A stretch of 64,000 bases of DNA, taken from positions 1-64,000 of the IMG/VR virus record IMGVR_UViG_3300003543_000059; one strand, given 5' to 3'. The position numbers were made by a program, and so were the translations under genes. This document shows positions 1-64,000 of the stretch, one piece after another. Every line of letters starts with the position of its first letter. Position 1 is the stretch's first letter. The notes under the pieces were generated by a model. It made no database searches. It had not been told where the DNA came from and saw only the letters and a list, made by a program, of their open reading frames with translations. This stretch comes from a virus.

Positions 1-79
1 TTCTTCTTGGATTATTTCTATTTTAGAAGTCGTTATATTTTCTTTTTGTTTAAGGTGTAGTGAATATATCACACTGAAA

Positions 80-514
80 TTATTTAAACAACTGTTTCTC
101 TGTTATTAATCTGAATGTGACTCCACGTTTCTTGCACCATTTAGCTGCTGCTTGCCATTTAGCTACGTTAATAGCGTATGTAACCTGTTGATATAATCCA
201 CTTTTACCTTTACTTTTACGTGGTGCTTTAGTTTGTGAAAACGGTTTAATTTCAATAGCTTCTTTGATGATTTGATTTCTGGTGTTTTTGTATTCCAAGT
301 AAAAATCTACCATATAATGGTGTTGACGTTTATCTGTAGGTTTGATGTAAGGGACTATCAGCTCTTCCGAGTTCCAACGTAAAACACTAGGTTGGTTATC
401 GCACCATATCATAAATTTCAGTTCATAAGAGGAACGATAAAATACCTTATCTATATCACCGATATATTTTTCACGGTTGATAACCTTGTAATAACCTTGT
501 TTGAATTTTGTCAT
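80..514 (-). CDS. gp4: Head completion nuclease, T4 gp4 / TnsA-like
   Basis: KYIGD..YRSSYE..WNSEE..PY..YMVDF..EIKP..NVAKW motifs typical of T4 gp4. Confidence 0.9.
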   Translation of the reverse strand: MTKFKQGYYKVINREKYIGDIDKVFYRSSYELKFMIWCDNQPSVLRWNSEELIVPYIKPTDKRQHHYMVDFYLEYKNTRNQIIKEAIEIKPFSQTKAPRKSKGKSGLYQQVTYAINVAKWQAAAKWCKKRGVTFRLITEKQLFK

Positions 515-519
515 ATTCC

Positions 520-527
520 TATTTATG
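520..527 (-). promoter_or_regulatory. Late promoter variant CATAAATA, 5 nt upstream of the gp4 ATG
   Basis: One mismatch to T4 late consensus TATAAATA; back-to-back with the early promoter at 536-564. Confidence 0.55.
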
Positions 528-530
528 CAA

Positions 531-578
531 ATGTATTTGCAATTATTATTCGTGCTGGTATAATAGATTCAACTTCAA
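531..578 (+). promoter_or_regulatory. Early promoter element copy 1
   Basis: TTTGCA 536-541, 17-nt spacer ending TGG, TATAAT 559-564, then AGATTCAACTTCAA shared with other copies. Confidence 0.85.
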
Positions 579-590
579 AAGGAACGCATC

Positions 591-794
591 ATGGCTAAAC
601 AGAACTGGTTCGAAACTCTTAACGCTGCATTAGAAGCAGAAGACTTAGTTAAATACTGGGAACTTGGGTTGAACATTGGTTATGGTGAAACTGTTTCAAT
701 GACTGCTGATGATGGTAGTCGCTATGGTAAGTATATAACCATCTATCGTTCCGACACTGGAATGTACGAAAGACCCGTTCACTATAAAAGATAG
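591..794 (+). CDS. Small early hypothetical protein
   Basis: RBS AAGGA, directly after early promoter. Confidence 0.8.
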   Translation: MAKQNWFETLNAALEAEDLVKYWELGLNIGYGETVSMTADDGSRYGKYITIYRSDTGMYERPVHYKR

Positions 795-802
795 GAACCA
801 AC

Positions 803-1042
803 ATGACAGACTTAATAACCGAATTATCGCAAGTCAGTATTGAATACATTGACTCACAAGCTGAATTAGGTGAAAAAGAATTAGCAGCCCAACCAGTAAT
901 GGAAATAGACGATTACCAAGATGATTGGGAAGAAGAATGTGATGTAGACCAACAGGTTGAAGAAATCATTGAACAAAACAACCACGCTTGGGCTTCTGAA
1001 CAAGTAGAGCTTGATGAAATGGGTTACAACTTATATCATTGA
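803..1042 (+). CDS. Small, very acidic hypothetical protein
   Basis: RBS AGGA; D/E-rich. Confidence 0.7.
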   Translation: MTDLITELSQVSIEYIDSQAELGEKELAAQPVMEIDDYQDDWEEECDVDQQVEEIIEQNNHAWASEQVELDEMGYNLYH

Positions 1043-2542
1043 TTATCTGAAATCACTATCAGGAGCAGATTTATTGGTGAAATCGCCAGCCAATTGAGCT
1101 TCTGTTGGTGGTGGGATAGGAGCAGGTTTCTTTTTAAATAATGCAGCAACATCATTAACATTTGGTATTGCGTCACCGAAGGCGTTTCTAGCTGAAGCGT
1201 ATGTTCCTTGAAATTTTTCCCATATACTTCCGTTCCCATTGACTTGATTAATCGCTTCTAAACCAACATCTAATAATTTTTCCATATCGGGGAAGTTTCC
1301 ACCGTTTGTCAATCCTGATGTATCAAGATTGTCTAACACTGGTTCCTGTAAATTTCTAGGAACTGATGTTGTCCCACCGATAGGTGTTGTTGATGGTAAA
1401 CCTTTACCGTTATATTGTATAGGGTGAGGTGTTTGTAAACCTGGTAATGTGGTAAGTTTGGTTATGTCGTAATCATTGCTATCTTCAGAAGCAGGGTCTA
1501 ATGAAATTGGCTTGTTTTCATTTTGGTTAGAAACTGTTTCAATATATAAACCATCATAGCTGAACTGTATTTCAATTTCAGATACTTCTTGTGAATCCAT
1601 ATCTAAATCACCAATATTAATCTCAGATATTTTCGGGTTGAAGTAATGGTATATGTTTAAACTTTGACCCCAATTCCATATATGAAATAGTTTGATACTT
1701 TTGATGATGTTATTGTCACCGGATTGACCCGCTAGTGCTGGTAAAGCTTGTAATGAAGAAGAGTTAAATGGTGTACCGCTTCTTGAATCGAAATTCATTG
1801 AATTTGTTTCATACAAATTTTGCGTTCCTTGAGGCATTTGTGCGTTAGGAATCAGAGCTTCAATATATTTTTTGTAGAACGATGTAGTTTTATTGGATTG
1901 GTCATCGTAGAATGTCATTGTCGCTGGTTGATATTCTGAAAATTTTGGTATCTTAGTTCTGAAGTTATACATGTTGACATCTTCATAATCTACTGTGATT
2001 GTTGGGCGTGATGCGCTTCTAACAGCAAAAGCCATAAAGTTTGCATCATCTTTAAAGCTAACAAAGTTTTTAGAGAATTCGAATTGAATAACATATAGGA
2101 ATTTAAACTTTGGGTGGATTGAACTATAAGCTCTATCAACAGCGTAAGGTTTAACGCGGCTATCTATCGTTTCATTTGATGCAGCAGCAGGCTGATTACC
2201 CAATAATGCTTCTAACGCTTCTAACGGTGCTTGTGCGGCACTTATAGCTGCATTAGTGAAGTTGCCTTTTGACACTTCTACAAAAACATTTTCTGCTGTA
2301 GCTATACCACTATCAACAATACTGTTAGTGTTGATACCAAATACCCCAAGTAAATTAGGGTTGATACCAACAGTAGCAAGCACAGCATTACCACCAGCTT
2401 TAATAGATGGAGCAGTACCTCTAATAGTTTTTTGTCCGAAATTACGAAAAATTTGTGGCACAGAAGAAGTGTTACCATTAAGAACGGCATTTGATACTTT
2501 TGCTAAACCTCGCAAACCTTCATTAACTCGTGAATATGCCAT
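1043..2542 (-). CDS. Tail-tube-family protein (gp19/gp54-like) with long extensions
   Basis: PKFKFLY..RSASRP..NMYN..YQPATMTFYDD..LD..IEIQFSYD tube-fold motifs. Confidence 0.7.
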   Translation of the reverse strand: MAYSRVNEGLRGLAKVSNAVLNGNTSSVPQIFRNFGQKTIRGTAPSIKAGGNAVLATVGINPNLLGVFGINTNSIVDSGIATAENVFVEVSKGNFTNAAISAAQAPLEALEALLGNQPAAASNETIDSRVKPYAVDRAYSSIHPKFKFLYVIQFEFSKNFVSFKDDANFMAFAVRSASRPTITVDYEDVNMYNFRTKIPKFSEYQPATMTFYDDQSNKTTSFYKKYIEALIPNAQMPQGTQNLYETNSMNFDSRSGTPFNSSSLQALPALAGQSGDNNIIKSIKLFHIWNWGQSLNIYHYFNPKISEINIGDLDMDSQEVSEIEIQFSYDGLYIETVSNQNENKPISLDPASEDSNDYDITKLTTLPGLQTPHPIQYNGKGLPSTTPIGGTTSVPRNLQEPVLDNLDTSGLTNGGNFPDMEKLLDVGLEAINQVNGNGSIWEKFQGTYASARNAFGDAIPNVNDVAALFKKKPAPIPPPTEAQLAGDFTNKSAPDSDFR

Positions 2543-2557
2543 AATAACCTTGTAGAT

Positions 2558-2583
2558 AAAGAAAAGGCTCCGTTAAGAGCCTT
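2558..2583 (-). terminator. Rho-independent terminator
   Basis: AAGGCTC-ttaacg-GAGCCTT followed by TTCTTT on the minus strand. Confidence 0.8.
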
Positions 2584-2637
2584 ATCTGAGAATTTTTACA
2601 TCCTTGTAAACATCCGTGTAAGCACGTCGTCCTTTAC
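2558..2637 (-). ncRNA. Candidate CsrA/RsmA-sequestering small RNA (CsrB/RsmZ-like)
   Basis: TATAAATA at 2650-2643; four ANGGA motifs including ACA-CGGA-UGU and UUUACA-AGGA-UGUAAA hairpins; intrinsic terminator. Confidence 0.6.
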
Positions 2638-2642
2638 ATTAG

Positions 2643-2650
2643 TATTTATA
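2643..2650 (-). promoter_or_regulatory. T4-type late promoter
   Basis: Exact TATAAATA in intergenic DNA. Confidence 0.75.
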
Positions 2651-2675
2651 AAGTGTGCAAGTTTCTATATTACGT

Positions 2676-3074
2676 TTAATATAATACATGATTACATGTA
2701 TGATATTTGAATTCGGCAGTTATAGTATTTGCTGTAGATTCTGCGTGTGTTAATGGGCTAAACGTTAACCCCAACAATTCAACATCTTCTACGGTAAATT
2801 CTTCTATAATATCTTCACGCCCATTCAATATGCGTATTACTATTGAGTCTAAATCACCACATAACACCCCGTTAAGTTTTTTAGATACTTTGTTGTCCAT
2901 ATCATCTTCAAACGTCACATGGATTATGCTGTTAACCCCATAATTTTTAGATGGTCGTTCTGTTGATATAACTTGAAGGGTTAATATTTCAGTGTTAATA
3001 TCTGCGTTAAAGATTATGCTATAACGATTTGATATTTTAGGTTGTATGATATTACTAAGTGTGTTATTTGTCAT
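2676..3074 (-). CDS. Short tail-tube (gp19-like) paralog
   Basis: IIQPKISNRY..LQVISTERP..VTFEDD..ITAEFKY parallels 5275..5856. Confidence 0.7.
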   Translation of the reverse strand: MTNNTLSNIIQPKISNRYSIIFNADINTEILTLQVISTERPSKNYGVNSIIHVTFEDDMDNKVSKKLNGVLCGDLDSIVIRILNGREDIIEEFTVEDVELLGLTFSPLTHAESTANTITAEFKYHTCNHVLY

Positions 3075-3712
3075 ATTTGTACCAATTGTCTTAAATGATT
3101 AGCGTGGTCTACATCGATGGTTTCAAAACTATCAAAGTATGATGCTGGAATGTGTGGGTTGTTCAAAGAACTCCCACGGTGTATAAGATATTTAAGTCTA
3201 TCTTGCACGAAGTTAACCATGCTGTCAGAACTATACCCATCTTCTAGGTCTTGTGCTTCTTTATATTGTTTCTCGTTATATTGGCGTTTAAGCAACGTTT
3301 TAGCATCATCAATGGAGTAAGATGCTTTTGGGCTTAAAATTGAATGTAGCACGTCTACGGTGACAGTATTAGCTAATAATTCACCTAATACCATATCAGT
3401 TTCAATGATTTTTTGCTTTTCAATAATCCAAGGCTTCATCATCTTAGGTGAAGCATATTTGTAATGTTCAGCACCATTGTTAAAGAAACCTATAAGCCAA
3501 TGCTTATCTTGCCATTTCTCAACATGCGAATGGCTAAAATCTCTTACGGTAGTTACTGAATTTTTAGAAGTGGATTTTAGTTCGAATGGAACCTTTTTCC
3601 CCTTCACGTTTAAGAATGCGTCAATACCACATCGTCCCTCGCTTTCATCTTTAGTAAGATTAAACAGCGTTCTCATGTAGTTCTCGCGTTTGTCGTCTTG
3701 GAATGTGTGCAT
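3071..3712 (-). CDS. PD-(D/E)xK restriction-endonuclease-like protein
   Basis: GIDA...FELKS catalytic pattern; late promoter at 3725-3718. Confidence 0.6.
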   Translation of the reverse strand: MHTFQDDKRENYMRTLFNLTKDESEGRCGIDAFLNVKGKKVPFELKSTSKNSVTTVRDFSHSHVEKWQDKHWLIGFFNNGAEHYKYASPKMMKPWIIEKQKIIETDMVLGELLANTVTVDVLHSILSPKASYSIDDAKTLLKRQYNEKQYKEAQDLEDGYSSDSMVNFVQDRLKYLIHRGSSLNNPHIPASYFDSFETIDVDHANHLRQLVQI

Positions 3713-3745
3713 GGTCTTATTTATAGACCGTGAAAACGTGGGGGG

Positions 3746-3910
3746 TTAAATGGTTATACCGTAATCGTAAGTAAGTGCGGGGTGTTCAAGCAAATTACTT
3801 TCAGTTTTGTCGTCTATTTCTGGATGGTAGTCTGCGAAAAAGGCAACAATTGCACCTTGCTCATATCCATATAAAGTTTTGGGTTCATTGTGTAATTTGT
3901 ATAAATTCAT
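3746..3910 (-). pseudogene. Truncated 54-aa member of the MNLYKxHNxP repeat family (not in ORF track)
   Basis: Hand translation MNLYKLHNEPKTLYGYEQGAIVAFFADYHPEIDDKTESNLLEHPALTYDYGITI*; ATGA overlap with the upstream paralog. Confidence 0.65.
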
Positions 3911-4689
3911 GTGTTCCCCATAATTTTTTCGAATTTAGTTCTATCTTTTTCGTTATCCAGAATTTCTTTAAAGTACCACAATGCTATTTGCCTATCACTA
4001 GCGATTGCTTTTTCCCCTAATTTGAATCTACCTTTCATGACCCTTTCTGCATAATAATATGAAAGATTAGAATGTTTTGCTATTGCTTCTTCACCTAAAG
4101 GAAATCTTTTATTATCCAATGTATCGGTGGCATACCAATAGGAAAGTTGCCCATCTGTGCTTATAGCTTTTTCTCCTTCAGGAAAGCTCCCTTTTATAAT
4201 ATCTCTAGCATACTCATATGCCCATTTCGACTCTTCTGTTATTGCTTCTTCACCTAAAAGGAATCTTTCTTCCTTCAATACCTCTTTGGCGTATTTGAAT
4301 GAATGTTCAGCACTTGTCGCTATAGCTGGCTCCCCTTCTGGGAAAGGATTTTTTAATATGTATCTAGCATACTCATACGCCCATTCGTAATCTTCAGCTA
4401 TAGCTGACTCCCCTTTCGGAAATGCTTTTCGTACAACAGAAAAAACGTATTCGTGGGTGTGGTCAGGAGATGTGATAATAGCGTTTTCCCCTTCTGGAAA
4501 AGGAGCCTCCAAAACTTCTTTAGCATATTTTAATGCGTATTCTGCATCATGAACGAACAAAGCTTTTCTTTTCTTTAATTCTTCTGGTTTATTTTTAAAT
4601 TTTTCCCAAACAAACTGGGGGGCTTTCATCAAAGCCACTTGATAATTCAACAAGGTAGTTGGGTTGTTATGTAATTTGTATAAATTCAT
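3907..4689 (-). CDS. Helical-repeat protein, ~24-aa FPEGExAIA repeats (about 7)
   Basis: Repeats visible in translation; MNLYKLHNNP N-terminus. Confidence 0.85.
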   Translation of the reverse strand: MNLYKLHNNPTTLLNYQVALMKAPQFVWEKFKNKPEELKKRKALFVHDAEYALKYAKEVLEAPFPEGENAIITSPDHTHEYVFSVVRKAFPKGESAIAEDYEWAYEYARYILKNPFPEGEPAIATSAEHSFKYAKEVLKEERFLLGEEAITEESKWAYEYARDIIKGSFPEGEKAISTDGQLSYWYATDTLDNKRFPLGEEAIAKHSNLSYYYAERVMKGRFKLGEKAIASDRQIALWYFKEILDNEKDRTKFEKIMGNT

Positions 4690-5198
4690 AATAGGTCAAA
4701 ATACTCCGCATATTTATCCCACCGTTCTACGTCTTTTTTGATAGTGGCTTCGCCTTTAGGAAATCGAGCGTTCAATATGTTTATAGCGTAATTGTATGCG
4801 TATGTAGAATGAAACGCAATAGCCTCTTCACCCTCTGGGAATGGTTTACCTAAGAAAGCAGCATACATATACGCATATATGTTATCTTTCGCCATTATCG
4901 CCTCCCCTTTTGGGAATGCTCCCTCTAAAACATGATTAGCGTACTTGTAAGAATATTCCGCATCGGTAGCAATAGCATCTTCGCCTGATTCAAATCGCGT
5001 ATCATTTAACTCGCTGTGTGCGTAGACAAAGGATGTTTCTGCGTTTGACGTTAAAAAATCGGTATCTTTATCTACAAAATGTGGAAAATATCTTTTCCAG
5101 AATTTATTGAGTTGGGTCTGTTGTTCCACCTTTTTAAATAATTCGTCACTATGGTTTAGCAATTCTTTGGGTTCATTGTGATATTTGTATAAGTTCAT
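4686..5198 (-). CDS. Helical-repeat protein paralog (about 4 repeats)
   Basis: MNLYKYHNEPKEL N-terminus; FPxGExAIA repeats. Confidence 0.85.
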   Translation of the reverse strand: MNLYKYHNEPKELLNHSDELFKKVEQQTQLNKFWKRYFPHFVDKDTDFLTSNAETSFVYAHSELNDTRFESGEDAIATDAEYSYKYANHVLEGAFPKGEAIMAKDNIYAYMYAAFLGKPFPEGEEAIAFHSTYAYNYAINILNARFPKGEATIKKDVERWDKYAEYFDLL

Positions 5199-5213
5199 AA
5201 GTCTCTCAATGTT

Positions 5214-5251
5214 AAAACGGCTCTTAAAGTTTTCACCGTAAGAGCCGTTTT
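5214..5251. terminator. 13-bp hairpin terminator downstream of the tail tube gene
   Basis: AAAACGGCTCTTA / TAAGAGCCGTTTT inverted repeat. Confidence 0.75.
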
Positions 5252-5274
5252 CCGTTTAGCAAAAACGTTGTTAA

Positions 5275-5856
5275 TTAAACCCCAGCACCGCCAGTAGCTA
5301 ATCCAGTGTCATCGAATGTAACACCAACTTGTCTTGCGTGGTCATAACGAATAGTTAATGTGATTGTAACTGCTTCAGAAGAAGAGTAATCTAAATCACC
5401 GTAATCAACGTTTTGTAACCATGAACCTTCCAATATCCATCTTTCGATTTCTTGGTCGTTACCATCTAAATGTTGGATAACTGTAGCGAATTTGTAAAGA
5501 CTTGCTTGCTTTTGAGAAGCTAAGTATTGTCCAGCCGCACCAATCAATAACTGTTGGTTATCTTGTTGTTCTTGTATAACTTGTGTAGCTTTACCAGTAA
5601 CGTCATCTTCAACAACTAATGTAACAGGTTCAAAGGTGTGTTTACCAGCAATCCAAACTTTAGAGTTGTAACGGTTTAATTCAACTTCTTCAAAAGAAAG
5701 TTTAGGACGTTCAACAGTAGTAGCTTGTAATGATAATGGAATACCAGTTGGGCTATTCCCAATGTTTTGAAATTCCACACGCCATTTGTGCTTTTGTTTT
5801 GGTTGTAGGATACCTTGACCTATTTCTGGGATTCCTATATCTTGTATTGTACTCAT
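5275..5856 (-). CDS. gp19: Tail tube protein
   Basis: ILQPKQKHKWRV..RP..YNSKVWIAGKHTFEP..DYGDLDY..IRYD; RBS GGAG; late promoter at 5915-5908. Confidence 0.9.
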   Translation of the reverse strand: MSTIQDIGIPEIGQGILQPKQKHKWRVEFQNIGNSPTGIPLSLQATTVERPKLSFEEVELNRYNSKVWIAGKHTFEPVTLVVEDDVTGKATQVIQEQQDNQQLLIGAAGQYLASQKQASLYKFATVIQHLDGNDQEIERWILEGSWLQNVDYGDLDYSSSEAVTITLTIRYDHARQVGVTFDDTGLATGGAGV

Positions 5857-5941
5857 TTTTCATATCTCCATATTATCGGTTTACAATAATGGTATTATCG
5901 TTTATAGTATTTATAGAATTACCCTATAAAGGACGTGAAAA

Positions 5942-6562
5942 TTGATTTATAATGACAAACCAAGAGCTTACTTCAATCTCTTATTGGCTTTTGATTGTGA
6001 AACTTCTGCCATAAATTTTAACAACAAATTGAACCCAGCAAAAGGTTGTCAAGCTGTATCGTGGGGTATCATGATTCTTAACGCTAACACCTTAGAAACT
6101 TTAGAGGAATTGTATCTTGAAGTTAAATGGAATGGTGTATCTGAATGGTCGATGGATGCCCAGAAGGTTCATGGGTTAAGTAAAGAATATCTTGAAGAAA
6201 ATGGTGTATCAGAAGAAGACGCTTTAGTAGAGATTGCTAATCTGATTGGTAAATATTGGGCTGGTGATACAATGGTAAACACGTTAGGTCACAATTCAAT
6301 CAGTTTCGATTTACCATTTTTATTTGACCTATATGATAAACATGACTTGAAATTAAATTTTTCTTATCGTAATATAGACACCAACACGTTAGGCTTCTCA
6401 CTGTTAAGAACGTATAACTCTGATGATTTGTTTGCTAGTCTTGGGTTACCTGAAAGAAAAACACATAACGCTTTAGAAGATATACAGTATACTGTAGAAT
6501 GTGTTAGGCGTATTAGAATTTTATGGGATGCTAAAGTAGGCATCAAAGGAAAATATTTATGA
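5942..6562 (+). CDS. DEDDh 3'-5' exonuclease (DnaQ-like)
   Basis: AFDCETS, GHNSISFD, HNALED motifs. Confidence 0.85.
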   Translation: MIYNDKPRAYFNLLLAFDCETSAINFNNKLNPAKGCQAVSWGIMILNANTLETLEELYLEVKWNGVSEWSMDAQKVHGLSKEYLEENGVSEEDALVEIANLIGKYWAGDTMVNTLGHNSISFDLPFLFDLYDKHDLKLNFSYRNIDTNTLGFSLLRTYNSDDLFASLGLPERKTHNALEDIQYTVECVRRIRILWDAKVGIKGKYL

Positions 6563-7029
6563 GCGAAATAGTTAAGGCACCAGACGTATACAACAATGAG
6601 AAATTTACAGTGTTTCTCGCTGGTACCATTGATAACGGTGAAAGTGAAGATTGGCAAAAACAATCAGAAGAATATCTGGAAGATTTGGATATTACGATTT
6701 TGAATCCTCGAAGAGATGATTGGGATGAAAAAATAATTCCTAATGAGGACAATAAGCCTTTTAATGAGCAGGTTGGTTGGGAACTTGATGCACTAATGGA
6801 CGCTAATTTAGTGTTATTTTATTTTGCCCCTAACAGTAAATCTCCTGTTAGTATGTTAGAATTAGGGATATGTTTAGAGACACAAGATGTTATTATCGTG
6901 TGTCCAGATGGATTTTGGCGTAAAGGTAATATTGAAATCACAGCAAAACGCTATGGTATTAGTATTTTTGAAAGTTTAGAAGCTGGTTTAGCTATGGTTA
7001 GAACCAAAGTATTATGGGATATGGAATGA
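6559..7029 (+). CDS. Nucleoside 2-deoxyribosyltransferase-like protein
   Basis: VFLAGTID..WQ..LNPRR..QVGWE..SPVSMLELG. Confidence 0.85.
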   Translation: MSEIVKAPDVYNNEKFTVFLAGTIDNGESEDWQKQSEEYLEDLDITILNPRRDDWDEKIIPNEDNKPFNEQVGWELDALMDANLVLFYFAPNSKSPVSMLELGICLETQDVIIVCPDGFWRKGNIEITAKRYGISIFESLEAGLAMVRTKVLWDME

Positions 7030-7697
7030 TTAATGATTTAGTAGATGGGCTTAATGTATTAGGCGAAAGTATTGATAACGCGTTGATATTAGAATCAGCG
7101 AAAGCTTTAGAACAATTGAACCACCGTTATGAAGTGGTGCGACAACTTTCTCCTAAAGCGTTTAAAGAATTATGTAAGGAAAATATTTCTAGTGGTGTGC
7201 CATTTGACACGTTGGTAGATGAACTCAACATTCAAGCGGTACCAATGGGTGTGCAAAAAATACCTACATGGTTATTGCCTGTTGAGGGTAAAGAAGGATT
7301 AGTTAAAAACCCTGATGAACAATTTGGGGATTCTATTTTTTGTTGTGTAGATAATTCGAAAACCGAATATCATGGTGACACCTATGTGTGGATGTTTGCC
7401 AATGGTGAATGGGGTGAAGAATCCGTATTGTATATACCGATTGGCGATACTACCAGTGTTAATGCCCTAGCTGATATAAGTGTTGGTCAAGCCCTTAATA
7501 AAATGACAGAAGCATTCACAAAAGACCCCGAATTTGCATATACTTGGCATTGCAACATAGCTGTGCCAGTGATTGACATTATAGACCGTCAAACGGGTAT
7601 CAAAAATTCACACAAACTTTCTAATCAAATAGCTACTGCGCTTATGAAGCATTTGTTTAATGTTGAAACAACTTTTACTATGGAAGAACCAAAATGA
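7014..7697 (+). CDS. Hypothetical protein (start probably near 7027)
   Basis: Long ORF coupled to neighbours; AYTWHCNIA motif. Confidence 0.65.
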   Translation: MGYGMINDLVDGLNVLGESIDNALILESAKALEQLNHRYEVVRQLSPKAFKELCKENISSGVPFDTLVDELNIQAVPMGVQKIPTWLLPVEGKEGLVKNPDEQFGDSIFCCVDNSKTEYHGDTYVWMFANGEWGEESVLYIPIGDTTSVNALADISVGQALNKMTEAFTKDPEFAYTWHCNIAVPVIDIIDRQTGIKNSHKLSNQIATALMKHLFNVETTFTMEEPK

Positions 7698-8107
7698 AAA
7701 GTCCACAACATTTATCTGCTATAGAGCTTAAAGAGTGGAGCTATACTGTTAGAGACAACAATACAGGTCAATGGATTCCGAAGCGTTTAGAGCCTTACTA
7801 CGGTATAAGACTGATTCATCGATGCAAACTTGCATGGAAAGTGTTTACGGGTGAGTATGATGCTTTAGATTGGCTAAAAGATATTAAAAAGCCGATAGTT
7901 CAGAATGCGCCAAAAATAAATGACAAATTAGAAGTTCATTCAGAAAAATTCAAAGCCAGATATATCAATTACATGATTAAACGTGGATTGAATTATTACA
8001 TGGCTGAAGATGATTACAAGAGTTTATTATGTAATTATCATAAAGGTGATTCAGACAACCCTGAAATCACCGCAGCAGAAATGTTAAGCTACTACGACAA
8101 CGATTGA
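7694..8107 (+). CDS. Hypothetical protein
   Basis: ATGA overlap with the upstream gene. Confidence 0.65.
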   Translation: MKSPQHLSAIELKEWSYTVRDNNTGQWIPKRLEPYYGIRLIHRCKLAWKVFTGEYDALDWLKDIKKPIVQNAPKINDKLEVHSEKFKARYINYMIKRGLNYYMAEDDYKSLLCNYHKGDSDNPEITAAEMLSYYDND

Positions 8108-9936
8108 TAAATAAATCGCATTTTTCCGCAATCATAAATTTTTTGTATATTATGATTCAACATATTGTCACTTTCTGATAATGTTGAATCATAATTAGGT
8201 AAATATTTTAATCCTGTGGTGTGCCTAAAGTTGAATTTGTGGCTTCTTGTTTGACCAAATATATAGCTATAATCTGGTGGGATAATTTTATCCAATACCC
8301 ATCCGGTTTGGTGGTATAAATTACCAGTACTCCATCGTAAATCAGCAAAAGATATAATTTCTGAAGGCTGATAATCATTAATAAACCGTTTAAGTAGCTT
8401 AGAAAATCCACCAGCAATTTTACATGAAGTGGCATATCTGACTAATTCAAAAACATTATCAGCTCGTTTAGCAAATGACATACACGCTACTACATTGTTA
8501 TCATGGTACAACCCTATATCTATTGATGTGTTAGTAGACCCTTGTATATGATTAAGATTATAGAACTCTTTCTTAATATTTTTATCAACCATATCTATTT
8601 GACATTTTCTAGCGTATATTGCTGGTCTATCGTCAACACCTAATAATGATTTGAGTTTTGCTTTAACTAAATTACTATTATTAATCCATTCGTCTTCGAA
8701 AACTGTTATAAGTTCTACGTCATTATTTACACACATTTTAAGTTTATCTGCATGGTATGTATTACCTAATATCAAAGAATTATGCCAAAATAAACCACAA
8801 TATTCTATAGCTATTTTCTTTGATGGTATATAGATGTCCAACTCTTTTGGGGGAATGATAGAGCGTGTGTTCGCTATGACTTCACACGAAACAATGGATT
8901 TGACGAAATTGAATATTTCTTTTTCCGCCATAGACTGTTGAAAATTTTGTGTTTCGATTCCGAAGTTGTGTAAGTGTCTAGCTAATACACCACATGAAAC
9001 ATTAATTTCATTAGATATTTGCGTTAAAGTTTTTTCTAATACTACATGTTCGTTATATAACCAATCTTTGTTTGTTATTTTTTCATATGAATCATCAGAA
9101 ATGTGGGTTTGGTTTTTGTGTTTTCTGTTATATAATGTTAAAGCCTTGTCTGTTTTATATTTTATCACTTCTGGTCTATGGCTTGGGTGTATCCAACCAT
9201 TCTCATATAATGCTTTCATGGTTTCGGCTCTTAACGCTTTACTCTCGTTCGACATATAAAGTTCTTGGTCTAATAAAGTTTGGCGAATTTTGTCCCTAGT
9301 TTCTTCTGAAGTTTCATTCCCTATATTCCAATGAACAAGTTTTCCTGAAGCATATAATTCTGTTCTTATCGAAGATAAACGGTTTTTGAACTCTTGGGTG
9401 TGCGATACGCCTTTATTCCAAGCTGGATAATTGCCTTCTTTTTTTGTGATTGATTGTTTTTGTGCAGATTTATCATATATCGACATTCCATCTACGTCTT
9501 TTTCTTTCATAGTTTTAGCAGATTTCACAGCAGCATCTTGAGCAATAGATGTTCCAGTTTCGGGGTTTATGGTTTTTTTAGTTTTAGACTGTTTAATACC
9601 ATTACGTTTTGCTAAGGTTAATCCCGATTTGTCTTTACTAGCTGAACGACATACCAATGAGCAAAATTGAATTCTTACCCCATCTTTATTAATTTTAATG
9701 TTAGTGGGTTTAGAACAATGTGGACATTTGACTTGTTCAAAAACATCATTTTGAACATACCACAATCTAACTGCTAATTTAGGGTCATTGTTTATAAAAC
9801 TGGTTTCAGACCTAAGAAGTGTTCCTAAGTGCGTACCTTCTTTACATTTTGAACTTGGTCGTTTAACCGTGGGGTCATTAAACAACTCTTTTAAATCTTG
9901 TGAATACATATCATTAACCATAAAAAAACCTATCAT
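8092..9936 (-). mobile_element. Free-standing homing-endonuclease-like gene (Hef-like PD-(D/E)xK plus C-terminal Mom/GNAT-like domain)
   Basis: CPHC Zn finger, NUMOD-like WNKG, ELDIYIP..AIEYCGLFWH, YARKC, ISFADLRWSTGNLY..IYDCG; lies next to the sheath gene. Confidence 0.75.
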
Positions 9937-9961
9937 AATTATATATCATGATAGGTTTTTT
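9923..9961. terminator. 14-bp hairpin after the sheath gene, overlapping the endonuclease start
   Basis: AAAAAACCTATCAT / ATGATAGGTTTTTT inverted repeat. Confidence 0.65.
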
Positions 9962-10030
9962 GTCGAAAAATTAAAGTATTAATTCATAAAAATATAATAT
10001 GATACTTTAAGTATGATACATAACAGTCTG

Positions 10031-12103
10031 TTAAATATCGGTTCCAGTGTTAACAATACGAATTGGTATATAAATAAATTCAGCAGCTCGGACTGGTTTT
10101 AATGCTACGTCAATGTAAAGCTCATTACGGTCGATACGGTCTGGAGTGTTGTTAGACTCGTCACAGACCGTAACAGCATCATATAACCCACGCTTAACGA
10201 TTAAATCACCTAAGAAATTATCAACCAATGCTTTAAGGTTGTCTCTTGTGATTTGGTCATTAGGCTCGAACACGAAAGATAATGTGTTTTTACGTAATTG
10301 ACGTTTGATGTATTTCATTAAACGGGAAACGTTAACTCTGTCTAATGCAGAAGCATCAGGAGCAGAGGTTTTTTGACCCCAAACAATAATACCACGACCA
10401 GGGAAAAATACGATTGGATTTATATTAGTAAAATATTTATATAAATCATCACGTTGCCCTTGGTTAAGGTGTAACTGTTCGAAAGTTGTAGCAGTACCTA
10501 ATTGACCTGAAACATATCCAAGGTCAGAAACAGCAGTTACTAAACCACGTCTTGTACCAGCAGGAGCGAACCACAATTCGGAAGCTTCATCACTGAAAGC
10601 GTAAGTTCTAATTGCTGTACTTGAAGCAGGTACCATCACGTTTTTACCATCTAAGTTAGATGCTAATTGGTGTGGGTAGTAATAAGCAACATGAGTAGAT
10701 GTTTGTCTACCTGTTGTATTAGACCATGCAACAATTTCAGAAGCGTTCATATTGAAAGGGACATCACCAATAACAAAAGCTTCTTCTTGAATGTCAACAG
10801 AAAGTGCGATTAATTCATCAACAACTTCGTGATAACCAGGACATAAGATTAAGTTATATTCAAAATTTTCTGAACGGATACCTTCGTTGCTGTTGATAGT
10901 AGCTTGAAGTGCTGTTGTAATAGCAACACGTCTAGCAGCATCGTTAGCACCTAAGCTGATACCGTTTTTAAATTCTTTAGTGTATTGGAAATCATCAGCA
11001 GTCGCAATGAATAAGTTTCCACTTTCCGCTGGTAAAAATTCATCTAAGATGAAAGCACCTAATAAGTTAGCTATCCAATCAGCTACCATACCATCAAAAC
11101 CAATGTAAGTTGTTGTAGCAGGTTGGTCATAACCATTAGCATAAACATCTAATGGTGCTGAAGTAACATCATCATAAAATTCGTCTTCTAATGTGCTGAA
11201 TGAGAATGATTTGAACAAATCGATAGATGATTCGTTAGCTAATGAAATAAGCTCTGAACCAGTTACCGTTTCTTTGAATAATACTGTTCCGTCAACCGCT
11301 GGTTCAATAGCAACAAAACCAGGTAAAGCAGCAAATAATGGTGTTGGACTAACACCATCAGCTAATAACACTGTTGATGTGAAACCAGCAGAAAGAGCTG
11401 AAATTCTAATATTACCGATAGCAATTGAAGCACTACCGCCAACTAAAATGATATTCATTAAGTTTATAACATCATCATAAGTTTCGCCACCAACTAAAGT
11501 AATGCTGAAAGTTGTGAAACCAGTATTATCAATATCAGCTTGAAAATCGTATGTGCCAGCAGGAACAGTTGTAGGTGCTGTGCCAATGATAGGGTTAAGA
11601 TAGTTAACATCTTGATAACCGGAGCTTGAATCACCAGGGATATAGCCGTTAACAAGATTGTATTCGTTGATGAATTCTTGAGACAAATTTTCCAGCAATA
11701 TAGAGGTTTCCTGAACCTTTGCATTCCACATTGCACGAACGTCTAATAAATCATCGTTTAAGTTTACGTTTGCTCTTATAACAAATGCTCTGTCACCTAT
11801 ACCTAAGTAGTTGTTCAAAGCGAATAAACCATATTCGTTTCTAGCATCACCGTGGAACTGGTTGCCGGAAGTGTCTTCCAAGAAGTTGGGTAAGCCATAA
11901 AGGTCTAAACTTTGTTTTCTTGAGGTTACTGTACGAATAACATCGTATTCTTCAGTACCGACCGCTGGTGTTATACCATCAGTTTGGAGCTTTTCATCTT
12001 CCGTTGCAATGAAAAACAGGGGAACGGTGGATGCGGATACTGGGATGAAAAACGATTCATCTGTTATGGTAACCGATACACCAGGGCTAATTAATGATGC
12101 CAT
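10031..12103 (-). CDS. gp18: Contractile tail sheath protein
   Basis: SLISPGVSV, WFAPAGTRRG, INPIV..WGQKT..ALDRVNVSRL, FEPND, CDESNNTP, KPVRAAEFIYI; late promoter at 12208-12201. Confidence 0.97.
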   Translation of the reverse strand: MASLISPGVSVTITDESFFIPVSASTVPLFFIATEDEKLQTDGITPAVGTEEYDVIRTVTSRKQSLDLYGLPNFLEDTSGNQFHGDARNEYGLFALNNYLGIGDRAFVIRANVNLNDDLLDVRAMWNAKVQETSILLENLSQEFINEYNLVNGYIPGDSSSGYQDVNYLNPIIGTAPTTVPAGTYDFQADIDNTGFTTFSITLVGGETYDDVINLMNIILVGGSASIAIGNIRISALSAGFTSTVLLADGVSPTPLFAALPGFVAIEPAVDGTVLFKETVTGSELISLANESSIDLFKSFSFSTLEDEFYDDVTSAPLDVYANGYDQPATTTYIGFDGMVADWIANLLGAFILDEFLPAESGNLFIATADDFQYTKEFKNGISLGANDAARRVAITTALQATINSNEGIRSENFEYNLILCPGYHEVVDELIALSVDIQEEAFVIGDVPFNMNASEIVAWSNTTGRQTSTHVAYYYPHQLASNLDGKNVMVPASSTAIRTYAFSDEASELWFAPAGTRRGLVTAVSDLGYVSGQLGTATTFEQLHLNQGQRDDLYKYFTNINPIVFFPGRGIIVWGQKTSAPDASALDRVNVSRLMKYIKRQLRKNTLSFVFEPNDQITRDNLKALVDNFLGDLIVKRGLYDAVTVCDESNNTPDRIDRNELYIDVALKPVRAAEFIYIPIRIVNTGTDI

Positions 12104-12224
12104 GATATTTCCTTATTTTAATGTTTTATTTTAAATTCCATTTTGTGCCGCAGAATGTGTTGGACATCACATCAACATTAAATGTTATCTCTACTACAAA
12201 TATTTATAGGAATGGCAGAAAAAA

Positions 12225-12596
12225 TTATAAATCTTCAAAGATTATATTAAGGTTAATAGTATCAACGGTGTTAAGTTCGATGTATAACAGATTAATAATA
12301 GCTACGATAGAATTTGTGCTATATAATGGTTGAACATCTAATTGAAGTAATTCTACTCTAGGGTCTTGTTCTATAACAGCTTGTAATTCTTCTCTAACTG
12401 TAGTAACTGATGTGTGGTCTAAAGGTTCAAAGACAATATCCATCAATGTGGTACCAAAATCCGGCATCATTACTCGTTCGCCTTTCCTTGTCCATATGTG
12501 TGATAATATGTCACGTTTAACCAGTGCTAAATCTGTAACACTGAAAGAGCCTTTGGTGTTGTAATTTTGTAGTGAAAATCCTTTGTATAAAGCCAT
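12225..12596 (-). CDS. gp25: Baseplate wedge subunit
   Basis: TRKGERVMMPDFG..FEP..DPRV. Confidence 0.92.
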   Translation of the reverse strand: MALYKGFSLQNYNTKGSFSVTDLALVKRDILSHIWTRKGERVMMPDFGTTLMDIVFEPLDHTSVTTVREELQAVIEQDPRVELLQLDVQPLYSTNSIVAIINLLYIELNTVDTINLNIIFEDL

Positions 12597-14150
12597 TTAT
12601 CTTCTCCATTTTGTACTACGAGTAGGGAATATTACACCACGTTCAGCCCGACCAACACTAGAATCTTCGTAGGTATATTCTAAATTGATTGGTAAAATCC
12701 CACCAGCACCACCTAATCCATCTAATGTGTTACTTTCAAATTGTGATTCATTGTTAACTGCTCCCTCTTTGGTAGCAATCCTACCCCACGGTTCATGTTC
12801 TGGAACCTTAGAAGGTATATAAGCGTATTCTGTGAAATCTGTGGTTAACGTTGGGTCACGGTCTGTAACGACGTTAGGTAACGTTCCTGTTTTGTTTAAG
12901 TCTACTCTTGAGCCGTTTATGTAAGTTTCTAATGTACTTTTTGAATAGATGTAAGTTCCGTTTGTAACAACATCACCAAGTGCTTGGACTAATATATTGT
13001 TATCAGCTTGTAAATGATAGAAACCTTTAACATGAATTTTCATGTTGGTATCTGTCAATATATTAATGGTTTCATCCGTTTTGATGTGAAGCTGTTTCCC
13101 AGAATGAATCTTGATTTCTGCTTCACTCTTCAAATGAATGCCATCTTTAGCGTACATTTTGATTTTTTTGTTAGCAGTGAAGTTTATATCCTTTTCAGCA
13201 TGAACAGAAAAGTTGCCACTAGTGAACATATCAATGTTACCCACTTGGTCCATTTCAATCCAGTTTTCACCTTTAGCTGTTGATATATAAATTCGTTCAT
13301 TAGTATCATCTAATATGATTTGATGACCGGAAGTTGTTCTGCAACGTATTCTGCAATTTTGTTGTGAATCATCCATAGCAAATGAATGAAAACCAGGTGT
13401 AGTAATGCTGTAACCTTGTGAATCATTATTAGTTTTTCCTTCAACTTGAATTTCAGGTTGTTGTCTACTTTGTCTATACCCACGTTTGGCTTCACCCCCA
13501 CTGGTTTTGTCTGCTATATTATTGACAGTTCCCGCGTTTTGTGTTCTTAAACTATCGACCGCAGCATTTTGAGAATCAGCACCTCTGGTTTTCCATTCTT
13601 TAGCTGTTGATTTTGTGATTTTACCATTGTCGAAAGCTTCTTTACCGTTGGTGTATAACGGCTCAATTTGAGTTTCGTTACTAGCTAGTGGTCCTTCTAG
13701 ATTATCGTCCATGTAGCGACCGTGTGGTAACGTATGAGGTGTGTATTGGTCATACATGCAGCCCATCCACGCTCTATTACTTGGATTACCGTCTAAACAC
13801 ATAACCATAACATTAGCACCAACTTTTGGTATTGCCCACATTCCATATGAAACATGACCACCAGTTTGTGTATCTTCGTTTCCACGAACAGTTTTTTTAA
13901 GAGCACCACCAAAAGGAGAACAATATATGCACCAAGGAATATCATCTAAAGATTCGTCTAAATCGTCACCAAACATAGGGCAAAAAACTTTCACCCTACC
14001 CATTTGTTGGGGGTCATTAGCATCTATAAGCGTACCGATGGTCATACCACCAAATGTAGAATTCGTGAAATGAGTTTCACGCTCTAAATCTCTAGTGATT
14101 CTTTTTCTTATAGAGGAAATGTCTCTTATTTTTTTACCTTTTCTTATCAT
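12597..14150 (-). CDS. gp5: Baseplate spike gp5/VgrG-like (OB fold plus beta-helix; no lysozyme domain evident)
   Basis: DPQQMGRVKV..PW..PKVGANV; TTSGHQIILDD; beta-helix repeats; PEHEPW. Confidence 0.85.
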   Translation of the reverse strand: MIRKGKKIRDISSIRKRITRDLERETHFTNSTFGGMTIGTLIDANDPQQMGRVKVFCPMFGDDLDESLDDIPWCIYCSPFGGALKKTVRGNEDTQTGGHVSYGMWAIPKVGANVMVMCLDGNPSNRAWMGCMYDQYTPHTLPHGRYMDDNLEGPLASNETQIEPLYTNGKEAFDNGKITKSTAKEWKTRGADSQNAAVDSLRTQNAGTVNNIADKTSGGEAKRGYRQSRQQPEIQVEGKTNNDSQGYSITTPGFHSFAMDDSQQNCRIRCRTTSGHQIILDDTNERIYISTAKGENWIEMDQVGNIDMFTSGNFSVHAEKDINFTANKKIKMYAKDGIHLKSEAEIKIHSGKQLHIKTDETINILTDTNMKIHVKGFYHLQADNNILVQALGDVVTNGTYIYSKSTLETYINGSRVDLNKTGTLPNVVTDRDPTLTTDFTEYAYIPSKVPEHEPWGRIATKEGAVNNESQFESNTLDGLGGAGGILPINLEYTYEDSSVGRAERGVIFPTRSTKWRR

Positions 14151-14164
14151 AATATTATATATCG

Positions 14165-16159
14165 TTATGCTCTAAGTGTATCTAATCTAGCTTGAGCTGT
14201 TTCACCATCAGAAACAACAGGTTTAGCTACCCACGGTTTAACAGTGAAATGTTTTTCGCCATTTATAAGTGTAGTTTTACTGCCATCTTCATTTGTCACA
14301 ATCGTGTGAACTTGTTCTGTTGTAAATGGTTTTTTCTCTTTAGCGTTAGACGTGGTTCCTTCTTCGATAGAATTTGGCATACTAATCATTTCTAATTCTT
14401 GTGTAAATAATCCACCAGAAAATTCGTTGGCAACGGAGAACACATAATATTTTCCGGTATACCAAAACGGTTCCATTTTAACAACAACACCATTTTCTTC
14501 AATTGGCATCATAATATTTATCTCTATTAACGCTGGCACTTTTTCCCAATGTGGGAATACTGAATTTTCTTCAACCTTCGTAGATTCATTTTTGCCGAAC
14601 CCTTTAGGAACTTTGTTGATAGAGTTTAATAATGCAGGGTTACCATGAATCTTGACTTTAGATTGTAGGTTTTCCAATGCAGCATGACGGTCTAATAATG
14701 ATTGAAATTCCGCAGCCTTTTTAGGACTCTTGGTGTTAGCCGTTTCTGGGTTTTTGTTATTCTTCCTATAAAAGATAGGTAATTTTTTAGGAATATTTTT
14801 CTTAGAACCATCAGAATTATCAGGGTCATTAACGTTTATTGGCTTATCGTTAGCCACTTGACTAACTACATCCGTTGGGTGCTCGGACTGTGCTCGTAAA
14901 TTATTTCCATTAGTCAATTGTTGAAAGAACACAAACCCCATTTCCATTTTCATAGAATAGTCTATAATGTCTATGTTTTGTCCAGTATAAATGTAATCAA
15001 GTGATAGTGTGTTCTCGTCCAATTGCGCTTGCAATTCAGGGTCGTTACTTTTAGAAGCGTCAAAAATGTTGCTGAACATTAATTTTTGGCGTTCAATGTA
15101 GTATTTGATGATATATTTATCTTTGTTAGACTTTAATATGGTGCGAATTTTGAACCCATATTTGTCTTTAGTTTTTGTTTCCCCAGCAGCATCATCTTTT
15201 ATTTTTTCGCATTTGTTCATGATGGTTTTAATAGCATTTTCTATTGTTATACCTTTACTAAAATCCATTGCCGCCCCAGATGTAGTAAGACCATCTGAAG
15301 TTGTTTGCTGTTGAACATCATCTACGGTATAACCTGTATCAAGCCTATATTCATCTGATAATTCATATTCGTACTCAATAGCCAAGGGGTCTATACCTTG
15401 TGCCTTTAAATCCTGAACAACACTTGAGTAATATTTGTTGTATCGAAAGTTAATCTTTTCAAACAATTTTCCTATAGCACTCTTCAACAAAGCATCCTTA
15501 GTAAGATTCATTTTTACTGTTGAAGTAATATCATTGATTTGAGGCATTTTAGATACCCCATTGTTAATGTTTACAAACTTAATATCGTATATAGCACCTT
15601 GCACATTGAATTCAGCTTCTAATTCAACTACAGTGAATATCAATGGCGCAATGTTGGTGAAATATTCCGGCTGATTAGCCTTTTCTTGGTGGTGGTCATT
15701 GTAACCAACAAAGATGGTCTTAATCATCCATACACACGAATTGTGGTCACGATTTAACGCTTCATATGTTTGTTTAATGTCATTTAAGAATCGAACCCCT
15801 TTAGGTTCATTGATTACCATTCCACCTTCAGTAACCATAGCTGTATAATTACCTGAGTTGTTATTACCGCGTTGTCCAGTAATTGATTCCCACTTCAATT
15901 CGTCAATAGCATAATGAGCATCAGTCATCCCATTAATCATAACTACATAGTTACCTTTAGTAGTTGGGTCTGTTTCCAATCTTTCGCTAGAATACAACCC
16001 ATCAACTGAACGCTTAACTACATCGTTAAGTCTGCTAGTTCCTGTTGAATTATCTGCAATGCTTATAGAAGTTGCGGTTTCAACGGTATCGCATATAACC
16101 AAAATGTGGTGGTATGAATATGTACGAAATTTTGATAATACGTTATATGGTGTGCTCAT
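14165..16159 (-). CDS. Baseplate hub protein (gp27-like)
   Basis: Position between gp53 and gp5; YIYTGQN, KIHGNP, GKYYVFSVANEFSGGLFTQEL. Confidence 0.6.
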   Translation of the reverse strand: MSTPYNVLSKFRTYSYHHILVICDTVETATSISIADNSTGTSRLNDVVKRSVDGLYSSERLETDPTTKGNYVVMINGMTDAHYAIDELKWESITGQRGNNNSGNYTAMVTEGGMVINEPKGVRFLNDIKQTYEALNRDHNSCVWMIKTIFVGYNDHHQEKANQPEYFTNIAPLIFTVVELEAEFNVQGAIYDIKFVNINNGVSKMPQINDITSTVKMNLTKDALLKSAIGKLFEKINFRYNKYYSSVVQDLKAQGIDPLAIEYEYELSDEYRLDTGYTVDDVQQQTTSDGLTTSGAAMDFSKGITIENAIKTIMNKCEKIKDDAAGETKTKDKYGFKIRTILKSNKDKYIIKYYIERQKLMFSNIFDASKSNDPELQAQLDENTLSLDYIYTGQNIDIIDYSMKMEMGFVFFQQLTNGNNLRAQSEHPTDVVSQVANDKPINVNDPDNSDGSKKNIPKKLPIFYRKNNKNPETANTKSPKKAAEFQSLLDRHAALENLQSKVKIHGNPALLNSINKVPKGFGKNESTKVEENSVFPHWEKVPALIEINIMMPIEENGVVVKMEPFWYTGKYYVFSVANEFSGGLFTQELEMISMPNSIEEGTTSNAKEKKPFTTEQVHTIVTNEDGSKTTLINGEKHFTVKPWVAKPVVSDGETAQARLDTLRA

Positions 16160-16497
16160 TATTCTAACTCGCCCCCAGTTTTTTTATTTGTTATGTCGAA
16201 TAGCACTCTGCTAGGTGATGGCAATGTTAATACTTTACCAACAACTAACTCTTCTTGAATGTCTACAATGTGATTAGTTTGCAACACAATCCACGCAAAT
16301 TCTGATTTACCGTAAATCTCATAAGCTATACGGTCTGGACGTTGGGCAAATCTAGGTAATACTTCAACTTCAATATCATCATCTGATGCTTCTATATTGT
16401 ATCGTTCCCACCATTTAACCTTACCAGCGTTGTTGTAATATGCTAACCCGCCTTGTGTGTATCTTGATGATTTTGCTAATAATACGTCACTGTTCAT
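16159..16497 (-). CDS. gp53: Baseplate wedge LysM-like protein
   Basis: RPDRIAYEIYG..WIVLQTN..LTLPS. Confidence 0.8.
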   Translation of the reverse strand: MNSDVLLAKSSRYTQGGLAYYNNAGKVKWWERYNIEASDDDIEVEVLPRFAQRPDRIAYEIYGKSEFAWIVLQTNHIVDIQEELVVGKVLTLPSPSRVLFDITNKKTGGELE

Positions 16498-16506
16498 AAT
16501 GAATCC

Positions 16507-17169
16507 TTAAAAATGTGAAAGGTTGCCAGCTTTAAAATCTGCCAAACTAAATTTAGAATATTCTTGTGGTGAATGTGATTCCGTTAACTGAACATCGAGG
16601 TTCATAATAACTGGGAATGGTTCACCTGTTGCTAAAGGTATATATGTTATGTCAGATGGGTAGGTGTTGGTCAACTGAGTGATAATGATAGGTATCTTAT
16701 ATAGGTTACCAACACGGTCTAACACATCAGGACTTTGGTTCAACGTTGTGCCATCAGCATAAGCTGTTAAATGTAAAACGTCTGGTGGCGAACCTAACAA
16801 GTTTCTAGCTGCTTTAACATTGCTTGCTTCTCTTGACTGTGATGCTGTTTCTTTTGCTGTATATGTTTCAGGAGAACCGCTTTGTCCAAAGTAAGGCATT
16901 GTCCAACTTCTCATAAGCTGTAAATGTCTAGAATTTTTTTCAGCTTCTTCTACCGTTCTGGATATAAATTTTGCTACTAAAGAGAAAGTTCTAGTTGATG
17001 AATTGCCATATGCGTAAATGTTCCCAGGCATGTGGATTAAGTCTAAATTCTTATAATTCACGTTTCTAGTTTCGTTTAATTCGGGTGTCACATTAAAAAC
17101 CACCACGTCATTGGGGTTGGCAATTGATGCAATCTTAACCTTATAGCGGTCTTCAGGTAATTCAGCCAT
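16507..17169 (-). CDS. Baseplate/tail-tube cap protein (gp48-like)
   Basis: YGNSSTRTFSL..PPDVL..YPSD tube-initiator pattern; baseplate operon context. Confidence 0.6.
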   Translation of the reverse strand: MAELPEDRYKVKIASIANPNDVVVFNVTPELNETRNVNYKNLDLIHMPGNIYAYGNSSTRTFSLVAKFISRTVEEAEKNSRHLQLMRSWTMPYFGQSGSPETYTAKETASQSREASNVKAARNLLGSPPDVLHLTAYADGTTLNQSPDVLDRVGNLYKIPIIITQLTNTYPSDITYIPLATGEPFPVIMNLDVQLTESHSPQEYSKFSLADFKAGNLSHF

Positions 17170-17288
17170 TTTTCCTTCCTTATAAATATTCTTGTATTTA
17201 TTACAATTGGAACTTTACTAAATTATAATATTCTGATATTCTAATAAAGGTAAAATCCAATAAAAACAATAATAAAGGAAAAACATCT

Positions 17289-17819
17289 ATGTCAGATTCT
17301 ACGAAAGAAGAAAAACCACAAGTAGACCCAACACCTGCCCCACCTAAACGTAAGGGGCGAAAGAAAAACTTTCTTAATAACAGTGACTTATTAAATGAAA
17401 CGATATTAAGCCAAGAGCAGGGTAGAATGACAGAAAAATTAGCAACTATGTTGTTAGTTTTGTGTGATAAATATAAAAAATCAAAACAAGGTGACTTCAC
17501 CCGTTACACGTTCTTTAACGAAATGAAATCTAATGCCTTAGAAAATTTGGTTAAAAATGCTTGGCGTAAATTTGATGCTGAAAGGTTTTCAAATGCGTTT
17601 GCTTTCTATACCCAATGCGTACATAACTCTTACTTGCAATATCTCACTTATGAAAAACGTCACAGAAATATTCGTGATGCTTTGTTGGTTTCCCACGGTA
17701 AAACACCATCATTCAAATATATGGAAGAACATGCTGAAAAATCTTCTGGCACTTATTCCTCTGATGAAATGGTAGATTCTGGTGCGGATTTGAATTATGA
17801 CGGTGCTATGGTAGAATAA
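17289..17819 (+). CDS. gp55: Late-transcription sigma factor
   Basis: NFLNNSDL..YTFFNEMKSNA..FD..NAFAFYTQCVHNSYLQY..EK; adjacent to gp47/gp46. Confidence 0.9.
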   Translation: MSDSTKEEKPQVDPTPAPPKRKGRKKNFLNNSDLLNETILSQEQGRMTEKLATMLLVLCDKYKKSKQGDFTRYTFFNEMKSNALENLVKNAWRKFDAERFSNAFAFYTQCVHNSYLQYLTYEKRHRNIRDALLVSHGKTPSFKYMEEHAEKSSGTYSSDEMVDSGADLNYDGAMVE

Positions 17820-17882
17820 CTTCTTGACAATTCAATGACACTACACTATTATGCAGTTTAAAATTGTTAACGGTGGGGTGTT

Positions 17883-18020
17883 ATGAATCTGAGTGTTGGA
17901 ACAGGAATAGCTATAGTTAGTATGTGGGCATTGCCTGTAGCTTGTAGTGTAATCATGAAAAACATGCGAAGACTATGGGTTAAATACGCATGGGACAAAG
18001 CGAGAACTATTAAAGAATGA
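17883..18020 (+). CDS. Small putative membrane peptide (45 aa, not in ORF track)
   Basis: RBS GGGG, hydrophobic N-half, ATGA overlap with gp47. Confidence 0.45.
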   Translation: MNLSVGTGIAIVSMWALPVACSVIMKNMRRLWVKYAWDKARTIKE

Positions 18021-19090
18021 AAATGTTTGACAAATGCGCTATGTTTACTGATATACATTTTGGTAGACGTAATAACAGTGAAGCGCACAATAAGGACTGT
18101 TTAAATTTTGTAGAATGGTTTTGTGAACAGGTCAAAAATGACCCCACGATTGACCATATTATGTTCTTAGGTGATTGGTTTGAAACTCGTAGTGCTATCG
18201 ACCAAGAAACCATTAACTACTCTCAGAAAGCGTTTGACTTGCTTGAAGCACTTGAAATGCCCATCTACATGTTAGTAGGTAATCATGATTTGTATCGTAA
18301 ATTTTCTAGGGATATTAACTCGTCTAACATCTTTAAAGAATACAACAATCTTATCATCATTCAGGAGCCTGAAGTTCGACCGGAACTTCATGATTCATTC
18401 TTGACACCATTTTTGTTCAGCCATGAATTTGAAGAAGTTGTTAAATACAGTAAGTACAAGACGTGGTTTGGTCATTTGGAACTGAACGACTTTTACATTA
18501 CAGGGTATTACAATGTTAAAATGGAACACGGAGCAGACCCGAAACTCTTTAAAGATGTCGATAGGATATTTACTGGACACTATCATCGTAGGCAGTCTTA
18601 CAATAATATTCACTATATTGGTTCTCCATTTGGCTTCGATTTTAGTGATATAGACGATTTCGACAAAGGTATGGCTACTTTCAGCCACATTACCGAAGTA
18701 ACAGAATATTTCAATTATGAAGAAGGTGCCAAGTTCACCCAAATCAAACTAACCAAACTCTTAACAGATTTAAAAGCTGGAACTCTCAAATACCCTAACA
18801 ATATTTCGATACGTTGTGTGTTGGACATGGTGTTGGATTATGAGAAACATATGACAGTTAAAGACCTGATTATGAAGTCTTTTGATGTTAGAGAGTTAAA
18901 GTTTGATGACCCTATCGAACTAAGACAATCATTGATGAACGCTGACACCGAAGAAGTTGATATTCTTATGGAAAACGAAGACGGTGAATTGCCAGAACTT
19001 AAAGAATTGGTTATAATCATGTTAGCTAAAATTGACACCGATAAAATTGACAATGACCTGTTGGTGAAACTATATAAAGAAATAACATAA
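18017..19090 (+). CDS. gp47: Recombination nuclease, Mre11/SbcD-like
   Basis: DIHFG, GDWF, GNHD, GHYH metallophosphoesterase motifs. Confidence 0.95.
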   Translation: MKMFDKCAMFTDIHFGRRNNSEAHNKDCLNFVEWFCEQVKNDPTIDHIMFLGDWFETRSAIDQETINYSQKAFDLLEALEMPIYMLVGNHDLYRKFSRDINSSNIFKEYNNLIIIQEPEVRPELHDSFLTPFLFSHEFEEVVKYSKYKTWFGHLELNDFYITGYYNVKMEHGADPKLFKDVDRIFTGHYHRRQSYNNIHYIGSPFGFDFSDIDDFDKGMATFSHITEVTEYFNYEEGAKFTQIKLTKLLTDLKAGTLKYPNNISIRCVLDMVLDYEKHMTVKDLIMKSFDVRELKFDDPIELRQSLMNADTEEVDILMENEDGELPELKELVIIMLAKIDTDKIDNDLLVKLYKEIT

Positions 19091-19320
19091 TGGAAGAATT
19101 AGAAAAAATTGCTGACTATCTTTGTGGATATGTGGTAGAATCTAATTCTATTCGTGTTGATACTGGTGACCGTACCAGTAAAGAAAACTACGATGACTTA
19201 TTGGATTTAGAATCTGATATTGGTCATTTAATGGTAGAATGGGATGTTGTCGATAAATGGGCTGACCATGATACCCAAATTATAACGTTTCAAAAGGTTA
19301 AGAAAAATGGCAAGATTTAA
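19090..19320 (+). CDS. Hypothetical protein
   Basis: TAATG coupling to gp47. Confidence 0.6.
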   Translation: MEELEKIADYLCGYVVESNSIRVDTGDRTSKENYDDLLDLESDIGHLMVEWDVVDKWADHDTQIITFQKVKKNGKI

Positions 19321-19507
19321 AGTGAAAGGCGAAGGTTTCGGTGGATTTATGGCGTGGGTGTTTGGCGTGTTATTATCGTTTGCGGCTATCTACGCCTTCT
19401 ATTGGGTATTCAAATCATTCAGCTATTGGTTGTTCTATGAAGACATGGTGCAAGACACAGTAAAAGAAATGCTTGGGCGTTATGTTAAACCTGAATCATT
19501 AAAATAA
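19307..19507 (+). CDS. Small membrane protein
   Basis: One hydrophobic segment; operon context. Confidence 0.65.
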   Translation: MARFKVKGEGFGGFMAWVFGVLLSFAAIYAFYWVFKSFSYWLFYEDMVQDTVKEMLGRYVKPESLK

Positions 19508-19508
19508 C

Positions 19509-19694
19509 ATGGAAAATATCTGGAATCGTTTAGACCTACTCGCTGGTGCTCAACTCTCTCATTTTCGCTATCTCGACTTCGAAAGATACAAACAAGAGTT
19601 GATAGAGCGTGATGTTAATTATACCCAAGAAGGTGAAATCTTATTAGAGAAATTCATTTGGGGCGAAGCTTACGAAACACATCATAATGATTAA
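19509..19694 (+). CDS. Hypothetical protein
   Basis: Fills the operon gap before gp46. Confidence 0.55.
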   Translation: MENIWNRLDLLAGAQLSHFRYLDFERYKQELIERDVNYTQEGEILLEKFIWGEAYETHHND

Positions 19695-21438
19695 TTTTCT
19701 ATCTGTAGATTTTAAAAACTTTCAAAGTTATGGTAATGCTGTTACTAGTTTCACTTTTAATAGTGATGGCACCAATCTTATCAATGGCGAAAATGGTGCT
19801 GGTAAATCCTCCATCATTTCAGCATTGGTGTATGGTTGCTATGGTAAATCCACCGAAGGGCTTAAAGACAACGACTTAATCAACAATATCAACGGTAAAA
19901 ATATGGAAGTTACTGTTATATTTGAGAAAGGTGGGACGTATTACAAAGTCTATCGCGGTAGAAAGACCAAAGATGGTGACCAAGTTCGTCTATGGGAAAA
20001 TGATGTTAATGATTTTCCCAGTACAGAGGTTTTCAACGATAAGAATGAAAAAACACTGGTTCCTGCCAAGTTTACGAACGATAAGGTTGAACGTATCATT
20101 AACATTTCCTATGAGTTGTTCATTAGAATCGTGGTGTTTTCTGCTAATAGCAAACCGTTCTTTGAACTAACACCTCGCACTGGAGCGGCAAACCAATCAG
20201 ACATCATTGAAGAACTTTTCGAAATCACTGAGTTGGCTGCAAATGCTGACAAGCTTAAAGATAAGACCAAAGAAACTGACACAGCTTTACAGGTTGAAAT
20301 GTCAAAGTCTGAAATGGTGGTCAAAGAACTTGAACGTTATAAAATTCAAATCACCAACATTGAAACGCGTATAGCAAAATGGGATGTCGATACTAAAGAC
20401 ACAATATCTAAGCTTAAAAAAGCTTTAGGTAAAGTTGAAGATGTTTCATTAGAAGATGAAAAGGGTTTTCATAAACAACGTGATGATTTACAAAAAGAAA
20501 TCAATGATGTTGAAGGTAAAATTAAAACTTTGAAAAGTCATATTCGAGATGAACTGTGTAGTAAGCTTAAACTTATCAATGAGTTAGAGCATCTTAATAA
20601 TGCTGAATGTCCGTATTGTTTTCAAAAGTTTGAGGCACCGGAAAAGATTGAATCGTGTGGTGCGTCGATTAAGACACATGACGAAACTATAGCTCTCACT
20701 GATGAAGCCAAAAGCAAGCTTGATGATGAACTTCGTGATTATCTAACCAACATGGATTTGATTACAGATTCCATAACGATTGATAACTTAGAAGAATTGT
20801 TAGCTATTCAGAATCAGAAAGAAGTGATACTGGACAAAATTGATGATTTGAAACAATCTGTGAACCCACACAACGAATCATTAACCGAGTTGAAGGATTC
20901 ACCTGTTAAATCGCATGATATGAGCCTTATCAATGACTTAACTACGAGAAAGGAACATCAAAAATTCTTGTATAAATTGTTGACAGATAAGAATAGCTTT
21001 ATTCGTAAAACTTTACTAAATAAACATCTACCGTATCTTAATGAAAGGTTGTATTACTATCTAACTGAGATGAATTTACCGCATACGGTGGAATTTGGGC
21101 AAGATTTAAGCGCAGTAATAACAAAGTATGGCAAGACTCTTAACTTTAAGAGTTTGTCCACTGGTCAACGTTCTCGTGTGAATTTGGCGTTATCATTTGC
21201 TTTCCGTGATATATTGCAGAAAATTTATGGTATGATTAACATTTACATTCTGGACGAAGTGTTAGACCGTGGCTTAGATAGTGAAGGTGTGGAATTAGCT
21301 GCAAAGCTATTGAAACGTAAAGGGGTTGAAGAAGATGTATCGATTTACATCATTACACATCGTAATGAGCTAGATAACTTCTTCGACAATATTATAACAG
21401 TAGAAATGGATAACAATTTTTCAAGGATTAAAGAATGA
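19687..21438 (+). CDS. gp46: Recombination ATPase, Rad50/SbcC-like
   Basis: GENGAGKS, CPYC zinc hook, LSTGQ signature, LDEVLD, ITH. Confidence 0.95.
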   Translation: MINFLSVDFKNFQSYGNAVTSFTFNSDGTNLINGENGAGKSSIISALVYGCYGKSTEGLKDNDLINNINGKNMEVTVIFEKGGTYYKVYRGRKTKDGDQVRLWENDVNDFPSTEVFNDKNEKTLVPAKFTNDKVERIINISYELFIRIVVFSANSKPFFELTPRTGAANQSDIIEELFEITELAANADKLKDKTKETDTALQVEMSKSEMVVKELERYKIQITNIETRIAKWDVDTKDTISKLKKALGKVEDVSLEDEKGFHKQRDDLQKEINDVEGKIKTLKSHIRDELCSKLKLINELEHLNNAECPYCFQKFEAPEKIESCGASIKTHDETIALTDEAKSKLDDELRDYLTNMDLITDSITIDNLEELLAIQNQKEVILDKIDDLKQSVNPHNESLTELKDSPVKSHDMSLINDLTTRKEHQKFLYKLLTDKNSFIRKTLLNKHLPYLNERLYYYLTEMNLPHTVEFGQDLSAVITKYGKTLNFKSLSTGQRSRVNLALSFAFRDILQKIYGMINIYILDEVLDRGLDSEGVELAAKLLKRKGVEEDVSIYIITHRNELDNFFDNIITVEMDNNFSRIKE

Positions 21439-21625
21439 TACGATTCGTAAGTAAGATTTTACCAGCAAAATTAGTAATGGAATTGGAATGTGCTGCTAGT
21501 GATAGGGGTATGACTATAGTAGATTTTTTGTGGTTTGTTATAAACAAGCATGACGAGAATACTTTATAGCAGGTACCAGTTTGCCGCTACGAAGCTTTTT
21601 GCCGCCCAAAAACGCTCATAACTAA

Positions 21626-21868
21626 TTGATTTATATGTCAGAAAAGAGAAAACCAACATACACACTGTTGCTCAAAAAAGAGGGCAACACAAAATCCGAT
21701 AAATTGGAGCTTTTTGATAAGTTTTTGTACCCAGAATTTAAGAATAGAGGTGGTGTTTGGCGGCTTCGTGTTAATGGTAAATGGTTTCCCGCAAATGCGA
21801 AAGAACCTAGATTTTTTACAGGAACAGAAGTTCGGAATATGTTCTTTAGGCAGATAATGTTATGGTAG
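21626..21868 (+). CDS. Hypothetical protein
   Basis: WRLRVNGKW motif; start probably 21635. Confidence 0.55.
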   Translation: MIYMSEKRKPTYTLLLKKEGNTKSDKLELFDKFLYPEFKNRGGVWRLRVNGKWFPANAKEPRFFTGTEVRNMFFRQIMLW

Positions 21869-22122
21869 TTAATATTAAAGATGATGAATGCGACATTTAC
21901 ATAGGTCGTGGTTCAAAGTGGGGTAATCCTTTTCGCATTAATATTGATGGTAATCGTGAAGAAGTTTTAGCCTTATATGAAATGTGGCTTATGAACAACC
22001 CAGAATTAATGACAGATTTACCTGAGTTAGAAGGTAAGATATTGGGGTGCCACTGTAAGCCTAAAGCTTGTCATGGTGATATTATTGAACAACTAATAGA
22101 AGTAAAAAAATATGTTGACTGA
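21862..22122 (+). CDS. DUF4326-family protein
   Basis: YIGRGSKWGNPF..LGCHCKPKACHGD. Confidence 0.9.
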   Translation: MVVNIKDDECDIYIGRGSKWGNPFRINIDGNREEVLALYEMWLMNNPELMTDLPELEGKILGCHCKPKACHGDIIEQLIEVKKYVD

Positions 22123-22465
22123 TTTTGAAACAGGGTTTAACGATGAAACCTCTTATATGGATTATCTAAGAACTTACCCTAGAGATGGTAAGCACCTAAT
22201 ACTGCATACAGATTTACCGTGTAGTATCACAAAAGGTTCCGACCCTTTCTGGTTTCGTGACGATAAAAATATAGACCGCGAAAGTAAAACACAATTCTGG
22301 TATGTTAGTTTTGATTTGATGCCATATAATATCCCTATAAAGGCATTTCTGACTGTAGAGAATGCTTATAAGTATGCTCTATCGTGCTACATTAACTATC
22401 TAGATGTTGAATCCAAACGTTGTCATGATATTCTAATCAATCTGAATCTCCCACCAAAGGAGTGA
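22112..22465 (+). CDS. Hypothetical protein
   Basis: Coupled ORF. Confidence 0.6.
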   Translation: MLTDFETGFNDETSYMDYLRTYPRDGKHLILHTDLPCSITKGSDPFWFRDDKNIDRESKTQFWYVSFDLMPYNIPIKAFLTVENAYKYALSCYINYLDVESKRCHDILINLNLPPKE

Positions 22466-22512
22466 TTTTTAAGCTTTATAAATAGTTGAAAAACTATGAT
22501 AAGGCTTAAAAA
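22466..22512 (+). promoter_or_regulatory. Late promoter inside an RBS-sequestering hairpin
   Basis: TTTTTAAGCTTTAT / ATAAGGCTTAAAAA arms; TATAAATA at 22477-22484. Confidence 0.75.
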
Positions 22513-22992
22513 ATGTATAAAATTACTATGGGGATTGACCAATCTTTTTCTTGCACTGGTATTGTTGTTTTTGATGGCAATGATTATATGATTCATCATC
22601 AAACTATTAAGACTAAAAAAGAAGAAGGTTCTATATTTAAACGAAGTCTAATAATAACTAATAATATTATAGATTTAATTAAATTATATGGCGTAGACCG
22701 AATTAATATTGAAGGATTAGCATTTGGGAATATGCCAGGTAATGCTACTAGAGATTTAGCGTGTTTACAAGGCGTGATAATAACTAAAATATTAGATGTA
22801 TTGGGTAAAGAATGTAATATTATACCGCCTAAAACTGTTAAAAAAATAGCTACTGGTAATGGTAATGCCTCAAAAAGTGATATGATAGCATCATTACCAG
22901 AAAAAATATTAGAAGAGTTTAAATTAAAAGGGTACCGTAAAACCACAGGCATGGCTGATGTGACAGATGCTTTTTTTATTGGTAAATTTTAA
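22513..22992 (+). CDS. ruvC: RuvC-like Holliday junction resolvase
   Basis: GIDQS..TG, IEG, PKTVKK..TGNGNASK, DVTDA. Confidence 0.9.
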   Translation: MYKITMGIDQSFSCTGIVVFDGNDYMIHHQTIKTKKEEGSIFKRSLIITNNIIDLIKLYGVDRINIEGLAFGNMPGNATRDLACLQGVIITKILDVLGKECNIIPPKTVKKIATGNGNASKSDMIASLPEKILEEFKLKGYRKTTGMADVTDAFFIGKF

Positions 22993-23153
22993 TGTGTGTA
23001 TTTAAAAGCGTACTTGGGGTCTTTTTTCATAATCTGTTCGTATGGTGTCATTTCTTTAGGTTCGTGTTGGTGCCAACCCCACACTTGTTGTGGTGATATT
23101 TTGTCGAAACCATGAAGGCTTTCTCTGTCTGCGTGTAAACGATATAAGTCCAT
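22989..23153 (-). CDS. Short 54-aa member of the MNLYKxH family (not in ORF track; possibly truncated)
   Basis: Hand translation MDLYRLHADRESLHGFDK...IMKKDPKYAFKYTH*; CATAAATA at 23188-23181. Confidence 0.6.
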   Translation of the reverse strand: MDLYRLHADRESLHGFDKISPQQVWGWHQHEPKEMTPYEQIMKKDPKYAFKYTH

Positions 23154-23166
23154 TCTTTCAACCTTT

Positions 23167-23188
23167 TATAAATATTACTATATTTATG
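23167..23188. promoter_or_regulatory. Pair of oppositely oriented late promoters between divergent genes
   Basis: TATAAATA (+) 23167-23174; CATAAATA (-) 23188-23181. Confidence 0.6.
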
Positions 23189-23199
23189 AGAAACGACAA

Positions 23200-23488
23200 A
23201 TGAACTTTTTAAAACTACATAATGAACCGGAAAAATTAGCTGGCTATGAAGAGTTGTTAAATAATGCTACTTTTATATGGACAGAGCTTACTGATATGGA
23301 TAGCGCAGATTATGATGAATATTTTGCTGATACCACAGTTCTTGAACCATATGAACATGTTTTAGCGAAAGACCCTTATTATGTGTATATGTATGCGCAT
23401 TATGTATTGGATGCTCAGTTTCCTGAAGGGTGAAGATGCTATAGCAAAAACTTTGTTTGCAAAACAATATAGAGAAGACCAATGGTAG
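23200..23488 (+). pseudogene. Frameshifted repeat-family gene
   Basis: ORF ends FPEG-TGA at GAAGGGTGAA; the +1 frame continues EDAIAK, completing the FPEGEDAIAK repeat. Confidence 0.65.
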
Positions 23489-23934
23489 ATGAAGAAGAAT
23501 TAAACCTATATAGATATTACAGTAAACCACAAGATTTGTATGAGTTTGAAGATACACTTACTGCTAAATTTTTTGAATGGTATGATGGATTTGATGAAAA
23601 CGATTATGATGGTACGTATGAAGAAATTACAGAATCTCCACGATTAGCTTTTTTGTTTGTTAAACGTATGATAGGTAGACCGTTTCCCGCATTGGAAAGT
23701 GTTATAGCTAAAGACGCTAAATATGCGTATCAGTATGCACAAAATATATTAGATGCCCCGTTTCCTGAAGGTGAAGCCGCCATTGCTAAAGATGCGAATC
23801 AATCGTATTTCTATTCTACTGCTGTCTTGGGTGAACCTTTCATCAAAGGCGAAGAAGCCATAAAGAAAAGCAAAGCGTGGAGCAATCATTATTATAGGAA
23901 ATACCCAAACAGGGATTATTTAGGAAGGAAATAA
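23482..23934 (+). CDS. Helical-repeat family paralog
   Basis: LNLYRYYSKPQDL; FPEGEAAIAKD repeats. Confidence 0.8.
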   Translation: MVDEEELNLYRYYSKPQDLYEFEDTLTAKFFEWYDGFDENDYDGTYEEITESPRLAFLFVKRMIGRPFPALESVIAKDAKYAYQYAQNILDAPFPEGEAAIAKDANQSYFYSTAVLGEPFIKGEEAIKKSKAWSNHYYRKYPNRDYLGRK

Positions 23935-23935
23935 A

Positions 23936-24391
23936 ATGTTACTACACGAAATATTTGATAGACCTTTACCATACAAACAGGTAAGCTCTTCGTCACACAA
24001 AGATTCATTTGAATTTACCACATCTGGAGGTATTACAATCAATGTCAATGTGTTTAAGATTCCAGATTTTAGACAAGCTGGTGTTGATATTGATGGTGCT
24101 GGTATAGGGTTTGACTTCCAGAACACAGAATTTGAGGGTGATAAAGAAGGTATAACTGGCACTAGTGACGAGTTTGAAGTTTTTTCGACCGTGATAACCA
24201 TCATTAGGAAAGCGTTGCTAGAACACGACCCTGAGTTGGTAGCATTTGGTGCTCATGAAGGTAACAGACAGTCGTTATACGATAAAATGATTAAGTTTAT
24301 GCAACGTAAATATTCTTATGAACTATTAGATACGCCTCCTGTGATGTTCCCATTGGGTGATTCCAAGTATTATGTGTTGAAAAAACTATGA
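23936..24391 (+). CDS. Hypothetical protein, possible internal head protein (MLLHEIF leader)
   Basis: RBS AGGA; leader resembles other late genes. Confidence 0.7.
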   Translation: MLLHEIFDRPLPYKQVSSSSHKDSFEFTTSGGITINVNVFKIPDFRQAGVDIDGAGIGFDFQNTEFEGDKEGITGTSDEFEVFSTVITIIRKALLEHDPELVAFGAHEGNRQSLYDKMIKFMQRKYSYELLDTPPVMFPLGDSKYYVLKKL

Positions 24392-24759
24392 TAGAATTCA
24401 ATCTATACAAAATATTTAATAACCCAGAAGAGCTGGATTTATATGATGGGATGGTTAATGGTAATGTGGATATATTCTGGGATACGTATAAAGATAATGC
24501 TGATAAGCTTAAAACTAATGAAAATTTGATTTCTAGTCGAGCAGATTATTCATACAAATACGCTAAAAACATATTAGATGGACAACGTTTCCCTAAAGGT
24601 GAAGATGCCATTGCCACTAATGCTGAATACGCATTTAGATATGCTAGAGATACGTTGAAAAAAAGATTTAAAAAAGGTGAGGATGTCATCTATAAAAGTG
24701 AATATTCTGATATATATGACGATTTCCTCCAATCTTTAAAGAATATACCAGTAGATTGA
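24388..24759 (+). CDS. Helical-repeat family paralog
   Basis: FNLYKIFNNPEEL; FPKGEDAIATNAEYA. Confidence 0.8.
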   Translation: MIEFNLYKIFNNPEELDLYDGMVNGNVDIFWDTYKDNADKLKTNENLISSRADYSYKYAKNILDGQRFPKGEDAIATNAEYAFRYARDTLKKRFKKGEDVIYKSEYSDIYDDFLQSLKNIPVD

Positions 24760-24800
24760 TAAATAATATAAATACTTTAAAAATATATAAAGGAAACACA

Positions 24801-25583
24801 ATGTTACTATTAGAAATATTCAAAAAAATGAGTCTTACCGAAACATTTGTAATGCTGTTGATGGAAGGTAAGCTTGACAAAATGGCAGAAATGTATTCTG
24901 AAAAGTTGGAAGACCGTTTTGATAATGATAATCGAGTTCCCGCCAATATGAAAGCCAGATTAAGTCAAGGTGAGAACATTGCTGGTAATTTGATAAACCT
25001 ATTTGCCGAAATTGACCCAACTCGTAAAAAAAGCAACGTTCAATGGATGATTATACAATATATTAAAGGTGAACATTTAGAAGATATTGACCATGCTAAA
25101 AGGGCATTAACCACACTTGAAAAATATAAAGGGAAAATAGCAAAGAATCAAATCATGCAATATAAAAGTATTGCTGAATTGAATGCAGAAATTGAAAAGG
25201 TTATTAAAAGTGGTGATGTAAATGATTTAGACAACATTCCACCCGAAGAAGCCACGTATGTTGTGAATTCGCCTAACTTTAAAATCATTATACCTAAAAC
25301 ACATAAAGCTTCTTGTAAGTATGGTGCGTCAGGTTGGTGTACTACTAATGACGATGACCATTATTATAAAAATTATACTGGTCAAGGTGATTTATACATC
25401 ATAATGGTTGGTGGTGGTACAGACCCTAAGAAATATCAATTATCTTATGAAGGCGGGGAATTTAATAACTCTCAAAATAAACCTTTAACACAGCATGATA
25501 TAGATACTTTGTCTAAATTTCCACAGTATAAAGATTTCTTGAACATGTTGATTAAAAAGCATTATTCTAAGTATTTCAAATAA
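24801..25583 (+). CDS. PcfJ-related domain protein with putative capsid-targeting leader
   Basis: Start moved to 24801 (RBS AAGGA, TATAAATA 24767-24774); IIIPKTHKASCKYG..WCT motif. Confidence 0.6.
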   Translation: MLLLEIFKKMSLTETFVMLLMEGKLDKMAEMYSEKLEDRFDNDNRVPANMKARLSQGENIAGNLINLFAEIDPTRKKSNVQWMIIQYIKGEHLEDIDHAKRALTTLEKYKGKIAKNQIMQYKSIAELNAEIEKVIKSGDVNDLDNIPPEEATYVVNSPNFKIIIPKTHKASCKYGASGWCTTNDDDHYYKNYTGQGDLYIIMVGGGTDPKKYQLSYEGGEFNNSQNKPLTQHDIDTLSKFPQYKDFLNMLIKKHYSKYFK

Positions 25584-25591
25584 TTAGTACC

Positions 25592-26125
25592 ATGACTTTC
25601 AAACAATATTTGGTTGAAAGTGGTGTACTAGATGACATTTTAGGTAGTTTCGATTCTGATTCTCAAGAGTCGCAGCTACCTAAAGCTCCACCACCTACTA
25701 ACATTCCACCTCGAATTATACAAGCACCCAAACAAGATAAGTTTGTAGATTACTATTATGGTATGGAACTCAAGAAATTGCTACGTGGTGAACCTATTAC
25801 TATAAAAAATATTGCCGAACTTTATGCGTTTGATTATATGGCTCCTAGAGATAGCGTGACGTTAAATTTGTCAGTTGATGACATTGCAAAATATAAAGAA
25901 TATGATATAACCCGTGAACAAGAACCTGAACGTTGGGGTAAATTGTATTCATCAATCAAAGCTAATGGGGTGCAAACCGCTGGCACCATAATTTTAGACC
26001 GGATTCATAATGGCAGTAATGCTGGAAGTGTTGGTGTATTGTTAGGTGAAGGTAATCATCGGTTAGCTATTAGTATAGCGTTGGGCTTAAAAACAATGCC
26101 TATAAATTTCAGCGTCAAAAAGTAA
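25592..26125 (+). CDS. ParB/sulfiredoxin-like domain protein with MTFKQYLVE leader
   Basis: LYSSIKANG...LGEGNHRLA...LGLKTMP. Confidence 0.7.
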   Translation: MTFKQYLVESGVLDDILGSFDSDSQESQLPKAPPPTNIPPRIIQAPKQDKFVDYYYGMELKKLLRGEPITIKNIAELYAFDYMAPRDSVTLNLSVDDIAKYKEYDITREQEPERWGKLYSSIKANGVQTAGTIILDRIHNGSNAGSVGVLLGEGNHRLAISIALGLKTMPINFSVKK

Positions 26126-26131
26126 GACCCC

Positions 26132-26190
26132 ATCACAAAATTAAATTTGCAATTCTCTACCGTGTTGGTATAATAGACTCAACTTAAACA
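26132..26190 (+). promoter_or_regulatory. Early promoter element copy 2
   Basis: TTTGCA 26146-26151, TATAAT 26169-26174, AGACTCAACTTAAAC. Confidence 0.85.
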
Positions 26191-26202
26191 AAGGTGAGCA
26201 TC

Positions 26203-26520
26203 ATGGCTAAGAAAATATTCAAATTCATCAACACTGCGGGTCATGGTTATCTGGTAGTCCCAAACAAAATCATTAAAAAATATCTTGAACTTCTTATTGA
26301 CACAGATAAGTTATCTGATGTATCATACAGCTATTGGCAAAGAAAGAATTGCTATCTTGAAGAAGATGTTGAAGCTTATAAATTTCTTGAATGGTATGAA
26401 AAAGATGTGGGCGTAAAGCCTTCCATTTCTGAAACATATCAAGAAGATATTCGTAAAACACGTCCAATAAATTGGGTGGTAGGTATCGACCAAGCTGATG
26501 GTTCGCATTGGATTATATAA
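26203..26520 (+). CDS. Early hypothetical protein
   Basis: TAGHGYLVV..YLEED motif; RBS AGGTG. Confidence 0.75.
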   Translation: MAKKIFKFINTAGHGYLVVPNKIIKKYLELLIDTDKLSDVSYSYWQRKNCYLEEDVEAYKFLEWYEKDVGVKPSISETYQEDIRKTRPINWVVGIDQADGSHWII

Positions 26521-26714
26521 CCATGAATGAGTTATTACAATGGGAAATTGATTGGATTAATGCCCACCCAGAACGGTACGAAGGGACAATGCACAGGAAA
26601 GCTGTCATTGGAAATATAACAAAAATGTATCAACTCAGAGAAGTAAAAAAATTTATAAAACATTTTAATGATAATCTTGATATTATACAACAAAATAAAT
26701 ACCAATCAATATAA
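26508..26714 (+). CDS. Hypothetical protein
   Basis: Coupled ORF. Confidence 0.5.
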   Translation: MDYITMNELLQWEIDWINAHPERYEGTMHRKAVIGNITKMYQLREVKKFIKHFNDNLDIIQQNKYQSI

Positions 26715-26744
26715 TAGCTATAACTTAACCAAAAAGGTAATGAT

Positions 26745-27032
26745 ATGAGCAATTACACATTTAAAACTTCCGTGGTCACTATACGTGATGTCGAGCATGA
26801 GGTTGTAGTGAATTTTGACTATTCACCACCGGAAGAAGAAAAATTCAATCCACTGGAAGGTATTGGGAATCCATATTCCCCAGCAGAAGTTTCTTTACTC
26901 AGTGTTGACACTGTACTTTTCAATGCTACAACTTTAAATTTTGTTGATGTCCCTGACCAACTACCTAAATCTGAATGGGATTTGTTGGAAATGAGAGCGT
27001 TTGACCATGTGGAAGAAGTGGAAGGTGAATAA
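26745..27032 (+). CDS. Hypothetical protein
   Basis: RBS AAGGT. Confidence 0.7.
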   Translation: MSNYTFKTSVVTIRDVEHEVVVNFDYSPPEEEKFNPLEGIGNPYSPAEVSLLSVDTVLFNATTLNFVDVPDQLPKSEWDLLEMRAFDHVEEVEGE

Positions 27033-27439
27033 TGAACTTAATATTATCAGAACATGCAGCACACCGTTGGGAAGCAAGATTTCCTAATATAAATTTTTAC
27101 GCTGTGGTACCAACAGCAATAAGGTTAACATCAAGATTCGCCAGAGTTTTCAGACAACGCCACGAAGATGCTTCTGGTTGCCTAGAGCGAAGAGATTATT
27201 ACTACGTTTACGAGGCTGGGATTATTTTAGTCTGTCATGGTAAAATTGTGGTCACGGTTCTTAAAACATCTCGCGAAATGCATGAGTTTCTTAACAGATG
27301 CCAATTGAAAAAAGAAAATTCTGCATTAAGACCACAATATAAATCTAAAACGTGTGGTATCATTAAACGTGAAAAACAAGCGAGACACGATAGAAGACCT
27401 CCTTCTAATCGTGATATACTAAACGAATACGCATTTTAA
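27032..27439 (+). CDS. Hypothetical protein, DUF4258/RelE-like pattern
   Basis: LSEHAAHRW..R and IVVTV. Confidence 0.5.
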   Translation: MNLILSEHAAHRWEARFPNINFYAVVPTAIRLTSRFARVFRQRHEDASGCLERRDYYYVYEAGIILVCHGKIVVTVLKTSREMHEFLNRCQLKKENSALRPQYKSKTCGIIKREKQARHDRRPPSNRDILNEYAF

Positions 27440-27442
27440 TAT

Positions 27443-29041
27443 ATGACAATAATGGATAGTTGGGTATCAGAGCATACCCCAAGAATTTCCCAAGAAAAAG
27501 GGTTGGGGTGGTTAGAAGAACAAACCACCAAATATAATATAGTAGAAATGCCAGTCGGTGCTGGAAAGTCAACCTATGGATTAACATATTCAAATTGGCT
27601 TTCTGGTGATACTGGTGGTGATTCTTTTATACTAACACCTCAAAAAATCTTACAAGCTCAATATGAAACAGAAAAACTTTTAAAACCTAATGGGTTAGCT
27701 TCGCTGTACGGTAAAGCTAACTATTCATGTATGGATTTAGAAACATCTTGTGACCTTGGGTTGAAGTTTAAAGGTAAAGATTCATGTAAATATTGCATCT
27801 ATAAAGCAGCCTTAGACCGTGCTGTACGAAGTAATAACTTGGTTCTGAACTACACGTTAGCCTTATTGATGTTTGGTTACACTGGAGTGTTTGAGCCTCG
27901 TAAACTGATGATATGTGACGAAGCGCATAATCTTGAAAGCCAATTAGTAGATTTCAATTTAGTTTCGATTAACAGTAAACGGTTAGATATGCTAGGTATG
28001 GGTAAAAAGTTACCTGTGTTTGGTATAATTGATAGTGCATTTAACTGGCTCGATGATACCTATGAGCCTATATTGAAAGAAAAAGTTCTGCGTTTAGAAG
28101 ATGAAGCAGAAGATATTGTTGAATACACAATGCCTAAGATGATGAAGCCGGAAGAACGATATGTTCTAAAGATGGCTGAAAAACTTCGTAATCATTTAGA
28201 TGTGGTTAACACATTTTTAAACAAAGGGTTAGATGTTATTGGTAAAGATTTTGTATTGATGTCTGATGATGATACATTGCAGTTTAAATCTATCTACGGT
28301 AAAACAAATTTCCGTGAAATGTTAGACCCAATGGCAGACAAATTTTTGTTTATGTCTGGTACCATCATTGATAAAAATGAATACAGCAAAAGCCTTGGGC
28401 TAGACCCTGATGAAGTTTCGTTCTTATCGCTTGATTCAGAATTTTCATCTTCGAATAGACCTGTAGTTTATATGGGTGGTACAAAAGTTAACGCTAAATG
28501 GATGCAACCCGAAAATGATGCAGGTAGAGATAAGTATCTTGATAACATTAAAGAGATACTATCACTACACAAAAACGAAAAAGGCATCATACACACTGGA
28601 AACTTTAAAATAGCTGAATGGTTGGTGGAACGATTAGAAGATGGGAACCACACGATTTACCATCATAATCCTGGTTCCGACCATAAAAGAGAAGCTATAA
28701 TCAAAGCATACTTATTAGACCCTAAACCAAGCATCATGATTTCTCCATCAATGACAGAAGGTGTTGATTTGAAAAATGATTTGGGTAGGTTTGCTATCAT
28801 TGCTAAATTAGCATTCCCTTATCTTGGCGATAAATGGATTAAAAAACGTTTAGAATTATCACAAGAATGGTATGCTATTGAAGTTGTGAAAGCAATGATT
28901 CAAGGGTGTGGTCGTGTAGTGAGGTCTAAGACTGATTTAGGTACATGTTATATCGTTGATGAATCGTGGGCTTACTTCTATCGTAAGAACGCTCATTTGT
29001 TCCCTAAATGGTGGCGTGAAGCTTACGTTGTGATAGATTAA
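27443..29041 (+). CDS. dinG: DinG/XPD-family SF2 helicase with Fe-S cysteines
   Basis: MPVGAGKS, GKANYSC..C..C..C, DEAH, MSGT, EGVD, QGCGRVVR. Confidence 0.92.
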   Translation: MTIMDSWVSEHTPRISQEKGLGWLEEQTTKYNIVEMPVGAGKSTYGLTYSNWLSGDTGGDSFILTPQKILQAQYETEKLLKPNGLASLYGKANYSCMDLETSCDLGLKFKGKDSCKYCIYKAALDRAVRSNNLVLNYTLALLMFGYTGVFEPRKLMICDEAHNLESQLVDFNLVSINSKRLDMLGMGKKLPVFGIIDSAFNWLDDTYEPILKEKVLRLEDEAEDIVEYTMPKMMKPEERYVLKMAEKLRNHLDVVNTFLNKGLDVIGKDFVLMSDDDTLQFKSIYGKTNFREMLDPMADKFLFMSGTIIDKNEYSKSLGLDPDEVSFLSLDSEFSSSNRPVVYMGGTKVNAKWMQPENDAGRDKYLDNIKEILSLHKNEKGIIHTGNFKIAEWLVERLEDGNHTIYHHNPGSDHKREAIIKAYLLDPKPSIMISPSMTEGVDLKNDLGRFAIIAKLAFPYLGDKWIKKRLELSQEWYAIEVVKAMIQGCGRVVRSKTDLGTCYIVDESWAYFYRKNAHLFPKWWREAYVVID

Positions 29042-29043
29042 TT

Positions 29044-29334
29044 ATGAATAAAGATATTTTTGTATTTGCTGTCGGGATAAACGCATTCTATGATTTTAAA
29101 ATGAATGAGCTTGATGGTAACGAGCCTTATCGTATACCTAGAATGGTTTATGTTGGTAATGTTAATGCTTGTAGAGGTATTGCTAAACCAACAATCATCA
29201 TTCTTGATGGTGCTGAACATAATAAAAGATATAACGCAGAATTCTTTAAAGGATTGATTGATATACCATTTAGCGACATTGACCGAATGATATTAGAAAA
29301 TTTTCAGATTAAAATCTTGCAAACTTATTTGTAG
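29044..29334 (+). CDS. Hypothetical protein
   Basis: Coupled ORF. Confidence 0.55.
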   Translation: MNKDIFVFAVGINAFYDFKMNELDGNEPYRIPRMVYVGNVNACRGIAKPTIIILDGAEHNKRYNAEFFKGLIDIPFSDIDRMILENFQIKILQTYL

Positions 29335-29360
29335 CTGTTATAATAGACCCATCTTAAACA
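29311..29360 (+). promoter_or_regulatory. Early promoter element copy 3
   Basis: CTTGCA 29316-29321, TATAAT 29339-29344, AGACCCATCTTAAAC. Confidence 0.75.
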
Positions 29361-29375
29361 AAAACGGTGACTGTT

Positions 29376-29654
29376 ATGCAAACTGATGAAGAACGTGAAG
29401 AATCAATAAAAAACCACATTCAAGGTCTTATTAGCGATTTGAACTGTATGTCAATTGATGATGAACAGTTAGCGAAAGTTATATCGTCAACCATCAACAG
29501 CAATCACCGCACGTTGCAACAATCTTTCTTTCGTGTACTCAAAGGTGCCATTGAACATTATGGTAAATACGCATACACTGACCAACGCAATGAAGCATCA
29601 AGAGATTGGTGTAATGAAGCGTCAAAGGTAGAAATGAACATTCCATTCATTTAA
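29376..29654 (+). CDS. Early hypothetical protein
   Basis: HRTLQQ..DQRNEAS motif; follows early promoter. Confidence 0.7.
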   Translation: MQTDEEREESIKNHIQGLISDLNCMSIDDEQLAKVISSTINSNHRTLQQSFFRVLKGAIEHYGKYAYTDQRNEASRDWCNEASKVEMNIPFI

Positions 29655-29675
29655 GGTTAACAATAGGGGATTGAT

Positions 29676-30500
29676 ATGTCTAGTCAAAGAGAACCAAGAC
29701 GTAGATACGGTGATACAACAGGTTTAGGGCAACGTGAATTGTCTGAATTGCCTACAGTACCATTAACGGCTTTAGACGTTATAAAGGCTGCTGAAATAGT
29801 GTTAGCCAATGAACGCAAAAGAACACAGAACTTATATGGAAACCATTAATGCGATTTGAACTAACAGATGAACAATTTGACCAGTATATAATTTGGCAAC
29901 GTGCCCACAAATGCACAGTTAGAGATGTTGGTGCCATTGGCGGTAAGATTACATTTGAATTCACTCCTACTGGATTAGGTGTGATACAAATGGTTAAATG
30001 TGTCTGCGGAAAAACATTAAACTTAACTAACACGGATGATTGGTGATGAAGAAAGCGTTTTGTGATTATTGTAATACTGAAATCACCGAAACTAATAATG
30101 GAAATTCTACTATAAAACCAAGGAAACTTGACGAGTTGAATTTGGAAGTGTTAGTGTATCCTAAAGGTTCCCCCCTCGTGCGTGGTGATGTATGTAAACC
30201 ATGTTTGTTAAAACTTGTAACAGAATTTTGTAGGTGAAGATAATGGCTAAAAAATTAAAAGTGTGGGGTGGAATGACGTTTCGAATTAGTAAATCTTCCA
30301 GAACGATTGTTGCTGCTTACACGAAAAAACGAGCTATGGAGCTTCTTGGTTTAACGCCACACGCAATGAAAGAGTATTGGTCTATAACTGGTAACAAGGT
30401 TGAAATTGAGGTAGCTACTGGAACCCCAGAAACGGTTTTTTGTGCTGTCAGAGATGGTTATTCACTAACAGTTGAAGAATTTGTAGCGTTCGAGAAGTAG
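29676..30500 (+). CDS. Four small early ORFs (29676-29849, 29849-30046, 30040-30237, 30234-30500), two with Cys pairs
   Basis: Translationally coupled; CxC/CxxC motifs. Confidence 0.55.
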
Positions 30501-30560
30501 TTCACACAAATAAATTTGCAATCTGTTCACCGTTTGGTATAATAGTACCAACTTCAACGA
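30501..30560 (+). promoter_or_regulatory. Early promoter element copy 4
   Basis: TTCACACAAATAAATTTGCA, TATAAT 30538-30543. Confidence 0.85.
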
Positions 30561-30573
30561 AATGGTGAGCAAC

Positions 30574-30867
30574 ATGTTATCAAAAACCACAACAAATTAT
30601 GCCAATAAACGTGGCTTAGATGTTACAAACCATATCATCAATGAAGACGGTACATTCAAAAACGTGACAAACACTATTTGGGTATGGGAAGACGACAACG
30701 TTTCAGAGCCTTTATTCATATACACCTCTAATGACGATGGTTCATTCACATTGCACGGTAACATATATCTTGCTGATTCAATCAAAGAAGAACTCCCAGC
30801 TCACATTAAAGACGAAAAACATCTTAGAGAAGTATTGGCGTTTGTTGCGAAAGAATTAACTGCGTAA
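30574..30867 (+). CDS. Early hypothetical protein
   Basis: RBS GGTGAG after early promoter. Confidence 0.7.
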   Translation: MLSKTTTNYANKRGLDVTNHIINEDGTFKNVTNTIWVWEDDNVSEPLFIYTSNDDGSFTLHGNIYLADSIKEELPAHIKDEKHLREVLAFVAKELTA

Positions 30868-30913
30868 ATCCTACTGATTTGATAAATATTGATTAAACAT
30901 AAAGGGTATCATC

Positions 30914-31534
30914 ATGGATAAGCAAACAACATTTAAAGAGTTTTTAACTGAAAGTTCTTTAACAAGAGTATATCAACATTCTAAACAACATGCTATTGGC
31001 ACTATCACTGCGTTTAGATATGGTTATGAAGACGAAGATGGAGAAACCATACCATATACCAAACGGGAAAATAAACAGCGTAATAAATCTCTGTTAGCAA
31101 AACTATTAAGATATGGATACAGTATTACAGCAGTTAAAGGCACCTACATTGAAAATTACAATTCAGACGATGCTAGGGAAGTTGCTGAAGATGTATATTT
31201 AGTTGTAGATATAGGAGAACGTAACGATTTGAGAAAGAATTTGAAAAAACTTGGTGTTGAATTTGACCAAGATTCAATTTTGTTTGTTCCCAAAGGTGCT
31301 CAACGTGGTGAATTAATTGGTACCAACCATACGGGGTTCCCAGGTTTTGATAAGATAAATTATCTGAAAAATCCTATTTTTGGTAGAAATGGTGAATTCT
31401 ATACAAGAGTTAATGGTAGACCATTTATTCTAAAAGAATCAACATCATTTGTCGAGAAACCAGTGAAAGGTTGGGGTAGAAACTATTCGATTAAATTGAC
31501 CGCAGAAAAATCTTGGCAAGAAATCGAAGTTTGA
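30914..31534 (+). CDS. SAM lyase (T3 SAMase)-like protein with capsid-targeting-like leader
   Basis: ITAFR..NKQRNKSL..GTYIE..ED..EFDQDSIL parallels recalled T3 SAMase motifs SAFR/GCYRE/EE/EQDCVL; GATAAATA at 30881. Confidence 0.55.
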   Translation: MDKQTTFKEFLTESSLTRVYQHSKQHAIGTITAFRYGYEDEDGETIPYTKRENKQRNKSLLAKLLRYGYSITAVKGTYIENYNSDDAREVAEDVYLVVDIGERNDLRKNLKKLGVEFDQDSILFVPKGAQRGELIGTNHTGFPGFDKINYLKNPIFGRNGEFYTRVNGRPFILKESTSFVEKPVKGWGRNYSIKLTAEKSWQEIEV

Positions 31535-31541
31535 TAACTCT

Positions 31542-31600
31542 ATCACACAAATAAATTTGTAATTTGTTCCCCGTTTGGTATAATGGTACCAACTTCAACC
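31542..31600 (+). promoter_or_regulatory. Early promoter element copy 5
   Basis: TTTGTA 31556-31561, TATAAT 31579-31584. Confidence 0.8.
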
Positions 31601-31614
31601 AAACGGGGAACATC

Positions 31615-32762
31615 ATGAACACTATTCCAGCTTTACCTAACAAAGATAAATTGTTATCTTTGTTATCTGATGGTTATGTGGGGATTCCTAATTGGTCAGA
31701 TGAAGAACAGCAAGAAGTGTATGCAGCGTTAAAATCGTTGTCATTCCATTGCTACAGAACAGAAAAATTTTTGGAGATAAATATTGACTGAAGAAGCTGC
31801 ACTATATTCACCACAAGATGTTATTGACCTTAGAAACGAACTTGGCTGTTCGTTAATGGAGGCTAAACGGGTGTTTGATATAAAAATGTTGGTGATTGAG
31901 ATTACCCAAGCTAAAACACTTGAAGATTTAAAGCCTGTGTTATTGAAAATAGTTACTATGTTATGAAACTGTTTGTAGATGAATTAGAAGCTGCTGAAGT
32001 TGGCTATGCTGAATTAATACGTATAGGCAAAGAGCAGAATGCTGACCATTATGCACCTTTTGAATTTGAAGGTACCAATGGTGGTGCTGCTGTATTGTGG
32101 AAAGATGGATTGATAATAGCTTATTTTCTGATAGTAAGAAATGAAAATAACTATTCAATATTGATACAAAATGAAATAGAAGGTGGTTACGATGCCAAAG
32201 AAAACGATTAGTACCACGTTAACCGTGGACAAACAGAAGTTAAGAGATGAACAATTTCTAGATATTCACCATGAAGTGTCACTAGACGTTGATGCACCTG
32301 GTATTGACATTTGGACGTTCCCAGACGGTAGCCATGACGGTGAATTGATATGGGCGTATTTGCCTGAAATTGTTGATAACCTGTTAGAATATGAAGAATT
32401 CGAAGAGTTCATCATTGATGATTGGATTAGCGCATTCAAAGACGAAATCAAAAAGATGGAAGCTTACAAAGCCAAACTTCAAGATAAAACCAATGATTCC
32501 GAATAGACCAATGACCCTTCATGGTGTCCAGATATTCATAGCATCCCCTGTAACGGTTCCTAACTATCGTATTGATGATAAGGTTCAGTTGGGTGATGAA
32601 TATCGAAAATATATCAATGAGTGGCTTTATGACTTCTTTGGTGGTACCATCATTGAAGTCGTTGAAGATGATGTGACTTTTAAAGCTCCTGAAGGGTTGG
32701 TAATGAATCAGAAAACTTATAACAAACTTGAAGTACAACTGGACTACCTGAATCACATATAA
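31615..32762 (+). CDS. Five small early ORFs (31615-31791, 31784-31966, 31963-32211, ~32192-32506, ~32493-32762)
   Basis: Overlapping start/stop coupling after the early promoter. Confidence 0.55.
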
Positions 32763-32795
32763 TTACAATCCACTCATGCGTTTATAAATAAAGGC

Positions 32796-33221
32796 ATGAG
32801 TAAAGCTATAGACAACGCATTTGACATAGAACCATATGACCCAGAATCAACTGAATTGATTGATTATGCTGAGATGGCAAACTTGCCTTCTGTAAATGTA
32901 ATTCACCCCGATTATGATATAAAAGATTCTGAAATTGAAGACCAATTTCAAGAAGTTTATGATAAAGCTATGACTGCATTTGACACTCAGGTTGATGCTA
33001 CTGAAGATATTGAGGGTAAATATCTCGCTCGTAATTCTGAAGTTGCCAACCAACTACTAACAACAGCACTTCAAGCTGCCAAAGAAAAAGCCAGTCTTAA
33101 ACAACATTCCGACCATCTTAAAATCAAAAAAGACATTAAAGGCAATACTACCAACATTCAAAACAATGTCATGATGGACAGAAATGAACTGTTGAAGATG
33201 ATGAAAGGTGATATTGAGTAA
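32796..33221 (+). CDS. terS: Terminase small subunit (gp16-like)
   Basis: Helical core; TTNIQNNVMMDRNELLKM C-terminus; upstream of TerL; TATAAATA 32783-32790. Confidence 0.8.
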   Translation: MSKAIDNAFDIEPYDPESTELIDYAEMANLPSVNVIHPDYDIKDSEIEDQFQEVYDKAMTAFDTQVDATEDIEGKYLARNSEVANQLLTTALQAAKEKASLKQHSDHLKIKKDIKGNTTNIQNNVMMDRNELLKMMKGDIE

Positions 33222-33261
33222 TTATATATACTAATGTGTTCAATCAAATTAGGTATATATC

Positions 33262-33798
33262 ATGAACAAAGTTCCTTCCCCCGTAGATTTTTATAAACAA
33301 AATTTAACATGGTTTGACCACAAACTATACAATCTAGACGCATACGACCCTGAACAATCATTAAATAAAAAAATTCATTTTTTCGGTGATAGACGTGCTG
33401 GCAATACGTACACGCTATTGTTAACGGTTCTTCATAATTTATTAACCAATCCTAATAAGCAAATGGTTTTTATGCGTAGTTTCACTATACTTGTGACTGA
33501 TGATATGTTTAGAACTTTATATGAAATGTATAAAGAGCTAGAAGAAACTACCCCAAATTTTCAAATGTTTAACACCATAGTGGCTAGAACTAGATATTCT
33601 ATTACTTTTAGTAATGGTAGTTATCTTAAAAAAATGGGTAAAGATTTACCCATTGCTATGCGTGGGTTATATGGTTATGATTTTTGGTTTGTTGGTGATG
33701 AAACCAACATGTATAAACCTGAAGATTTTAGAATCATCGAAGAAGCTAAATGCAATCTTACATATAGGTACAATCTAAGAGAGCTATACGCCAACTGA
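33262..33798 (+). CDS. Degenerate TerL-ATPase-like protein
   Basis: DRRAGNT (Walker-A-like, no Lys), SITFSNGS, MRG, FVGDE. Confidence 0.6.
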   Translation: MNKVPSPVDFYKQNLTWFDHKLYNLDAYDPEQSLNKKIHFFGDRRAGNTYTLLLTVLHNLLTNPNKQMVFMRSFTILVTDDMFRTLYEMYKELEETTPNFQMFNTIVARTRYSITFSNGSYLKKMGKDLPIAMRGLYGYDFWFVGDETNMYKPEDFRIIEEAKCNLTYRYNLRELYAN

Positions 33799-33814
33799 AA
33801 ATAACATCATTTAC

Positions 33815-33853
33815 AAAATCCTTGTATAAATATCAGACAATTACAAGGATTTT
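33815..33853 (+). promoter_or_regulatory. Late promoter inside a hairpin that sequesters the terL RBS
   Basis: Perfect 12-bp arms AAAATCCTTGTA / TACAAGGATTTT; TATAAATA 33825-33832. Confidence 0.8.
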
Positions 33854-33856
33854 AAT

Positions 33857-34234
33857 GTGGCAAGTAACAATCTTAAACGTGCTAATGAGTTAGTCGCTTA
33901 TAAGCCTGAAGACCTCATAGAACTGAGAAAATGTTCTCAAGACCCAATATATTTTATAAAAAAATATTGTAAAATTGAACACCCTCTTCACGGTATTATA
34001 CCGTTTGACCTATATCCATATCAAGAAGATTTAATTAAATCATTTTTAGAAAATCGTTTTACTTTGGCTCTCTGCTCTCGCCAATTGGGGAAATGTTTTT
34101 TAAACACTACTTTTATAAATAGTATTAAGAAGCCAAACGGTTTCAAACGTTTAGTGCTTAAATTATTTTATAAGAGAGAATATGATGCGATATTTAGAAA
34201 ACCGAAGACTGAAAAGACCTCTGAACACTATTAA
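33857..34234 (+). CDS. terL: Terminase large subunit N-fragment fused to split-intein N part (34094-34231)
   Basis: DPIYF..FDLYPYQ..SRQLGK then CFLNTT intein block A. Confidence 0.85.
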   Translation: MASNNLKRANELVAYKPEDLIELRKCSQDPIYFIKKYCKIEHPLHGIIPFDLYPYQEDLIKSFLENRFTLALCSRQLGKCFLNTTFINSIKKPNGFKRLVLKLFYKREYDAIFRKPKTEKTSEHY

Positions 34235-35202
34235 AATTGAAAATTTAAAATATATCAACATACCCGAAGATTATATTTTATATCGTGATGGTTCTAAATT
34301 GAATTATATTATCAAAGATGATGATGTAGATAAGATTATAAAGGATGAACGCAAAGCTTATCAACGTAAACTGAAAACTTCAGAAGAATTTCTGTTAACT
34401 AAGGCTTTTATTAAGAATACTAACGGAAATATAATTTCTGATAAACAAAGAGTTGAAATTGAACGAGTTATGTATGCTATGTGGAAATATAATGAAATGT
34501 TGAGAATAGAAACTCTAGTATTATTGCTTAATAATGGAATAGAAACAAAATTGTTAGAACGTATTAGATTATTGGGTAATTTGAAGGCTACTGATTCAAG
34601 ATTTAACAAAATATTGTTATATGGGATAAAAAAAGGATTAGAAGAATTTAGAATTAACAAATCTGAAAGAGTGAAAGGTTCTAACAATCCAGCTTATCAA
34701 CATGGCGGGAAATTAAGTCCATATAGCAAAAAATTTATCAAATATGATAGTTCTGATGAAAGTGAAAATATCAGAAAATCTATGTTCGATAAAAATATAA
34801 AGAACAGGAATGATAATCAAAATAACACATGTAGATTAGATTATTACACATCAAGAGGTCGTTCGGAAGAAGATGCTGTGTTGGCTTTGAAGAAACGTCA
34901 AACTACATTTTCAAAACAAAAATGTATTGACAAATATGGTGATGTAAAAGGTTTTAACGTTTGGAAGAAACGTCAAAATAAATGGCAAGGCACATTAACA
35001 TCTAAATCTCAAGAAGAAATTGATATTATTAACAAAAAGAAAAGAAGCATTGGTGGTTGCTCTAAAATAGCTACTGAGTTATTTGGGTCTTTAGGGTATG
35101 GTTTTGCGAGATATGATGGTAATGGTGGCGAATAAGAATAAAATAATAACAGAATGTAAGGATTTTATAAATGAATGGGATAATGAACTTTTCGCATCTT
35201 AA
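34182..35202 (+). mobile_element. Homing-endonuclease gene between the terL halves, apparently lacking its nuclease domain
   Basis: GSNNPAY, RQTTFS..CIDKYG..RQNKW modules; ORF stops at 35135, with a KNKIITECKDFINE tail in another frame; TATAAATA 34114-34121 upstream. Confidence 0.6.
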
Positions 35203-38200
35203 AGAGAAAATATTAAAATGGTGTTTAAGTGAAGAAGCTGTTATTTATGGTGAACTATATAAACAATACCAAACTAACAAAGTAGAACGATACCAACAAA
35301 ATAAACTTAAATTTGTTGAAGAATCTGAACCGAATGATTTGTTTATTAAAACACCTTCAGGAATATCACCAATAAAACGATTATTGAAAACTGTTGAATA
35401 TGATGTATATCGTATTACTTTGGAAAACGAATTATTCTTAGAATGCGCTGATGAACATTTATTGATAGGCGAATATGGTGATGCTATATTCGCTAAAGAT
35501 AGCAAAGGAACTACATTAAGAACGATTAAAGGACCATCTGCTGTTGTAAGCGTAGAACCATTGAATCGTTCTGAATCTATGTACGATATAGAGATTGATG
35601 GTGATGACCATACATATCATACTAATGGAATATTATCACATAATACAACTTGCGCTGCTGCTTTCTTCTTGTGGTACGCAACATTTGAAGAACATAAGAC
35701 TGTTCTTATCGTATCAAACAAAGAATCAAACGCTACAGAATTCATTCATCGTCTTCAGGTTATGTATGAATACTTACCTAAATGGTTGAAGGCTGGTGTT
35801 GATGGTGAATGGAATAAAAAATCTGTTGGTTTTGATAATGGTTGTCGTGTTATATCAAGAGCGACTTCAGACTCATCAGCAAGGGGTTTATCATTATCTA
35901 TCGTATTTGCAGACGAACTTGCATTCGTTAGGGATAACATTCAAGATGAATTTTGGGCTGCTCTATCACCAACATTATCATGCGTTACGGGTGATACACT
36001 GGTATTGACCAAAAATGGCTATGAAAAAATAGAAGATTTTCATAAAGGTAAAGGTGTTGGTGATTATTTTGAAATAGATGGTGTAGAAGTGTACGGTAAA
36101 GAAGGTATTGAACCATTATCGCATGGTTATGTATCACCAGAAAGCGATACTTTAATTATAGAAACACAACGCGGTTTTATGATAGAGGTTACTCATAATC
36201 ATCCATTATACGCGTTAACAGAAAACCCTGAAATGGTTAAAGCTAAAAATTTAACTACAGCGAACTATTTAAGAATTGATTATGGGATGAATCATTTTGG
36301 AAAAAAATCTTTAGATAGTGACATCGCTTATATGTTAGGTGGATATATAGCCGAGGGGTGGTCATCACATTTTAAAAATGCTAAAGGTGAACGGGTTAAT
36401 TCTGCCATATATATAGCAAACCTTGACAGTGATTTTCGTGAAGTGTTTTATCGAAATGGTTTTAGTGACGACCTTAATCAATCACACAAAATTAGAAAAT
36501 TTGGTGTAGATGTGTGCAGGTTTTGGGAAAACGAATATGGTATAAATTTTACTCAAAAATGTTATGACAAAGAAATACCACATTATATCATGCAATCTAA
36601 TAGTAAGACTATTGGCATGTTTCTTAGGGGGTTATATGATGGTGATGGTAGTATTACTGTAAATCGAGGGATTAATCTTACATCTACTAGTAGAAAATTA
36701 ATTCAGCAAGTTCAAATTTTATTGATGAATTTTGGCATTTTAACTACGCTGGTTAAAAATGATGCTGAAAAAATAATGATACGTGAGCGTGAAAGCTGTA
36801 GACTTTTGCCACAAGGAAAACCTATTCAATCATTAAGAGATAGTTGGGGGTTGAACATATCACGTTCAAACGCTGGTTTATTCCAGCGGTGTGTAGGTTT
36901 TAATATAAAGTATAAAGGGGATAAATTAGAAGAATGTATTAAAAAATATCCTCAAGATGATTACAAACAGAAAGTCATCCCTTTTGACATTATAAAAAAT
37001 GTTATATCTAACATAGTAGAATCAAGCGGAAAAACAAAAAAATGGTTTAGAGATAAAGGGTGTCGTTTAGATAAACTTTTTAATAAATCCACAGAAAGAA
37101 CGTGTACACTTAGATGGTTGGAAGTTTTTTACAAAGCTGTTAGACATATGGATTGTGTAGCTCAATATCACAATATATTCAATGAATTGTTAGGATATGA
37201 TTGTATATGGGATAAAATAAAAACTATAACTCCATCAACTAATAAGACGTATGATTTCACGGTACCAAAAACCCACACTTTTTTACAAAACGGTATTTTA
37301 GGTAGCAATACGGGTGGTTCGTGTATCGTGGCATCAACACCTAATGGTGACATGAACTTATTCGCTCAATTAGCCAGAGCATCAGAAGCAAAAACTAACG
37401 AATTCGTATTTAAAAAATATATCTGGGAAGATGTACCAGAACGTGATGAAGCTTGGAAGAAGTCTGAAATCATGCGGATTGGTGAAGAGAAATTTTTACA
37501 AGAACATTTGTGCCACTTCTTATCTAGTGAAGCCATGCTTATTAGTAGCATGGTTCTATCCACTATTAAACCCAAACAACACGTTCGGGAACTTAAAGAA
37601 TTCAAATTGTGGGATTCTTTTTCTCCTGAAAAATCTTACATTGTTGGTGTTGACCCTAGCACCGGAATTGATAATGACTTTTCGGTTATCGAGGTCTTTG
37701 AATTTCCTACTATGATTCAAGTAGGGGAATTTCGTTCAAACACTTGCAACACTACACAATTATACCAAGCTTTAAAAGGTATTCTTATCATGATGGAACG
37801 TGTTGGGTGCCAGATATTTTACAGTTCGGAAAATAATGGCATCGGTGAAGGGTTGTTGGTGTGTATTGAAAATGATGAAAATGCACCGGAACATGCTGAG
37901 TTCGTAACGCAAGCGAATTCTAAACGTGAAGGTTTTGCTACGACCAACAAGAGCAAAATTAAAGCTTGTATTAAGTTGCGTGAAATGTTTGAATCTGGTA
38001 AGATTGAAATTAAATCGGAGCATTTGTTATTTGAGCTTAAAAATTTCATTAGAACCAAAGCATCATATGAGGCTCAGCCTGGTGCTACAGATGATTGTAT
38101 ATCCGCAGTGCTGATAGTTATTAGAATTTTAGAAGAAATAATATTGTATGATGATAGAGCTTATGCTATGATGGAAGAAAGTTTAGGAGAAGATTATTTC

Positions 38201-38257
38201 TCTAATGATGTATATGACGAGAATGGTGTTGATGCGGCAATGCCAATAGTTTTTTAA
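35171..38257 (+). CDS. terL: Terminase large subunit C-fragment: split-intein C part (35171-35644), ATPase/nuclease, internal intein
   Basis: CADEH..MYDI..NGILSHN/TT; FADELAF, ASTPNG, QEH, GVDPS, DDCI. Confidence 0.92.
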   Translation: MNGIMNFSHLKEKILKWCLSEEAVIYGELYKQYQTNKVERYQQNKLKFVEESEPNDLFIKTPSGISPIKRLLKTVEYDVYRITLENELFLECADEHLLIGEYGDAIFAKDSKGTTLRTIKGPSAVVSVEPLNRSESMYDIEIDGDDHTYHTNGILSHNTTCAAAFFLWYATFEEHKTVLIVSNKESNATEFIHRLQVMYEYLPKWLKAGVDGEWNKKSVGFDNGCRVISRATSDSSARGLSLSIVFADELAFVRDNIQDEFWAALSPTLSCVTGDTLVLTKNGYEKIEDFHKGKGVGDYFEIDGVEVYGKEGIEPLSHGYVSPESDTLIIETQRGFMIEVTHNHPLYALTENPEMVKAKNLTTANYLRIDYGMNHFGKKSLDSDIAYMLGGYIAEGWSSHFKNAKGERVNSAIYIANLDSDFREVFYRNGFSDDLNQSHKIRKFGVDVCRFWENEYGINFTQKCYDKEIPHYIMQSNSKTIGMFLRGLYDGDGSITVNRGINLTSTSRKLIQQVQILLMNFGILTTLVKNDAEKIMIRERESCRLLPQGKPIQSLRDSWGLNISRSNAGLFQRCVGFNIKYKGDKLEECIKKYPQDDYKQKVIPFDIIKNVISNIVESSGKTKKWFRDKGCRLDKLFNKSTERTCTLRWLEVFYKAVRHMDCVAQYHNIFNELLGYDCIWDKIKTITPSTNKTYDFTVPKTHTFLQNGILGSNTGGSCIVASTPNGDMNLFAQLARASEAKTNEFVFKKYIWEDVPERDEAWKKSEIMRIGEEKFLQEHLCHFLSSEAMLISSMVLSTIKPKQHVRELKEFKLWDSFSPEKSYIVGVDPSTGIDNDFSVIEVFEFPTMIQVGEFRSNTCNTTQLYQALKGILIMMERVGCQIFYSSENNGIGEGLLVCIENDENAPEHAEFVTQANSKREGFATTNKSKIKACIKLREMFESGKIEIKSEHLLFELKNFIRTKASYEAQPGATDDCISAVLIVIRILEEIILYDDRAYAMMEESLGEDYFSNDVYDENGVDAAMPIVF
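35981..37309 (+). mobile_element. Contiguous intein with LAGLIDADG endonuclease (443 aa)
   Basis: CVTGDT..THNH..LGGYIAEG..LRGLYDGDG..TYDFTV..NGILGSN/T; excision restores SPTLS-TGGS. Confidence 0.92.
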
Positions 38258-39948
38258 TGATGTATGACAAAAAATTGAAGGAAATTGGGTACCATTTATC
38301 GAATGGTGGTAATATAGGAAATTACTGGCGTAATGTAAAATTGAAAGAATTATTACTAAAAGAAACAGATTTTTTAGTAGGTGTCAATACTAACATTGAG
38401 CGAATGTATTATATTATTAATGATTTAAGAGAACAACAACGATGCGTTTGCTCCAAATTAACTAGTGTTAAACGAGTAAAGGGGTATTATATAGTTCAAT
38501 CGTGTTCTAGGCATTGCGCTATGTCTGTGATTGGTAATGATGGTTTAACTGGTTATGAGAGAATAGGTAAAAAGACTAAAGATGCAATGGAAGTTGTAGG
38601 AGATGATGGACTAACAGGTTATGAACGTAATTCGGTTAAAATATCTAAAACCTTAAATAGTGTTCAGGAATCGGGAAAGACTAGAGGACAAGAATTGGGG
38701 GAATTGAGTGCTATAGCTCGAACTGTTGTTGATGTTAGCAGTGGGTTAACTATTAACCAAAAAAATGGTAAAAAAGTTTCGAAAACATTAATGGCTATTC
38801 AACCTTCTGGAAAAACTAGAGGGAAAGAATTGGGTGAGTTGGCTAGAAAAGTAAGAATAGTGGAAGATGATAATGGGTTGAACGGGTATCAACGGTCAGC
38901 TTTAATGATGTCAAAAACAGTTAAAAAACAAAAATACTATGAGCATAAAGATAAAATAGAATCATTGGGTTTCACCGTTCTCAGTAGTTTAAGTGAATAT
39001 TATAAAGATGTATATTTTAGATATAAATGTAATACGTGTAACCAACAAAACTACACACGATACAGAAATTTGAGATGTTTAAAATGTAATCCTTACAACA
39101 AATCTATAGCGGAACAAGAAATTATAGATTATTGTGATTCATACGTTTTAGTTAAATCTAACGCTAGAAATATTATATCACCATTAGAACTTGATGTGTA
39201 TGTGGAAAGTTTGAATCTTGCCATTGAATATAATGGATTATTCTGGCATAATCACAATAAACTTGAAAACAAAAATTACCATCTCAATAAAACTGAATTA
39301 TGTGAAGCTAAAGGAATTCATCTTCTTCATATTTTTGAAAATGAATGGCTCGACCCCACAAAACAAAATATTTGGAAGTCAATCATATCAAATAAATTAG
39401 GTCATTCCACACGATTATACGCTCGGAACTGCGGGATAAGAACAGTATCAAGCGTTGAAAAGTGTGAGTTCTTAAAAGCTAATCATCTTCAAGGTGATTG
39501 CCCTTCATCTGTTAATGTTGGGTTATATCATAATGATGAATTGGTTTCATTGATGACCTTTGGGAAATCAAGGTTTAGTAAAAAATATGATTGGGAGTTG
39601 TTACGTTTTTGTAATACATTAAATGTTAGTGTTGTTGGTGGAGCATCACGTTTGTTGAAACGTTTTCGAGCGTTAAACGATGGCTCAATCGTTTCTTACG
39701 CTGATAAACGTAGAAGCAATGGCAATCTATACAAACAACTAGGGTTCAGTCATAGCCATGATTCTAAGCCAAATTACTGGTATTTTAAAAGCGGTGATAT
39801 AATGTTAGAATCTAGAGTCAAATATCAAAAACATAAATTATCAAAAATTTTAAAATATTTTGATTCTGATTTGTCAGAAAGTGATAATATGAATAATAAC
39901 GGATACCATAAAATTTATGATTGCGGTAATCAAGTTTGGGTGTTATGA
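38257..39948 (+). mobile_element. Free-standing Hef-like endonuclease with Mom/GNAT-like domain, paralog of 8092..9936
   Basis: ELDVY..AIEYNGLFWH, YARNC, VSYADKRRSNGNLY, IYDCG; GLTGYER repeats. Confidence 0.75.
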
Positions 39949-40025
39949 TTATTTCTCTAATGATGTTTGACTATTTCCTGTATTTTAAGTATAATATAAA
40001 TATAGAATTAACTATGAGGAAAAAC

Positions 40026-40409
40026 ATGAAACTTAAAGATATTACTGAAGCCGTTTCCAAAAAAGAACCAATCTTTACCAAAGACGAATTAGCATATTTG
40101 AAATCTGAACTAGCTGGAGAAGGTTTTTCCGGTAAAGCTGTGGTTTCAACTAAACCAACCATCCGAAATTCTAAAAGAAAAAAAGGGGATTACCTGTGGA
40201 ATGGTGAAAAGTCTTCCATAGTATATAAACGTATAATGGATTTAGATACGGGCAAAATCATTAAAAGGTCTTATACTTCTTCTTCGGCTTATGGTATTGA
40301 AGATGCTTCTATTCTGGCAGTTGAACAATGGAGGAATGGGGAAGGAATGAAATTATTCAAGTATGAACAATTACCATCGGATGTTCGTGCAAAATTTGAT
40401 ATGATGTAA
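40026..40409 (+). CDS. Hypothetical protein with MKLKDITE leader
   Basis: RBS GAGGA; TTGACT-N17-TATAAT and TATAAATA 39995-40002 upstream. Confidence 0.65.
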   Translation: MKLKDITEAVSKKEPIFTKDELAYLKSELAGEGFSGKAVVSTKPTIRNSKRKKGDYLWNGEKSSIVYKRIMDLDTGKIIKRSYTSSSAYGIEDASILAVEQWRNGEGMKLFKYEQLPSDVRAKFDMM

Positions 40410-40476
40410 AATATAATGGTGTTTTAATGTTAGAAATCAAATTAGAGAAATTAGAAAAATCGTTGTTAAATGAAAG

Positions 40477-40698
40477 GTGACGTATGAAACAACAGCGAAA
40501 AGAAAGATTTGCCCCTTTCTGGGGAAACGTTTATGTATGGGTAATGGCTGTATGGGTTGGTAATTTATAATGGAACAAAAAGCGGTGGAACGACATGAAA
40601 CAAGTAACAATGGCATATCTTCCTTTGTTACGGTTATGGAAGATGACAAATGCTCAAGAGAAATCGGTGTTTGTACGGCAATGCCGAGTCCATTGTAA
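40477..40698 (+). pseudogene. Cys-rich small phage protein interrupted by an in-frame TAA
   Basis: AKRKICPF..CMGNGCMGW*F...GVC read in one frame. Confidence 0.45.
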
Positions 40699-40742
40699 TG
40701 CAATTTGAAATCAGATTATGCGATTGACAATAGGTGATTTAG

Positions 40743-41610
40743 TTGAACAAGTTTAAGGTGTATGACACTGTTTGGATGCTGTCAAACAATACCCCCATAG
40801 AACAAAAGGTTTTTGCTGTAGTTGAAAGCATGGATTATTGGAAAACAGGTACCGAATTCAGGTATCATGTGGTAAATTCTCAGATAGGTGCTGGTTGGGG
40901 TAACAATGAAGGTGTAATACGCGGTGAAGATGAATTATACGCTTCTAAACAAGAACTTTTAGAATCATTATGAAAAAACCGGAAATATTAACAGGTAGAC
41001 AAATTGATTTGCAGATGGCTATCACTAATCGTGACAAAGTTGCTCTCAATAACATGTACCATATCAAAGAAATCACAATTGAAGAATTGGTCGATGCGGT
41101 CATTGCGATAGATGAATCGGTAACCGATTGGGCTAAATGTAAACGTTGGTGGAAATCATTATGGGTGTAGGATACGATAATTTCGTTGCTGTGTTGAAAA
41201 AGTTTTGCCCTGAATCAAAACACGATGAAGTAAAAAGACTGTTGTCTAATATTACCTTTGAATACAGACGAATTGACGATATTAACCCCACGCCACTCCC
41301 TGTTTCAAAAAAACACGAGAAGCTAATACATTTGTTTGAAAAACGTCATAATATGAAATTCGAACGGGACCCGAATCGTGATATTTTAGTGTTTAATTCG
41401 ATGAATCGTATAGTCGTATACTATGATGGTGCGATAGACGTTACTATAAAGGGTGTGAAGTTTACATTAGAAGAATCTTTAGAAATTTTTACAGAAGATT
41501 TCGTTGAAAAATTAGATAACATGGATGACGATATAACACGCATCATTGAATTAACGATAAAGCATAAAGCTCGTCATAAAAGGAATATCTTAAAAAATAC
41601 AAAGTTATAA
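40743..41610 (+). CDS. Three hypothetical ORFs (40743-40973, 40970-41170, ~41161-41610)
   Basis: Coupled ORFs. Confidence 0.55.
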
Positions 41611-41630
41611 ATACAACAAGTGAGTAGTCG

Positions 41631-41690
41631 TTCACACAAATAAATTTGCAATTTCCTATCGTGTTGGTATAATAGACACAACTTAAACGA
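41631..41690 (+). promoter_or_regulatory. Early promoter element copy 6
   Basis: TTCACACAAATAAATTTGCA, TATAAT 41668-41673, AGACACAACTTAAAC. Confidence 0.85.
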
Positions 41691-41707
41691 TTTTAGAGGA
41701 TTTCATC

Positions 41708-42955
41708 ATGACTGCTCAATATGACTTAGAAGCTGAAAACATTTTTCGAATCCCTGAAGAAAATCTTGAATTAGTTAAAGCTAAAATCGCAAAGCTTAAC
41801 AGTAAAGCACTCAAATTAGGTTGCACTCCTGTTACCATCACTATTTTGGAAAGAATAGACCAAGAAGTTAAGGCTGACAAATTAGACCCTTTCGATTCCA
41901 GAACTTACACTCGCTTCTATTACATTATTGAAGTGTTAGGGACTGCTCCTGTATTAGATGGTTGGTCATTCGTTGCGAAATTAGACCACGAATATTCAAC
42001 TCCTATCATCACATCATTACCTGATGTTAAGGTGCCTACAATTTATCGTAACCATGATGCTTCATGTGACCATTGCAAATCTAACAGAGCACGTAAAATC
42101 ACTTACGTAGTTCAAAACGTTAATACCTTAGAGTATAAACATGTTGGTAAATCTTGTTTAAAAGATTTTTTAGGTCACATCAGCCCTACTGCGGCATTAC
42201 GCTATTTTGAATTCTTATCATCTATCAGTGATGAATTAGAAGCATTTGAAAATTCTGCTGGTCGTGGTGTTGAACGTTACGCAGTTAGAGAAGTGTTAGC
42301 AACTGCTAAATTAATATCTGATGTTTACGGTTATGTATCAGCTAAGAAAGCTCGTGAAGAATTTAACGATGAAGGTCAGCCAAAATATGATGCTACTAAC
42401 TGGGATGTTAGTAACTATTACTTCAATGACATTTTCAAAAGAGAATTTGTTGCTGATTACGGACATGTCACTGAAGAACATTTAGAGTTCGCTGATGAAG
42501 TAATTGAGTTCTTCAAAGCTAAAGAAGCTAACAGCGATTACATGTATAATCTTCATAGTTTAATTGAAGAGCGTTATATCAAATCAAAAGAATTTCCCAT
42601 TGTCGTATCAATGGTCGGTGTTTACTTAAACCACATTGCTAAAGCTAAAGAAGAAGCTGAAACTAAAAAGTTGAATGAATGGTTCGGTGAAGCTAAAAAA
42701 CGCCAAGAAGCTATCGTAAAGGTTATCCACATACGTTCTTATGAAAGTCAATTCGGTATTGGGTATGTTATTAAAATGGTTGACGATGAAGGTAGAACTA
42801 TCGTATGGTTCGCTTCTAACAAAACTCTTGATGAAGGTGACACCTATAAAGTCAAATTAACTGTTAAAGACCATGATGAATATAAAGGTTGGAAACAAAC
42901 TATCGTTAACCGTGTATCAGTATTAGAAGTATTAGAAGGTGGTGAAAGTGAGTAA
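41708..42955 (+). CDS. Early Zn-binding protein with C-terminal OB-fold-like domain
   Basis: CDHC..R.R..VGKSCLKDFLG; TVKDHDEYKGWKQTIVNRV; RBS GAGGA. Confidence 0.65.
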   Translation: MTAQYDLEAENIFRIPEENLELVKAKIAKLNSKALKLGCTPVTITILERIDQEVKADKLDPFDSRTYTRFYYIIEVLGTAPVLDGWSFVAKLDHEYSTPIITSLPDVKVPTIYRNHDASCDHCKSNRARKITYVVQNVNTLEYKHVGKSCLKDFLGHISPTAALRYFEFLSSISDELEAFENSAGRGVERYAVREVLATAKLISDVYGYVSAKKAREEFNDEGQPKYDATNWDVSNYYFNDIFKREFVADYGHVTEEHLEFADEVIEFFKAKEANSDYMYNLHSLIEERYIKSKEFPIVVSMVGVYLNHIAKAKEEAETKKLNEWFGEAKKRQEAIVKVIHIRSYESQFGIGYVIKMVDDEGRTIVWFASNKTLDEGDTYKVKLTVKDHDEYKGWKQTIVNRVSVLEVLEGGESE

Positions 42956-43695
42956 GTATAGAATCCGGTCGTATAACTGCTTAGGTGGTAGAGCGTATCA
43001 AGCTCAAATCAAATTTATGTGGGTTTTTTGGATGAATCTGATAGATGAAAGATTGCCTCGATTTCAAAATCGAAATGCGGTATATGCTACTTTTCAAGAA
43101 TGTTCTGATTTTATTAAACTATGCAAAGCTGATGATAATAAAGCGGATGCTGAAATAACCGACATGTGATTATGAGTAAAGAAAACCGCCAACCATCATA
43201 TCGAGAATTAGAAGATGAAGTTTTAAGACTACGTGAGGGTATTGCCGCTTTAATTAAGGTGACTCCCCCAGCGTTTTCTAATTTAAGCCCTATAACGGTC
43301 GTAGCCATGTCTTCTACCGAAATACACTCACATGTTAAAGAACTCTTAGAAGAACCAGAGATACAGCCATATTGCACAGAATGTGGCTGTGTATCATTAG
43401 GTTATCTGGAAGAGTACGCTAATGGTGAATTTTGGGAATGTAATGAATGTGGGAATAAATTCTTATGGTGATTAAAGTATATCACGACGGGAAAGCCTGT
43501 AGGGACGTTCCTGCTGTTATTGTGGGTAGACGTAAGGGTAAACTGCTTATCGAGTTCACAGTCGAAGAATATGACCCCACGATTGACGATTACAAAGAAG
43601 TTACCGAGCCTAGATGGTTTATTCGTAGAAGACTTGACAATGGTGGTGTTTATGAATGCCAAGGTTGGAACTACTGGTATTATGCTAATGGGTGA
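42948..43695 (+). CDS. Three small hypothetical ORFs (~42948-43169, 43166-43471 Zn ribbon, 43465-43695)
   Basis: Coupled; CTEC..CNEC. Confidence 0.55.
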
Positions 43696-43700
43696 TTAAG

Positions 43701-43760
43701 TTCACACAATCAAATTTGCTTTTATCGTTGCAGATGGTATAATAGACTCAACTTAAACGA
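43701..43760 (+). promoter_or_regulatory. Early promoter element copy 7
   Basis: TTTGCT 43715-43720, TATAAT 43738-43743, AGACTCAACTTAAAC. Confidence 0.85.
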
Positions 43761-43773
43761 AACGGGGAACATC

Positions 43774-44037
43774 ATGCCAAAGTTAAAATATGAAGGTCTT
43801 GAAGCTGGAACTAAAATTAGAGCATATGATTTTCCTCCTATGCCTGACCGTGATGACCATTACGTCGAAGGTGTTATTGACCATGTATCGGAAGAATATG
43901 GTTACAAAGCATATTACGTAAATGTCGAGGTTGACACTTCGCGTAAATTCACAAGTCGTAAAGCCGTGTTGGTTCCAATGGAATCTGACATGGACTATGA
44001 TGGTCGTGTAGTAGTATTAGAAGGTGAGACAGCATAA
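43774..44037 (+). CDS. Early small beta-barrel-like hypothetical protein
   Basis: GTKIRAYDF..YVEGV; RBS GGGG. Confidence 0.7.
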   Translation: MPKLKYEGLEAGTKIRAYDFPPMPDRDDHYVEGVIDHVSEEYGYKAYYVNVEVDTSRKFTSRKAVLVPMESDMDYDGRVVVLEGETA

Positions 44038-44227
44038 ATACAAGCCAACAAGTTGTTCAGATAGCCATGCGGGTGGTAGCTGAACATATCAATTCTTTAA
44101 ACCGCCAAGCTGATTTAGCTGCTGGTCATGCCCCAAGAGTTCATGACGATTTAAGAACGCAAGAAATTAAATTGCGTAAAGCGGTAAGAACTATCGAATC
44201 ACATTTTTCTAATTATTGAGGTGTATT

Positions 44228-44527
44228 ATGGATGCTTATGAGAAAATGGCATATACGTATTTTGGGTTAGAACAAGAAGGGCAAGCCGAAGCGTTAAGTG
44301 CCGGAATATTGAATCTGGTTTCTCCTGAAGATAGAGCAGAACTTCTGATTGAATTCGCAAAAGAAGCTATACACTGCGAATATGTTGATAACTACCGCTT
44401 TTACCCACACGATATGCGTGAAGAGTTTTATGCTCAAGCTGAAAAAGGATGTTGTGGTTCCGTTAACATCACGGTTAAGTGTAAAAGCAACAATATGTAT
44501 CGAGTAGGTTTCAACTACGGACACTAA
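44228..44527 (+). CDS. Hypothetical protein
   Basis: RBS GAGGTG; VDNYR..GCCGS..GFNYGH motif. Confidence 0.7.
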   Translation: MDAYEKMAYTYFGLEQEGQAEALSAGILNLVSPEDRAELLIEFAKEAIHCEYVDNYRFYPHDMREEFYAQAEKGCCGSVNITVKCKSNNMYRVGFNYGH

Positions 44528-44561
44528 TCTATAAATACTAGTAAAATTCATTAGGGAAGTT

Positions 44562-46268
44562 ATGAAGTTACTAGAAATCTTACATCAATATGAGCATTAT
44601 ATTGATGTCTTGTTAGAAGCATCTGACTACAATATGATGTTCCCTGACCAATTCGTTGAAAAAGTTTCATCTGTATTACCTAAATACAATCGCACTTTTT
44701 TCAACGCGTCAATAGCAAAAGCCAAGAAAACTCTTAAACGTGAAGACCGTATCGTATGGTATTTGCGTTTATTGCGTCTAGAAATTGTTTTCCAATATTA
44801 TCATAAAACACCGAAGACAGAAGAAACGAAAGCTATTCTTGATACTGAATTAAAGAAGTACAACAAGAAGTCCAGACAAAATCTTACGTGGGACAAATTA
44901 AAAGCATTTTTTCCTATTAATCCTATACTTACTGCATTAGAACATTATCTTAGTTTAAAAATTAATGACATCAATCGTTATGTTTTTAAATATCAAAGTC
45001 CAGCAGAAATATCACAAGAATTTATGGAACTTGAAGAAGAATACAATGATTCTATGGGGGATGAAGACCGTTTAATTCCAGAAAATGATGAAATCGTTTT
45101 CTTGGATTGTGGTGGTGGTTTTAAATGGTTTAATCTTGAAAGAGCTTCATGTAGCGCAGAAGCTAAAGCTATGGGTCATTGTGGTAATTCGCCTTCAGGG
45201 TATGACAGCAACCAAACTATATTATCATTGAGGCAGTTTGTCAAGAAAGGTGACCAAGGCTATTGGAAACCTATTGCCACTTTTATTTATCACATTAACG
45301 AAAAATCGTTAGGTGAAATGAAAGGTAAGAACAACACTAAGCCAGTCAAACGTTATCACCCACAAATTTTAAAACTCTTATATGATGATAGAATTCAAGC
45401 TATACATGGTGGTGGCTATTTGCCTGAAGAAAATTTCAGTGTAAATGATTTAGATGAAGCTGTAAGGGATAAGCTGTTAGAAGCTAAACCACGTTTAATG
45501 TCATTCATGGATAGAATTGATAAGGACGGTATCACCGAAGAAATTTTGAAAGAGTTGGAAAATGCTGGTGCCACTATTGACTATAAAAATAAAGAATATC
45601 CTTACGTTTTAGAAACATTTGATAATCTTGGTGAAATGGTAGATGATATAGGCAATGACACAGCACAATGGATAATGAACGTGTTGGAAGGAAATGTGCA
45701 TGTTGACTTTGATGAAGGATTAGACGACAAACAAATTTTTGACGACAATCTATCACATCAACAAGAAGAAATCATACGAGAATATATTAGAACGAATCAC
45801 CAAGAATTATATGATGAAGCTGAAGAAGCAAATGGCGGTGATGACCCAGATTGGTACGAACTTTCTGAACAAATATCTGGTGATGATTGGTTTGCGAATT
45901 GGCTCGAAGAATTTAAGAGATTGCCTAGTGATGCGCAAAGAGCTGGTACCGAAAATGAAATGTCAAAAGCTTTAACGAGCAGTTTAGAATCGCTTGAACA
46001 TGAATTTGATATTGGAGTTTTTCAGCATGGCGATAATGTTTGGGATTCTAAATACACGGCTAACCTAAGAAAATACGAATTGAAAGAATTTTCTGGTTTT
46101 GGTTATGATATTACTTCAGCAGAAGATTTTATCGAAGCTTTAGGTGAACATATGGCAGAAGAGAATATGGAACTGAAAGTTGCCGCGCCTTATTATGGTT
46201 TTGATATTGATTCATTTAACCAAGAAGCGAAACAACTACTTGAACAATTGGAAGAGAAAAACAAATGA
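44562..46268 (+). CDS. PcfJ-like domain protein with capsid-targeting-like leader
   Basis: EAKAMGHCG..ILSLR..EMKGKNN; TATAAATA 44530-44537. Confidence 0.7.
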   Translation: MKLLEILHQYEHYIDVLLEASDYNMMFPDQFVEKVSSVLPKYNRTFFNASIAKAKKTLKREDRIVWYLRLLRLEIVFQYYHKTPKTEETKAILDTELKKYNKKSRQNLTWDKLKAFFPINPILTALEHYLSLKINDINRYVFKYQSPAEISQEFMELEEEYNDSMGDEDRLIPENDEIVFLDCGGGFKWFNLERASCSAEAKAMGHCGNSPSGYDSNQTILSLRQFVKKGDQGYWKPIATFIYHINEKSLGEMKGKNNTKPVKRYHPQILKLLYDDRIQAIHGGGYLPEENFSVNDLDEAVRDKLLEAKPRLMSFMDRIDKDGITEEILKELENAGATIDYKNKEYPYVLETFDNLGEMVDDIGNDTAQWIMNVLEGNVHVDFDEGLDDKQIFDDNLSHQQEEIIREYIRTNHQELYDEAEEANGGDDPDWYELSEQISGDDWFANWLEEFKRLPSDAQRAGTENEMSKALTSSLESLEHEFDIGVFQHGDNVWDSKYTANLRKYELKEFSGFGYDITSAEDFIEALGEHMAEENMELKVAAPYYGFDIDSFNQEAKQLLEQLEEKNK

Positions 46269-46756
46269 AACTTAAAGAAATTCTAGAATATTACGAAAGA
46301 TACATTGACATGCTCTTAGAAGCTGTCAATTATAACCAGATGTTTTCACCTACCTTAATTCAACATTTAGGTGCTGATGCGAATGAGATAAAAACCTATA
46401 TAGCTAAAGTTAAGAGCACACTGAAACGAGAAGATAGAATCGTGTGGTTCTTACGTTTGTTCAAAATGAATTTAATCGGTAAAGCTTTAGATAAAAACAA
46501 GACCCCAGAATTTAGAGCATATGCTGATAAGGAATTACAGAAGTATAATTCTAAAGCTGGTACACATGCCACATATTCAGGGTTGAAGCGTATGCCTTCA
46601 TTGACACGCGCATTAGCAAAGCTGGAACATTATTACAGCATGGGAATTAACAAAGTTGATACCCACGTTTTAAAATATCAGCCCATCGAAGAAATTATTT
46701 CTCAATTTGAAAAATGGGAAAATGAACATCTAGCCAAAAATTCTGGTGATGAATGA
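46265..46756 (+). CDS. Paralog of the N-terminal domain of 44562..46268
   Basis: Shared YID.LLEA..Y, TLKREDRIVW.LRL, LEHY. Confidence 0.85.
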   Translation: MKLKEILEYYERYIDMLLEAVNYNQMFSPTLIQHLGADANEIKTYIAKVKSTLKREDRIVWFLRLFKMNLIGKALDKNKTPEFRAYADKELQKYNSKAGTHATYSGLKRMPSLTRALAKLEHYYSMGINKVDTHVLKYQPIEEIISQFEKWENEHLAKNSGDE

Positions 46757-47400
46757 AATTAAATGAAATTAAACTCTTAAACGAAACACCATTACCCGAC
46801 GATTGGGATGGTGACATATACAATGAACGCATATCATTTGCTAAACGTATAAGATATGCTCAAGAACGTGCAAAAAAGCTTGGTACAGGCTCTTCACGCG
46901 TCGCTTTTGAAATACCCTATAAAGGACGACTAACAGTTCTTAAAATCGCTAAGAATCGCAAGGGGATGGCTCAGAATGAAGTTGAAGCGAACTTGATGTC
47001 TGATTATTATCTTATGAGCATGGGTATCGTTATTCCTATGATTGATTATGATGAACGTAATGCAATGCCAACATGGATTCATACAGAGAAAGCTGAAAAA
47101 ATGACACTTCCTAAGTTCAGAAAATTTACAGGTGGTGGGGATTTTAGAGACTTAGTAAATTACGCATTAGCACTAACAGGTAATGCTGGTAGGTACCAAA
47201 GCGTTGATTTGAAAAATCCTCCGGTTGATGTTGAATTAGAATTTGTGCAAGATTTCACTGAAGCTGTTGGTAACTATCAAGGTTCAATAGAATTTTTAGA
47301 TGCAGCACAAAAAGCAAATTGGGGAATATACAAAGGTGACCCAGTTATGATTGACATTGGACTAAGTTCTGATGTATACAAAGAACATTACAGTAGGTAA
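46753..47400 (+). CDS. Protein-kinase-like fold enzyme with MKLNEI..LNE leader
   Basis: LGTGSSRVAF, VLKIA, NEVE, D....NWG, IDIG. Confidence 0.75.
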   Translation: MKLNEIKLLNETPLPDDWDGDIYNERISFAKRIRYAQERAKKLGTGSSRVAFEIPYKGRLTVLKIAKNRKGMAQNEVEANLMSDYYLMSMGIVIPMIDYDERNAMPTWIHTEKAEKMTLPKFRKFTGGGDFRDLVNYALALTGNAGRYQSVDLKNPPVDVELEFVQDFTEAVGNYQGSIEFLDAAQKANWGIYKGDPVMIDIGLSSDVYKEHYSR

Positions 47401-47404
47401 GAGT

Positions 47405-47653
47405 ATGGAAACTAAGCAAACATTCAAAGAATTTTTAGAAGAACGAGCGTATGAAGGTAATAATTATCGTGAAACCTTTAAGGTTGATGGAAAAATGTTG
47501 AAGTTCTACCGTTTAGACCGTGATAAAGGTCAAGCTGCTTACATAAATGGTGATAAGATTTACATTATGGATGGTGATAAAGTAGTCTCTACCACCACCA
47601 AAGATAAATTTGACGATAAAATTGCGGACGAACCTAGACGCTTTACGCCTTAA
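47405..47653 (+). CDS. Small protein with METKQTFKEFLEE leader
   Basis: Start moved to 47405; leader resembles T4 internal proteins. Confidence 0.65.
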   Translation: METKQTFKEFLEERAYEGNNYRETFKVDGKMLKFYRLDRDKGQAAYINGDKIYIMDGDKVVSTTTKDKFDDKIADEPRRFTP

Positions 47654-49563
47654 TCAGAAAATAACTTATAACGCTCTTTGTCGGATTTAGCCATACCATG
47701 AATTCGTTTCATTGGGTGTTTAGCTTTAAACACTTCGTTCCCGTTGTTATCTTGGGTGTATTGAACCACCATTTTTTTATCTACATCAGGTCTGTTGGTG
47801 GTTAGTGCGTAATATACATCACCCGTTTTAGTGTCGGTTAGATATAGATTGCCTCGTTTATTCAAAGGTTTTTCACGGTAAGCTGGTGCTTCAGTTGAAT
47901 GTTTTTCTATAAGTCTTAGTAACTTCGTATCATATTCACGTTTTTTATAGTTAGGTTCCATGCCTAGTTTCAACAAATAGCAGAATCTTAATATGAAGGT
48001 TTTAATAAGCCCAAATTTTTTATGGTAATTTTCACCACCTAAATATCTGAATTCAATACGACCGTCTTCATTAAAAGCGTTCATACGATTGATACCATTA
48101 GACTTCTGATTAACTGGCATCAATGCTGTTATGATTTCCTTTTTCAATTTGGTGTAATCAGAAGCAGATAACCCATAATATTTAGCTTGTAATCCACTAG
48201 CAGCGTTTTGTATCCATTGCGTCATGGAATCAGCCCAACCACCATCTAAACGGTCTTCAAAGTGTTTTAGAATCAAACCTTCTTCCATAAACAACATCAT
48301 CTTGAACACGTCAAGCTTATCAAGATTGAAATTTTTATAACTTAGGTTGACATGGAACCCAGTTTCTCCTGCGCCTCTACTTATAGTCGCACCGTTATCA
48401 TCAATATAATCAAAAACCTGTTCCATAGATTCTAATCCGGCTTGTAATGAAAGTTTAGGTGATGTTATTTCTACCCCACCCTCGTCTAATGAAAGCGACC
48501 CATCTTCAACAATGTTCCATTCATTTTCATCACTACCATTAACGTCTAGGGTATACGGAAAATCGTTGTGATTGAATTTGTTGGCGATTAAGCCTTCAAA
48601 ATTATCATCACCATAAGTTCCATTATGTAGACTATCCAGCAATTCTTCGTTAGCTGAATCATATTCGTTTTCGTCGAATGCTTCATCGTACCCCATAAGC
48701 TTAATAAACGATTCTTCTTGGTCGGTTAAAGCTTCAAAGATGGCACCTTCTATGTGTTTCTTAATATCTGTTTTGGTTTCCTTTTTAAAGAAATATTCAA
48801 TAGTATCAATGATTTCTGAAGGAACTGTTGGTATTTTAACACCTTCTTTATCTAAAAATTTGTTGTGTGCCATATAGTCACTGAATCTTTGAACTTCAAG
48901 AGGTACATCATCTTTACTAATCTTGTAGTAGCTTTCACCTTTCACGTTAGTTTCTAGTGAGGTAACTTCTTGATATTTTTTAACTAATTTGAATTCTGGT
49001 TTATTTGCGTTTTGAAATCCATTAAGGTGCAACCCATAAGGTTCCAACTGTTTCATCGTCCATTCTCTAGCTTGATGATTGATAGCTGTTCTATCATCAC
49101 TTTCACTTTCTAATTTTGTGATTATATTTTGGCGTTTATTTGATATATCGTGGTACTTAGCAAGTGTTAATGGTTTATATGATGTGCCATTGGTTTTATT
49201 GAACTCTTCTACAGTTTTAATCCACTCTTTTTCCTTATTTTTAACAGCTTTCTTGCCAGCTTTAGCGCGTTGTTCATCAAACTGTTCTTGGTATGGCGAT
49301 AAATCTATCGTTGTTTGAAGGTTAACTATTTTTTTGACAAAGGCTTCGTATATTTCTGTAGCTTCTTCACTATAGTGTTTATAGTCTTTATGTTCATACA
49401 TATCAGAAAAATCATCATTACTATCACCAAACCCAGCTAAGTTGTTATCATAGTATTCATATTCCAGACCTAAGAAAAATTTAGTATCATTCATTATTTC
49501 TCTATAAGAAGAAGCGTGAACCTTTTCGGTGATAAGATATTGTTTGAAAGTAAGAGATGCCAT
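47650..49563 (-). CDS. Amidoligase (COOH-NH2 ligase, Amidoligase_2-like) A
   Basis: GLEYEY, EDGSL..GGVEITSP, TGFHVNLS, RIEFRYLGG; GATAAATA at 49598-49591. Confidence 0.85.
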   Translation of the reverse strand: MASLTFKQYLITEKVHASSYREIMNDTKFFLGLEYEYYDNNLAGFGDSNDDFSDMYEHKDYKHYSEEATEIYEAFVKKIVNLQTTIDLSPYQEQFDEQRAKAGKKAVKNKEKEWIKTVEEFNKTNGTSYKPLTLAKYHDISNKRQNIITKLESESDDRTAINHQAREWTMKQLEPYGLHLNGFQNANKPEFKLVKKYQEVTSLETNVKGESYYKISKDDVPLEVQRFSDYMAHNKFLDKEGVKIPTVPSEIIDTIEYFFKKETKTDIKKHIEGAIFEALTDQEESFIKLMGYDEAFDENEYDSANEELLDSLHNGTYGDDNFEGLIANKFNHNDFPYTLDVNGSDENEWNIVEDGSLSLDEGGVEITSPKLSLQAGLESMEQVFDYIDDNGATISRGAGETGFHVNLSYKNFNLDKLDVFKMMLFMEEGLILKHFEDRLDGGWADSMTQWIQNAASGLQAKYYGLSASDYTKLKKEIITALMPVNQKSNGINRMNAFNEDGRIEFRYLGGENYHKKFGLIKTFILRFCYLLKLGMEPNYKKREYDTKLLRLIEKHSTEAPAYREKPLNKRGNLYLTDTKTGDVYYALTTNRPDVDKKMVVQYTQDNNGNEVFKAKHPMKRIHGMAKSDKERYKLFSD

Positions 49564-49646
49564 AGTATGTTATCCGTGTTGATTTGCTATTATTTATCAT
49601 TTTTGATACAATAGCACCAACACATTAGTAACTTTGATAAATAGAT

Positions 49647-50108
49647 ATGAAAAAAACATTAGTTTTTGTTTACGGAAGTTTAAAGAAAGGGTATAGTAAC
49701 CACGAGGTTCTGGACGATTCGATATTTGTTGGTGACCATGTTACTGATGAAAAATACACCATGTTAAGCATGGGAGCGTTCCCTTGTGTTGATGATGGTG
49801 GCACTACACCTATACACGGTGAAGTGTATGCGGTTACTGATGAAACACTGAACAATCTTGATATACTTGAAGGTTGTCCACGGTTTTTTAAACGTAAAAT
49901 GTTAACAAGTACTTACGGTGAACTCGTGATGTATGTTATTAACAAGGAATGTTTAGTAGGCGAAGAATACCCTGTCATTAAAAGTGGTATATGGGAAAAC
50001 CCTTGGGAAATGGAAGAAGCATATGATATTGACCAAGAAGTTGAATCGTGGGTAGAATATGATGACGATGAAGACAATTATAAATGTCAACATCGTAGTG
50101 AATATTAA
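49647..50108 (+). CDS. Gamma-glutamyl cyclotransferase (AIG2/YtfP-like)
   Basis: VFVYGSLKKG..NH, GEVY, LDILEG. Confidence 0.9.
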   Translation: MKKTLVFVYGSLKKGYSNHEVLDDSIFVGDHVTDEKYTMLSMGAFPCVDDGGTTPIHGEVYAVTDETLNNLDILEGCPRFFKRKMLTSTYGELVMYVINKECLVGEEYPVIKSGIWENPWEMEEAYDIDQEVESWVEYDDDEDNYKCQHRSEY

Positions 50109-50125
50109 CTATTAGAGGTGATGTT

Positions 50126-50320
50126 GTGAATAGACCTAAAGTTGGACAAGTATTTATTAAGAAAGGGTTAGAACGCGAAATAGTAGACGTTCATTTTCGA
50201 GGGCATAGTAAACCTAATGATTACGATGTAGTTTGGCGAAGACCAAACACACACAAAAAATATACAATTTGGTTGCCGTATTGGACAAATTGGGTAGCCA
50301 GTGCAGAACTGGTAGAATAA
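50126..50320 (+). CDS. Small hypothetical protein
   Basis: RBS GAGGTG. Confidence 0.6.
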   Translation: MNRPKVGQVFIKKGLEREIVDVHFRGHSKPNDYDVVWRRPNTHKKYTIWLPYWTNWVASAELVE

Positions 50321-50338
50321 CATGGCAAAGGACATGGA

Positions 50339-51973
50339 ATGTTGGGAACATTTAAAGATTATTTAATCACAGAAAAAGTAAGTCAATCAGAATACGAAGA
50401 GATACTGGGTTCAGCTAAATATCGTGTTGGTATGGAGTTCGAATACATTGACAATGAGGTTCTAAGAGCCACTGCTGGTGAATTCGAATTCGATATGTTG
50501 TGGGAAGGTTACAAGAAATTTATCCACAATGTTGAAAAAGCACAAAAAGAAGCTGAAGAAATTCGTGAAAAATGGCTAGAAGAACAACGTACCATCATTC
50601 AAAAACGTATCACTGAATTGCAAGGTGAAGACGGTGATGAAGATGACATAGATACTCTTCAAGATGCTATGAAAGGTGACGGTGACTTCTACGAACTTGA
50701 TGGTTTTGAAGGGTTAGACGATTTGTCTCATGAATTTGATTTATTCGAAGAAGAACCATATTTCGATGTACCAGAAATCCCAGATGCTTTAATAGATTTT
50801 TGGGCTGAAGTTGTCACCGATGATAAAACACACGCTCAACCAGACGAAAAAGATATTCGCGAAGCTATTACGCAAGCAGTGCATGAAGCATTGTTTGACC
50901 CCGAATCTGATTTTGACGCTGACATCATGCCTAAAGCTTATAACATGGTGGATTTTCAACACTTTGACCCTACACAGGTTCAACCATCCTTAGAATCAAT
51001 TGATTCCGGCTTTAACTTTGAAGAATTTCCATATAAAAACTATGTTATCGGTGGGTATAATGAGAACCAACACATTGTTAACAAATGGCGAATAGAAACC
51101 GATGAATCATTAGAGCCTAGAGCTGGTGGTATAGAAGTTGTTTCGCCTATTACAGACTTACGCGATACGTTAGTTATCGTTAAACAGATGTTTGACTTTA
51201 TTAATAGCAATGGTTATACGAATAAATCGTGTGGGTTACATGCTAACATGAGTTTTAAAGGTTATGATTTGAAAGAGTTAGATGTGTTCAAGATGATGTT
51301 GTTCATGGAAGAAGGATTCATTTGGCAACATTTCCCTGACCGTAATGTAGCATCAGAATATCTGAGATTTACATATCAAGTTATTGCTGGAAACACCAAC
51401 ATTAGCAGTGATTTGTTAAAGGATTTCAATAAAGCTGATATAGCTAAAGCTAAAACCATTATCAAAAATTCTCAAAACAATATATTGAAATGGATGCAAG
51501 TAGCCCCTAATAAGGTTAATGGTATCAATGTATTATCACAACAAGGTTCTGCTGCTAAAAAGTTCAGAGATGGTAGGATTGAGTTTAGATATATTGGTGG
51601 TAAGGATTATTCTAAAAAATACAAACAAGTTAGGCTACAGCTTTTAAGATATGCGTTTTTATTGAGGCTGGGAATGGACCCCAACTTCAAAAAGAAAGAA
51701 TATATCACTAAAGTAGCAAGAATGATTGAAAATTATGCTGAACATTTTCCTAAGAATGTTAGAGCTGAACGTTTAGCTGACTTGGAACTGTTAGTTACTG
51801 ATGTTGTGAATAATGATGTTTATATGACCAGTAAAGACGATGAAAGCGGAACGATTATGCAATATTCTACGGATGCGGTAGATAAGAAGAAGCTTATAGG
51901 TACGATTACTCCTGATATGCTGAAGGTTCGTATGAGAACGCAGCCAGAAAGATACCAGATGTATCGAGGATAA
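50339..51973 (+). CDS. Amidoligase B, paralog of A
   Basis: GMEFEY, TDESL..GGIEVVSP, CGLHANMS, LDVFKMMLFMEEG (identical in A), RIEFRYIGG. Confidence 0.85.
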   Translation: MLGTFKDYLITEKVSQSEYEEILGSAKYRVGMEFEYIDNEVLRATAGEFEFDMLWEGYKKFIHNVEKAQKEAEEIREKWLEEQRTIIQKRITELQGEDGDEDDIDTLQDAMKGDGDFYELDGFEGLDDLSHEFDLFEEEPYFDVPEIPDALIDFWAEVVTDDKTHAQPDEKDIREAITQAVHEALFDPESDFDADIMPKAYNMVDFQHFDPTQVQPSLESIDSGFNFEEFPYKNYVIGGYNENQHIVNKWRIETDESLEPRAGGIEVVSPITDLRDTLVIVKQMFDFINSNGYTNKSCGLHANMSFKGYDLKELDVFKMMLFMEEGFIWQHFPDRNVASEYLRFTYQVIAGNTNISSDLLKDFNKADIAKAKTIIKNSQNNILKWMQVAPNKVNGINVLSQQGSAAKKFRDGRIEFRYIGGKDYSKKYKQVRLQLLRYAFLLRLGMDPNFKKKEYITKVARMIENYAEHFPKNVRAERLADLELLVTDVVNNDVYMTSKDDESGTIMQYSTDAVDKKKLIGTITPDMLKVRMRTQPERYQMYRG

Positions 51974-52020
51974 ATTTGCATTTTGAAATCTACGTGATAT
52001 AATAGACTCTAATTTAATCA
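51971..52020 (+). promoter_or_regulatory. Early promoter element copy 8
   Basis: TTTGCA 51975-51980, TATAAT 51998-52003, AGACTC. Confidence 0.8.
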
Positions 52021-52035
52021 AACGAGGTAAATATC

Positions 52036-52348
52036 ATGAGAACTTTATTCAATATGTTCATAGTAGTGTTAGTGTTAGTTGCTGCATATATGCCATTAGC
52101 TTGGTGGGGTTATTACATCATAGCTTCTATTGTTGTGACTTATTTAGCTACACTAATGTTCAACAATGGTTCGGATATTGACCCAGCGCATAATGATTAT
52201 TCAACAAATGGAGAATAATTTCATTTGGTTGGTAGCAACCATCACATTTTTCGCGGTTTTCTTCCTTATGAAGCCGTTTGATTATCTGGTTCTTGTCGTA
52301 GTTATAGGTATTTGTTTAAAGAATGGTTATGACCACAAAATTCGGTAA
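52036..52348 (+). CDS. Two small early membrane proteins (52036-52218, ~52208-52348)
   Basis: Two hydrophobic segments each; RBS GAGGT. Confidence 0.6.
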
Positions 52349-52468
52349 AGTTTTGGTGAGCTGAGTTATAAATACTCCATAGCCATTTACAGGAACCATC
52401 ATGAAAATCGAAAACGACGAAGACCATTACGAATTCGTCGCTGTACCCAGCAATAATTAAGGATTACC

Positions 52469-53086
52469 ATGCAAGAACAACCATTAGTAGACGTTAACGA
52501 AGCAATTTTTATACCTAGCCTTGATGTGCTTAGTAGCTTAGGTGACAATCCTATTATGCTGGAAACCACGTTTTCAGACATGATGACTAGTTTGAGCAAT
52601 CCCAATAACTTCAATACAAAGATGCGTCAACATGCGACACAACCTATCGTTGTTTCACAGTTGAAGATAATTCCTTATGTTGGTGTGAAGACGATATTGT
52701 TTAAAGGTGTGATTAAAGGTTCTACCGGAAAAACATATGACACACATGTTTTATTCAAACGTGTTAATTTTGTGGGTGATGTAGATGATGTAGAAGACAT
52801 TGACAAGGATGTGGTTGAGTTTGTTGCTGCTGATGGTGAAACGTATTACATTGAGCGTATAAACCTTGCTAAACACGATTTAAGTGTGTCTTGTAACTGT
52901 TTAGACTTCAAGTGGACGTTTGCCAGACACAACGCTAAGACCAAAGATTTGTATGGTGGTGCTCCTGCTCCGTATAAGCCTAAAACCGATAGACCTTCAC
53001 GTAACCTTAATGACAAACCTGCAATGTGCAAGCATTTAATTAAGACTGTTGATGCTTTGGTGCAAGCTGATATGGCTAAAGAGTAA
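52469..53086 (+). CDS. SWIM zinc-finger protein
   Basis: VSCNCLDF...MCKHL; TATAAATA 52367-52374. Confidence 0.75.
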   Translation: MQEQPLVDVNEAIFIPSLDVLSSLGDNPIMLETTFSDMMTSLSNPNNFNTKMRQHATQPIVVSQLKIIPYVGVKTILFKGVIKGSTGKTYDTHVLFKRVNFVGDVDDVEDIDKDVVEFVAADGETYYIERINLAKHDLSVSCNCLDFKWTFARHNAKTKDLYGGAPAPYKPKTDRPSRNLNDKPAMCKHLIKTVDALVQADMAKE

Positions 53087-53133
53087 AAACTTTTTATAAA
53101 TAGGTGTAATAACCATTATAAGAGGATTCCAAA

Positions 53134-53304
53134 ATGGCTGAAGAAAATACACAAGATGCGGTAGTTGAAGATGATGTTACTACTCCGGTAGTTGAGCCTA
53201 AACCTACGCCTAAACCTGCTGTTACTAGAGCAAATAGTAATGTCCCAGCAAACAAACCTGTAAATGTTGGTAACGCTCCACAAAACAAACCTGTAAATAT
53301 ATAG
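53134..53304 (+). CDS. 56-aa late Pro/Asn-rich peptide (not in ORF track)
   Basis: TATAAATA 53095-53102, RBS GAGGA, downstream hairpin. Confidence 0.7.
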   Translation: MAEENTQDAVVEDDVTTPVVEPKPTPKPAVTRANSNVPANKPVNVGNAPQNKPVNI

Positions 53305-53311
53305 GAAACGA

Positions 53312-53341
53312 TAAGAACCGTTTCGGGAGTTACGGTTCTTA
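53312..53341. terminator. Hairpin between convergent genes
   Basis: TAAGAACCGT / ACGGTTCTTA inverted repeat. Confidence 0.6.
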
Positions 53342-54241
53342 AACTTCTGCAATACCACCTTTCTTAAATCTTACTGTTGCTGTAGGCTTCGGTTTTTCAA
53401 CTGTGTTGAGAATATCTAAAACTTTTTCATCAATCTTAGACACTTTGTAACCACCTTTCTTAACTGGCTTATCATCAGCTATTTCATCCGCTATTTTTTG
53501 AATTTCAGATTTAACATCTTTAGGCTCAACATCAACCTTTTTAAATACAGGCTTATCAGCTTTGTTTACTTCCTTAGTAATTTCACTTGCTAATTTTTCA
53601 ATGTCTGATTTCACTTTCTTAGGTGCAGGAGCTTTTGCTTTGCTATCTTTCTTGATGGAATCTTTTACAATTTCACTAGCTATTTTATCAATTTCAGTTT
53701 TTACGACTTTTTTAGGAGCAGGACCTTTTTCTTTGTTATTTTCTTCTTTATCTTTTTGTTTATTTACCTCAGACTTCAGAAGTTTTAATTCAGGAACCTT
53801 TTTCTTAGATGTTGCTTTCTTAGTGACAACTTCCTCTTCTTCCTTAGCTTTCTGTACTGGTTTCTGAATTTTAGGTTTTTCGGTTGTATCAGATTTAGGT
53901 TTTTCGGTTGCCGTGGATTTAACTGATTTGTTTTCTATGTTCTTAACATATAATTCAGCACTCTTGATAACATTTAATGTACCTTCATATGGCATAAAAT
54001 GATAACCACTAGTGATAACATCAATATGAAATTTGTAAAGTGTGGTTTCTAAACTATCCATTTCTGGAATAGTTACTGACCATTTTTTACCAGATAATTT
54101 TTTACATGGAATGGAAAAATCGTATTCTTTAGCTTCTATAACAAAATTTACCTTTTCATCATTAGCTTCAACACCTTCGATGTCCAAGTCGAATTCTATG
54201 ATATTGGCTTTGGTTTTGATTATGTTTATGTTTTTATCCAT
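53339..54241 (-). CDS. Beta-sandwich-like N-domain with Lys-rich repeat tail
   Basis: Three VK(S/T)(E/D)IxK(I/L)AxEI repeats. Confidence 0.7.
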   Translation of the reverse strand: MDKNINIIKTKANIIEFDLDIEGVEANDEKVNFVIEAKEYDFSIPCKKLSGKKWSVTIPEMDSLETTLYKFHIDVITSGYHFMPYEGTLNVIKSAELYVKNIENKSVKSTATEKPKSDTTEKPKIQKPVQKAKEEEEVVTKKATSKKKVPELKLLKSEVNKQKDKEENNKEKGPAPKKVVKTEIDKIASEIVKDSIKKDSKAKAPAPKKVKSDIEKLASEITKEVNKADKPVFKKVDVEPKDVKSEIQKIADEIADDKPVKKGGYKVSKIDEKVLDILNTVEKPKPTATVRFKKGGIAEV

Positions 54242-54253
54242 CCTGTTATTCCT

Positions 54254-54724
54254 TTATGATTTTCGTAAATTTCTAAGCTTCACGATAATCGAATTAATTT
54301 TTAGTTTCAAATTAGTTATAGATGTTCTAATTTGATGTTCTGTTGTATTGACTAGATTAACTATATTTATTAAAGCTTTGTAGGGTTTCGGCTTCATTAG
54401 GTATTCTTTCTCTACTTCATGACCATTAATGTTTATTTTAACTATAACTAAATTCTTTAGTTTAGCAAGTGGGTCAAGGTCTGTAGGGATATAATAATCT
54501 GGTTGTAACTCTTGAGCTACAGGTTTGTATAAATTTTGTATTTCGCCAGGTCTTAAAGGATAACTACCACCACCACCATTACGTTCATGTGGGTCTGATG
54601 GTATTATAATCTCAACACAGCCAAACAAATGCCAACGTTCTGCTGTGATTAACGGGCTACAGCCAGCACCTAAACCATTAGTTATTAAGACTCCCGCTGC
54701 AAAATCTTGGTGAACAGTTGCCAT
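54254..54724 (-). CDS. Hypothetical late protein
   Basis: Coupled in late operon. Confidence 0.65.
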   Translation of the reverse strand: MATVHQDFAAGVLITNGLGAGCSPLITAERWHLFGCVEIIIPSDPHERNGGGGSYPLRPGEIQNLYKPVAQELQPDYYIPTDLDPLAKLKNLVIVKININGHEVEKEYLMKPKPYKALINIVNLVNTTEHQIRTSITNLKLKINSIIVKLRNLRKS

Positions 54725-55326
54725 TATTGTGGGTCACGAATACAAATTTCTGTGATTGATGGATTACCACCAGCATCTTTAAGGTCAAAAACTGTTAAAG
54801 GTGTAGTACCATTATCATCATAGATGGTTAATGTCATAGCTGTTTTATCTATCTGGGTGCGGTTTCTGTCGTATTTAAGCAACGTTTCACATAAAGCTAT
54901 GATAGAGGTCGTATCAATCTTAATCGATGCTGTATCGGCTTTAATTTGATTCAACATTAATCCTGTTGTGCCTGTGTCAATATGGTCTGTTGCCTGTTCT
55001 TCCCAAACACCATCGACAACAGCGTTAATAGTTGCATCAGAAAGAGTATCTTCCGAGATTGAAGCCACAGTAAAGCGTTCTGATTGTGATAACGTGTTGT
55101 CTTCAGCATCAGAGCGTATTACATATTCGTTTGTTTCTACATAACCGTTAGCCACAGTGAATATGTATTTGTAAAACCCATCATTAATTTCACTCATTAA
55201 ACCGTCCGGTGAACCTATAACTAAAGTTTCTCCTGCTGGAGTTACATTCCAGATACGAATAGATGGAGATAGCCCCAATTTAGGGGTTCCGTTCTTACTG
55301 AAATATGATGTAATTGTTAGACTCAT
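54724..55326 (-). CDS. Probable virion structural protein
   Basis: Ig-like N-part; VWEE..H...G; TIYDDNGTTPL; RBS AAGGA. Confidence 0.65.
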   Translation of the reverse strand: MSLTITSYFSKNGTPKLGLSPSIRIWNVTPAGETLVIGSPDGLMSEINDGFYKYIFTVANGYVETNEYVIRSDAEDNTLSQSERFTVASISEDTLSDATINAVVDGVWEEQATDHIDTGTTGLMLNQIKADTASIKIDTTSIIALCETLLKYDRNRTQIDKTAMTLTIYDDNGTTPLTVFDLKDAGGNPSITEICIRDPQ

Positions 55327-55354
55327 TGAATTATCCTTAACTTTACTTTTAATA

Positions 55355-55366
55355 TATTTATAAATA
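55355..55366. promoter_or_regulatory. Palindromic bidirectional late promoter TATTTATAAATA
   Basis: TATAAATA on both strands, overlapping, between divergent operons. Confidence 0.7.
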
Positions 55367-55407
55367 CTTCAAAACACTATTTTTAATAACTTTTTTAGGA
55401 TTGAGCA

Positions 55408-55674
55408 ATGAGTGACAAATTTTCGTTAATAAGTGAATATACCACACAAGGGAAAGCCGACAAAAAAACAGAAGAAGCCAAAGTTGAAGCTATTGCTCTT
55501 AAAGTGAAATACCAAGAATATCTTATTGAAATTGATTCAAAAGAATGCAGTGTATATATTCCTGTCAGAGAGTGCAAAAACTTTGAAAGTATTCTTGAAC
55601 ATTCTACAGATATATCTGCCTTCCAATTAAAGAAATTATTAAGAGAATTTCGTGGCATTAGAAATATAGGATAA
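55408..55674 (+). CDS. Hypothetical late protein
   Basis: RBS AGGA after late promoter. Confidence 0.65.
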   Translation: MSDKFSLISEYTTQGKADKKTEEAKVEAIALKVKYQEYLIEIDSKECSVYIPVRECKNFESILEHSTDISAFQLKKLLREFRGIRNIG

Positions 55675-55676
55675 CT

Positions 55677-56027
55677 ATGGCAATTGTATTAACAAAACCA
55701 TTAGTCAGCAATACTGGCGGGTATGAATCGGTATCAGGGGGAACTGTTATAAGCGGGAATACTGAATTAGTAGATTCCTCCATTGTTAAAACTGTGAAAT
55801 GGATAATAGAAATCATCGACCAAACCAACAGTAAAATATCTTCATACGAAATATTGGCTATTAATCAGTTTGGAACGATAGTAACGTTTAACAAATACGG
55901 TATAGTAGGCGACAAAATTAAACACAAACCAGAAGCAATATCGAATGGGGTGAATATCGATTTAATGATAACTAATAACGAATTGATAAATATAGATTAT
56001 AAAATAACTAAATTAGAAGTAAGATAA
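55677..56027 (+). CDS. Small beta-rich virion protein
   Basis: Resembles the C-domain of 56042..57277 (VKW/VEW, G..I, GxxxxLxxxxxNxIDY). Confidence 0.6.
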   Translation: MAIVLTKPLVSNTGGYESVSGGTVISGNTELVDSSIVKTVKWIIEIIDQTNSKISSYEILAINQFGTIVTFNKYGIVGDKIKHKPEAISNGVNIDLMITNNELINIDYKITKLEVR

Positions 56028-56041
56028 AAAGGAGAACTAAA

Positions 56042-57277
56042 ATGGGATTAGATTTATTTAGAATTGGACTGGGCTTAGATATTGAATCAGAAGACGGTTC
56101 ATCGAATGCGTATGTCATACAAGGAGCAGGATTACCAGGTGGTGATACGTCTGAACAGGATGCGGCACCAATAGGTTCTGCGTATATGAGAACAGATGTA
56201 GAAACTAACAATCTACAGTTCTATTACAAATGGTCTACAGCTAATAACAGTGCTGCGGATTGGAAACAAGCAACCAGTAAAGAATATGTTGATGCTGTAG
56301 CCAGCGGTTTATCTTGGAGAGAGCCAGCGTTAGTTCATGATTCTTCTACATATGCGAACATTGCTGCTGCTGAAACTGCTGCAAACGTTGCTGATACCGT
56401 TGATGGTATTACAATTGTGGTTGATAGTAGACTTTTATTTTCTGATTTAACTTCTGGTAATGATAATGTTTATATTGTTAGTGGTGGGACTGGCGCATGG
56501 ACTTTCACAGAAGACACTAATGCTGCTACTGATGGTGATGCGGTCTTAATCCAACAAGGTACTTATGCTGAAGAGCAATGGACTTTTGATGGAACAGATT
56601 GGGTTCAATTTGGTAGTGCTGGTGGTGCAGCGGAATTGGGATACTTACGTGCATTCGTTGGTAAAACAGGTCCAGGTTCAGAATCACCTACATACACATC
56701 AACTGATATTATCACTCAAGGTGATAATTTAGAAATTGCTATTGGTAAATTAGATGGTTCAATCGGAACACAAGCTTACACTAATGATAACGTTGTAACT
56801 GATGGTGAATCTACTACAGCAAGTATTGACGCTTTAGACATTGCTTTAGGTAACCAAACTTATACTAATGATAACGTTGTAACTGATGGTGAATCTACTA
56901 CAGCAAGTATTGATGCTATTGATACCGCAATTGGTGATTTACAAAATGAAACATTAGAAATCACTGGAACAAATGTTGTTGCTCTTGCTGGTATTACATT
57001 AGACACATTACCTTTAGCTGATGCTACACAAGTTGAATGGATGGTTCAGGCTCGTGAAAACGGAACTCCAGCGAACAGACGTGGGGTTATTATCCATGCG
57101 TTCAATGATGGTTCAACATTAATTGACTTTTCGCGTTCAAACAGACTTAAATTAGGCTCTAATATAGCTGGATTCAAACTTACTGCTGACATTAATGGCA
57201 CTGATATGCGTTTAAGATTAGAATCTACTAACAACATTGATTATGTTGTTAAACGTATTTCTTATAGCTCATTCTAA
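56042..57277 (+). CDS. Virion fibre/structural protein with 28-aa repeats
   Basis: APIGSAY, ATSKEYVD..GLSWR; RBS AGGAG. Confidence 0.7.
   Translation: MGLDLFRIGLGLDIESEDGSSNAYVIQGAGLPGGDTSEQDAAPIGSAYMRTDVETNNLQFYYKWSTANNSAADWKQATSKEYVDAVASGLSWREPALVHDSSTYANIAAAETAANVADTVDGITIVVDSRLLFSDLTSGNDNVYIVSGGTGAWTFTEDTNAATDGDAVLIQQGTYAEEQWTFDGTDWVQFGSAGGAAELGYLRAFVGKTGPGSESPTYTSTDIITQGDNLEIAIGKLDGSIGTQAYTNDNVVTDGESTTASIDALDIALGNQTYTNDNVVTDGESTTASIDAIDTAIGDLQNETLEITGTNVVALAGITLDTLPLADATQVEWMVQARENGTPANRRGVIIHAFNDGSTLIDFSRSNRLKLGSNIAGFKLTADINGTDMRLRLESTNNIDYVVKRISYSSF
56780..56913 (+). repeat. Tandem repeat with 84-nt period (about 50 nt identical)
   Basis: ACTAATGATAACGTTGTAACTGATGGTGAATCTACTACAGCAAGTATTGA at 56780 and 56864. 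Confidence 0.9.
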
Positions 57278-57292
57278 TAACATAGGGTACAC

Positions 57293-58813
57293 ATGGCAAA
57301 CATAGATGATGCCTTCACGATTGACACGTTATCGCTAGAGGATAACGTGTTAATCACTTCAGGGGTGATTGACCCTACGATTGGTGGTGGGTTTGAAGCT
57401 CCTATAGGTTCCATCTTTTTGAGAACCAATGGGTTAATGTATCAAAAAACGAACACTGCTGATGTTGCTTGGTCACAATTTAGCTTTGGTAGTGCTTCAC
57501 TTGATGAATTAGTAAAAATATCAGCAAATGATACTACTTCCGACTATCTTAATGGTAAACTTAATGTTGGTTCTAGTTTAACTATTACCGAAAACAATGA
57601 TGGTTCAAATGAAACTCTAACCATAGACACTTCAATACCTTTAGCATCCATTCAAACTGAAATAGATAATATAGAAGCTGCTAGTGGTGGGGTTTTTGAT
57701 ACTGATGGTAATTTTGATAGTGCTATAGTAGACACCGCTCTGCAATCTGTTGTTACCCCAACTGATTTATTAGATACTTTGAATCAAATGGATACTGCTA
57801 TTTTTGGTAGTGTTCCAATTACAGATTTAGCCACTGTGGTGGTTTCTAGGTCGGTTCCCATACCTGTTGCGCTTACTTATACAGATTTATCTTGGGATTT
57901 AACCAATGTCGAAAACATACCATCTATTATCGAGCATGATGTAGTAAATACAGATAATATTATAGTAAAAGAGACTGGATTATACTTAGTAGCTTTTTCT
58001 TTATCAATTGACGCTAATGCACTGGAAGCAATATATGATATAAGAATCAGAATTAATGATACAACTGTTATGTCTGGTTCTATACGTCAAATTTCTGAAG
58101 ATGATGAAATAAACGATGTGTCTAATTGTTTAACTGTTGAATTAATAGCCAACGATTTTCTTACACTTCAAGTTCAATCTAATGGTACAGGTGATGTGTT
58201 AGGTGCTACTAGTAATATGATGGTTACTCGACTAAAAGGTGTTAAGGGTGATAAAGGTGATGCTGGTCTAACTGGTTCAGGTTCCAATGTTAATGTTTTA
58301 GATGATGGAACAGCGGTACCAAATACACCACACGCTAATTTGAATTTTAGAAATAATTTCACATTAACTGATAATGCTGGGACTGTTGATATTGATGTAG
58401 ACTACCCCGTATTTGGTACCGAATATTTCAGAGCAGAAAGCTTAGGGTTAACCACTTCAACATCAACCGCCTTTTTAAATAAGACTACATTAACAGTTAA
58501 CAATTTAGTTGGTGGTGTTTATAGAATAGGTGTTAGTTATGGGTGGAATCATAACAATGCTAGTAATGATTTTGAATCAAGAATACAAGAAAATAATGTG
58601 AATATAGTTGAAATACATAAGCAAGAACCTAAAGACCCACAAGGAAATTTTGGTAATTCTGGTACGTCACAACGACATTATATTGACAGAATTATATATA
58701 GAACATTATTACCTGCCACTTCATATACGTATGATTTAGATTTTAGAACTGATGCCAATGGCACAGCTTCCGGTATATGGGAAGCAATTATAGAATTTTG
58801 GAGGGTTGAATAA
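57293..58813 (+). CDS. Fibre protein with C1q/TNF-like domain and short collagen motif
   Basis: APIGSIF; VKETGLYLV; GVKGDKGDAG. Confidence 0.65.
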   Translation: MANIDDAFTIDTLSLEDNVLITSGVIDPTIGGGFEAPIGSIFLRTNGLMYQKTNTADVAWSQFSFGSASLDELVKISANDTTSDYLNGKLNVGSSLTITENNDGSNETLTIDTSIPLASIQTEIDNIEAASGGVFDTDGNFDSAIVDTALQSVVTPTDLLDTLNQMDTAIFGSVPITDLATVVVSRSVPIPVALTYTDLSWDLTNVENIPSIIEHDVVNTDNIIVKETGLYLVAFSLSIDANALEAIYDIRIRINDTTVMSGSIRQISEDDEINDVSNCLTVELIANDFLTLQVQSNGTGDVLGATSNMMVTRLKGVKGDKGDAGLTGSGSNVNVLDDGTAVPNTPHANLNFRNNFTLTDNAGTVDIDVDYPVFGTEYFRAESLGLTTSTSTAFLNKTTLTVNNLVGGVYRIGVSYGWNHNNASNDFESRIQENNVNIVEIHKQEPKDPQGNFGNSGTSQRHYIDRIIYRTLLPATSYTYDLDFRTDANGTASGIWEAIIEFWRVE

Positions 58814-59553
58814 TGTCAATATTTTATTATAGAACTAAGGATAATATATGTCCAGCAATTTTTCAAAACGAAATAAATAATGATGGGATAATCACTACTG
58901 CCATTGAATATATTAGGGTGGATGATGAAGTGAATCTAACATTCGCTTTTGCTTCATCTATTTCAACCGCAGAAGAAACACAATTAGACGTTTTATTAAA
59001 TGCTCACATATGCATCCGACCTGATGATGGCGGTGATGGCGGAGCTGTTGACAGTAGTGATGATGGAGATGATAACCCTATTGCGACTTTATTATCAACA
59101 AATTTTGGTAGAATTTTTCAATATAACTTTTATGAAGATGGTTCAGCTAAAAATAAATGGCTAGAATTTTCAGATGGTACAGGATGTGATGAAACGGCTG
59201 GTGTTATACCGTGGGATTGTAAATTAATAGCAATTACATATTCCAATGAAAGAAAGAATACGGATGTTACGTTAGAAGTTAGAACCGCACCGTTAAATAG
59301 TGGTGCAACTGATGTGTTAGCGAAAGGATGGGTTATCGTTGATGCAAGAACTGGCGTTCAAAAGAATTTCCCGACTGATGTTAATTTTTCTACAGGCGAT
59401 AAAGTTGGGGTGTATTTTAAACATACATCAGGAACCTACCCTAAAAAGCCACATGTCAGTTTATTCTTTTTAATAACTGAAACGGGTAATACGTTAGAAA
59501 CTATAACGGAAAACCATTCTGGGGATTTCGGTAGCGGCTCATATGATGATTAG
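58813..59553 (+). CDS. Virion structural protein
   Basis: Coupled in fibre operon. Confidence 0.6.
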   Translation: MSIFYYRTKDNICPAIFQNEINNDGIITTAIEYIRVDDEVNLTFAFASSISTAEETQLDVLLNAHICIRPDDGGDGGAVDSSDDGDDNPIATLLSTNFGRIFQYNFYEDGSAKNKWLEFSDGTGCDETAGVIPWDCKLIAITYSNERKNTDVTLEVRTAPLNSGATDVLAKGWVIVDARTGVQKNFPTDVNFSTGDKVGVYFKHTSGTYPKKPHVSLFFLITETGNTLETITENHSGDFGSGSYDD

Positions 59554-59562
59554 GATTAAAAA

Positions 59563-60510
59563 ATGAAATTAGTGAAAATTAAAAACACAGGTGTAATAGG
59601 AACATGGGTAGGGCAAACTATACAACCATTAGAATATTACACTTTAGAAAATGACAAAGAATTATATAAATGGGAAGAAAGTGAAACTGTTTATGCTGAT
59701 ATAGCTAATGGTAGACTAGTTATCAACAATGGCACTGATATTGTTGATGATATGACACCATTTGATGGTTGGAACTGGTTATCAAGTGATGAAAAATTAC
59801 CAATATCAAACTTAGACGGTGTTAAACTTGCTGTGCATGGTTCATCAAAACCTTATATTGAAGGTAATACGACTTACGCTGTTTGGACTGGTTCTGGTGA
59901 TAACGCTATGACAGGTATGATGTGTGATGGTGATTTATTAGAATTTGATTTAATCCCAGGTAAAGCAGAACACGTTATTGACGTTAAATACAATCAAATG
60001 ATGAACGGAAGAGTTTGGATTCATGAAGGGTATTTGAAATTTGAAAATGGCAGTGCTGGAGATTATATTGATGCTGTTGTTGTTGCCGCAGCTACACCGT
60101 TACAAACCTCAGTTAATTTAGATTTAATAGTTACCGACAACTGGATAACATATTCAACTGGTGGTGCTGGAACAGGAACACATGGGTTTGCTGATGCTAC
60201 TAAAATTGTGTTGGTTCCTAGACCTTTTTCGCAAGATGGTGATTGGGATTATGATGGTGTAAATTTAACACCAAACTTCACTAGCACGGGTGGATATAAA
60301 ATGTCTGATATTGAAAGAATAGTCAGTAAGTATATGAATAAATTACCGTGTCGTGGCACTTGTCACAATTATTTCAGCATGACTTCTGATGACACAACAG
60401 AATTATTACAGAATTATTTTATAAGAATAACAGCGCACAACGTTTCAGATACTACATGGTTTGCTTCCGCTATTATAGAAATTTTTAGAGAAAGAACATT
60501 TAACCCATAA
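59563..60510 (+). CDS. Virion structural protein
   Basis: Operon context; RBS AGGA. Confidence 0.6.
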   Translation: MKLVKIKNTGVIGTWVGQTIQPLEYYTLENDKELYKWEESETVYADIANGRLVINNGTDIVDDMTPFDGWNWLSSDEKLPISNLDGVKLAVHGSSKPYIEGNTTYAVWTGSGDNAMTGMMCDGDLLEFDLIPGKAEHVIDVKYNQMMNGRVWIHEGYLKFENGSAGDYIDAVVVAAATPLQTSVNLDLIVTDNWITYSTGGAGTGTHGFADATKIVLVPRPFSQDGDWDYDGVNLTPNFTSTGGYKMSDIERIVSKYMNKLPCRGTCHNYFSMTSDDTTELLQNYFIRITAHNVSDTTWFASAIIEIFRERTFNP

Positions 60511-60520
60511 GGATTTTGGA

Positions 60521-63196
60521 ATGAACATTACATTTAAACAGGGTATCATTAGGTATCCAACCACAGGAAGTTCACAGTCATTCCTTAAAAAGAGCGGAAC
60601 AACAGTCGATTTATTGGCTGATAATGGTTCCACATTAGTAACTTTTGCCCACGGCACTAGTGATTATACTTATGAAGAATTACTAACAGTTTCAAATGCT
60701 TGGATAGGACCTTTTAGTGCTGGTTCTGAATATTGGTTATACTGGGATTTAGACACATTAACAGGATTAAGAACGTTTGGTTACACAGAACTTCAACCTG
60801 CTATCAGTTCTACTAAACCTTCAGCTCCATTACAAGGTCAACATTGGTATGACCTAGCAACTAACAAAATGATGGTTTGGGAAACAACGGTTTGGCGTAA
60901 TGTTATTCGAGTTTTTTCTGCTTATTATGATGGGATAGATTTCGCTTCTATGGGTCTTGGTGTTGGTAGCTTCCCTTTTGCTGGTTCACAAGTCGGTATC
61001 ACAAACATTCAAGCTGTTGCTGGTAAATTATTATTTAGCGATAACGGTAAACCAATTTTAAAAGCTAACAAAGAATTTTTCACAACTGAATCTGTTTTTA
61101 ACGTCAACGGCTCGAATATTGACACATTAAGATTAGAATCATCATATGAAATTGTTAAAGCTAATGAAACATTAGCACGATACCATGTGGTGCATTATAT
61201 TGATGATAATATAGTTGAATTTGCTGATTATAGTGATGCAAATTCAATATTAGGTATGGTTACAGAAGATGTTATCATTAATGGTTTAACGAACGTTATT
61301 TTAAATGGTGTGATTAATAATTCTTCTTGGAATTTTGCTGACCCCATAGGTGCCTTATTGTGGGTATCGGAAGCGGGTGAATTGGTCAATGCTGACCCAC
61401 ATTTAACAGATGTGATAAACAATCCAAAGCAACACCCTTCAATTGCTAAAGTAATATCTCCTACTTCTATACTGTTTCAACCAACATATCAAACAGAAAT
61501 TGATGTTATTGCTAAGATAAACCCAGCTACAACTGGTGAATTAGGTGTTGTGAAGCTTACAACCGATGCTATAGACGGATTACATCCTATCGTAGTAACT
61601 GATACCGACCCAAGATTAACGGACGAAAGAACGGCTTTACCGCACGTTCATGACGCTTTAAATACTGTCTTTGCTACTGATAGCGGAATGACATCAATCA
61701 ACGTTAGAAACGCTTTAGACGAGCTTAATGATGGTAAAGCTGATATAGCGGGAACAACCTTTACTGGTAGTGTATTATTATCTGGCACCCCAACAACCAA
61801 CTTAGAAGCAGCGAATAAAAAATATGTTGATGATTTGGTTTCAGGATTAAGTTGGATAGAACCAATTCAATTCGTTAATGTAATTGGTGACACTCTTGGT
61901 ACTCCACCAGCAACACCGTTAGTATCAGATACTTACATCATTCCTACTCTTGGTTCTCCTTCTGGTGATTGGTTAGCATTTACTAATGATGATATTGTTC
62001 AATGGGATGGTACCCAATGGAATGTTATAGGTAATTTAACTACGTTAACAGTGCCAACACGTTTTGGTATTGCTATGACAACCGCAACCACAGCATTCGG
62101 AACATTCATTACCCATGAAGCTGACATTGCAACATATGATAGTGGTGTTTGGACTTTTGAAACTCCTGTAGATAATAACGCGGTGTTGGTTAATAGTGAG
62201 CTTGATGTTCATGCTTATCACCAATTCGTTTATGATACCGAATGGATTGAATTTGCTGGACCACATACAATATTAGCTGGTGTTAATCTTGAACAGGTTC
62301 AAAACACATTCAATGTTAAAAACGTTGTAGATGGTGGAACGATTGACGCATTAACTTTAAACGGTTCTTCTGACACTGATTTTGTTGCTGTAAGCGGTGA
62401 TGTTATGACAGGAACATTAACTTTAAATGCTGACCCTGCTTTAGCTTTAGAAGCTGCAACAAAACAATATGTAGATAGTAAAGCATCAAGCTTGCCGGAA
62501 TTGACAGATGTTGACCCCGCATTAGCACCTATTGATGATGATGTGTTGTATTATGAGAACGCTTCAAGTCTTTGGAAAAGTAAGCAAATTGTAACTGGTG
62601 GCGGTGGTGGCGGTAGTCCGTACACTTTTTCCCCGTTACCATACATAGCGACAGTTAATGGAACGTCATTTGATAGCAACAACAATGGTGATATATTATT
62701 ATCGAATCAAGATTTGACTGCATCTGGCACGGCTGCAACGTGGGATTCTGTTATATCGACAACAGGAAAAAGTAGCGGCAAACATTATGTTGAATACACA
62801 ATTCTTAATACTAATGGTAATAATGAAAACATTTTTGGTATAGCTGGTTTACCTGTAGATTTTAATAATTTTATAGGTTCAGATTTAACCAGTTTTTCGT
62901 GGTATGGGAAAACTGGACAAACATACCATAATGGTGTTTTAACACAATTTGGTCAATCCTATACACAAAGCGGGATTGTTCTTGGTATGGCATTAGATTT
63001 AGATTCAAACACGGTTCTATTTTCAAGAAATGCTCAAGCCCAAATTATAAAACTAATACCTATTGAAATTTTAAATACAGGTAGTGTTTTTGTGGGTGTT
63101 TCCGCAAAATTAAACAATGGTGGGACAATCAATTTTGGTGACACACCATTCTCATTTCCACCACCAGCAGGGTTTATTCCTTGGAATGGAAGTTAA
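60521..63196 (+). CDS. Large tail-fibre-like protein with C-terminal SPRY/B30.2 domain
   Basis: PLQGQHWYD, DPRLTDER, EAANKKYVD/EAATKQYVD, SSGKHYVE..GMALDLD..NFG..PF..PAGF. Confidence 0.75.
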   Translation: MNITFKQGIIRYPTTGSSQSFLKKSGTTVDLLADNGSTLVTFAHGTSDYTYEELLTVSNAWIGPFSAGSEYWLYWDLDTLTGLRTFGYTELQPAISSTKPSAPLQGQHWYDLATNKMMVWETTVWRNVIRVFSAYYDGIDFASMGLGVGSFPFAGSQVGITNIQAVAGKLLFSDNGKPILKANKEFFTTESVFNVNGSNIDTLRLESSYEIVKANETLARYHVVHYIDDNIVEFADYSDANSILGMVTEDVIINGLTNVILNGVINNSSWNFADPIGALLWVSEAGELVNADPHLTDVINNPKQHPSIAKVISPTSILFQPTYQTEIDVIAKINPATTGELGVVKLTTDAIDGLHPIVVTDTDPRLTDERTALPHVHDALNTVFATDSGMTSINVRNALDELNDGKADIAGTTFTGSVLLSGTPTTNLEAANKKYVDDLVSGLSWIEPIQFVNVIGDTLGTPPATPLVSDTYIIPTLGSPSGDWLAFTNDDIVQWDGTQWNVIGNLTTLTVPTRFGIAMTTATTAFGTFITHEADIATYDSGVWTFETPVDNNAVLVNSELDVHAYHQFVYDTEWIEFAGPHTILAGVNLEQVQNTFNVKNVVDGGTIDALTLNGSSDTDFVAVSGDVMTGTLTLNADPALALEAATKQYVDSKASSLPELTDVDPALAPIDDDVLYYENASSLWKSKQIVTGGGGGGSPYTFSPLPYIATVNGTSFDSNNNGDILLSNQDLTASGTAATWDSVISTTGKSSGKHYVEYTILNTNGNNENIFGIAGLPVDFNNFIGSDLTSFSWYGKTGQTYHNGVLTQFGQSYTQSGIVLGMALDLDSNTVLFSRNAQAQIIKLIPIEILNTGSVFVGVSAKLNNGGTINFGDTPFSFPPPAGFIPWNGS

Positions 63197-63214
63197 CGGG
63201 GTTAAGGAACAATA

Positions 63215-63553
63215 ATGACAGTACTAATATTGAACAATACAAAAGAATATATCGAATATGATGCTACCGGAGCATCTAGCGATACAGTATTTACTATGAC
63301 ATTACCAAATAATGTTACAGGAACTAGGGATAGAATAGTTTTGATGGTTTCGTATAATACTTCTTCTGGTCACAATTTCACATGGTCTGGAACACCTATC
63401 TTATGGCAAGATAATGATGAACCATCCAGAATTGGTGATTATAATTCAGATAGAGAAACTATGAAAATAGAATTATGGAAAGACCCTCTTACTGGACATT
63501 GGTTAGGGTCTTATATTAGATATACACAAAATGGCGGTGGTGGTAGTTATTAA
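63215..63553 (+). CDS. Small fibre-associated protein
   Basis: RBS AAGGA; TW...ILW...P pattern. Confidence 0.55.
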   Translation: MTVLILNNTKEYIEYDATGASSDTVFTMTLPNNVTGTRDRIVLMVSYNTSSGHNFTWSGTPILWQDNDEPSRIGDYNSDRETMKIELWKDPLTGHWLGSYIRYTQNGGGGSY

Positions 63554-64000
63554 TTGGCTATAATATCACACAAACATAAGCTTATCATTGCAAGACCAAC
63601 AAAAACAGGCTCGTCAAGTTTTCATGCCAGTATAGTGTTATCTGGTATGTTGGGTGAACAAGATATGTTTAGTAAATTAGATGTCCTGTCTAAGTTAAAA
63701 CACGAACCTAAACTATACTGGCATTGGACACCTCACAACATATTAAGAAGACACTACGTAACAGAAGACCAGTTCAATGAATATGAAATTATTACTACTA
63801 TAAGACACCCTCTCGAACGATATATCTCAGCGTTTTTCTTTATGGCTCATTTACGAAAAAGTTCTAATAACATTAACGTTTTTAAAAATTTGATACGTTC
63901 TAAAGGTGCGGCTATCCATGATACCAAACTTGGTTCTAAGCAAAGCGAGTATTTTAAACATAATGGTGAATTCATTAAAAATTTAATCGTGGTTCCCACT
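63554..64000 (+). CDS. Sulfotransferase (Sulfotransfer_2-like), runs off the window; not in ORF track
   Basis: Hand translation from TTG: MAIISHKHKLIIARPTKTGSSS...TTIRHPLERYISAF (5'PSB- and 3'PB-like motifs). Confidence 0.8.
   Translation, partial: MAIISHKHKLIIARPTKTGSSSFHASIVLSGMLGEQDMFSKLDVLSKLKHEPKLYWHWTPHNILRRHYVTEDQFNEYEIITTIRHPLERYISAFFFMAHLRKSSNNINVFKNLIRSKGAAIHDTKLGSKQSEYFKHNGEFIKNLIVVPT

Follow-up and report, generated by a model that had tools for sequence, protein, structure and literature searches.

A conserved GGA-loop RNA module beside the tail-tube paralog of uncultured jumbo phages, a candidate late decoy for host CsrA

The intergenic locus and its predicted late transcript

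The stretch of DNA analysed here, referred to as the window, comprises the first 64,000 nt of a viral IMG/VR record of 77.9 kb with 35% GC (IMGVR_UViG_3300003543_000059); at this length the record is estimated to be only 25% complete and is therefore a fragment of the genome of a jumbo-size phage. On the minus strand, a gap of 133 nt that contains no ORF (2543-2675) lies between an ORF of 132 aa on its upstream flank (2676-3074) and an ORF of 499 aa (1043-2542), which encodes a paralog of the tail-tube family (phrog_4542, tail tube protein, E = 3.7e-17) and begins with an ATG at 2542-2540 preceded by an AAGG ribosome-binding site at 2551-2548. The major tail-tube gene, encoding 193 aa, is situated farther upstream on the same strand (5275-5856), and about 2.7 kb of accessory genes separate it here from the gap, with five small ORFs of 170, 260, 54, 213, and 132 aa, none of which has an informative family match, occupying 2676-5198 on the minus strand. 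Past the stop of the tube gene (5275), at approximately 5213-5254 of the minus strand, a long hairpin followed by a U-run is found, with one AACGGAA before it, and its 5' arm, GGCUCUUA, is shared with the terminator located in the gap (2583-2576); from its sequence, the hairpin looks like a recombination scar left by the insertion of the accessory genes. The gene immediately upstream of the gap is not the same in the relatives L006, L007, L008, and L009, so the junction is a hot spot of gene exchange. Large homing-endonuclease genes (phrog_3339) are also present at two places in the window, between the sheath and tube genes (8092-9936, minus strand) and directly 3' of the terminase ORF (38257-39948, plus strand).

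The T4-type late promoter motif TATAAATA is present in the gap at 2650-2643 of the minus strand, inside a block, TTGCACACTTTATAAATA, that is kept in close relatives, and the motif itself is invariant in an alignment across six relatives. It appears 20 times in the 64-kb window against 11 expected, a number reached in 0 of 100 shuffles, and 26 times in the 78-kb record, where about 22 copies are intergenic and upstream of ORFs, including those of the sheath (10031-12103) and tube genes. Judging from this distribution, TATAAATA is a credible late promoter in the phage. Transcription from T4 late promoters starts 5 nt past the motif, and this geometry, together with the sequence, places the predicted start at G2637 of the minus strand. 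The RNA whose transcription and ends we infer in this way should be about 75-80 nt long, extending from G2637 to the U-tract at 2565-2558, and, with a late promoter of its own, would therefore be expected late in infection. At two other positions in the window, exactly 5 nt separate TATAAATA from a downstream ATG (3718-3725, minus strand, with ORF 3071-3712; 32783-32790, plus strand, with ORF 32796-33221), and the same spacing is seen at the paralog genes of L011 and L029; under the T4 geometry such transcripts would begin at the A of the ATG, so some late genes may be leaderless. The 5' end of the predicted transcript contains a palindrome, TGTAAA-N10-CTTACA (2617-2638, minus strand), whose half-sites resemble those of the GacA/UvrY box that drives host csrB/rsm genes, but they are spaced by 10 nt instead of 6 and are located within the transcript, and the palindrome is probably a by-product of the UACA/ANGGA motifs.

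Four A-N-GGA motifs start at 2634, 2617, 2605, and 2573 of the minus strand. Site 1, AAGGAC (2634-2629), is near the 5' end and would either remain unpaired or occupy the loop of a GUAA(R)/(Y)UUAC hairpin. Site 2, AC[ACGGAU]GU (2619-2610), can fold into an A-N-GGA-X loop with a C-G closing pair and a very short stem, and site 3, UUUAC[AAGGAU]GUAAA (2610-2595), a hexaloop on a 5-bp stem, agrees with the CsrA SELEX consensus RUACARGGAUGU (PMC4347634) at 11 of 12 positions. The fourth GGA (2571-2569) belongs to an intrinsic terminator (2583-2558, minus strand) composed of an 8-bp stem with a 4-nt loop (2583-2564) and the U-tract UUUUCUUU, which runs to 2558. This terminator is the only convincing one in 13 kb and among the very few canonical ones in the record; its end is 15 nt from the ATG of the paralog, and no promoter motif is found between the two in the window. 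The promoter motif, the four ANGGA motifs in about 80 nt, the two loop sequences ACA-CGGA-UGU and UUUACA-AGGA-UGUAAA, the terminator, and the start of a tube-family gene about 15 nt past it had all been pointed out in an earlier note on this DNA, and each was located as described at the above positions of the minus strand.

The four ANGGA motifs in 70 nt constitute a cluster unique within the 64 kb. Such a cluster arises in 40% of Markov-simulated windows, so the GGA count alone is not significant, and it is conservation that makes the module real. A CANGGAUG doublet within 30 nt is rarer than the four-motif cluster, being found in 1.3% of the Markov simulations, and the 11-mer TACANGGATGT occurs only once in 78 kb. 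The predicted minimum-energy fold of the window RNA does not display the GGA loops described in the earlier note and leaves the GGAs partly buried. Freeing the three 5' GGAs is predicted to cost 5.6 kcal/mol in the window RNA and 2.5 kcal/mol in those of L008 and L009, and the opening cost is small beside the energy of nanomolar protein binding.

Conservation of the module in related phages

Proteins 43-92% identical to the 499-aa paralog come from metagenomes only. About 17 lineages carry the module upstream of the paralog's ortholog, and they form one deep clade with paralog identity of 33-92% and GC content of 28-47%. In the protein tree of the paralog, 19 of 19 array loci fall into one group of 26 (SH-aLRT 99), as against 0 of 10 in the sister group, and paths through the tree are up to about 3 substitutions per site long. 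The region had no megablast hit among cultured phages; protein searches reach only distant cultured jumbo phages (XacN1, RsoM2USA, CM1, RAS14, Xoo-sp13, Phosso, PA5oct, and Atu_ph07), and the tube-gene junctions of these phages, including XacN1, RsoM2USA, PA5oct, and Atu_ph07, have a terminator only and no array. A scan of genome contigs yielded no host-linked relative, and four DNA sequencing runs added only an L006-type variant, with no new covariation. A search of sequencing runs revealed no RNA run with this sequence.

In the close clade (L006/L007, L012, L008, and L009), the sequence is conserved from about 25 nt upstream of TATAAATA through the ATG of the paralog, and the gene upstream varies by contig. 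Three A(N)GGA sites are invariant in this clade, and the variable positions are the N and X of the A-N-GGA-X loops. The A(N)GGA of site 1 is retained in all six close relatives as AAGGA, AGGGA, or AUGGA; at site 2 the GGA and the closing C-G are invariant and N and X vary (C/U and U/A); and at site 3 N and X also differ between relatives. The GGA in the terminator is absent in L006, L008, and L009, so three sites are conserved, and the count of four sites given in the earlier note holds for the window but does not extend to these relatives. L011, whose paralog shows 43% identity, has six GGAs, including UUUAU[AAGGAU]AUAAA, in which the C-G pair of the site 3 stem is replaced by a compensatory U-A, and it carries a second TATAAATA past the terminator. 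RNAalifold detected little covariation among the six close relatives because the clade varies little and the terminator of L011 misaligns.

More distant relatives (33-37% identity; L013, L014, L016, L019, L027, L029, L030, L032, L034, L003/L037, L035, L043, and L056) have stems of unrelated sequence and yet share the design, so the loop motif has remained constant through complete stem turnover. The order in these lineages is the stop of the tube gene, one to several GGA-loop hairpins, the terminator, a late promoter, and the paralog. In 15 lineages, the module is directly preceded by the ortholog of the 193-aa tube protein of the window, with 53-72% identity. In L009, the ORF in this position (approximately 2400-2880) encodes a distantly tube-like protein, with 26% identity to the tube protein of the window, and not a tube ortholog. 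Three layouts can be distinguished: in most lineages the module forms the 3'UTR of the major tube gene; in L011 and L015 it stands alone between two late promoters, which fits a stand-alone RNA; and in the clade of the window it has a late promoter of its own and none after the terminator. The discrete late-promoter small RNA proposed in the earlier note is thus in keeping with the arrangement in the window and in L011/L015, but not with that in most relatives. Every array-bearing relative has the terminator. The arrays are 47-106 nt long and contain from one to seven A(N)GGA motifs, with only one in some lineages, and the GGAs are spaced by a median of 13 nt (interquartile range, 10-16). In L014 (3580-3605) and L032 (548-570), the loop of the terminator hairpin is itself A(N)GGAU, which makes it a candidate binding site combined with a stop signal.

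In the orthologous intergenic regions, 3.76 kb in all, the motif CA.GGA[AT]G was counted 20 times (5.3 per kb), and in 455 kb elsewhere in the loci 42 times (0.09 per kb); several of the matches counted as outside are array sites with wrong boundaries. Of 61 array GGAs from 16 lineage representatives, 51 have A at -2 and 36 have G at +4, any base is accepted at -1, and G follows directly after GGA (+3) in only 9. The free -1 base and the scarcity of G after GGA mean that the motif is not a copy of the Shine-Dalgarno sequence. An A-N-GGA-X hexaloop on a stem of at least 3 bp is possible for 25 of the 61 array GGAs and for 35 of 2022 control GGAs (Fisher p = 5e-25). Of the 25 hairpins, 19 are closed by C-G, and at least one such hairpin exists in 15 of the 16 lineages. 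This register-specific test replaced a general scan for GGAs in hairpins of whatever kind, which was too permissive because about 25% of all GGAs passed it. Three other explanations of the motif were also rejected: a Shine-Dalgarno mimic, by the base composition around GGA; a target of the T4 RegB type (GGAG), by the same 9 of 61; and a GGATG restriction site, by the equal use of GGAAG and GGACG. The earlier note had made its proposal depend on the GGA loops being conserved in syntenic relatives, and they are indeed kept across the deep clade in the high-affinity CsrA/RsmE form. We are confident that the element is real and that 2558-2650 on the minus strand of the window represents a non-coding RNA module conserved in an uncultured clade of jumbo myophages with T4-type late promoters. 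The module is positioned between the major tube gene and the tube paralog.

Comparison with Csr/Rsm RNAs and other known elements

The high-affinity site of CsrA/RsmE is an ANGGAX hexaloop placed directly on a stem, in which N and X are variable and a closing C-G pair is recognised, a rule worked out on RsmZ and hcnA (Duss et al. 2014, PMC4005645). Position by position, what is fixed and what varies in the phage arrays follows the CsrA/RsmE rules. The RNAs of Rfam clan CL00106 (RsmX/RsmY/RsmZ and CsrB/CsrC) share with the phage module their non-coding nature, several A(N)GGA motifs 10-20 nt apart, many of them in loops, and an end formed by a rho-independent terminator; with 47-106 nt and 1-7 GGAs, the module is closest in size to RsmX/Y/Z. 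It differs from the Csr/Rsm RNAs in that it is viral, is placed under a late promoter or in the 3'UTR of a structural gene instead of under a GacA/UvrY-dependent promoter, and has fewer sites, at which binding is predicted from sequence. In addition, E. coli CsrB, as read from the genome, mostly has CAGGAUG without an extra N, whereas the phage sites have the form CA-N-GGA-UG; the extra N thus brings them closer to the SELEX and Rsm form. The search with the Rfam CsrB/CsrC/RsmX/Y/Z models that the earlier note had suggested went against kinship: at E <= 10, no Csr/Rsm model matched the window region or ten relatives, and the best score was 14.7 bits for CsrB (RF00018) in L034 only (E = 6.3), compared with a gathering threshold of 71. 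An upstream activating box of the GacA/UvrY type with a sigma-70 promoter is also absent, the promoter being the phage late motif TATAAATA. The phage module is an analogue of the Csr/Rsm small RNAs and not a homologue.

Decoys of CsrA carried on messenger RNA are exemplified by the leader of Salmonella fimAICDHF. The 3'UTR form of the phage module resembles it in placing CsrA-type sites on an abundant messenger, but in decoys of the Salmonella type the sites belong to the 5' leader of a host mRNA, and in the phages to a 3'UTR or a separate late transcript. A likeness is also seen with the PeSL cassettes of T4-type phages, which consist of a stem-loop and a promoter and mediate gene shuffling (PMC2839356), in that the module is an intergenic unit of stem-loop/terminator and promoter at junctions with shuffled neighbours. 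PeSLs have early sigma-70 promoters and stems of the GGGG/CCCC type, lack a loop motif, and are present in many copies per genome, in hyperplastic regions (PMC2839356). The phage module, with its late promoter, its single copy in 78 kb, and its definition by loops, is unlike them and does not qualify as a PeSL. The phage-encoded CsrA proteins (PMC7366521) likewise represent interference of phages with the Csr/Rsm network, there on the protein side and here on that of RNA. Neither the 78-kb record nor any of 10 related records, all of them fragments, contains a gene of the CsrA family (PF02599).

A late CsrA-binding decoy and competing explanations

CsrA/RsmA is among the most widespread post-transcriptional regulators of bacteria; sponge RNAs of the host control it, as does FliW in some lineages. 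The reading that we prefer, with a rough probability of 45%, is that the module specifies a late RNA that would bind a host protein of the CsrA family and act as its decoy. Binding of a CsrA-family protein, taken by itself, is slightly favored, and in this reading the partner is probably CsrA and the effect probably titration, both of which we infer. Dimers of host CsrA/RsmA-family protein would dock on the GGA loops and be withheld from other RNAs, and phage messages with A-N-GGA ribosome-binding sites would be plausible beneficiaries. A.GGA is found at -22 to -4 of 21 of the 65 long ORFs of the record, compared with 1 of 65 control positions; at ribosome-binding sites of the AAGGA type, a CsrA-type repressor would compete with ribosomes, and a decoy would relieve that competition. 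The three layouts share only an abundant late GGA-loop RNA ending at a terminator, which favours a trans-acting protein binder over regulation of a single gene. The nearest cultured relatives infect Proteobacteria, so a CsrA-bearing host would be plausible.

Several points count against the decoy. The module is never found away from the tube/paralog junction, a hint of some local function, and, since the paralog is promoterless in the clade of the window, the module is also the paralog leader there. Only three sites are conserved in that clade and one in some lineages, the predicted fold would partly bury the GGAs (the 5.6 kcal/mol mentioned above), Rfam gave no Csr/Rsm match, and the cultured relatives have no array. 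Manipulation of a host regulon late in the lytic cycle, moreover, has no obvious payoff.

The constant position at the junction suggests a role in cis, in which the hairpins and the terminator would set the level of late transcription that reaches the low-copy tube paralog from the tube gene or from the module's own promoter, or would stabilise the 3' end of the tube mRNA; as a variant, a bound protein, CsrA or another, might modulate termination. In the clade of the window the module travels with the paralog and the upstream gene differs among the window, L006, and L007; the terminator is one of those few canonical ones in the record; and read-through of it would be the only visible route to transcription of the 499-aa paralog in the window, there being no promoter past the terminator in this clade. 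In most lineages, however, a late promoter does follow the terminator and makes the paralog independent of read-through, and in L011/L015 the promoters on either side make the module independent of both genes. The sequence shows no antiterminator that would pair with the 5' arm of the terminator, no GGA overlaps the ribosome-binding site of the paralog, and plain stabilising hairpins would need no A-N-GGA-X loop. We consider a role in cis unlikely overall; in the clade of the window, the leader or attenuator that the earlier note gives as its alternative keeps some likelihood because no promoter follows the terminator there.

It is rather improbable that the loops dock some other RNA-binding protein, perhaps a product of the phage clade itself, and are like CsrA sites by convergence. 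A phage-borne partner would explain why the module is restricted to one phage clade whose GC content of 28-47% points to probably diverse hosts, and the record covers only 25% of the genome and most array-bearing relatives 4-8%; csrA genes are moreover present in 1.2% of phage genomes (PMC7366521). The lack of a PF02599 gene in the records mentioned above speaks against such a partner only weakly, all of them being fragments. The motif fits the CsrA/RsmE rules, with A at -2, free N, free X, and C-G closure, and we know of no other protein with specificity for an A-N-GGA-X hexaloop. CsrA is conserved across many phyla, so diverse hosts are no argument against it. Absence of any specific ligand, the module then being a terminator-proximal cluster of hairpins in a promoter/terminator recombination cassette with GGAs as relics of ribosome-binding sites, is highly improbable. 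The junction with differing neighbours among close relatives, which begins about 25 nt upstream of TATAAATA, the arm GGCUCUUA shared by the tube-gene and array terminators, and the precedent of PeSL cassettes that shuffle genes in T4-type phages (PMC2839356) would agree with such a cassette, but PeSL stems are of the GGGG/CCCC type without a loop motif (PMC2839356), the base composition around GGA is not Shine-Dalgarno-like, and the loop motif has outlasted complete turnover of the stems over paths of about 3 substitutions per site.

If the late decoy for CsrA is retained as the preferred reading, its broadest form would be a clade-wide decoy of giant phages for CsrA/RsmA that acts through the 3'UTR of the most abundant tail mRNA or as a late small RNA and neutralises this global translational repressor at the time when structural mRNAs, many with A-N-GGA ribosome-binding sites, need full-rate translation, and it would be the first viral sponge RNA of the Csr/Rsm type; we put this form forward tentatively and regard it as somewhat doubtful. 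A literature search found phage-borne csrA genes (PMC7366521) and no phage-encoded RNA that targets or binds CsrA. The present case stands out by its deep conservation and by a strict match to the hexaloop rule. The module lends itself to direct tests, since its RNA is short and bacteria share the mode of CsrA recognition. Should CsrA not be the partner, a loop motif held constant through complete stem turnover would still mark a real, uncatalogued candidate for a protein-binding RNA. If the reading is true, phages manipulate the translation control of their hosts by means of a small RNA of about 80 nt, and the finding would add a deeply conserved RNA family to the jumbo phages and supply a compact natural decoy of CsrA as a tool.

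What the first reader, a model, noticed from the sequence alone, without database searches (positions are those of the whole stretch)
30881..31534. SAM-lyase-like protein with a capsid-targeting-like leader and late promoter
Seen: TAFR, N..R...L, GTYIE, AED and EFDQDSIL in the same order as T3 SAMase motifs (SAFR, N..R, GCYRE, EE, EWEQDCVL; recalled, not aligned). Established: T3 SAMase is an early protein that counters SAM-dependent Type I R-M and BREX. Inference: here it is late-made and packaged, so it could deplete SAM at the moment of DNA entry. The gene is a late island between two early promoter elements.
Basis: partly seen in the sequence, partly recalled or inferred. Interest (0 to 1): 0.72.

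Follow-up and report, generated by a model that had tools for sequence, protein, structure and literature searches.

The report
Head-targeted SAM lyase of T4-like phage
A large uncultured T4-like phage encodes a relative of the T3 enzyme that destroys the methyl donor SAM; it carries the short leader T4 uses to load proteins into its head, so it is probably injected with the DNA, as a 2023 virion proteome already suggested for a cyanophage homologue.

Summary
ORF 30914-31534 (206 aa) matches Pfam S-AdoMet_lyase above its cut-off. Its predicted fold is closest to T3 SAM lyase (Z 10.6; the next family scores about 5). The residues that bind SAM in T3 SAMase and Svi3-3 (A-x-R, G-x-Y-x-E, E, Q-D-S) are invariant in its family.

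The first 13 residues (MDKQTTFKEFLTE|S) resemble the T4 IPII/IPIII capsid-targeting sequence MKTYQEFIAE|A. Four other ORFs of this contig, three of them unrelated families, start the same way (4 counted against 0.15 expected).

GATAAATA lies 26 nt before the ATG. It behaves as a late-promoter variant in this contig (Fisher p = 6e-4). Four relatives, three of them among the closest, have exact TATAAATA at the same distance.

The gene is not insulated: a strong early sigma70-type promoter 370 nt upstream reads into it with no terminator, so it is probably made both early and late.

Packaging is inferred, not shown. However, the homologue S-CREM2 gp6 was found in purified virions by mass spectrometry (PMC10665884). 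This scan has noted the same arrangement in at least 8 other findings from other genomes.

Verdict: a new member of a known, partly published kind. SAM cleavage and packaging of this protein are untested.

The parts
30516..30543 (+). Upstream early-type sigma70 promoter (TTGCAA, 16 nt, TGgTATAAT). It drives ORF 30562-30867 and, with no terminator in between, the SAM-lyase gene.
   Evidence: Member of repeat family D1/D2; 10/12 match with an extended -10.
30562..30867 (+). 101-aa ORF with no family match, the first gene of the early unit.
   Evidence: no Pfam hit.
30881..30888 (+). GATAAATA, a T4-type late-promoter variant 26 nt before the ATG.
   Evidence: 6 of 13 GATAAATA sites lie within 60 nt upstream of a start, against 13 of 170 for variants at positions 2-8 (Fisher p = 6e-4). 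Relatives L049, L051, L054 and L105 have exact TATAAATA 23-28 nt upstream.
30901..30906 (+). Ribosome-binding site AAAGGG.
   Evidence: Read from the sequence.
30914..31534 (+). CDS of 206 aa, a long-form T3-type SAM lyase.
30914..30952 (+). Leader, residues 1-13: MDKQTTFKEFLTE. It is like the T4 CTS and ends in L-T-E, a gp21-type cut motif.
   Evidence: T4 IPII/IPIII start MKTYQEFIAE. The same leader is on ORFs 25592, 47405, 49563(-) and 50339. AF2 pLDDT is below 50 for residues 1-11.
30974..31444 (+). SAM-lyase fold core, residues 21-177.
   Evidence: VIA-align Z 10.6, 132 residues aligned to T3 SAMase 7ock_L residues 6-144.
31007..31018 (+). TAFR (T32 A33 F34 R35), aligned to T3 S16-A17-F18-R19. 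A and R are invariant in both families.
31139..31153 (+). GTYIE (G76, Y78 and E80 invariant), aligned to T3 G55-C-Y57-R-E59 and Svi3-3 G56/Y58.
   Evidence: PMC7877911.
31187..31192 (+). E92-D93 (E92 invariant), aligned to T3 E67-E68 and equivalent to Svi3-3 E69.
   Evidence: PMC7877911.
31268..31276 (+). Q119-D120-S121 (Q and D invariant), aligned to T3 Q94-D95-C96 and Svi3-3 Q104-E105-S106.
   Evidence: PMC7877911; bioRxiv 10.1101/2023.02.27.530186.
31557..31584 (+). Downstream early-type sigma70 promoter for the next gene (ATG at 31615).
31565..31612 (+). 15-bp hairpin enclosing that promoter's -10. Its 3' arm covers the next gene's RBS. It has no U-tract, so it is not a canonical terminator.
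   Evidence: Minimum free energy -29.6 kcal/mol, z -5.2.

Best explanation
The ORF encodes a T3-type S-adenosylmethionine lyase of a large, so far unnamed 'long' subfamily (about 200 aa; PHROG 30877). Members occur in T4-superfamily and other large myoviruses.

Shown here: the family match, the fold, the conserved SAM-binding residues, the leader and the promoter motifs.

Inferred: everything below on catalysis, loading, cleavage and ejection.

Proposed mechanism:
1. The protein binds SAM through G76/Y78, E92 and Q119-D120-S121 and splits it into methylthioadenosine and homoserine lactone.
2. It is made as a precursor. Its first 13 residues are a T4-type capsid-targeting propeptide.
3. It is transcribed by read-through from the early promoter at 30516-30543 and again late from GATAAATA at 30881.
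4. The late-made pool is loaded onto the prohead scaffolding core.
5. The gp21-type prohead protease cuts after L11-T12-E13. The 22-kDa, mildly basic enzyme (pI 9.1) stays in the head.
6. It is ejected with the DNA and lowers SAM in the new host before any phage gene is read. This weakens SAM-dependent defences (Type I/III R-M, BREX). The early-made pool continues the job.
For: Family and fold:
- Pfam PF23780 scores 38.1 bits against a cut-off of 28.
- All 120 listed homologues carry PF23780.
- AF2 model has pLDDT 78.7.
- Foldseek's top 7 hits are T3 SAMase or Svi3-3.
- VIA-align gives Z 10.6 with 132 residues aligned to T3 SAMase; CutA/PII proteins score about 5.

Ligand-binding residues:
- hhalign of the family profile against a T3-family profile gives E 1.2e-4. 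It aligns A-x-R, N, G-x-Y-x-E, E-[DE] and Q-D-[SC], which are invariant or nearly invariant in both families.
- These are the residues shown to bind SAM or to be needed for activity (PMC7877911; 10.1101/2023.02.27.530186).

Leader:
- T4 IPII and IPIII start MKTYQEFIAE.
- Five ORFs of this contig start with TFK[EQD][FY]L..E. Four were counted against 0.15 expected from the internal rate.
- The nearest isolate, PANV1, has 9 such ORFs against 0.39 expected. Its SAM-lyase homologue starts MKTFSEFLGE and sits in a cluster of them.
- T4 internal proteins share only the CTS and are cut by gp21 after Glu (PMC3012670, PMC5694885).

Protease: PANV1, Mel-JY01, CP20 and Slicko01 all encode Peptidase_S77.

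T4 kinship of the contig: BLAST finds gp17, 18, 19, 25, 4, 43, 46, 47 and UvsX.

Late promoter.

Experiment on a homologue: S-CREM2 gp6 was detected in CsCl-purified virions (19 peptides; PMC10665884). It belongs to this subfamily (hhalign 98%, E 1.9e-13) and starts MKDFDSFLEE...LEESSLSRL.
Against: - No assay exists for any member of the long subfamily.
- Profile searches do not reach solved SAM lyases by sequence alone. The single-sequence hhalign is weak (9%).
- The gene lies in an early-type region between strong sigma70 promoters with no terminator upstream. Homologues in isolates sit near ligase, RecA, polymerase and RNR genes.
- E13 belongs to the motif E-S-S-L-S-R, which is conserved across the family. 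That motif is internal in fused and tandem forms, so its conservation could be structural.
- T4 gp61.1 (MKTFKEFIKE), in an early region, has the same leader and is annotated only as hypothetical in the T4 record.
- No gp21, gp22 or gp23 gene is on the 78-kb fragment, which is about 25% complete.
- CP220's 11-band virion gel does not list the homologue (PMC2853527), but it names only major bands.
- Restriction enzymes may already hold SAM, so the benefit of an injected enzyme is uncertain (my inference).
Confidence: 0.5

Rival explanations
1. A cytoplasmic SAM lyase only. It is made early (and late) and acts in the infected cell like T3 gp0.3. The N-terminal segment is just the first helix of the long subfamily and does not direct packaging.
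For: - An early sigma70 promoter lies upstream with no terminator.
- Homologues lie among DNA-metabolism genes.
- E-S-S-L-S-R is conserved and is internal in fusions.
- T4 gp61.1 has a similar start in an early region.
Against: - In CP20, Slicko01 and S-CREM2 the leader (M.F..[FY][LI]) is separated from ESSLSR by a spacer, so it is a distinct module.
- The same leader is on unrelated proteins.
- A late promoter is conserved at a fixed distance in relatives.
- S-CREM2 gp6 was found in virions (PMC10665884).
Confidence: 0.25
2. Same fold, different chemistry. The protein cleaves or only binds a SAM derivative or another adenosyl ligand, for example the type III CRISPR signal SAM-AMP. It may or may not be packaged.
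For: [quoted passage not shown]
- The long subfamily has extra conserved N- and C-terminal elements of unknown role.
- The PII-like fold binds many nucleotides (PMC7877911).
Against: - The fold is much closer to T3 SAM lyase (Z 10.6) than to SAM-AMP lyase 9gad (Z 4.5).
- The residues that hold the methionine moiety of SAM are invariant.
Confidence: 0.15
3. A packaged internal head protein whose enzyme activity is lost or secondary, for example a DNA-associated filler.
For: - T4 IPII and IPIII have no known enzymatic role (my own knowledge).
- The mature protein is mildly basic, pI 9.1.
- S-CREM2 gp6 has a long lysine-rich tail.
Against: All ligand-binding residues are invariant over 32 diverse homologues, which argues for selection on the active site.
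Confidence: 0.05

Closest known systems
Bacteriophage T3 gp0.3 SAM lyase (SAMase; PDB 7OCK, 8BB1; Pfam PF23780)
   Same: - Same Pfam family.
- Best structural match: Z 10.6 over residues 21-177.
- Shared A-x-R, N, G-x-Y-x-E, E-[ED] and Q-D-[SC] motifs, and a shared C-terminal G-x-F...G-R-x-[FW] strand.
- Presumed reaction: SAM to MTA plus homoserine lactone, with anti-R-M and anti-BREX use.
   Different: - Only about 12-15% identity.
- 206 aa against 152 aa.
- Extra N-terminal leader plus the ESSLSR helix, and an extra C-terminal helix (178-206).
- T3's MetK-binding N-terminus (I2, T4, K5) has no counterpart, so MetK inhibition cannot be inferred.
- T3 gp0.3 is the first early protein and is not known to be in the virion. 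Here there is a late promoter and a CTS-like leader.
Synechococcus phage S-CREM2 gp6, 'SAM hydrolase (virion protein)' (OR473000; PMC10665884)
   Same: - Same long subfamily: hhalign 98%, E 1.9e-13 over 158 columns.
- Same order of elements: CTS-like start (MKDFDSFLEE), L-E-E|SSLSRL, G-x-Y-x-E, YDQDSVL, TR[IV].G[RK].F.
- From a T4-like phage.
   Different: - 414 aa with a long lysine-rich C-terminal half that is absent here.
- SAER in place of TAFR.
- Detected in virions by mass spectrometry, whereas nothing is measured for the window's protein.
- The paper does not discuss a targeting leader or a cut site.
T4 internal proteins IPI/IPII/IPIII and Alt (CTS-directed, gp21-processed, injected)
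   Same: - N-terminal leader of the same pattern ([YF]-x-[EQ]-[FY]-[IL]-x-E) ending in a Glu.
- The leader is shared among otherwise unrelated proteins of one phage.
- Anti-defence role of IPI* and enzymatic cargo (Alt).
   Different: - No sequence relation beyond the leader.
- The cargo here is a metabolite-destroying enzyme, not a nuclease inhibitor or an ADP-ribosyltransferase.
- Packaging and cleavage are not shown.
Svi3-3 SAM lyase (PDB 6ZM9/6ZNB) and SAM-AMP lyases (PDB 9GAD; AcrIIIB4)
   Same: PII-like ferredoxin core. The conserved G-x-Y, Glu and Q-[ED]-S residues hold the methionine part of SAM.
   Different: - Weaker structural match (Z 6.1-6.5 and 4.5).
- Svi3-3 is a trimer and T3 SAMase a dimer. 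The oligomer here is unknown.
- SAM-AMP lyases have an extra AMP pocket.

Membership tests
Phage SAM lyase (Pfam PF23780; T3 gp0.3 / Svi3-3) | Match to the family HMM above the curated cut-off | tested here: met
   38.1 bits against a cut-off of 28, E 1.8e-9, residues 48-139 on profile positions 10-98 of 133. T3 gp0.3 itself scores 143 bits.
Phage SAM lyase (Pfam PF23780; T3 gp0.3 / Svi3-3) | T3-type SAM lyase fold | tested here: met
   Foldseek's top 7 hits are all SAM lyases. VIA-align gives Z 10.6 and 10.5 to 7ock_L and 8bb1_E, with 132 and 124 residues aligned. The next unrelated family (CutA/PII) scores about 5. The model is a prediction with pLDDT 78.7.
Phage SAM lyase (Pfam PF23780; T3 gp0.3 / Svi3-3) | Conserved SAM-binding residues: Gly and Tyr (Svi3-3 G56/Y58), Glu (E69; T3 E68), Gln-Glu/Asp (Q104-E105; T3 Q94-D95) | tested here: met
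   G76, Y78, E92, Q119 and D120 are invariant in 32 homologues. They align to T3 G55, Y57, E67/E68, Q94 and D95. Whether E92 pairs with T3 E67 or E68 is uncertain by one position.
Phage SAM lyase (Pfam PF23780; T3 gp0.3 / Svi3-3) | Homo-oligomer (T3 dimer, Svi3-3 trimer with interface active sites) | not testable with these tools
   Needs size-exclusion chromatography or a solved structure; see Tried and rejected.
Phage SAM lyase (Pfam PF23780; T3 gp0.3 / Svi3-3) | Catalysis: SAM to 5'-methylthioadenosine plus homoserine lactone | not testable with these tools
   I found no assay for any member of the long subfamily in the papers searched.
T4-type CTS-bearing, gp21-processed internal head proteins | N-terminal leader like MKTYQEFIAE ending in [LI]-x-E | tested here: met
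   MDKQTTFKEFLTE|S compared with T4 IPII/IPIII MKTYQEFIAE|A. Position -3 from the Glu is L, I, V, M or F in about 30 of 32 homologues.
T4-type CTS-bearing, gp21-processed internal head proteins | The same leader on otherwise unrelated proteins of the same phage | tested here: met
   ORFs 25592, 47405, 49563(-) and 50339 share it. Four N-terminal matches were counted against 0.15 expected (ORF 47405 was missed by that count). PANV1 has 9 against 0.39 and T4 has 3 against 0.21.
T4-type CTS-bearing, gp21-processed internal head proteins | gp21-type prohead protease (Peptidase_S77) in the genome | tested here: inconclusive
   Not on the 78-kb fragment, which is about 25% complete. Present in all four isolated phages that carry a homologue.
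T4-type CTS-bearing, gp21-processed internal head proteins | Late transcription | tested here: met
   GATAAATA lies 26 nt upstream and is enriched before starts (p = 6e-4). Exact TATAAATA lies 23-28 nt upstream in 4 relatives. This is sequence evidence only, with no transcript data.
T4-type CTS-bearing, gp21-processed internal head proteins | Presence in the virion with the leader removed | not testable with these tools
   The only evidence is for the homologue S-CREM2 gp6, found in virions by mass spectrometry (PMC10665884). No peptide-level N-terminus is given.
SAM-AMP lyase (C. botulinum; AcrIIIB4) | Extended AMP-binding pocket and specificity for SAM-AMP | not tested
   Only a weak fold match, Z 4.5 to 9gad_E. 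The pocket was not examined.

The most novel reading that the evidence does not exclude
The T4 capsid-targeting leader is conserved across the whole T4 superfamily, from coliphages to marine, cyanobacterial and Campylobacter phages. It marks a sequence-predictable set of injected enzymes. In this phage the set would be the SAM lyase, two amidoligases and two small proteins. PANV1 would have at least 9, including a 2H-phosphoesterase-like protein. The SAM lyase would then be one arm of a pre-loaded, multi-enzyme anti-defence payload.
Probability: 0.35. Interest if true: 0.7.

Novelty: new member of a known kind. Interest (0 to 1): 0.45.

Why it matters
T3 SAMase is the textbook early anti-restriction enzyme. 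A version carried in the virion would act before any phage gene is transcribed, in the same way as T4 IPI*. It would extend the list of injected anti-defence proteins to one that destroys a metabolite.

The leader also gives a simple sequence rule for predicting virion cargo in uncultured T4-like phages. The long subfamily is large (over 1000 clusters at 50% identity), and the 29 phage records that match by tblastn either call it hypothetical or carry no annotation, so a single assay would name many genes.

The idea is not new. A virion-associated homologue was published in 2023, and this scan has flagged the same arrangement in other genomes.

Tried and rejected
- Sequence searches of the PDB, with the single protein and with the family profile, gave no SAM lyase even at E <= 10. 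Sequence alone is too weak. Only Pfam, profile-profile comparison and fold comparison see the relation.
- Complex prediction with 2 copies of residues 14-206 plus 2 SAM returned 'no answer' (score 0.01 against a mark of 0.42). This is not evidence either way, and the oligomeric state stays open.
- Peptidase_S77 and Gp23 Pfam models found nothing on the 78-kb fragment. This is uninformative at about 25% completeness.
- megablast of 4 kb against the phage collection found no match.
- CP220's virion gel lists 11 major bands and not CPT_0131. It is too shallow to count against packaging.
- The PANV1 paper has no virion proteomics.
- S-CREM2's supplement has no peptide-level data to show N-terminal trimming.
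- The Svi3-3 paper gave no kcat, so I made no estimate of depletion time.
- T4 ipII and ipIII have no exact TATAAATA within 70 nt, so the 'late promoter right upstream' criterion could not be calibrated on T4.
- PHROGs and Pfam gave no function for leader-bearing ORFs 25592 and 47405. A ParB-like reading of ORF 25592 from its GNHRL motif was dropped for lack of any match.
- I considered an intrinsic terminator after the gene. The hairpin at 31565-31612 has no U-tract, so I did not call it one.

Full report
**What is there**

The window is the first 64 kb of a 77.9-kb IMG/VR viral contig judged about 25% complete. The contig encodes tail sheath, tube and baseplate hub proteins, gp46/gp47-type nuclease subunits, a helicase and a large terminase with insertions. 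BLAST against T4 ORFs finds gp4, 17, 18, 19, 25, 43, 46, 47 and UvsX. The phage is therefore a distant member of the T4 superfamily.

ORF 30914-31534 (+) encodes 206 aa. It is the second gene behind a strong sigma70-type promoter: TTGCAA, 16 nt, TGgTATAAT at 30516-30543. A second copy of that promoter element follows the gene at 31557-31584. Seven copies of this element lie in the window, and they look like T4-type early promoters.

**Is it a SAM lyase?**

- Pfam S-AdoMet_lyase (PF23780) matches at 38.1 bits against a cut-off of 28. T3 gp0.3 itself scores 143 bits on the same model.
- PHROGs places the ORF in family 30877, 'unknown function'.
- The family is large. There are 271 clusters in the word-indexed search, and all 120 listed carry PF23780. 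The exhaustive search finds 1014 clusters at 50% identity.
- Among isolated phages it occurs in Paraglaciecola PANV1, Alishewanella Slicko01, Microcystis Mel-JY01, Campylobacter CP220-type phages and Lak megaphages. The matching records either call it hypothetical or carry no annotation.
- An AF2 model built on a 32-sequence alignment has pLDDT 78.7.
- Foldseek's seven best PDB hits are all T3 SAMase or Svi3-3.
- VIA-align gives Z 10.6 (132 residues, rmsd 3.7) to T3 SAMase over model residues 21-177. Svi3-3 scores 6.1-6.5 and CutA/PII proteins about 5.
- Profile-profile comparison with a 16-sequence T3-family alignment gives E 1.2e-4. It pairs:
  - T32-A-F-R35 with S16-A-F-R19;
  - N53 with N27;
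  - G76-T-Y-I-E80 with G55-C-Y-R-E59;
  - E92-D93 with E67-E68;
  - Q119-D-S121 with Q94-D-C96.
- These positions are invariant or nearly invariant in both families.
- They are the residues that hold SAM in Svi3-3 (G56, Y58, E69, Q104, E105; PMC7877911). In T3 their mutation (E68Q, Q94A) cuts or abolishes activity (10.1101/2023.02.27.530186).

Relative to T3, the protein has about 20 extra N-terminal residues and a C-terminal helix (178-206). Activity itself is untested.

**The leader**

T4 IPII and IPIII, read from the T4 record, begin MKTYQEFIAE|A. The ORF begins MDKQTTFKEFLTE|S. It has the same [YF]-x-[EQ]-[FY]-[IL]-x-E pattern and ends in the L/I-x-E type of site. T4 gp21 cuts C-terminal to a Glu (PMC5694885).

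Four more ORFs in the same contig start alike:

| ORF | Start | Note |
|---|---|---|
| 25592 | MTFKQYLVE | no family match |
| 47405 | METKQTFKEFLEE | no family match |
| 49563(-) | MASLTFKQYLITE | Amidoligase_2 paralogue |
| 50339 | MLGTFKDYLITE | Amidoligase_2 paralogue |

A crude gene call counts 4 N-terminal matches against 0.15 expected from the motif's internal frequency. The same test gives 3 against 0.21 in T4 and 9 against 0.39 in PANV1.

In PANV1 the SAM-lyase homologue starts MKTFSEFLGE and lies in a cluster of leader-bearing small ORFs. A further leader-bearing ORF sits directly upstream of the gp21 homologue.

In CP20, Slicko01 and S-CREM2 the leader is separated by a spacer from the family's conserved E-S-S-L-S-R helix. 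It is therefore a module of its own.

All four isolates that carry a homologue encode Peptidase_S77. According to PMC3012670, T-even internal proteins are diverse defence proteins that share only the CTS.

**Cautions on the leader**

- E13 is part of the ESSLSR motif, and that motif is internal in fused or tandem forms.
- T4 gp61.1, in an early region and annotated only as hypothetical, also starts MKTFKEFIKE.
- The head genes of this phage are not on the fragment.

**Timing**

Exact TATAAATA is over-represented in the window (20 found against 11 expected). It sits before the sheath and tube genes and other genes.

In the 78-kb contig, 12 of 26 TATAAATA and 6 of 13 GATAAATA sites lie within 60 nt upstream of a start. 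Only 13 of 170 sites of variants at positions 2-8 do so (Fisher p = 6e-4). The first base is therefore free in this phage. GATAAATA at 30881-30888, 26 nt before the ATG, falls at the modal distance.

Four relatives (L049, L051, L054, L105), three of them among the closest, carry exact TATAAATA 23-28 nt before their start. In three of these four loci it is the only copy on that strand in 7-12 kb; L049 has two.

No terminator separates the gene from the early promoter at 30516. Early plus late expression is thus the most likely pattern. The gene is not a strictly late island.

**Published and earlier evidence**

I found it: Synechococcus phage S-CREM2 gp6, 'SAM hydrolase', was detected in CsCl-purified virions with 19 peptides. 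The authors suggested that it enters with the DNA (PMC10665884).

I fetched gp6. It carries PF23780 and belongs to this long subfamily (hhalign 98%, E 1.9e-13). It starts MKDFDSFLEE...LEE|SSLSRL. This is the only experimental support for packaging, and it concerns a homologue. The paper mentions neither a leader nor a cut site.

The scan has already reported the same arrangement in at least 8 other findings from other genomes.

**Verdict**

The protein is a genuine T3-type SAM-lyase-fold family member with an intact ligand site. It probably cleaves SAM (my odds about 0.75). It is probably loaded into the head through a T4-type leader and trimmed after E13 (about 0.6). It is transcribed both early and late.

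It is a new member of a kind already glimpsed in the literature, so interest is moderate. The broader set of leader-tagged enzymes in this phage is the more novel lead.

Noticed in passing
window 31565-31612 and 30524-30571: Each early-type promoter is embedded in a hairpin. The 5' arm precedes the -10 and the 3' arm covers the next gene's RBS (GGGGAA or GGTGAG). The arms differ between the two copies in a compensating way (CCCCGTTTGG/CCAAACGGGG against CACCGTTT/AAATGGTG). Read-through transcripts would have the RBS locked, while transcripts starting at the promoter would not. Energies are -29.6 kcal/mol (z -5.2) and -19.8 kcal/mol (z -2.0).
   Followed up: partly
window 47650-49563 (-) and 50339-51973 (+): Two divergent paralogues of 637 and 544 aa carry a Pfam Amidoligase_2 domain and the same CTS-like leader (TFKQYLITE / TFKDYLITE). 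The first is preceded by GATAAATA 28 nt upstream.
   Followed up: partly
window 25592-26125 (+) and 47405-47653 (+): Two further ORFs of 177 and 82 aa carry the leader (MTFKQYLVE, METKQTFKEFLEE). Neither has a Pfam or PHROG match. Both are distal genes of units that begin with TATAAATA (24767 and 44530).
   Followed up: partly
PANV1 (MW805361) 24784-28014, 6388, 20162, 53022, 54516: Nine ORFs start MK[ST][FY].[EQ][FY][LIV].E. Five are clustered around the SAM-lyase homologue gp48, like a T-even IP locus. One sits directly upstream of the gp21 protease gene. One (53022) matches PHROG 755 'RNA ligase' and has TATAAATA right upstream.
   Followed up: partly
T4 (NC_000866) 18966-19130 (-), gene 61.1: This 54-aa hypothetical protein next to the primase gene starts MKTFKEFIKE, a near copy of the IPII/IPIII capsid-targeting sequence. 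The T4 record annotates it only as hypothetical.
   Followed up: no
P0121-P0123, P0113, P0125, P0126; Mel-JY01 52405-53691; S-CREM2 gp6: The long SAM-lyase subfamily also occurs in other forms: as tandem duplicates (about 400-550 aa), fused behind an unknown N-terminal domain of about 150-200 aa, and with long C-terminal tails that are lysine-rich in S-CREM2.
   Followed up: no
window 35171-38257, 38257-39948, 8092-9936: The large terminase ORF is 1028 aa and its terminase matches are interrupted by non-terminase segments. Two 560-610-aa homing/HNH endonuclease genes (PHROG 3339) lie in the window, one directly after the terminase gene.
   Followed up: no

What the first reader, a model, noticed from the sequence alone, without database searches (positions are those of the whole stretch)
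47650..51973. Two leader-tagged amidoligases flanking an untagged cyclotransferase: possible writer/eraser system
Seen: divergent paralogous ligases with intact ExE, D.SL, EI/VxSP, GxHxN and EFR motifs, different inserts and C-termini, both with TFKxYLITE leaders. Between them is a GGCT without the leader, preceded by a sigma70-like TTGCTA-N17-TACAAT (49584-49612) and a GATAAATA. Established: COOH-NH2 ligases co-occur with GGCT/amidotransferase genes in phiEco32-type clusters proposed to make or modify peptide/cell-wall linkages. Inference: injected ligases gamma-glutamylate a host target on entry and a newly synthesised GGCT reverses it. No amidotransferase or ATP-grasp partner is nearby, unlike the canonical cluster.
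Basis: partly seen in the sequence, partly recalled or inferred. Interest (0 to 1): 0.75.

Follow-up and report, generated by a model that had tools for sequence, protein, structure and literature searches.

The report
Head-tagged phage amide ligases plus cyclotransferase
A fragment of an uncultured T4-related giant phage carries two amide-bond-forming enzymes that begin with the short tag phage T4 uses to load proteins into its head, next to an untagged enzyme that breaks gamma-glutamyl amide bonds, so the ligases are probably injected with the DNA, but their target is unknown.

Summary
ligA (47650-49563, minus strand) and ligB (50339-51973, plus strand) are paralogous glutamine-synthetase-fold Amidoligase_2 enzymes with all catalytic motifs. 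They flank an intact GGACT cyclotransferase (49647-50108).

- A fourth gene, orf64 (50126-50320), belongs to the module and is its best conserved member.
- The two C-termini are homologous, not different.
- GGACT, orf64 and ligB look like one operon.
- Nothing specifically links the module to the phiEco32 cassette.

The leader is real and portable. Five unrelated proteins of the contig start with TFKxYLxE, which matches T4 IPI (MKTFKEF) and IPII/III (MKTYQEFIAE). It ends in a gp21-type (L/I)xE site, lies outside the predicted fold, and is better conserved than the catalytic core within the lineage.

A relative from the same subfamily, Atu_ph07 gp196, was detected by published mass spectrometry in purified virions.

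Best reading: late-made, head-packaged, protease-trimmed ligase cargo. The gamma-glutamyl writer/eraser chemistry is coherent but inferred. The "early eraser" timing is not supported.

This scan has already found the same theme on other DNA. I rate it a new variant of known kinds.

The parts
47650..49563 (-). ligA: 637-aa GS-fold carboxylate-amine ligase (Amidoligase_2) with a large helical insert after strand 1 and a C-terminal beta-rich domain
   Evidence: Pfam 1.4e-10. 31% identical to ligB. Orthologues 50-88% identical in L081-L085.
49525..49563 (-). ligA leader MASLTFKQYLITE: a capsid-targeting-like propeptide ending in I-T-E
   Evidence: Conserved as TFKQYLITEKVHASSYRE in the orthologues.
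49564..49646 (.). Divergent intergenic region with three conserved blocks: minus-strand GATAAATA (49591-49598), 27 nt before the ligA ATG; plus-strand TGATACAAT extended -10 (49604-49612); plus-strand GATAAATA (49636-49643), 3 nt before the GGACT ATG
   Evidence: Alignment A2 of four relatives; the minus-strand motif is an exact TATAAATA in L083. The same GATAAATA lies 25 nt before the leader-tagged SAM-lyase-like gene. Exact TATAAATA is enriched in the window (20 found, 11.1 expected).
49647..50108 (+). GGACT/AIG2-type gamma-glutamyl(amine) cyclotransferase, 153 aa, with no leader and an acidic C-terminal tail
   Evidence: Pfam PF06094 2e-19. PDB matches: YtfP 2.3e-11 and human GGACT 3JUB 8e-8; the YGSL motif and Glu75 align with LDDFES of the human enzyme.
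50126..50320 (+). orf64: conserved basic 64-aa protein of no known family, GTG start behind GAGGTGAT, C-terminus ...SAELVE
   Evidence: 98% identical in L080/L082/L083 and 76% in L081, more conserved than any neighbouring gene.
50339..51973 (+). ligB: 544-aa GS-fold carboxylate-amine ligase (Amidoligase_2)
   Evidence: Pfam 7.1e-5. AF2 model pLDDT 85.8. VIA-align matches to glutamine synthetases at Z 12.5. 3999 related clusters.
50339..50374 (+). ligB leader MLGTFKDYLITE
   Evidence: Residues 1-7 have pLDDT below 50; confidence is above 84 from about residue 11. The leader is 67% identical to that of ligA, against 37% for the catalytic core.
47405..47653 (+). 82-aa protein with the same leader (METKQTFKEFLEE|R), convergent with ligA and overlapping it by 4 nt; syntenic in all close relatives
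   Evidence: The orthologues keep [TS]FK.FL.ER.

Best explanation
Setting. The window is part of a T4-related jumbo myovirus. A conserved four-gene module (ligA, GGACT, orf64, ligB) encodes two paralogous ATP-dependent carboxylate-amine ligases of the glutamine-synthetase fold.

Packaging (inferred). Each ligase carries a 12-13-residue N-terminal leader of the same kind as the capsid targeting sequence of T4 internal proteins. The leader ends in a (L/I)xE site of the type cut by the gp21 prohead protease. The ligases are most likely made late, docked into the prohead core through the leader, trimmed after Glu12 or Glu13, kept in the filled head, and ejected with the DNA. They would thus resemble T4 Alt and IPI* in being delivered cargo.

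Chemistry (inferred). In the newly infected cell they would use ATP to join a carboxylate to an amine on an unidentified target. By the rule of this superfamily, the carboxylate is probably the gamma-carboxyl of free glutamate.

Role of GGACT (inferred). The untagged GGACT stays in the cytoplasm and would turn gamma-glutamyl-amine back into the amine plus 5-oxoproline. It is co-transcribed with ligB. I therefore think its more likely role is to keep the product in check wherever the phage genes are expressed, including the cell that is producing the ligases. A purely early eraser is less likely.

What is shown: gene content, fold, intact motifs, leader similarity and its portability, conserved synteny, and virion detection of a homologue in another phage.

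What is inferred: packaging and cleavage in this phage, injection, glutamate as substrate, the target, and reversal by GGACT.
For: Leader:
- T4 IPII/III start MKTYQEFIAE and IPI starts MKTFKEF...ITE (T4 record; PMC8442874). CTS residues 4 and 7 target and residues 8 and 10 direct processing (PMC9026906).
- The window leaders TFKEFLTE, TFKEFLEE and TFKQYLVE have the same spacing, and the ligase leaders TFK(Q/D)YLITE have one extra residue.
- Five proteins of the contig carry the leader, among them a SAM-lyase-family protein (PF23780, 1.8e-9).
- Conservation is at the amino-acid level, with synonymous codon variation.
- In loci holding leader-type ligases, the strict motif is at the N-terminus of 13 of 515 non-ligase proteins. 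The internal background is 0.0005 per 20-aa window.
- The leader lies outside the predicted fold. It is more conserved than the catalytic core within the lineage and diverges between distant phages.

Late expression:
- A minus-strand late-type motif lies 27 nt before the ligA ATG and is an exact TATAAATA in L083.

Phage type:
- T4-type genes are on the contig: gp32, RecA/UvsX-like, PolB and Terminase_6N.
- A gp21-type protease (Peptidase_S77) is present in two larger related records that hold leader-type ligases.

Virion association:
- Atu_ph07 gp196 is a member of the same subfamily (Pfam 5.2e-7; hhalign 99.8%, E 5.6e-28).
- It is listed among virion proteins with 14 unique peptides and 30.2% coverage (Attai 2018, Table S5).
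- It lies two genes from the T4-like portal gene.

Chemistry:
- The top 19 structural matches are all GS, GmaS, GCS, YbdK or PafA/Dop (Z 12.5 down to 6.2).
- The catalytic residues are invariant.
- GGACT keeps the YGSL motif and the Glu aligned with the catalytic region of human GGACT.
- A ligase-GGACT adjacency recurs in a different gene arrangement in L001/L086, where the ligase is only 26% identical.
Against: - No prohead protease, scaffold or capsid gene is on this contig, so the partner machinery is not shown for this phage.
- The N-terminal pattern M.RFK.YL.EKVSKKE is shared by about 130 diverse family representatives, and E12/K13 are nearly invariant. Part of it could therefore be a family-intrinsic structural or regulatory element.
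- An internal copy of the pattern survives in tandem-fused ligases (P0010).
- T4 internal proteins are small and basic, whereas these ligases are large and acidic (pI 4.7-5.3).
- ligB has no recognisable late motif of its own and follows GGACT in an apparent operon behind a sigma-70-like -10.
- GGACT accompanies the ligases in only two of the lineages sampled.
- No member of this ligase family has a known substrate.
Confidence: 0.5

Rival explanations
1. The ligases are cytoplasmic enzymes that act during infection, as proposed for the phiEco32/PSA-HP1-type cassette (remodelling of the cell envelope or of a metabolite). The conserved N-terminus would be an intrinsic element of this ligase subfamily, for example a docking or regulatory helix, and not a capsid address.
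For: - The N-terminal pattern is family-wide, and E12/K13 are nearly invariant.
- The pattern persists inside tandem fusions.
- Amidoligase plus GGCT is a known cytoplasmic phage cassette theme (PMC5498523).
- ligB is co-transcribed with the untagged GGACT.
Against: - The same leader sits on unrelated proteins: a SAM-lyase-like protein, the 82-aa and 177-aa proteins, and other families in L086 and L087.
- It is outside the predicted fold.
- It tracks the phage lineage rather than the enzyme.
- A subfamily member is in Atu_ph07 virions.
- No ATP-grasp or amidotransferase partner was found, and there is no pairwise similarity to the phiEco32 proteins.
Confidence: 0.2
2. The ligases are packaged but act on phage components inside the prohead or head, for example on internal proteins, scaffold remnants or the polyamine counter-ions of the DNA. 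Their role would be in assembly or DNA condensation, not in attacking the host.
For: - Leader and virion evidence as in the best explanation.
- The Atu_ph07 homologue lies inside the head gene cluster, next to the portal gene.
- The ligases are strongly acidic.
Against: - An ATP-dependent enzyme is unlikely to have a supply of ATP in a sealed head.
- The variable inserts and frequent paralogue pairs look more like diversification against changing targets.
- Other proteins with the same leader include an anti-restriction-type SAM lyase, which has host-directed logic.
Confidence: 0.1
3. The ligases take part in hypermodification of phage DNA or nucleotides, adding an amino acid or amine to a modified base. 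GGACT would remove a transient glutamyl protecting group.
For: Amidoligase and amidotransferase genes co-occur with thymidine hypermodification clusters in viral metagenomes (PMC8989533).
Against: - No kinase, glycosylase-like transferase or hydroxymethylase was recognised among the neighbours by Pfam or PHROGs.
- The leader and the virion evidence are not explained by this reading.
- The contig is only about a quarter of the genome, so absence of such genes is weak evidence.
Confidence: 0.07
4. GGACT is functionally unrelated to the ligases. It would be a stand-alone auxiliary enzyme acting on host gamma-glutamyl compounds, and its position between the ligases would be a historical accident.
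For: GGACT is found next to this ligase clade in only two lineages among about 110 non-redundant loci.
Against: - Synteny is kept down to 50-63% protein identity.
- The pairing recurs in a different arrangement in L001/L086.
- The same pairing of families is known from other phage cassettes.
- The chemistries are complementary.
Confidence: 0.1

Closest known systems
[quoted passage not shown]
   Same: A short N-terminal tag with the same residue pattern: T4 has MKTFKEF and MKTYQEFIAE, and the window has TFKEFLTE, TFKEFLEE and TFKQYLVE in the same register, while the ligases' TFK(Q/D)YLITE has one extra residue before the Glu. It ends in (L/I)xE. It sits on otherwise unrelated proteins of a T4-related phage, and at least ligA is behind a late-type promoter.
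   Different: The cargo here is large acidic enzymes (544-637 aa, pI about 5), not small basic inhibitors. Packaging, cleavage and the protease itself are not shown for this phage.
T4 Alt, a head-packaged, gp21-processed, injected ADP-ribosyltransferase
   Same: An enzyme that is proposed to be delivered with the DNA and to modify targets covalently at the very start of infection.
   Different: The fold and the chemistry differ: ATP-dependent amide ligation against NAD-dependent ADP-ribosylation. There is no sequence relationship.
phiEco32 / PSA-HP1 / LUZ24-type 'peptidoglycan modification cassette': two amidoligases, an ATP-grasp enzyme, a class II amidotransferase and a GGCT (Iyer et al. 2009; Hardies et al. 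2013; PMC5498523)
   Same: Two COOH-NH2 ligase superfamily genes are linked to a gamma-glutamyl cyclotransferase in a phage genome.
   Different: No ATP-grasp or amidotransferase is found on the contig. There is no pairwise similarity to the phiEco32 proteins. The phiEco32 amidoligase has no such leader. That cassette lies among replication genes of podoviruses, whereas this module lies in a late or cargo region of a T4-related myovirus.
Atu_ph07 gp196 (AUZ94978.1), annotated as a hypothetical protein
   Same: It belongs to the same ligase subfamily (hhalign 99.8%, E 5.6e-28). It comes from a T4-related jumbo phage that has a gp21 homologue. It was detected in purified virions.
   Different: It is only about 27% identical. 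Its N-terminus is of a different type (..KKLTE|LKMNSS). No adjacent GGACT was seen in the 9-kb stretch examined.
Glutamine synthetase, gamma-glutamylmethylamide synthetase, GCS/YbdK and PafA/Dop carboxylate-amine ligases
   Same: The same fold (Z 12.5 to 7) and the same set of metal- and ATP-binding residues are conserved.
   Different: Strand 1 is separated from the rest of the catalytic core by a helical insert of about 200-300 residues. There is an extra C-terminal beta-rich domain. The substrates are unknown.

Membership tests
Amidoligase_2 (PF12224) / COOH-NH2 ligase superfamily | Sequence match above the Pfam gathering score | tested here: met
   ligA scores 41.9 bits and ligB 23.2 bits against a cut-off of 22. 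ligB is only just above the cut-off.
Amidoligase_2 (PF12224) / COOH-NH2 ligase superfamily | Glutamine-synthetase-like catalytic fold | tested here: met
   AF2 model pLDDT 85.8. VIA-align gives Z 12.5, rmsd 3.5 over 199 residues to GS, and the top 19 rows are all from this superfamily. Foldseek alone gave only weak GS hits (E 6.5e-3).
Amidoligase_2 (PF12224) / COOH-NH2 ligase superfamily | Conserved catalytic residues (ExE in strand 1, later Glu, His, Arg, ExR) | tested here: met
   E33 E35 D255 E266 H301 R335 E415 R417 are invariant in 85 sequences. Mapping these onto GS residue numbers rests on my own knowledge and was not tested.
Amidoligase_2 (PF12224) / COOH-NH2 ligase superfamily | ATP-dependent amide ligation activity | not testable with these tools
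   Needs an enzyme assay.
GGACT / AIG2-like cyclotransferases (PF06094) | Sequence match above the gathering score, the YGSL motif, and the catalytic Glu | tested here: met
   70.7 bits against a cut-off of 22.8. VFVYGSLKKG and Glu75 align with VFVYGTLKRG and LDDFES of human GGACT 3JUB. That this Glu is the catalytic residue is from my knowledge of the human enzyme.
T4-type CTS-tagged head cargo | N-terminal tag resembling the T4 IP leaders and ending in (L/I)xE | tested here: met
   Direct comparison with T4 ipI, ipII and ipIII, and enrichment at N-termini.
T4-type CTS-tagged head cargo | The phage encodes a gp21-type prohead protease (Peptidase_S77) and a scaffold core | tested here: inconclusive
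   Not found on the contig, which is estimated about 25% complete. Present in 2 of 5 larger related records.
T4-type CTS-tagged head cargo | The protein is present in virions with the leader removed | not testable with these tools
   Indirect evidence only: the homologue Atu_ph07 gp196 is in the published virion proteome. The state of its N-terminus is not reported.
phiEco32-type amidoligase / ATP-grasp / amidotransferase / GGCT cassette | ATP-grasp and class II amidotransferase genes linked to the ligases | tested here: not met
   tblastn and phmmer of phi32_80 and phi32_83 against the whole 77.9-kb contig gave nothing better than E 0.3. The rest of the genome is not available.
PafA/Pup-like protein tagging | A small tag protein ligated through its C-terminal Glu | tested here: inconclusive
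   orf64 ends in Glu in all orthologues. No relatives outside this lineage were found. GGACT chemistry needs a free alpha-amino group, which a C-terminal Glu within a protein lacks (inference).

The most novel reading that the evidence does not exclude
T4-related jumbo phages inject ATP-dependent gamma-glutamyl (amide) ligases together with their DNA. The ligases covalently modify a host molecule within seconds of entry. The untagged cyclotransferase acts as the phage's own antidote in cells where the ligases are being produced. This would be an effector/immunity pair built on amide-bond chemistry, a form of host takeover or counter-defence that has not been described.
Probability: 0.3. Interest if true: 0.85.

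Novelty: new variant of a known kind. Interest (0 to 1): 0.62.

Why it matters
Known injected phage proteins are inhibitors (IPI*), an ADP-ribosyltransferase (Alt) or RNA polymerases. An injected amide ligase would add a new covalent chemistry to the first moments of infection.

The ligase subfamily is very large: 3999 clusters at 50% identity, with 617 at E <= 1e-30. No member has a known substrate. One member has sat unrecognised in a published virion proteome.

The module gives a compact test set: two ligases, one cyclotransferase and one small conserved protein. The portable leader could also be used to load foreign proteins into the heads of non-model jumbo phages.

Tried and rejected
Context for relatives came from the search for related loci instead.
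- megablast of the module against isolate phages found no match. tblastn found only weak hits in jumbo phages.
- A single-protein scan of viral contigs found nothing. The alignment-based scan worked.
- A sequence search of the PDB with the ligase profile gave no meaningful hit.
- Foldseek against the PDB gave only weak GS hits.
- Complex prediction of ligB with orf64 returned no verdict (score 0.00). This is not evidence either way.
- The ESM Atlas returned only unnamed viral clusters for orf64.
- Pfam on the giant fused relatives gave little beyond Amidoligase_2.
- The RsoM2USA proteome covered only the ten strongest bands, so it says nothing about that phage's homologue.
- Sequencing runs: only small shares of the sampled words were held and no RNA holder is listed. 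No reads were laid, so no claim about habitat or expression is made.
- Iyer et al. 2009 (PMC3268129) is not held. Its content is cited from my own knowledge and through PMC5498523.
- I rejected the idea that the leader is a nucleotide-level element, because the codons vary synonymously.
- I rejected the plus-strand GATAAATA as an ordinary late promoter for GGACT. It is 3 nt from the ATG, against the usual 24-30 nt.

Full report
**What the window is.** The window is the first 64 kb of a 77,882-bp linear IMG/VR viral contig that CheckV estimates at about 25% complete. It encodes the following:
- a contractile tail sheath, a tail tube and a gp5-like baseplate hub;
- a T4-type large terminase interrupted by an intein;
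- gp46/47-like nucleases and a helicase;
- beyond the window, a gp32-family ssDNA-binding protein, a RecA/UvsX-like protein and an intein-bearing family B polymerase.

The exact T4 late-promoter octamer TATAAATA is enriched (20 found, 11.1 expected, none of 100 shuffles reaching 20). It typically lies 24-30 nt before a start codon. The source is therefore a fragment of a T4-related jumbo myovirus.

**The observation.**
- ligA (47650-49563, minus strand, 637 aa) and ligB (50339-51973, plus strand, 544 aa) both match Pfam Amidoligase_2.
- The gene between them (49647-50108, 153 aa) matches GGACT/AIG2.
- The ligases are paralogues: 31% identical over 422 residues, plus 39% over the first 83.
- The alignment runs to the last residues, so the C-terminal domains are homologous. 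The inserts after strand 1 differ in length.
In an 85-sequence alignment they correspond to invariant columns (G31 E33 E35 D255 E266 G299 H301 R335 E415 R417).
- A fourth gene, orf64 (50126-50320), lies between GGACT and ligB.
- The whole arrangement is syntenic in metagenomic relatives L080-L085: 82-aa leader protein, ligA, GGACT, orf64, ligB. This holds down to 50-63% protein identity.
- orf64 is the most conserved member: 98% identical where ligB is 91%, and 76% where ligB is 63%.

**Fold and chemistry.**
- An AlphaFold2 model of ligB built on the 85-sequence alignment has mean pLDDT 85.8.
- VIA-align against 48,161 PDB representatives puts glutamine synthetases first (Z 12.5, rmsd 3.5 over 199 residues).
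- Next come 1-naphthylamine GS, gamma-glutamylmethylamide synthetase, Dop/PafA, YbdK and glutamate-cysteine ligases. The first 19 rows all belong to this one superfamily.
- By established knowledge of these enzymes, nearly all activate the gamma-carboxyl of a glutamate as an acyl phosphate and pass it to an amine.
- GGACT aligns with E. coli YtfP (2.3e-11) and human gamma-glutamylamine cyclotransferase (8e-8). It keeps the YGSL motif, and Glu75 aligns with the catalytic region of the human enzyme.
- A ligase that makes gamma-glutamyl-amines and a cyclotransferase that breaks them are chemically complementary. That coupling is an inference, not a result.
- Cyclisation needs a free alpha-amino group. 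GGACT therefore fits ligation of free glutamate. It does not fit a Pup-like tag joined through the C-terminal Glu of a protein.

**The leader.**
- *Occurrence.* Five proteins of the contig start with TFK[QED][YF]L.{1,2}E within their first 18 residues. They are both ligases, an 82-aa protein (47405), a 177-aa protein (25592) and a 206-aa protein (30914). The last is a member of the S-adenosylmethionine lyase family (PF23780, 1.8e-9).
- *Match to T4.* From the T4 record itself, IPII and IPIII begin MKTYQEFIAE and IPI begins MKTFKEF...ITE. Published work defines MKTYQEFIAE as the capsid targeting sequence (PMC8442874). Its residues 4 and 7 are needed for targeting, and residues 8 and 10 for cleavage by the head protease (PMC9026906). 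The window's TFKEFLTE matches that pattern position for position, as do TFKEFLEE and TFKQYLVE. The two ligase leaders (TFK(Q/D)YLITE) carry one extra residue before the Glu, so their aromatic residues sit one position further from it, but they still end in I-T-E.
- *Level of conservation.* The codons vary at synonymous sites, so selection acts on the peptide.
- *Portability.* In non-redundant loci that hold leader-type ligases, the strict motif sits at the N-terminus of 13 of 515 non-ligase proteins. The internal rate is 0.0005 per 20-residue window. Examples include three paralogues in L087 and several proteins in L086.
- *Structure.* In the model, residues 1-7 have pLDDT below 50. Confidence rises above 84 from about residue 11.
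- *Evolution.* The leader is the best conserved segment between ligA and ligB (67%, against 37% for the catalytic core). It is 92% conserved in a relative whose core is 43% identical. In distant phages it falls to 8-17% while the core stays near 30%. The leader thus follows the phage lineage rather than the enzyme, as expected for a tag that must fit the phage's own head-assembly machinery.

**Caveat on the leader.** The subfamily is huge: 3999 clusters at E <= 1e-3. About 130 diverse representatives share the pattern M.RFK.YL.EKVSKKEI...G.EFE. E12 and K13 are nearly invariant. An internal copy survives in tandem-fused ligases. Part of this N-terminus may therefore also be an intrinsic feature of the enzyme family.

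**Virion evidence.**
- A lead from earlier notes of this scan pointed to Atu_ph07, and I checked it.
- The tblastn hit of ligA in that phage is AUZ94978.1. It is a 500-aa "hypothetical protein" lying two genes from the T4-like portal gene.
- It matches Amidoligase_2 (5.2e-7). It aligns to the subfamily profile with 99.8% probability, E 5.6e-28.
- By gene order and mass it is gp196. Supplementary Table S5 of Attai et al. 2018 lists gp196 as a virion protein of 57.94 kDa with 14 unique peptides and 30.2% coverage. The same file lists a gp21 homologue, gp204.
- Peptidase_S77 genes are also present in two of five larger related viral records that carry leader-type ligases.
- The window's own contig has none, but three quarters of that genome is missing.

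**Expression signals.** The 83-nt divergent region between ligA and GGACT has three blocks conserved in four relatives.
1. On the minus strand, GATAAATA (49591-49598) lies 27 nt before the ligA ATG. In L083 it is an exact TATAAATA. The same variant lies 25 nt before the leader-tagged SAM-lyase-like gene.
2. On the plus strand, TGATACAAT (49604-49612) is an extended -10. The hexamer is kept as TACAAT or TATAAT in all four relatives.
3. A plus-strand GATAAATA ends 3 nt before the GGACT ATG, which is too close to act as an ordinary late promoter for that gene.

Promoter-like hits as a class are at chance level in this region, so only the conservation carries weight. GGACT, orf64 and ligB are separated by 17 and 18 nt, and no terminator is predicted between them. 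They are most simply read as one operon.

**Comparison with the known cassette.** The phiEco32-type cassette has a GGCT, an ATP-grasp enzyme, an amidotransferase and two amidoligases. It has been described as a peptidoglycan-modification cassette (PMC5498523). Its proteins have no significant pairwise match anywhere in the 77.9-kb contig, so the relationship is at superfamily level only.

Within the leader-type clade:
- paired ligase genes are common (7 of 29 non-redundant loci, against 0 of 74 other loci), and fused doubles also occur;
- a GGACT neighbour is seen only in the window's lineage and, in a different arrangement, in L001/L086.

**Verdict.** The best-supported reading is that ligA and ligB are head-packaged, protease-trimmed enzyme cargo of a T4-related jumbo phage. 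I put this at about 0.5. The gamma-glutamyl writer/eraser chemistry is coherent but untested. The target is unknown. The idea of a separately timed eraser is weakened by the operon structure.

The same theme has already been noted by this scan on other genomes. In the literature I could search, I found no description of capsid-tagged amidoligases.

Noticed in passing
window 30914-31534 (+): A 206-aa protein of the S-adenosylmethionine lyase family (PF23780, 1.8e-9) carries the same leader (MDKQTTFKEFLTE|SS), with GATAAATA 25 nt upstream. Homologues in L001 and L002/L003 also have short N-terminal extensions ending in LxE just before the conserved domain.
   Followed up: partly
window 46753-47400 (+): A 215-aa protein (phrog_4301, no Pfam match) shows GTGSSRVAF, VLKIAK and IDIG motifs that by eye resemble the glycine loop, catalytic lysine and DFG-like motif of a small protein kinase. 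It is syntenic with the ligase module in all close relatives and begins MKLNEIKLLNE.
   Followed up: no
window 44562-46268 and 46265-46756 (+): Paralogous genes share an MKL(L/K)EILxYYExYIDxLLEA N-terminus and lie behind an exact TATAAATA (44530-44537). The family is expanded to three full-length copies in L081. No known family matches; there is a conserved MGHCGNSP motif.
   Followed up: no
window 50126-50320 (+): orf64 is the most conserved gene of the module (98% and 76% identity). It is basic (pI 9.7), has no known family and always ends in ...SAE(L/Q)VE. Its role is unexplained.
   Followed up: partly
window 52469-53086 (+): A 205-aa protein with a CxC...CxH (SWIM-like) pattern, 94% identical in L080 and 87% in L081, lies behind an exact TATAAATA (52367-52374). 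No family match.
   Followed up: no
window 35171-38257 (+) and L167:9346-13086 (-): Both the T4-type large terminase and the family B DNA polymerase are interrupted by inteins with LAGLIDADG domains.
   Followed up: no
window 8092-9936 (-) and 38257-39948 (+): Two large paralogous homing/HNH endonuclease genes (phrog_3339, E 1e-104 and 4e-115).
   Followed up: no
L007:2955-5237 (= P0010) and L004:5451-8195: Tandem-fused double ligases. In P0010 the second copy keeps an internal leader-like MVEFLTEKV, so a head protease cutting after LTE could separate the two enzymes.
   Followed up: no
L161/L162 (G002:C1:107421-108911, -): The Peptidase_S77 match in this related 127-kb record comes in two pieces about 1.1 kb apart within one 578-aa open frame. 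This suggests an insertion, possibly an intein, in the prohead protease gene.
   Followed up: no
L165:3509-7269 (Salicola phage SCTP-2 gp125, gp124): An adjacent pair of distant ligase homologues whose N-termini (MKFNQIKTNQINE|G) resemble the window's second N-terminal type (MKLNEIKLLNE) rather than the TFKxYL type.
   Followed up: no
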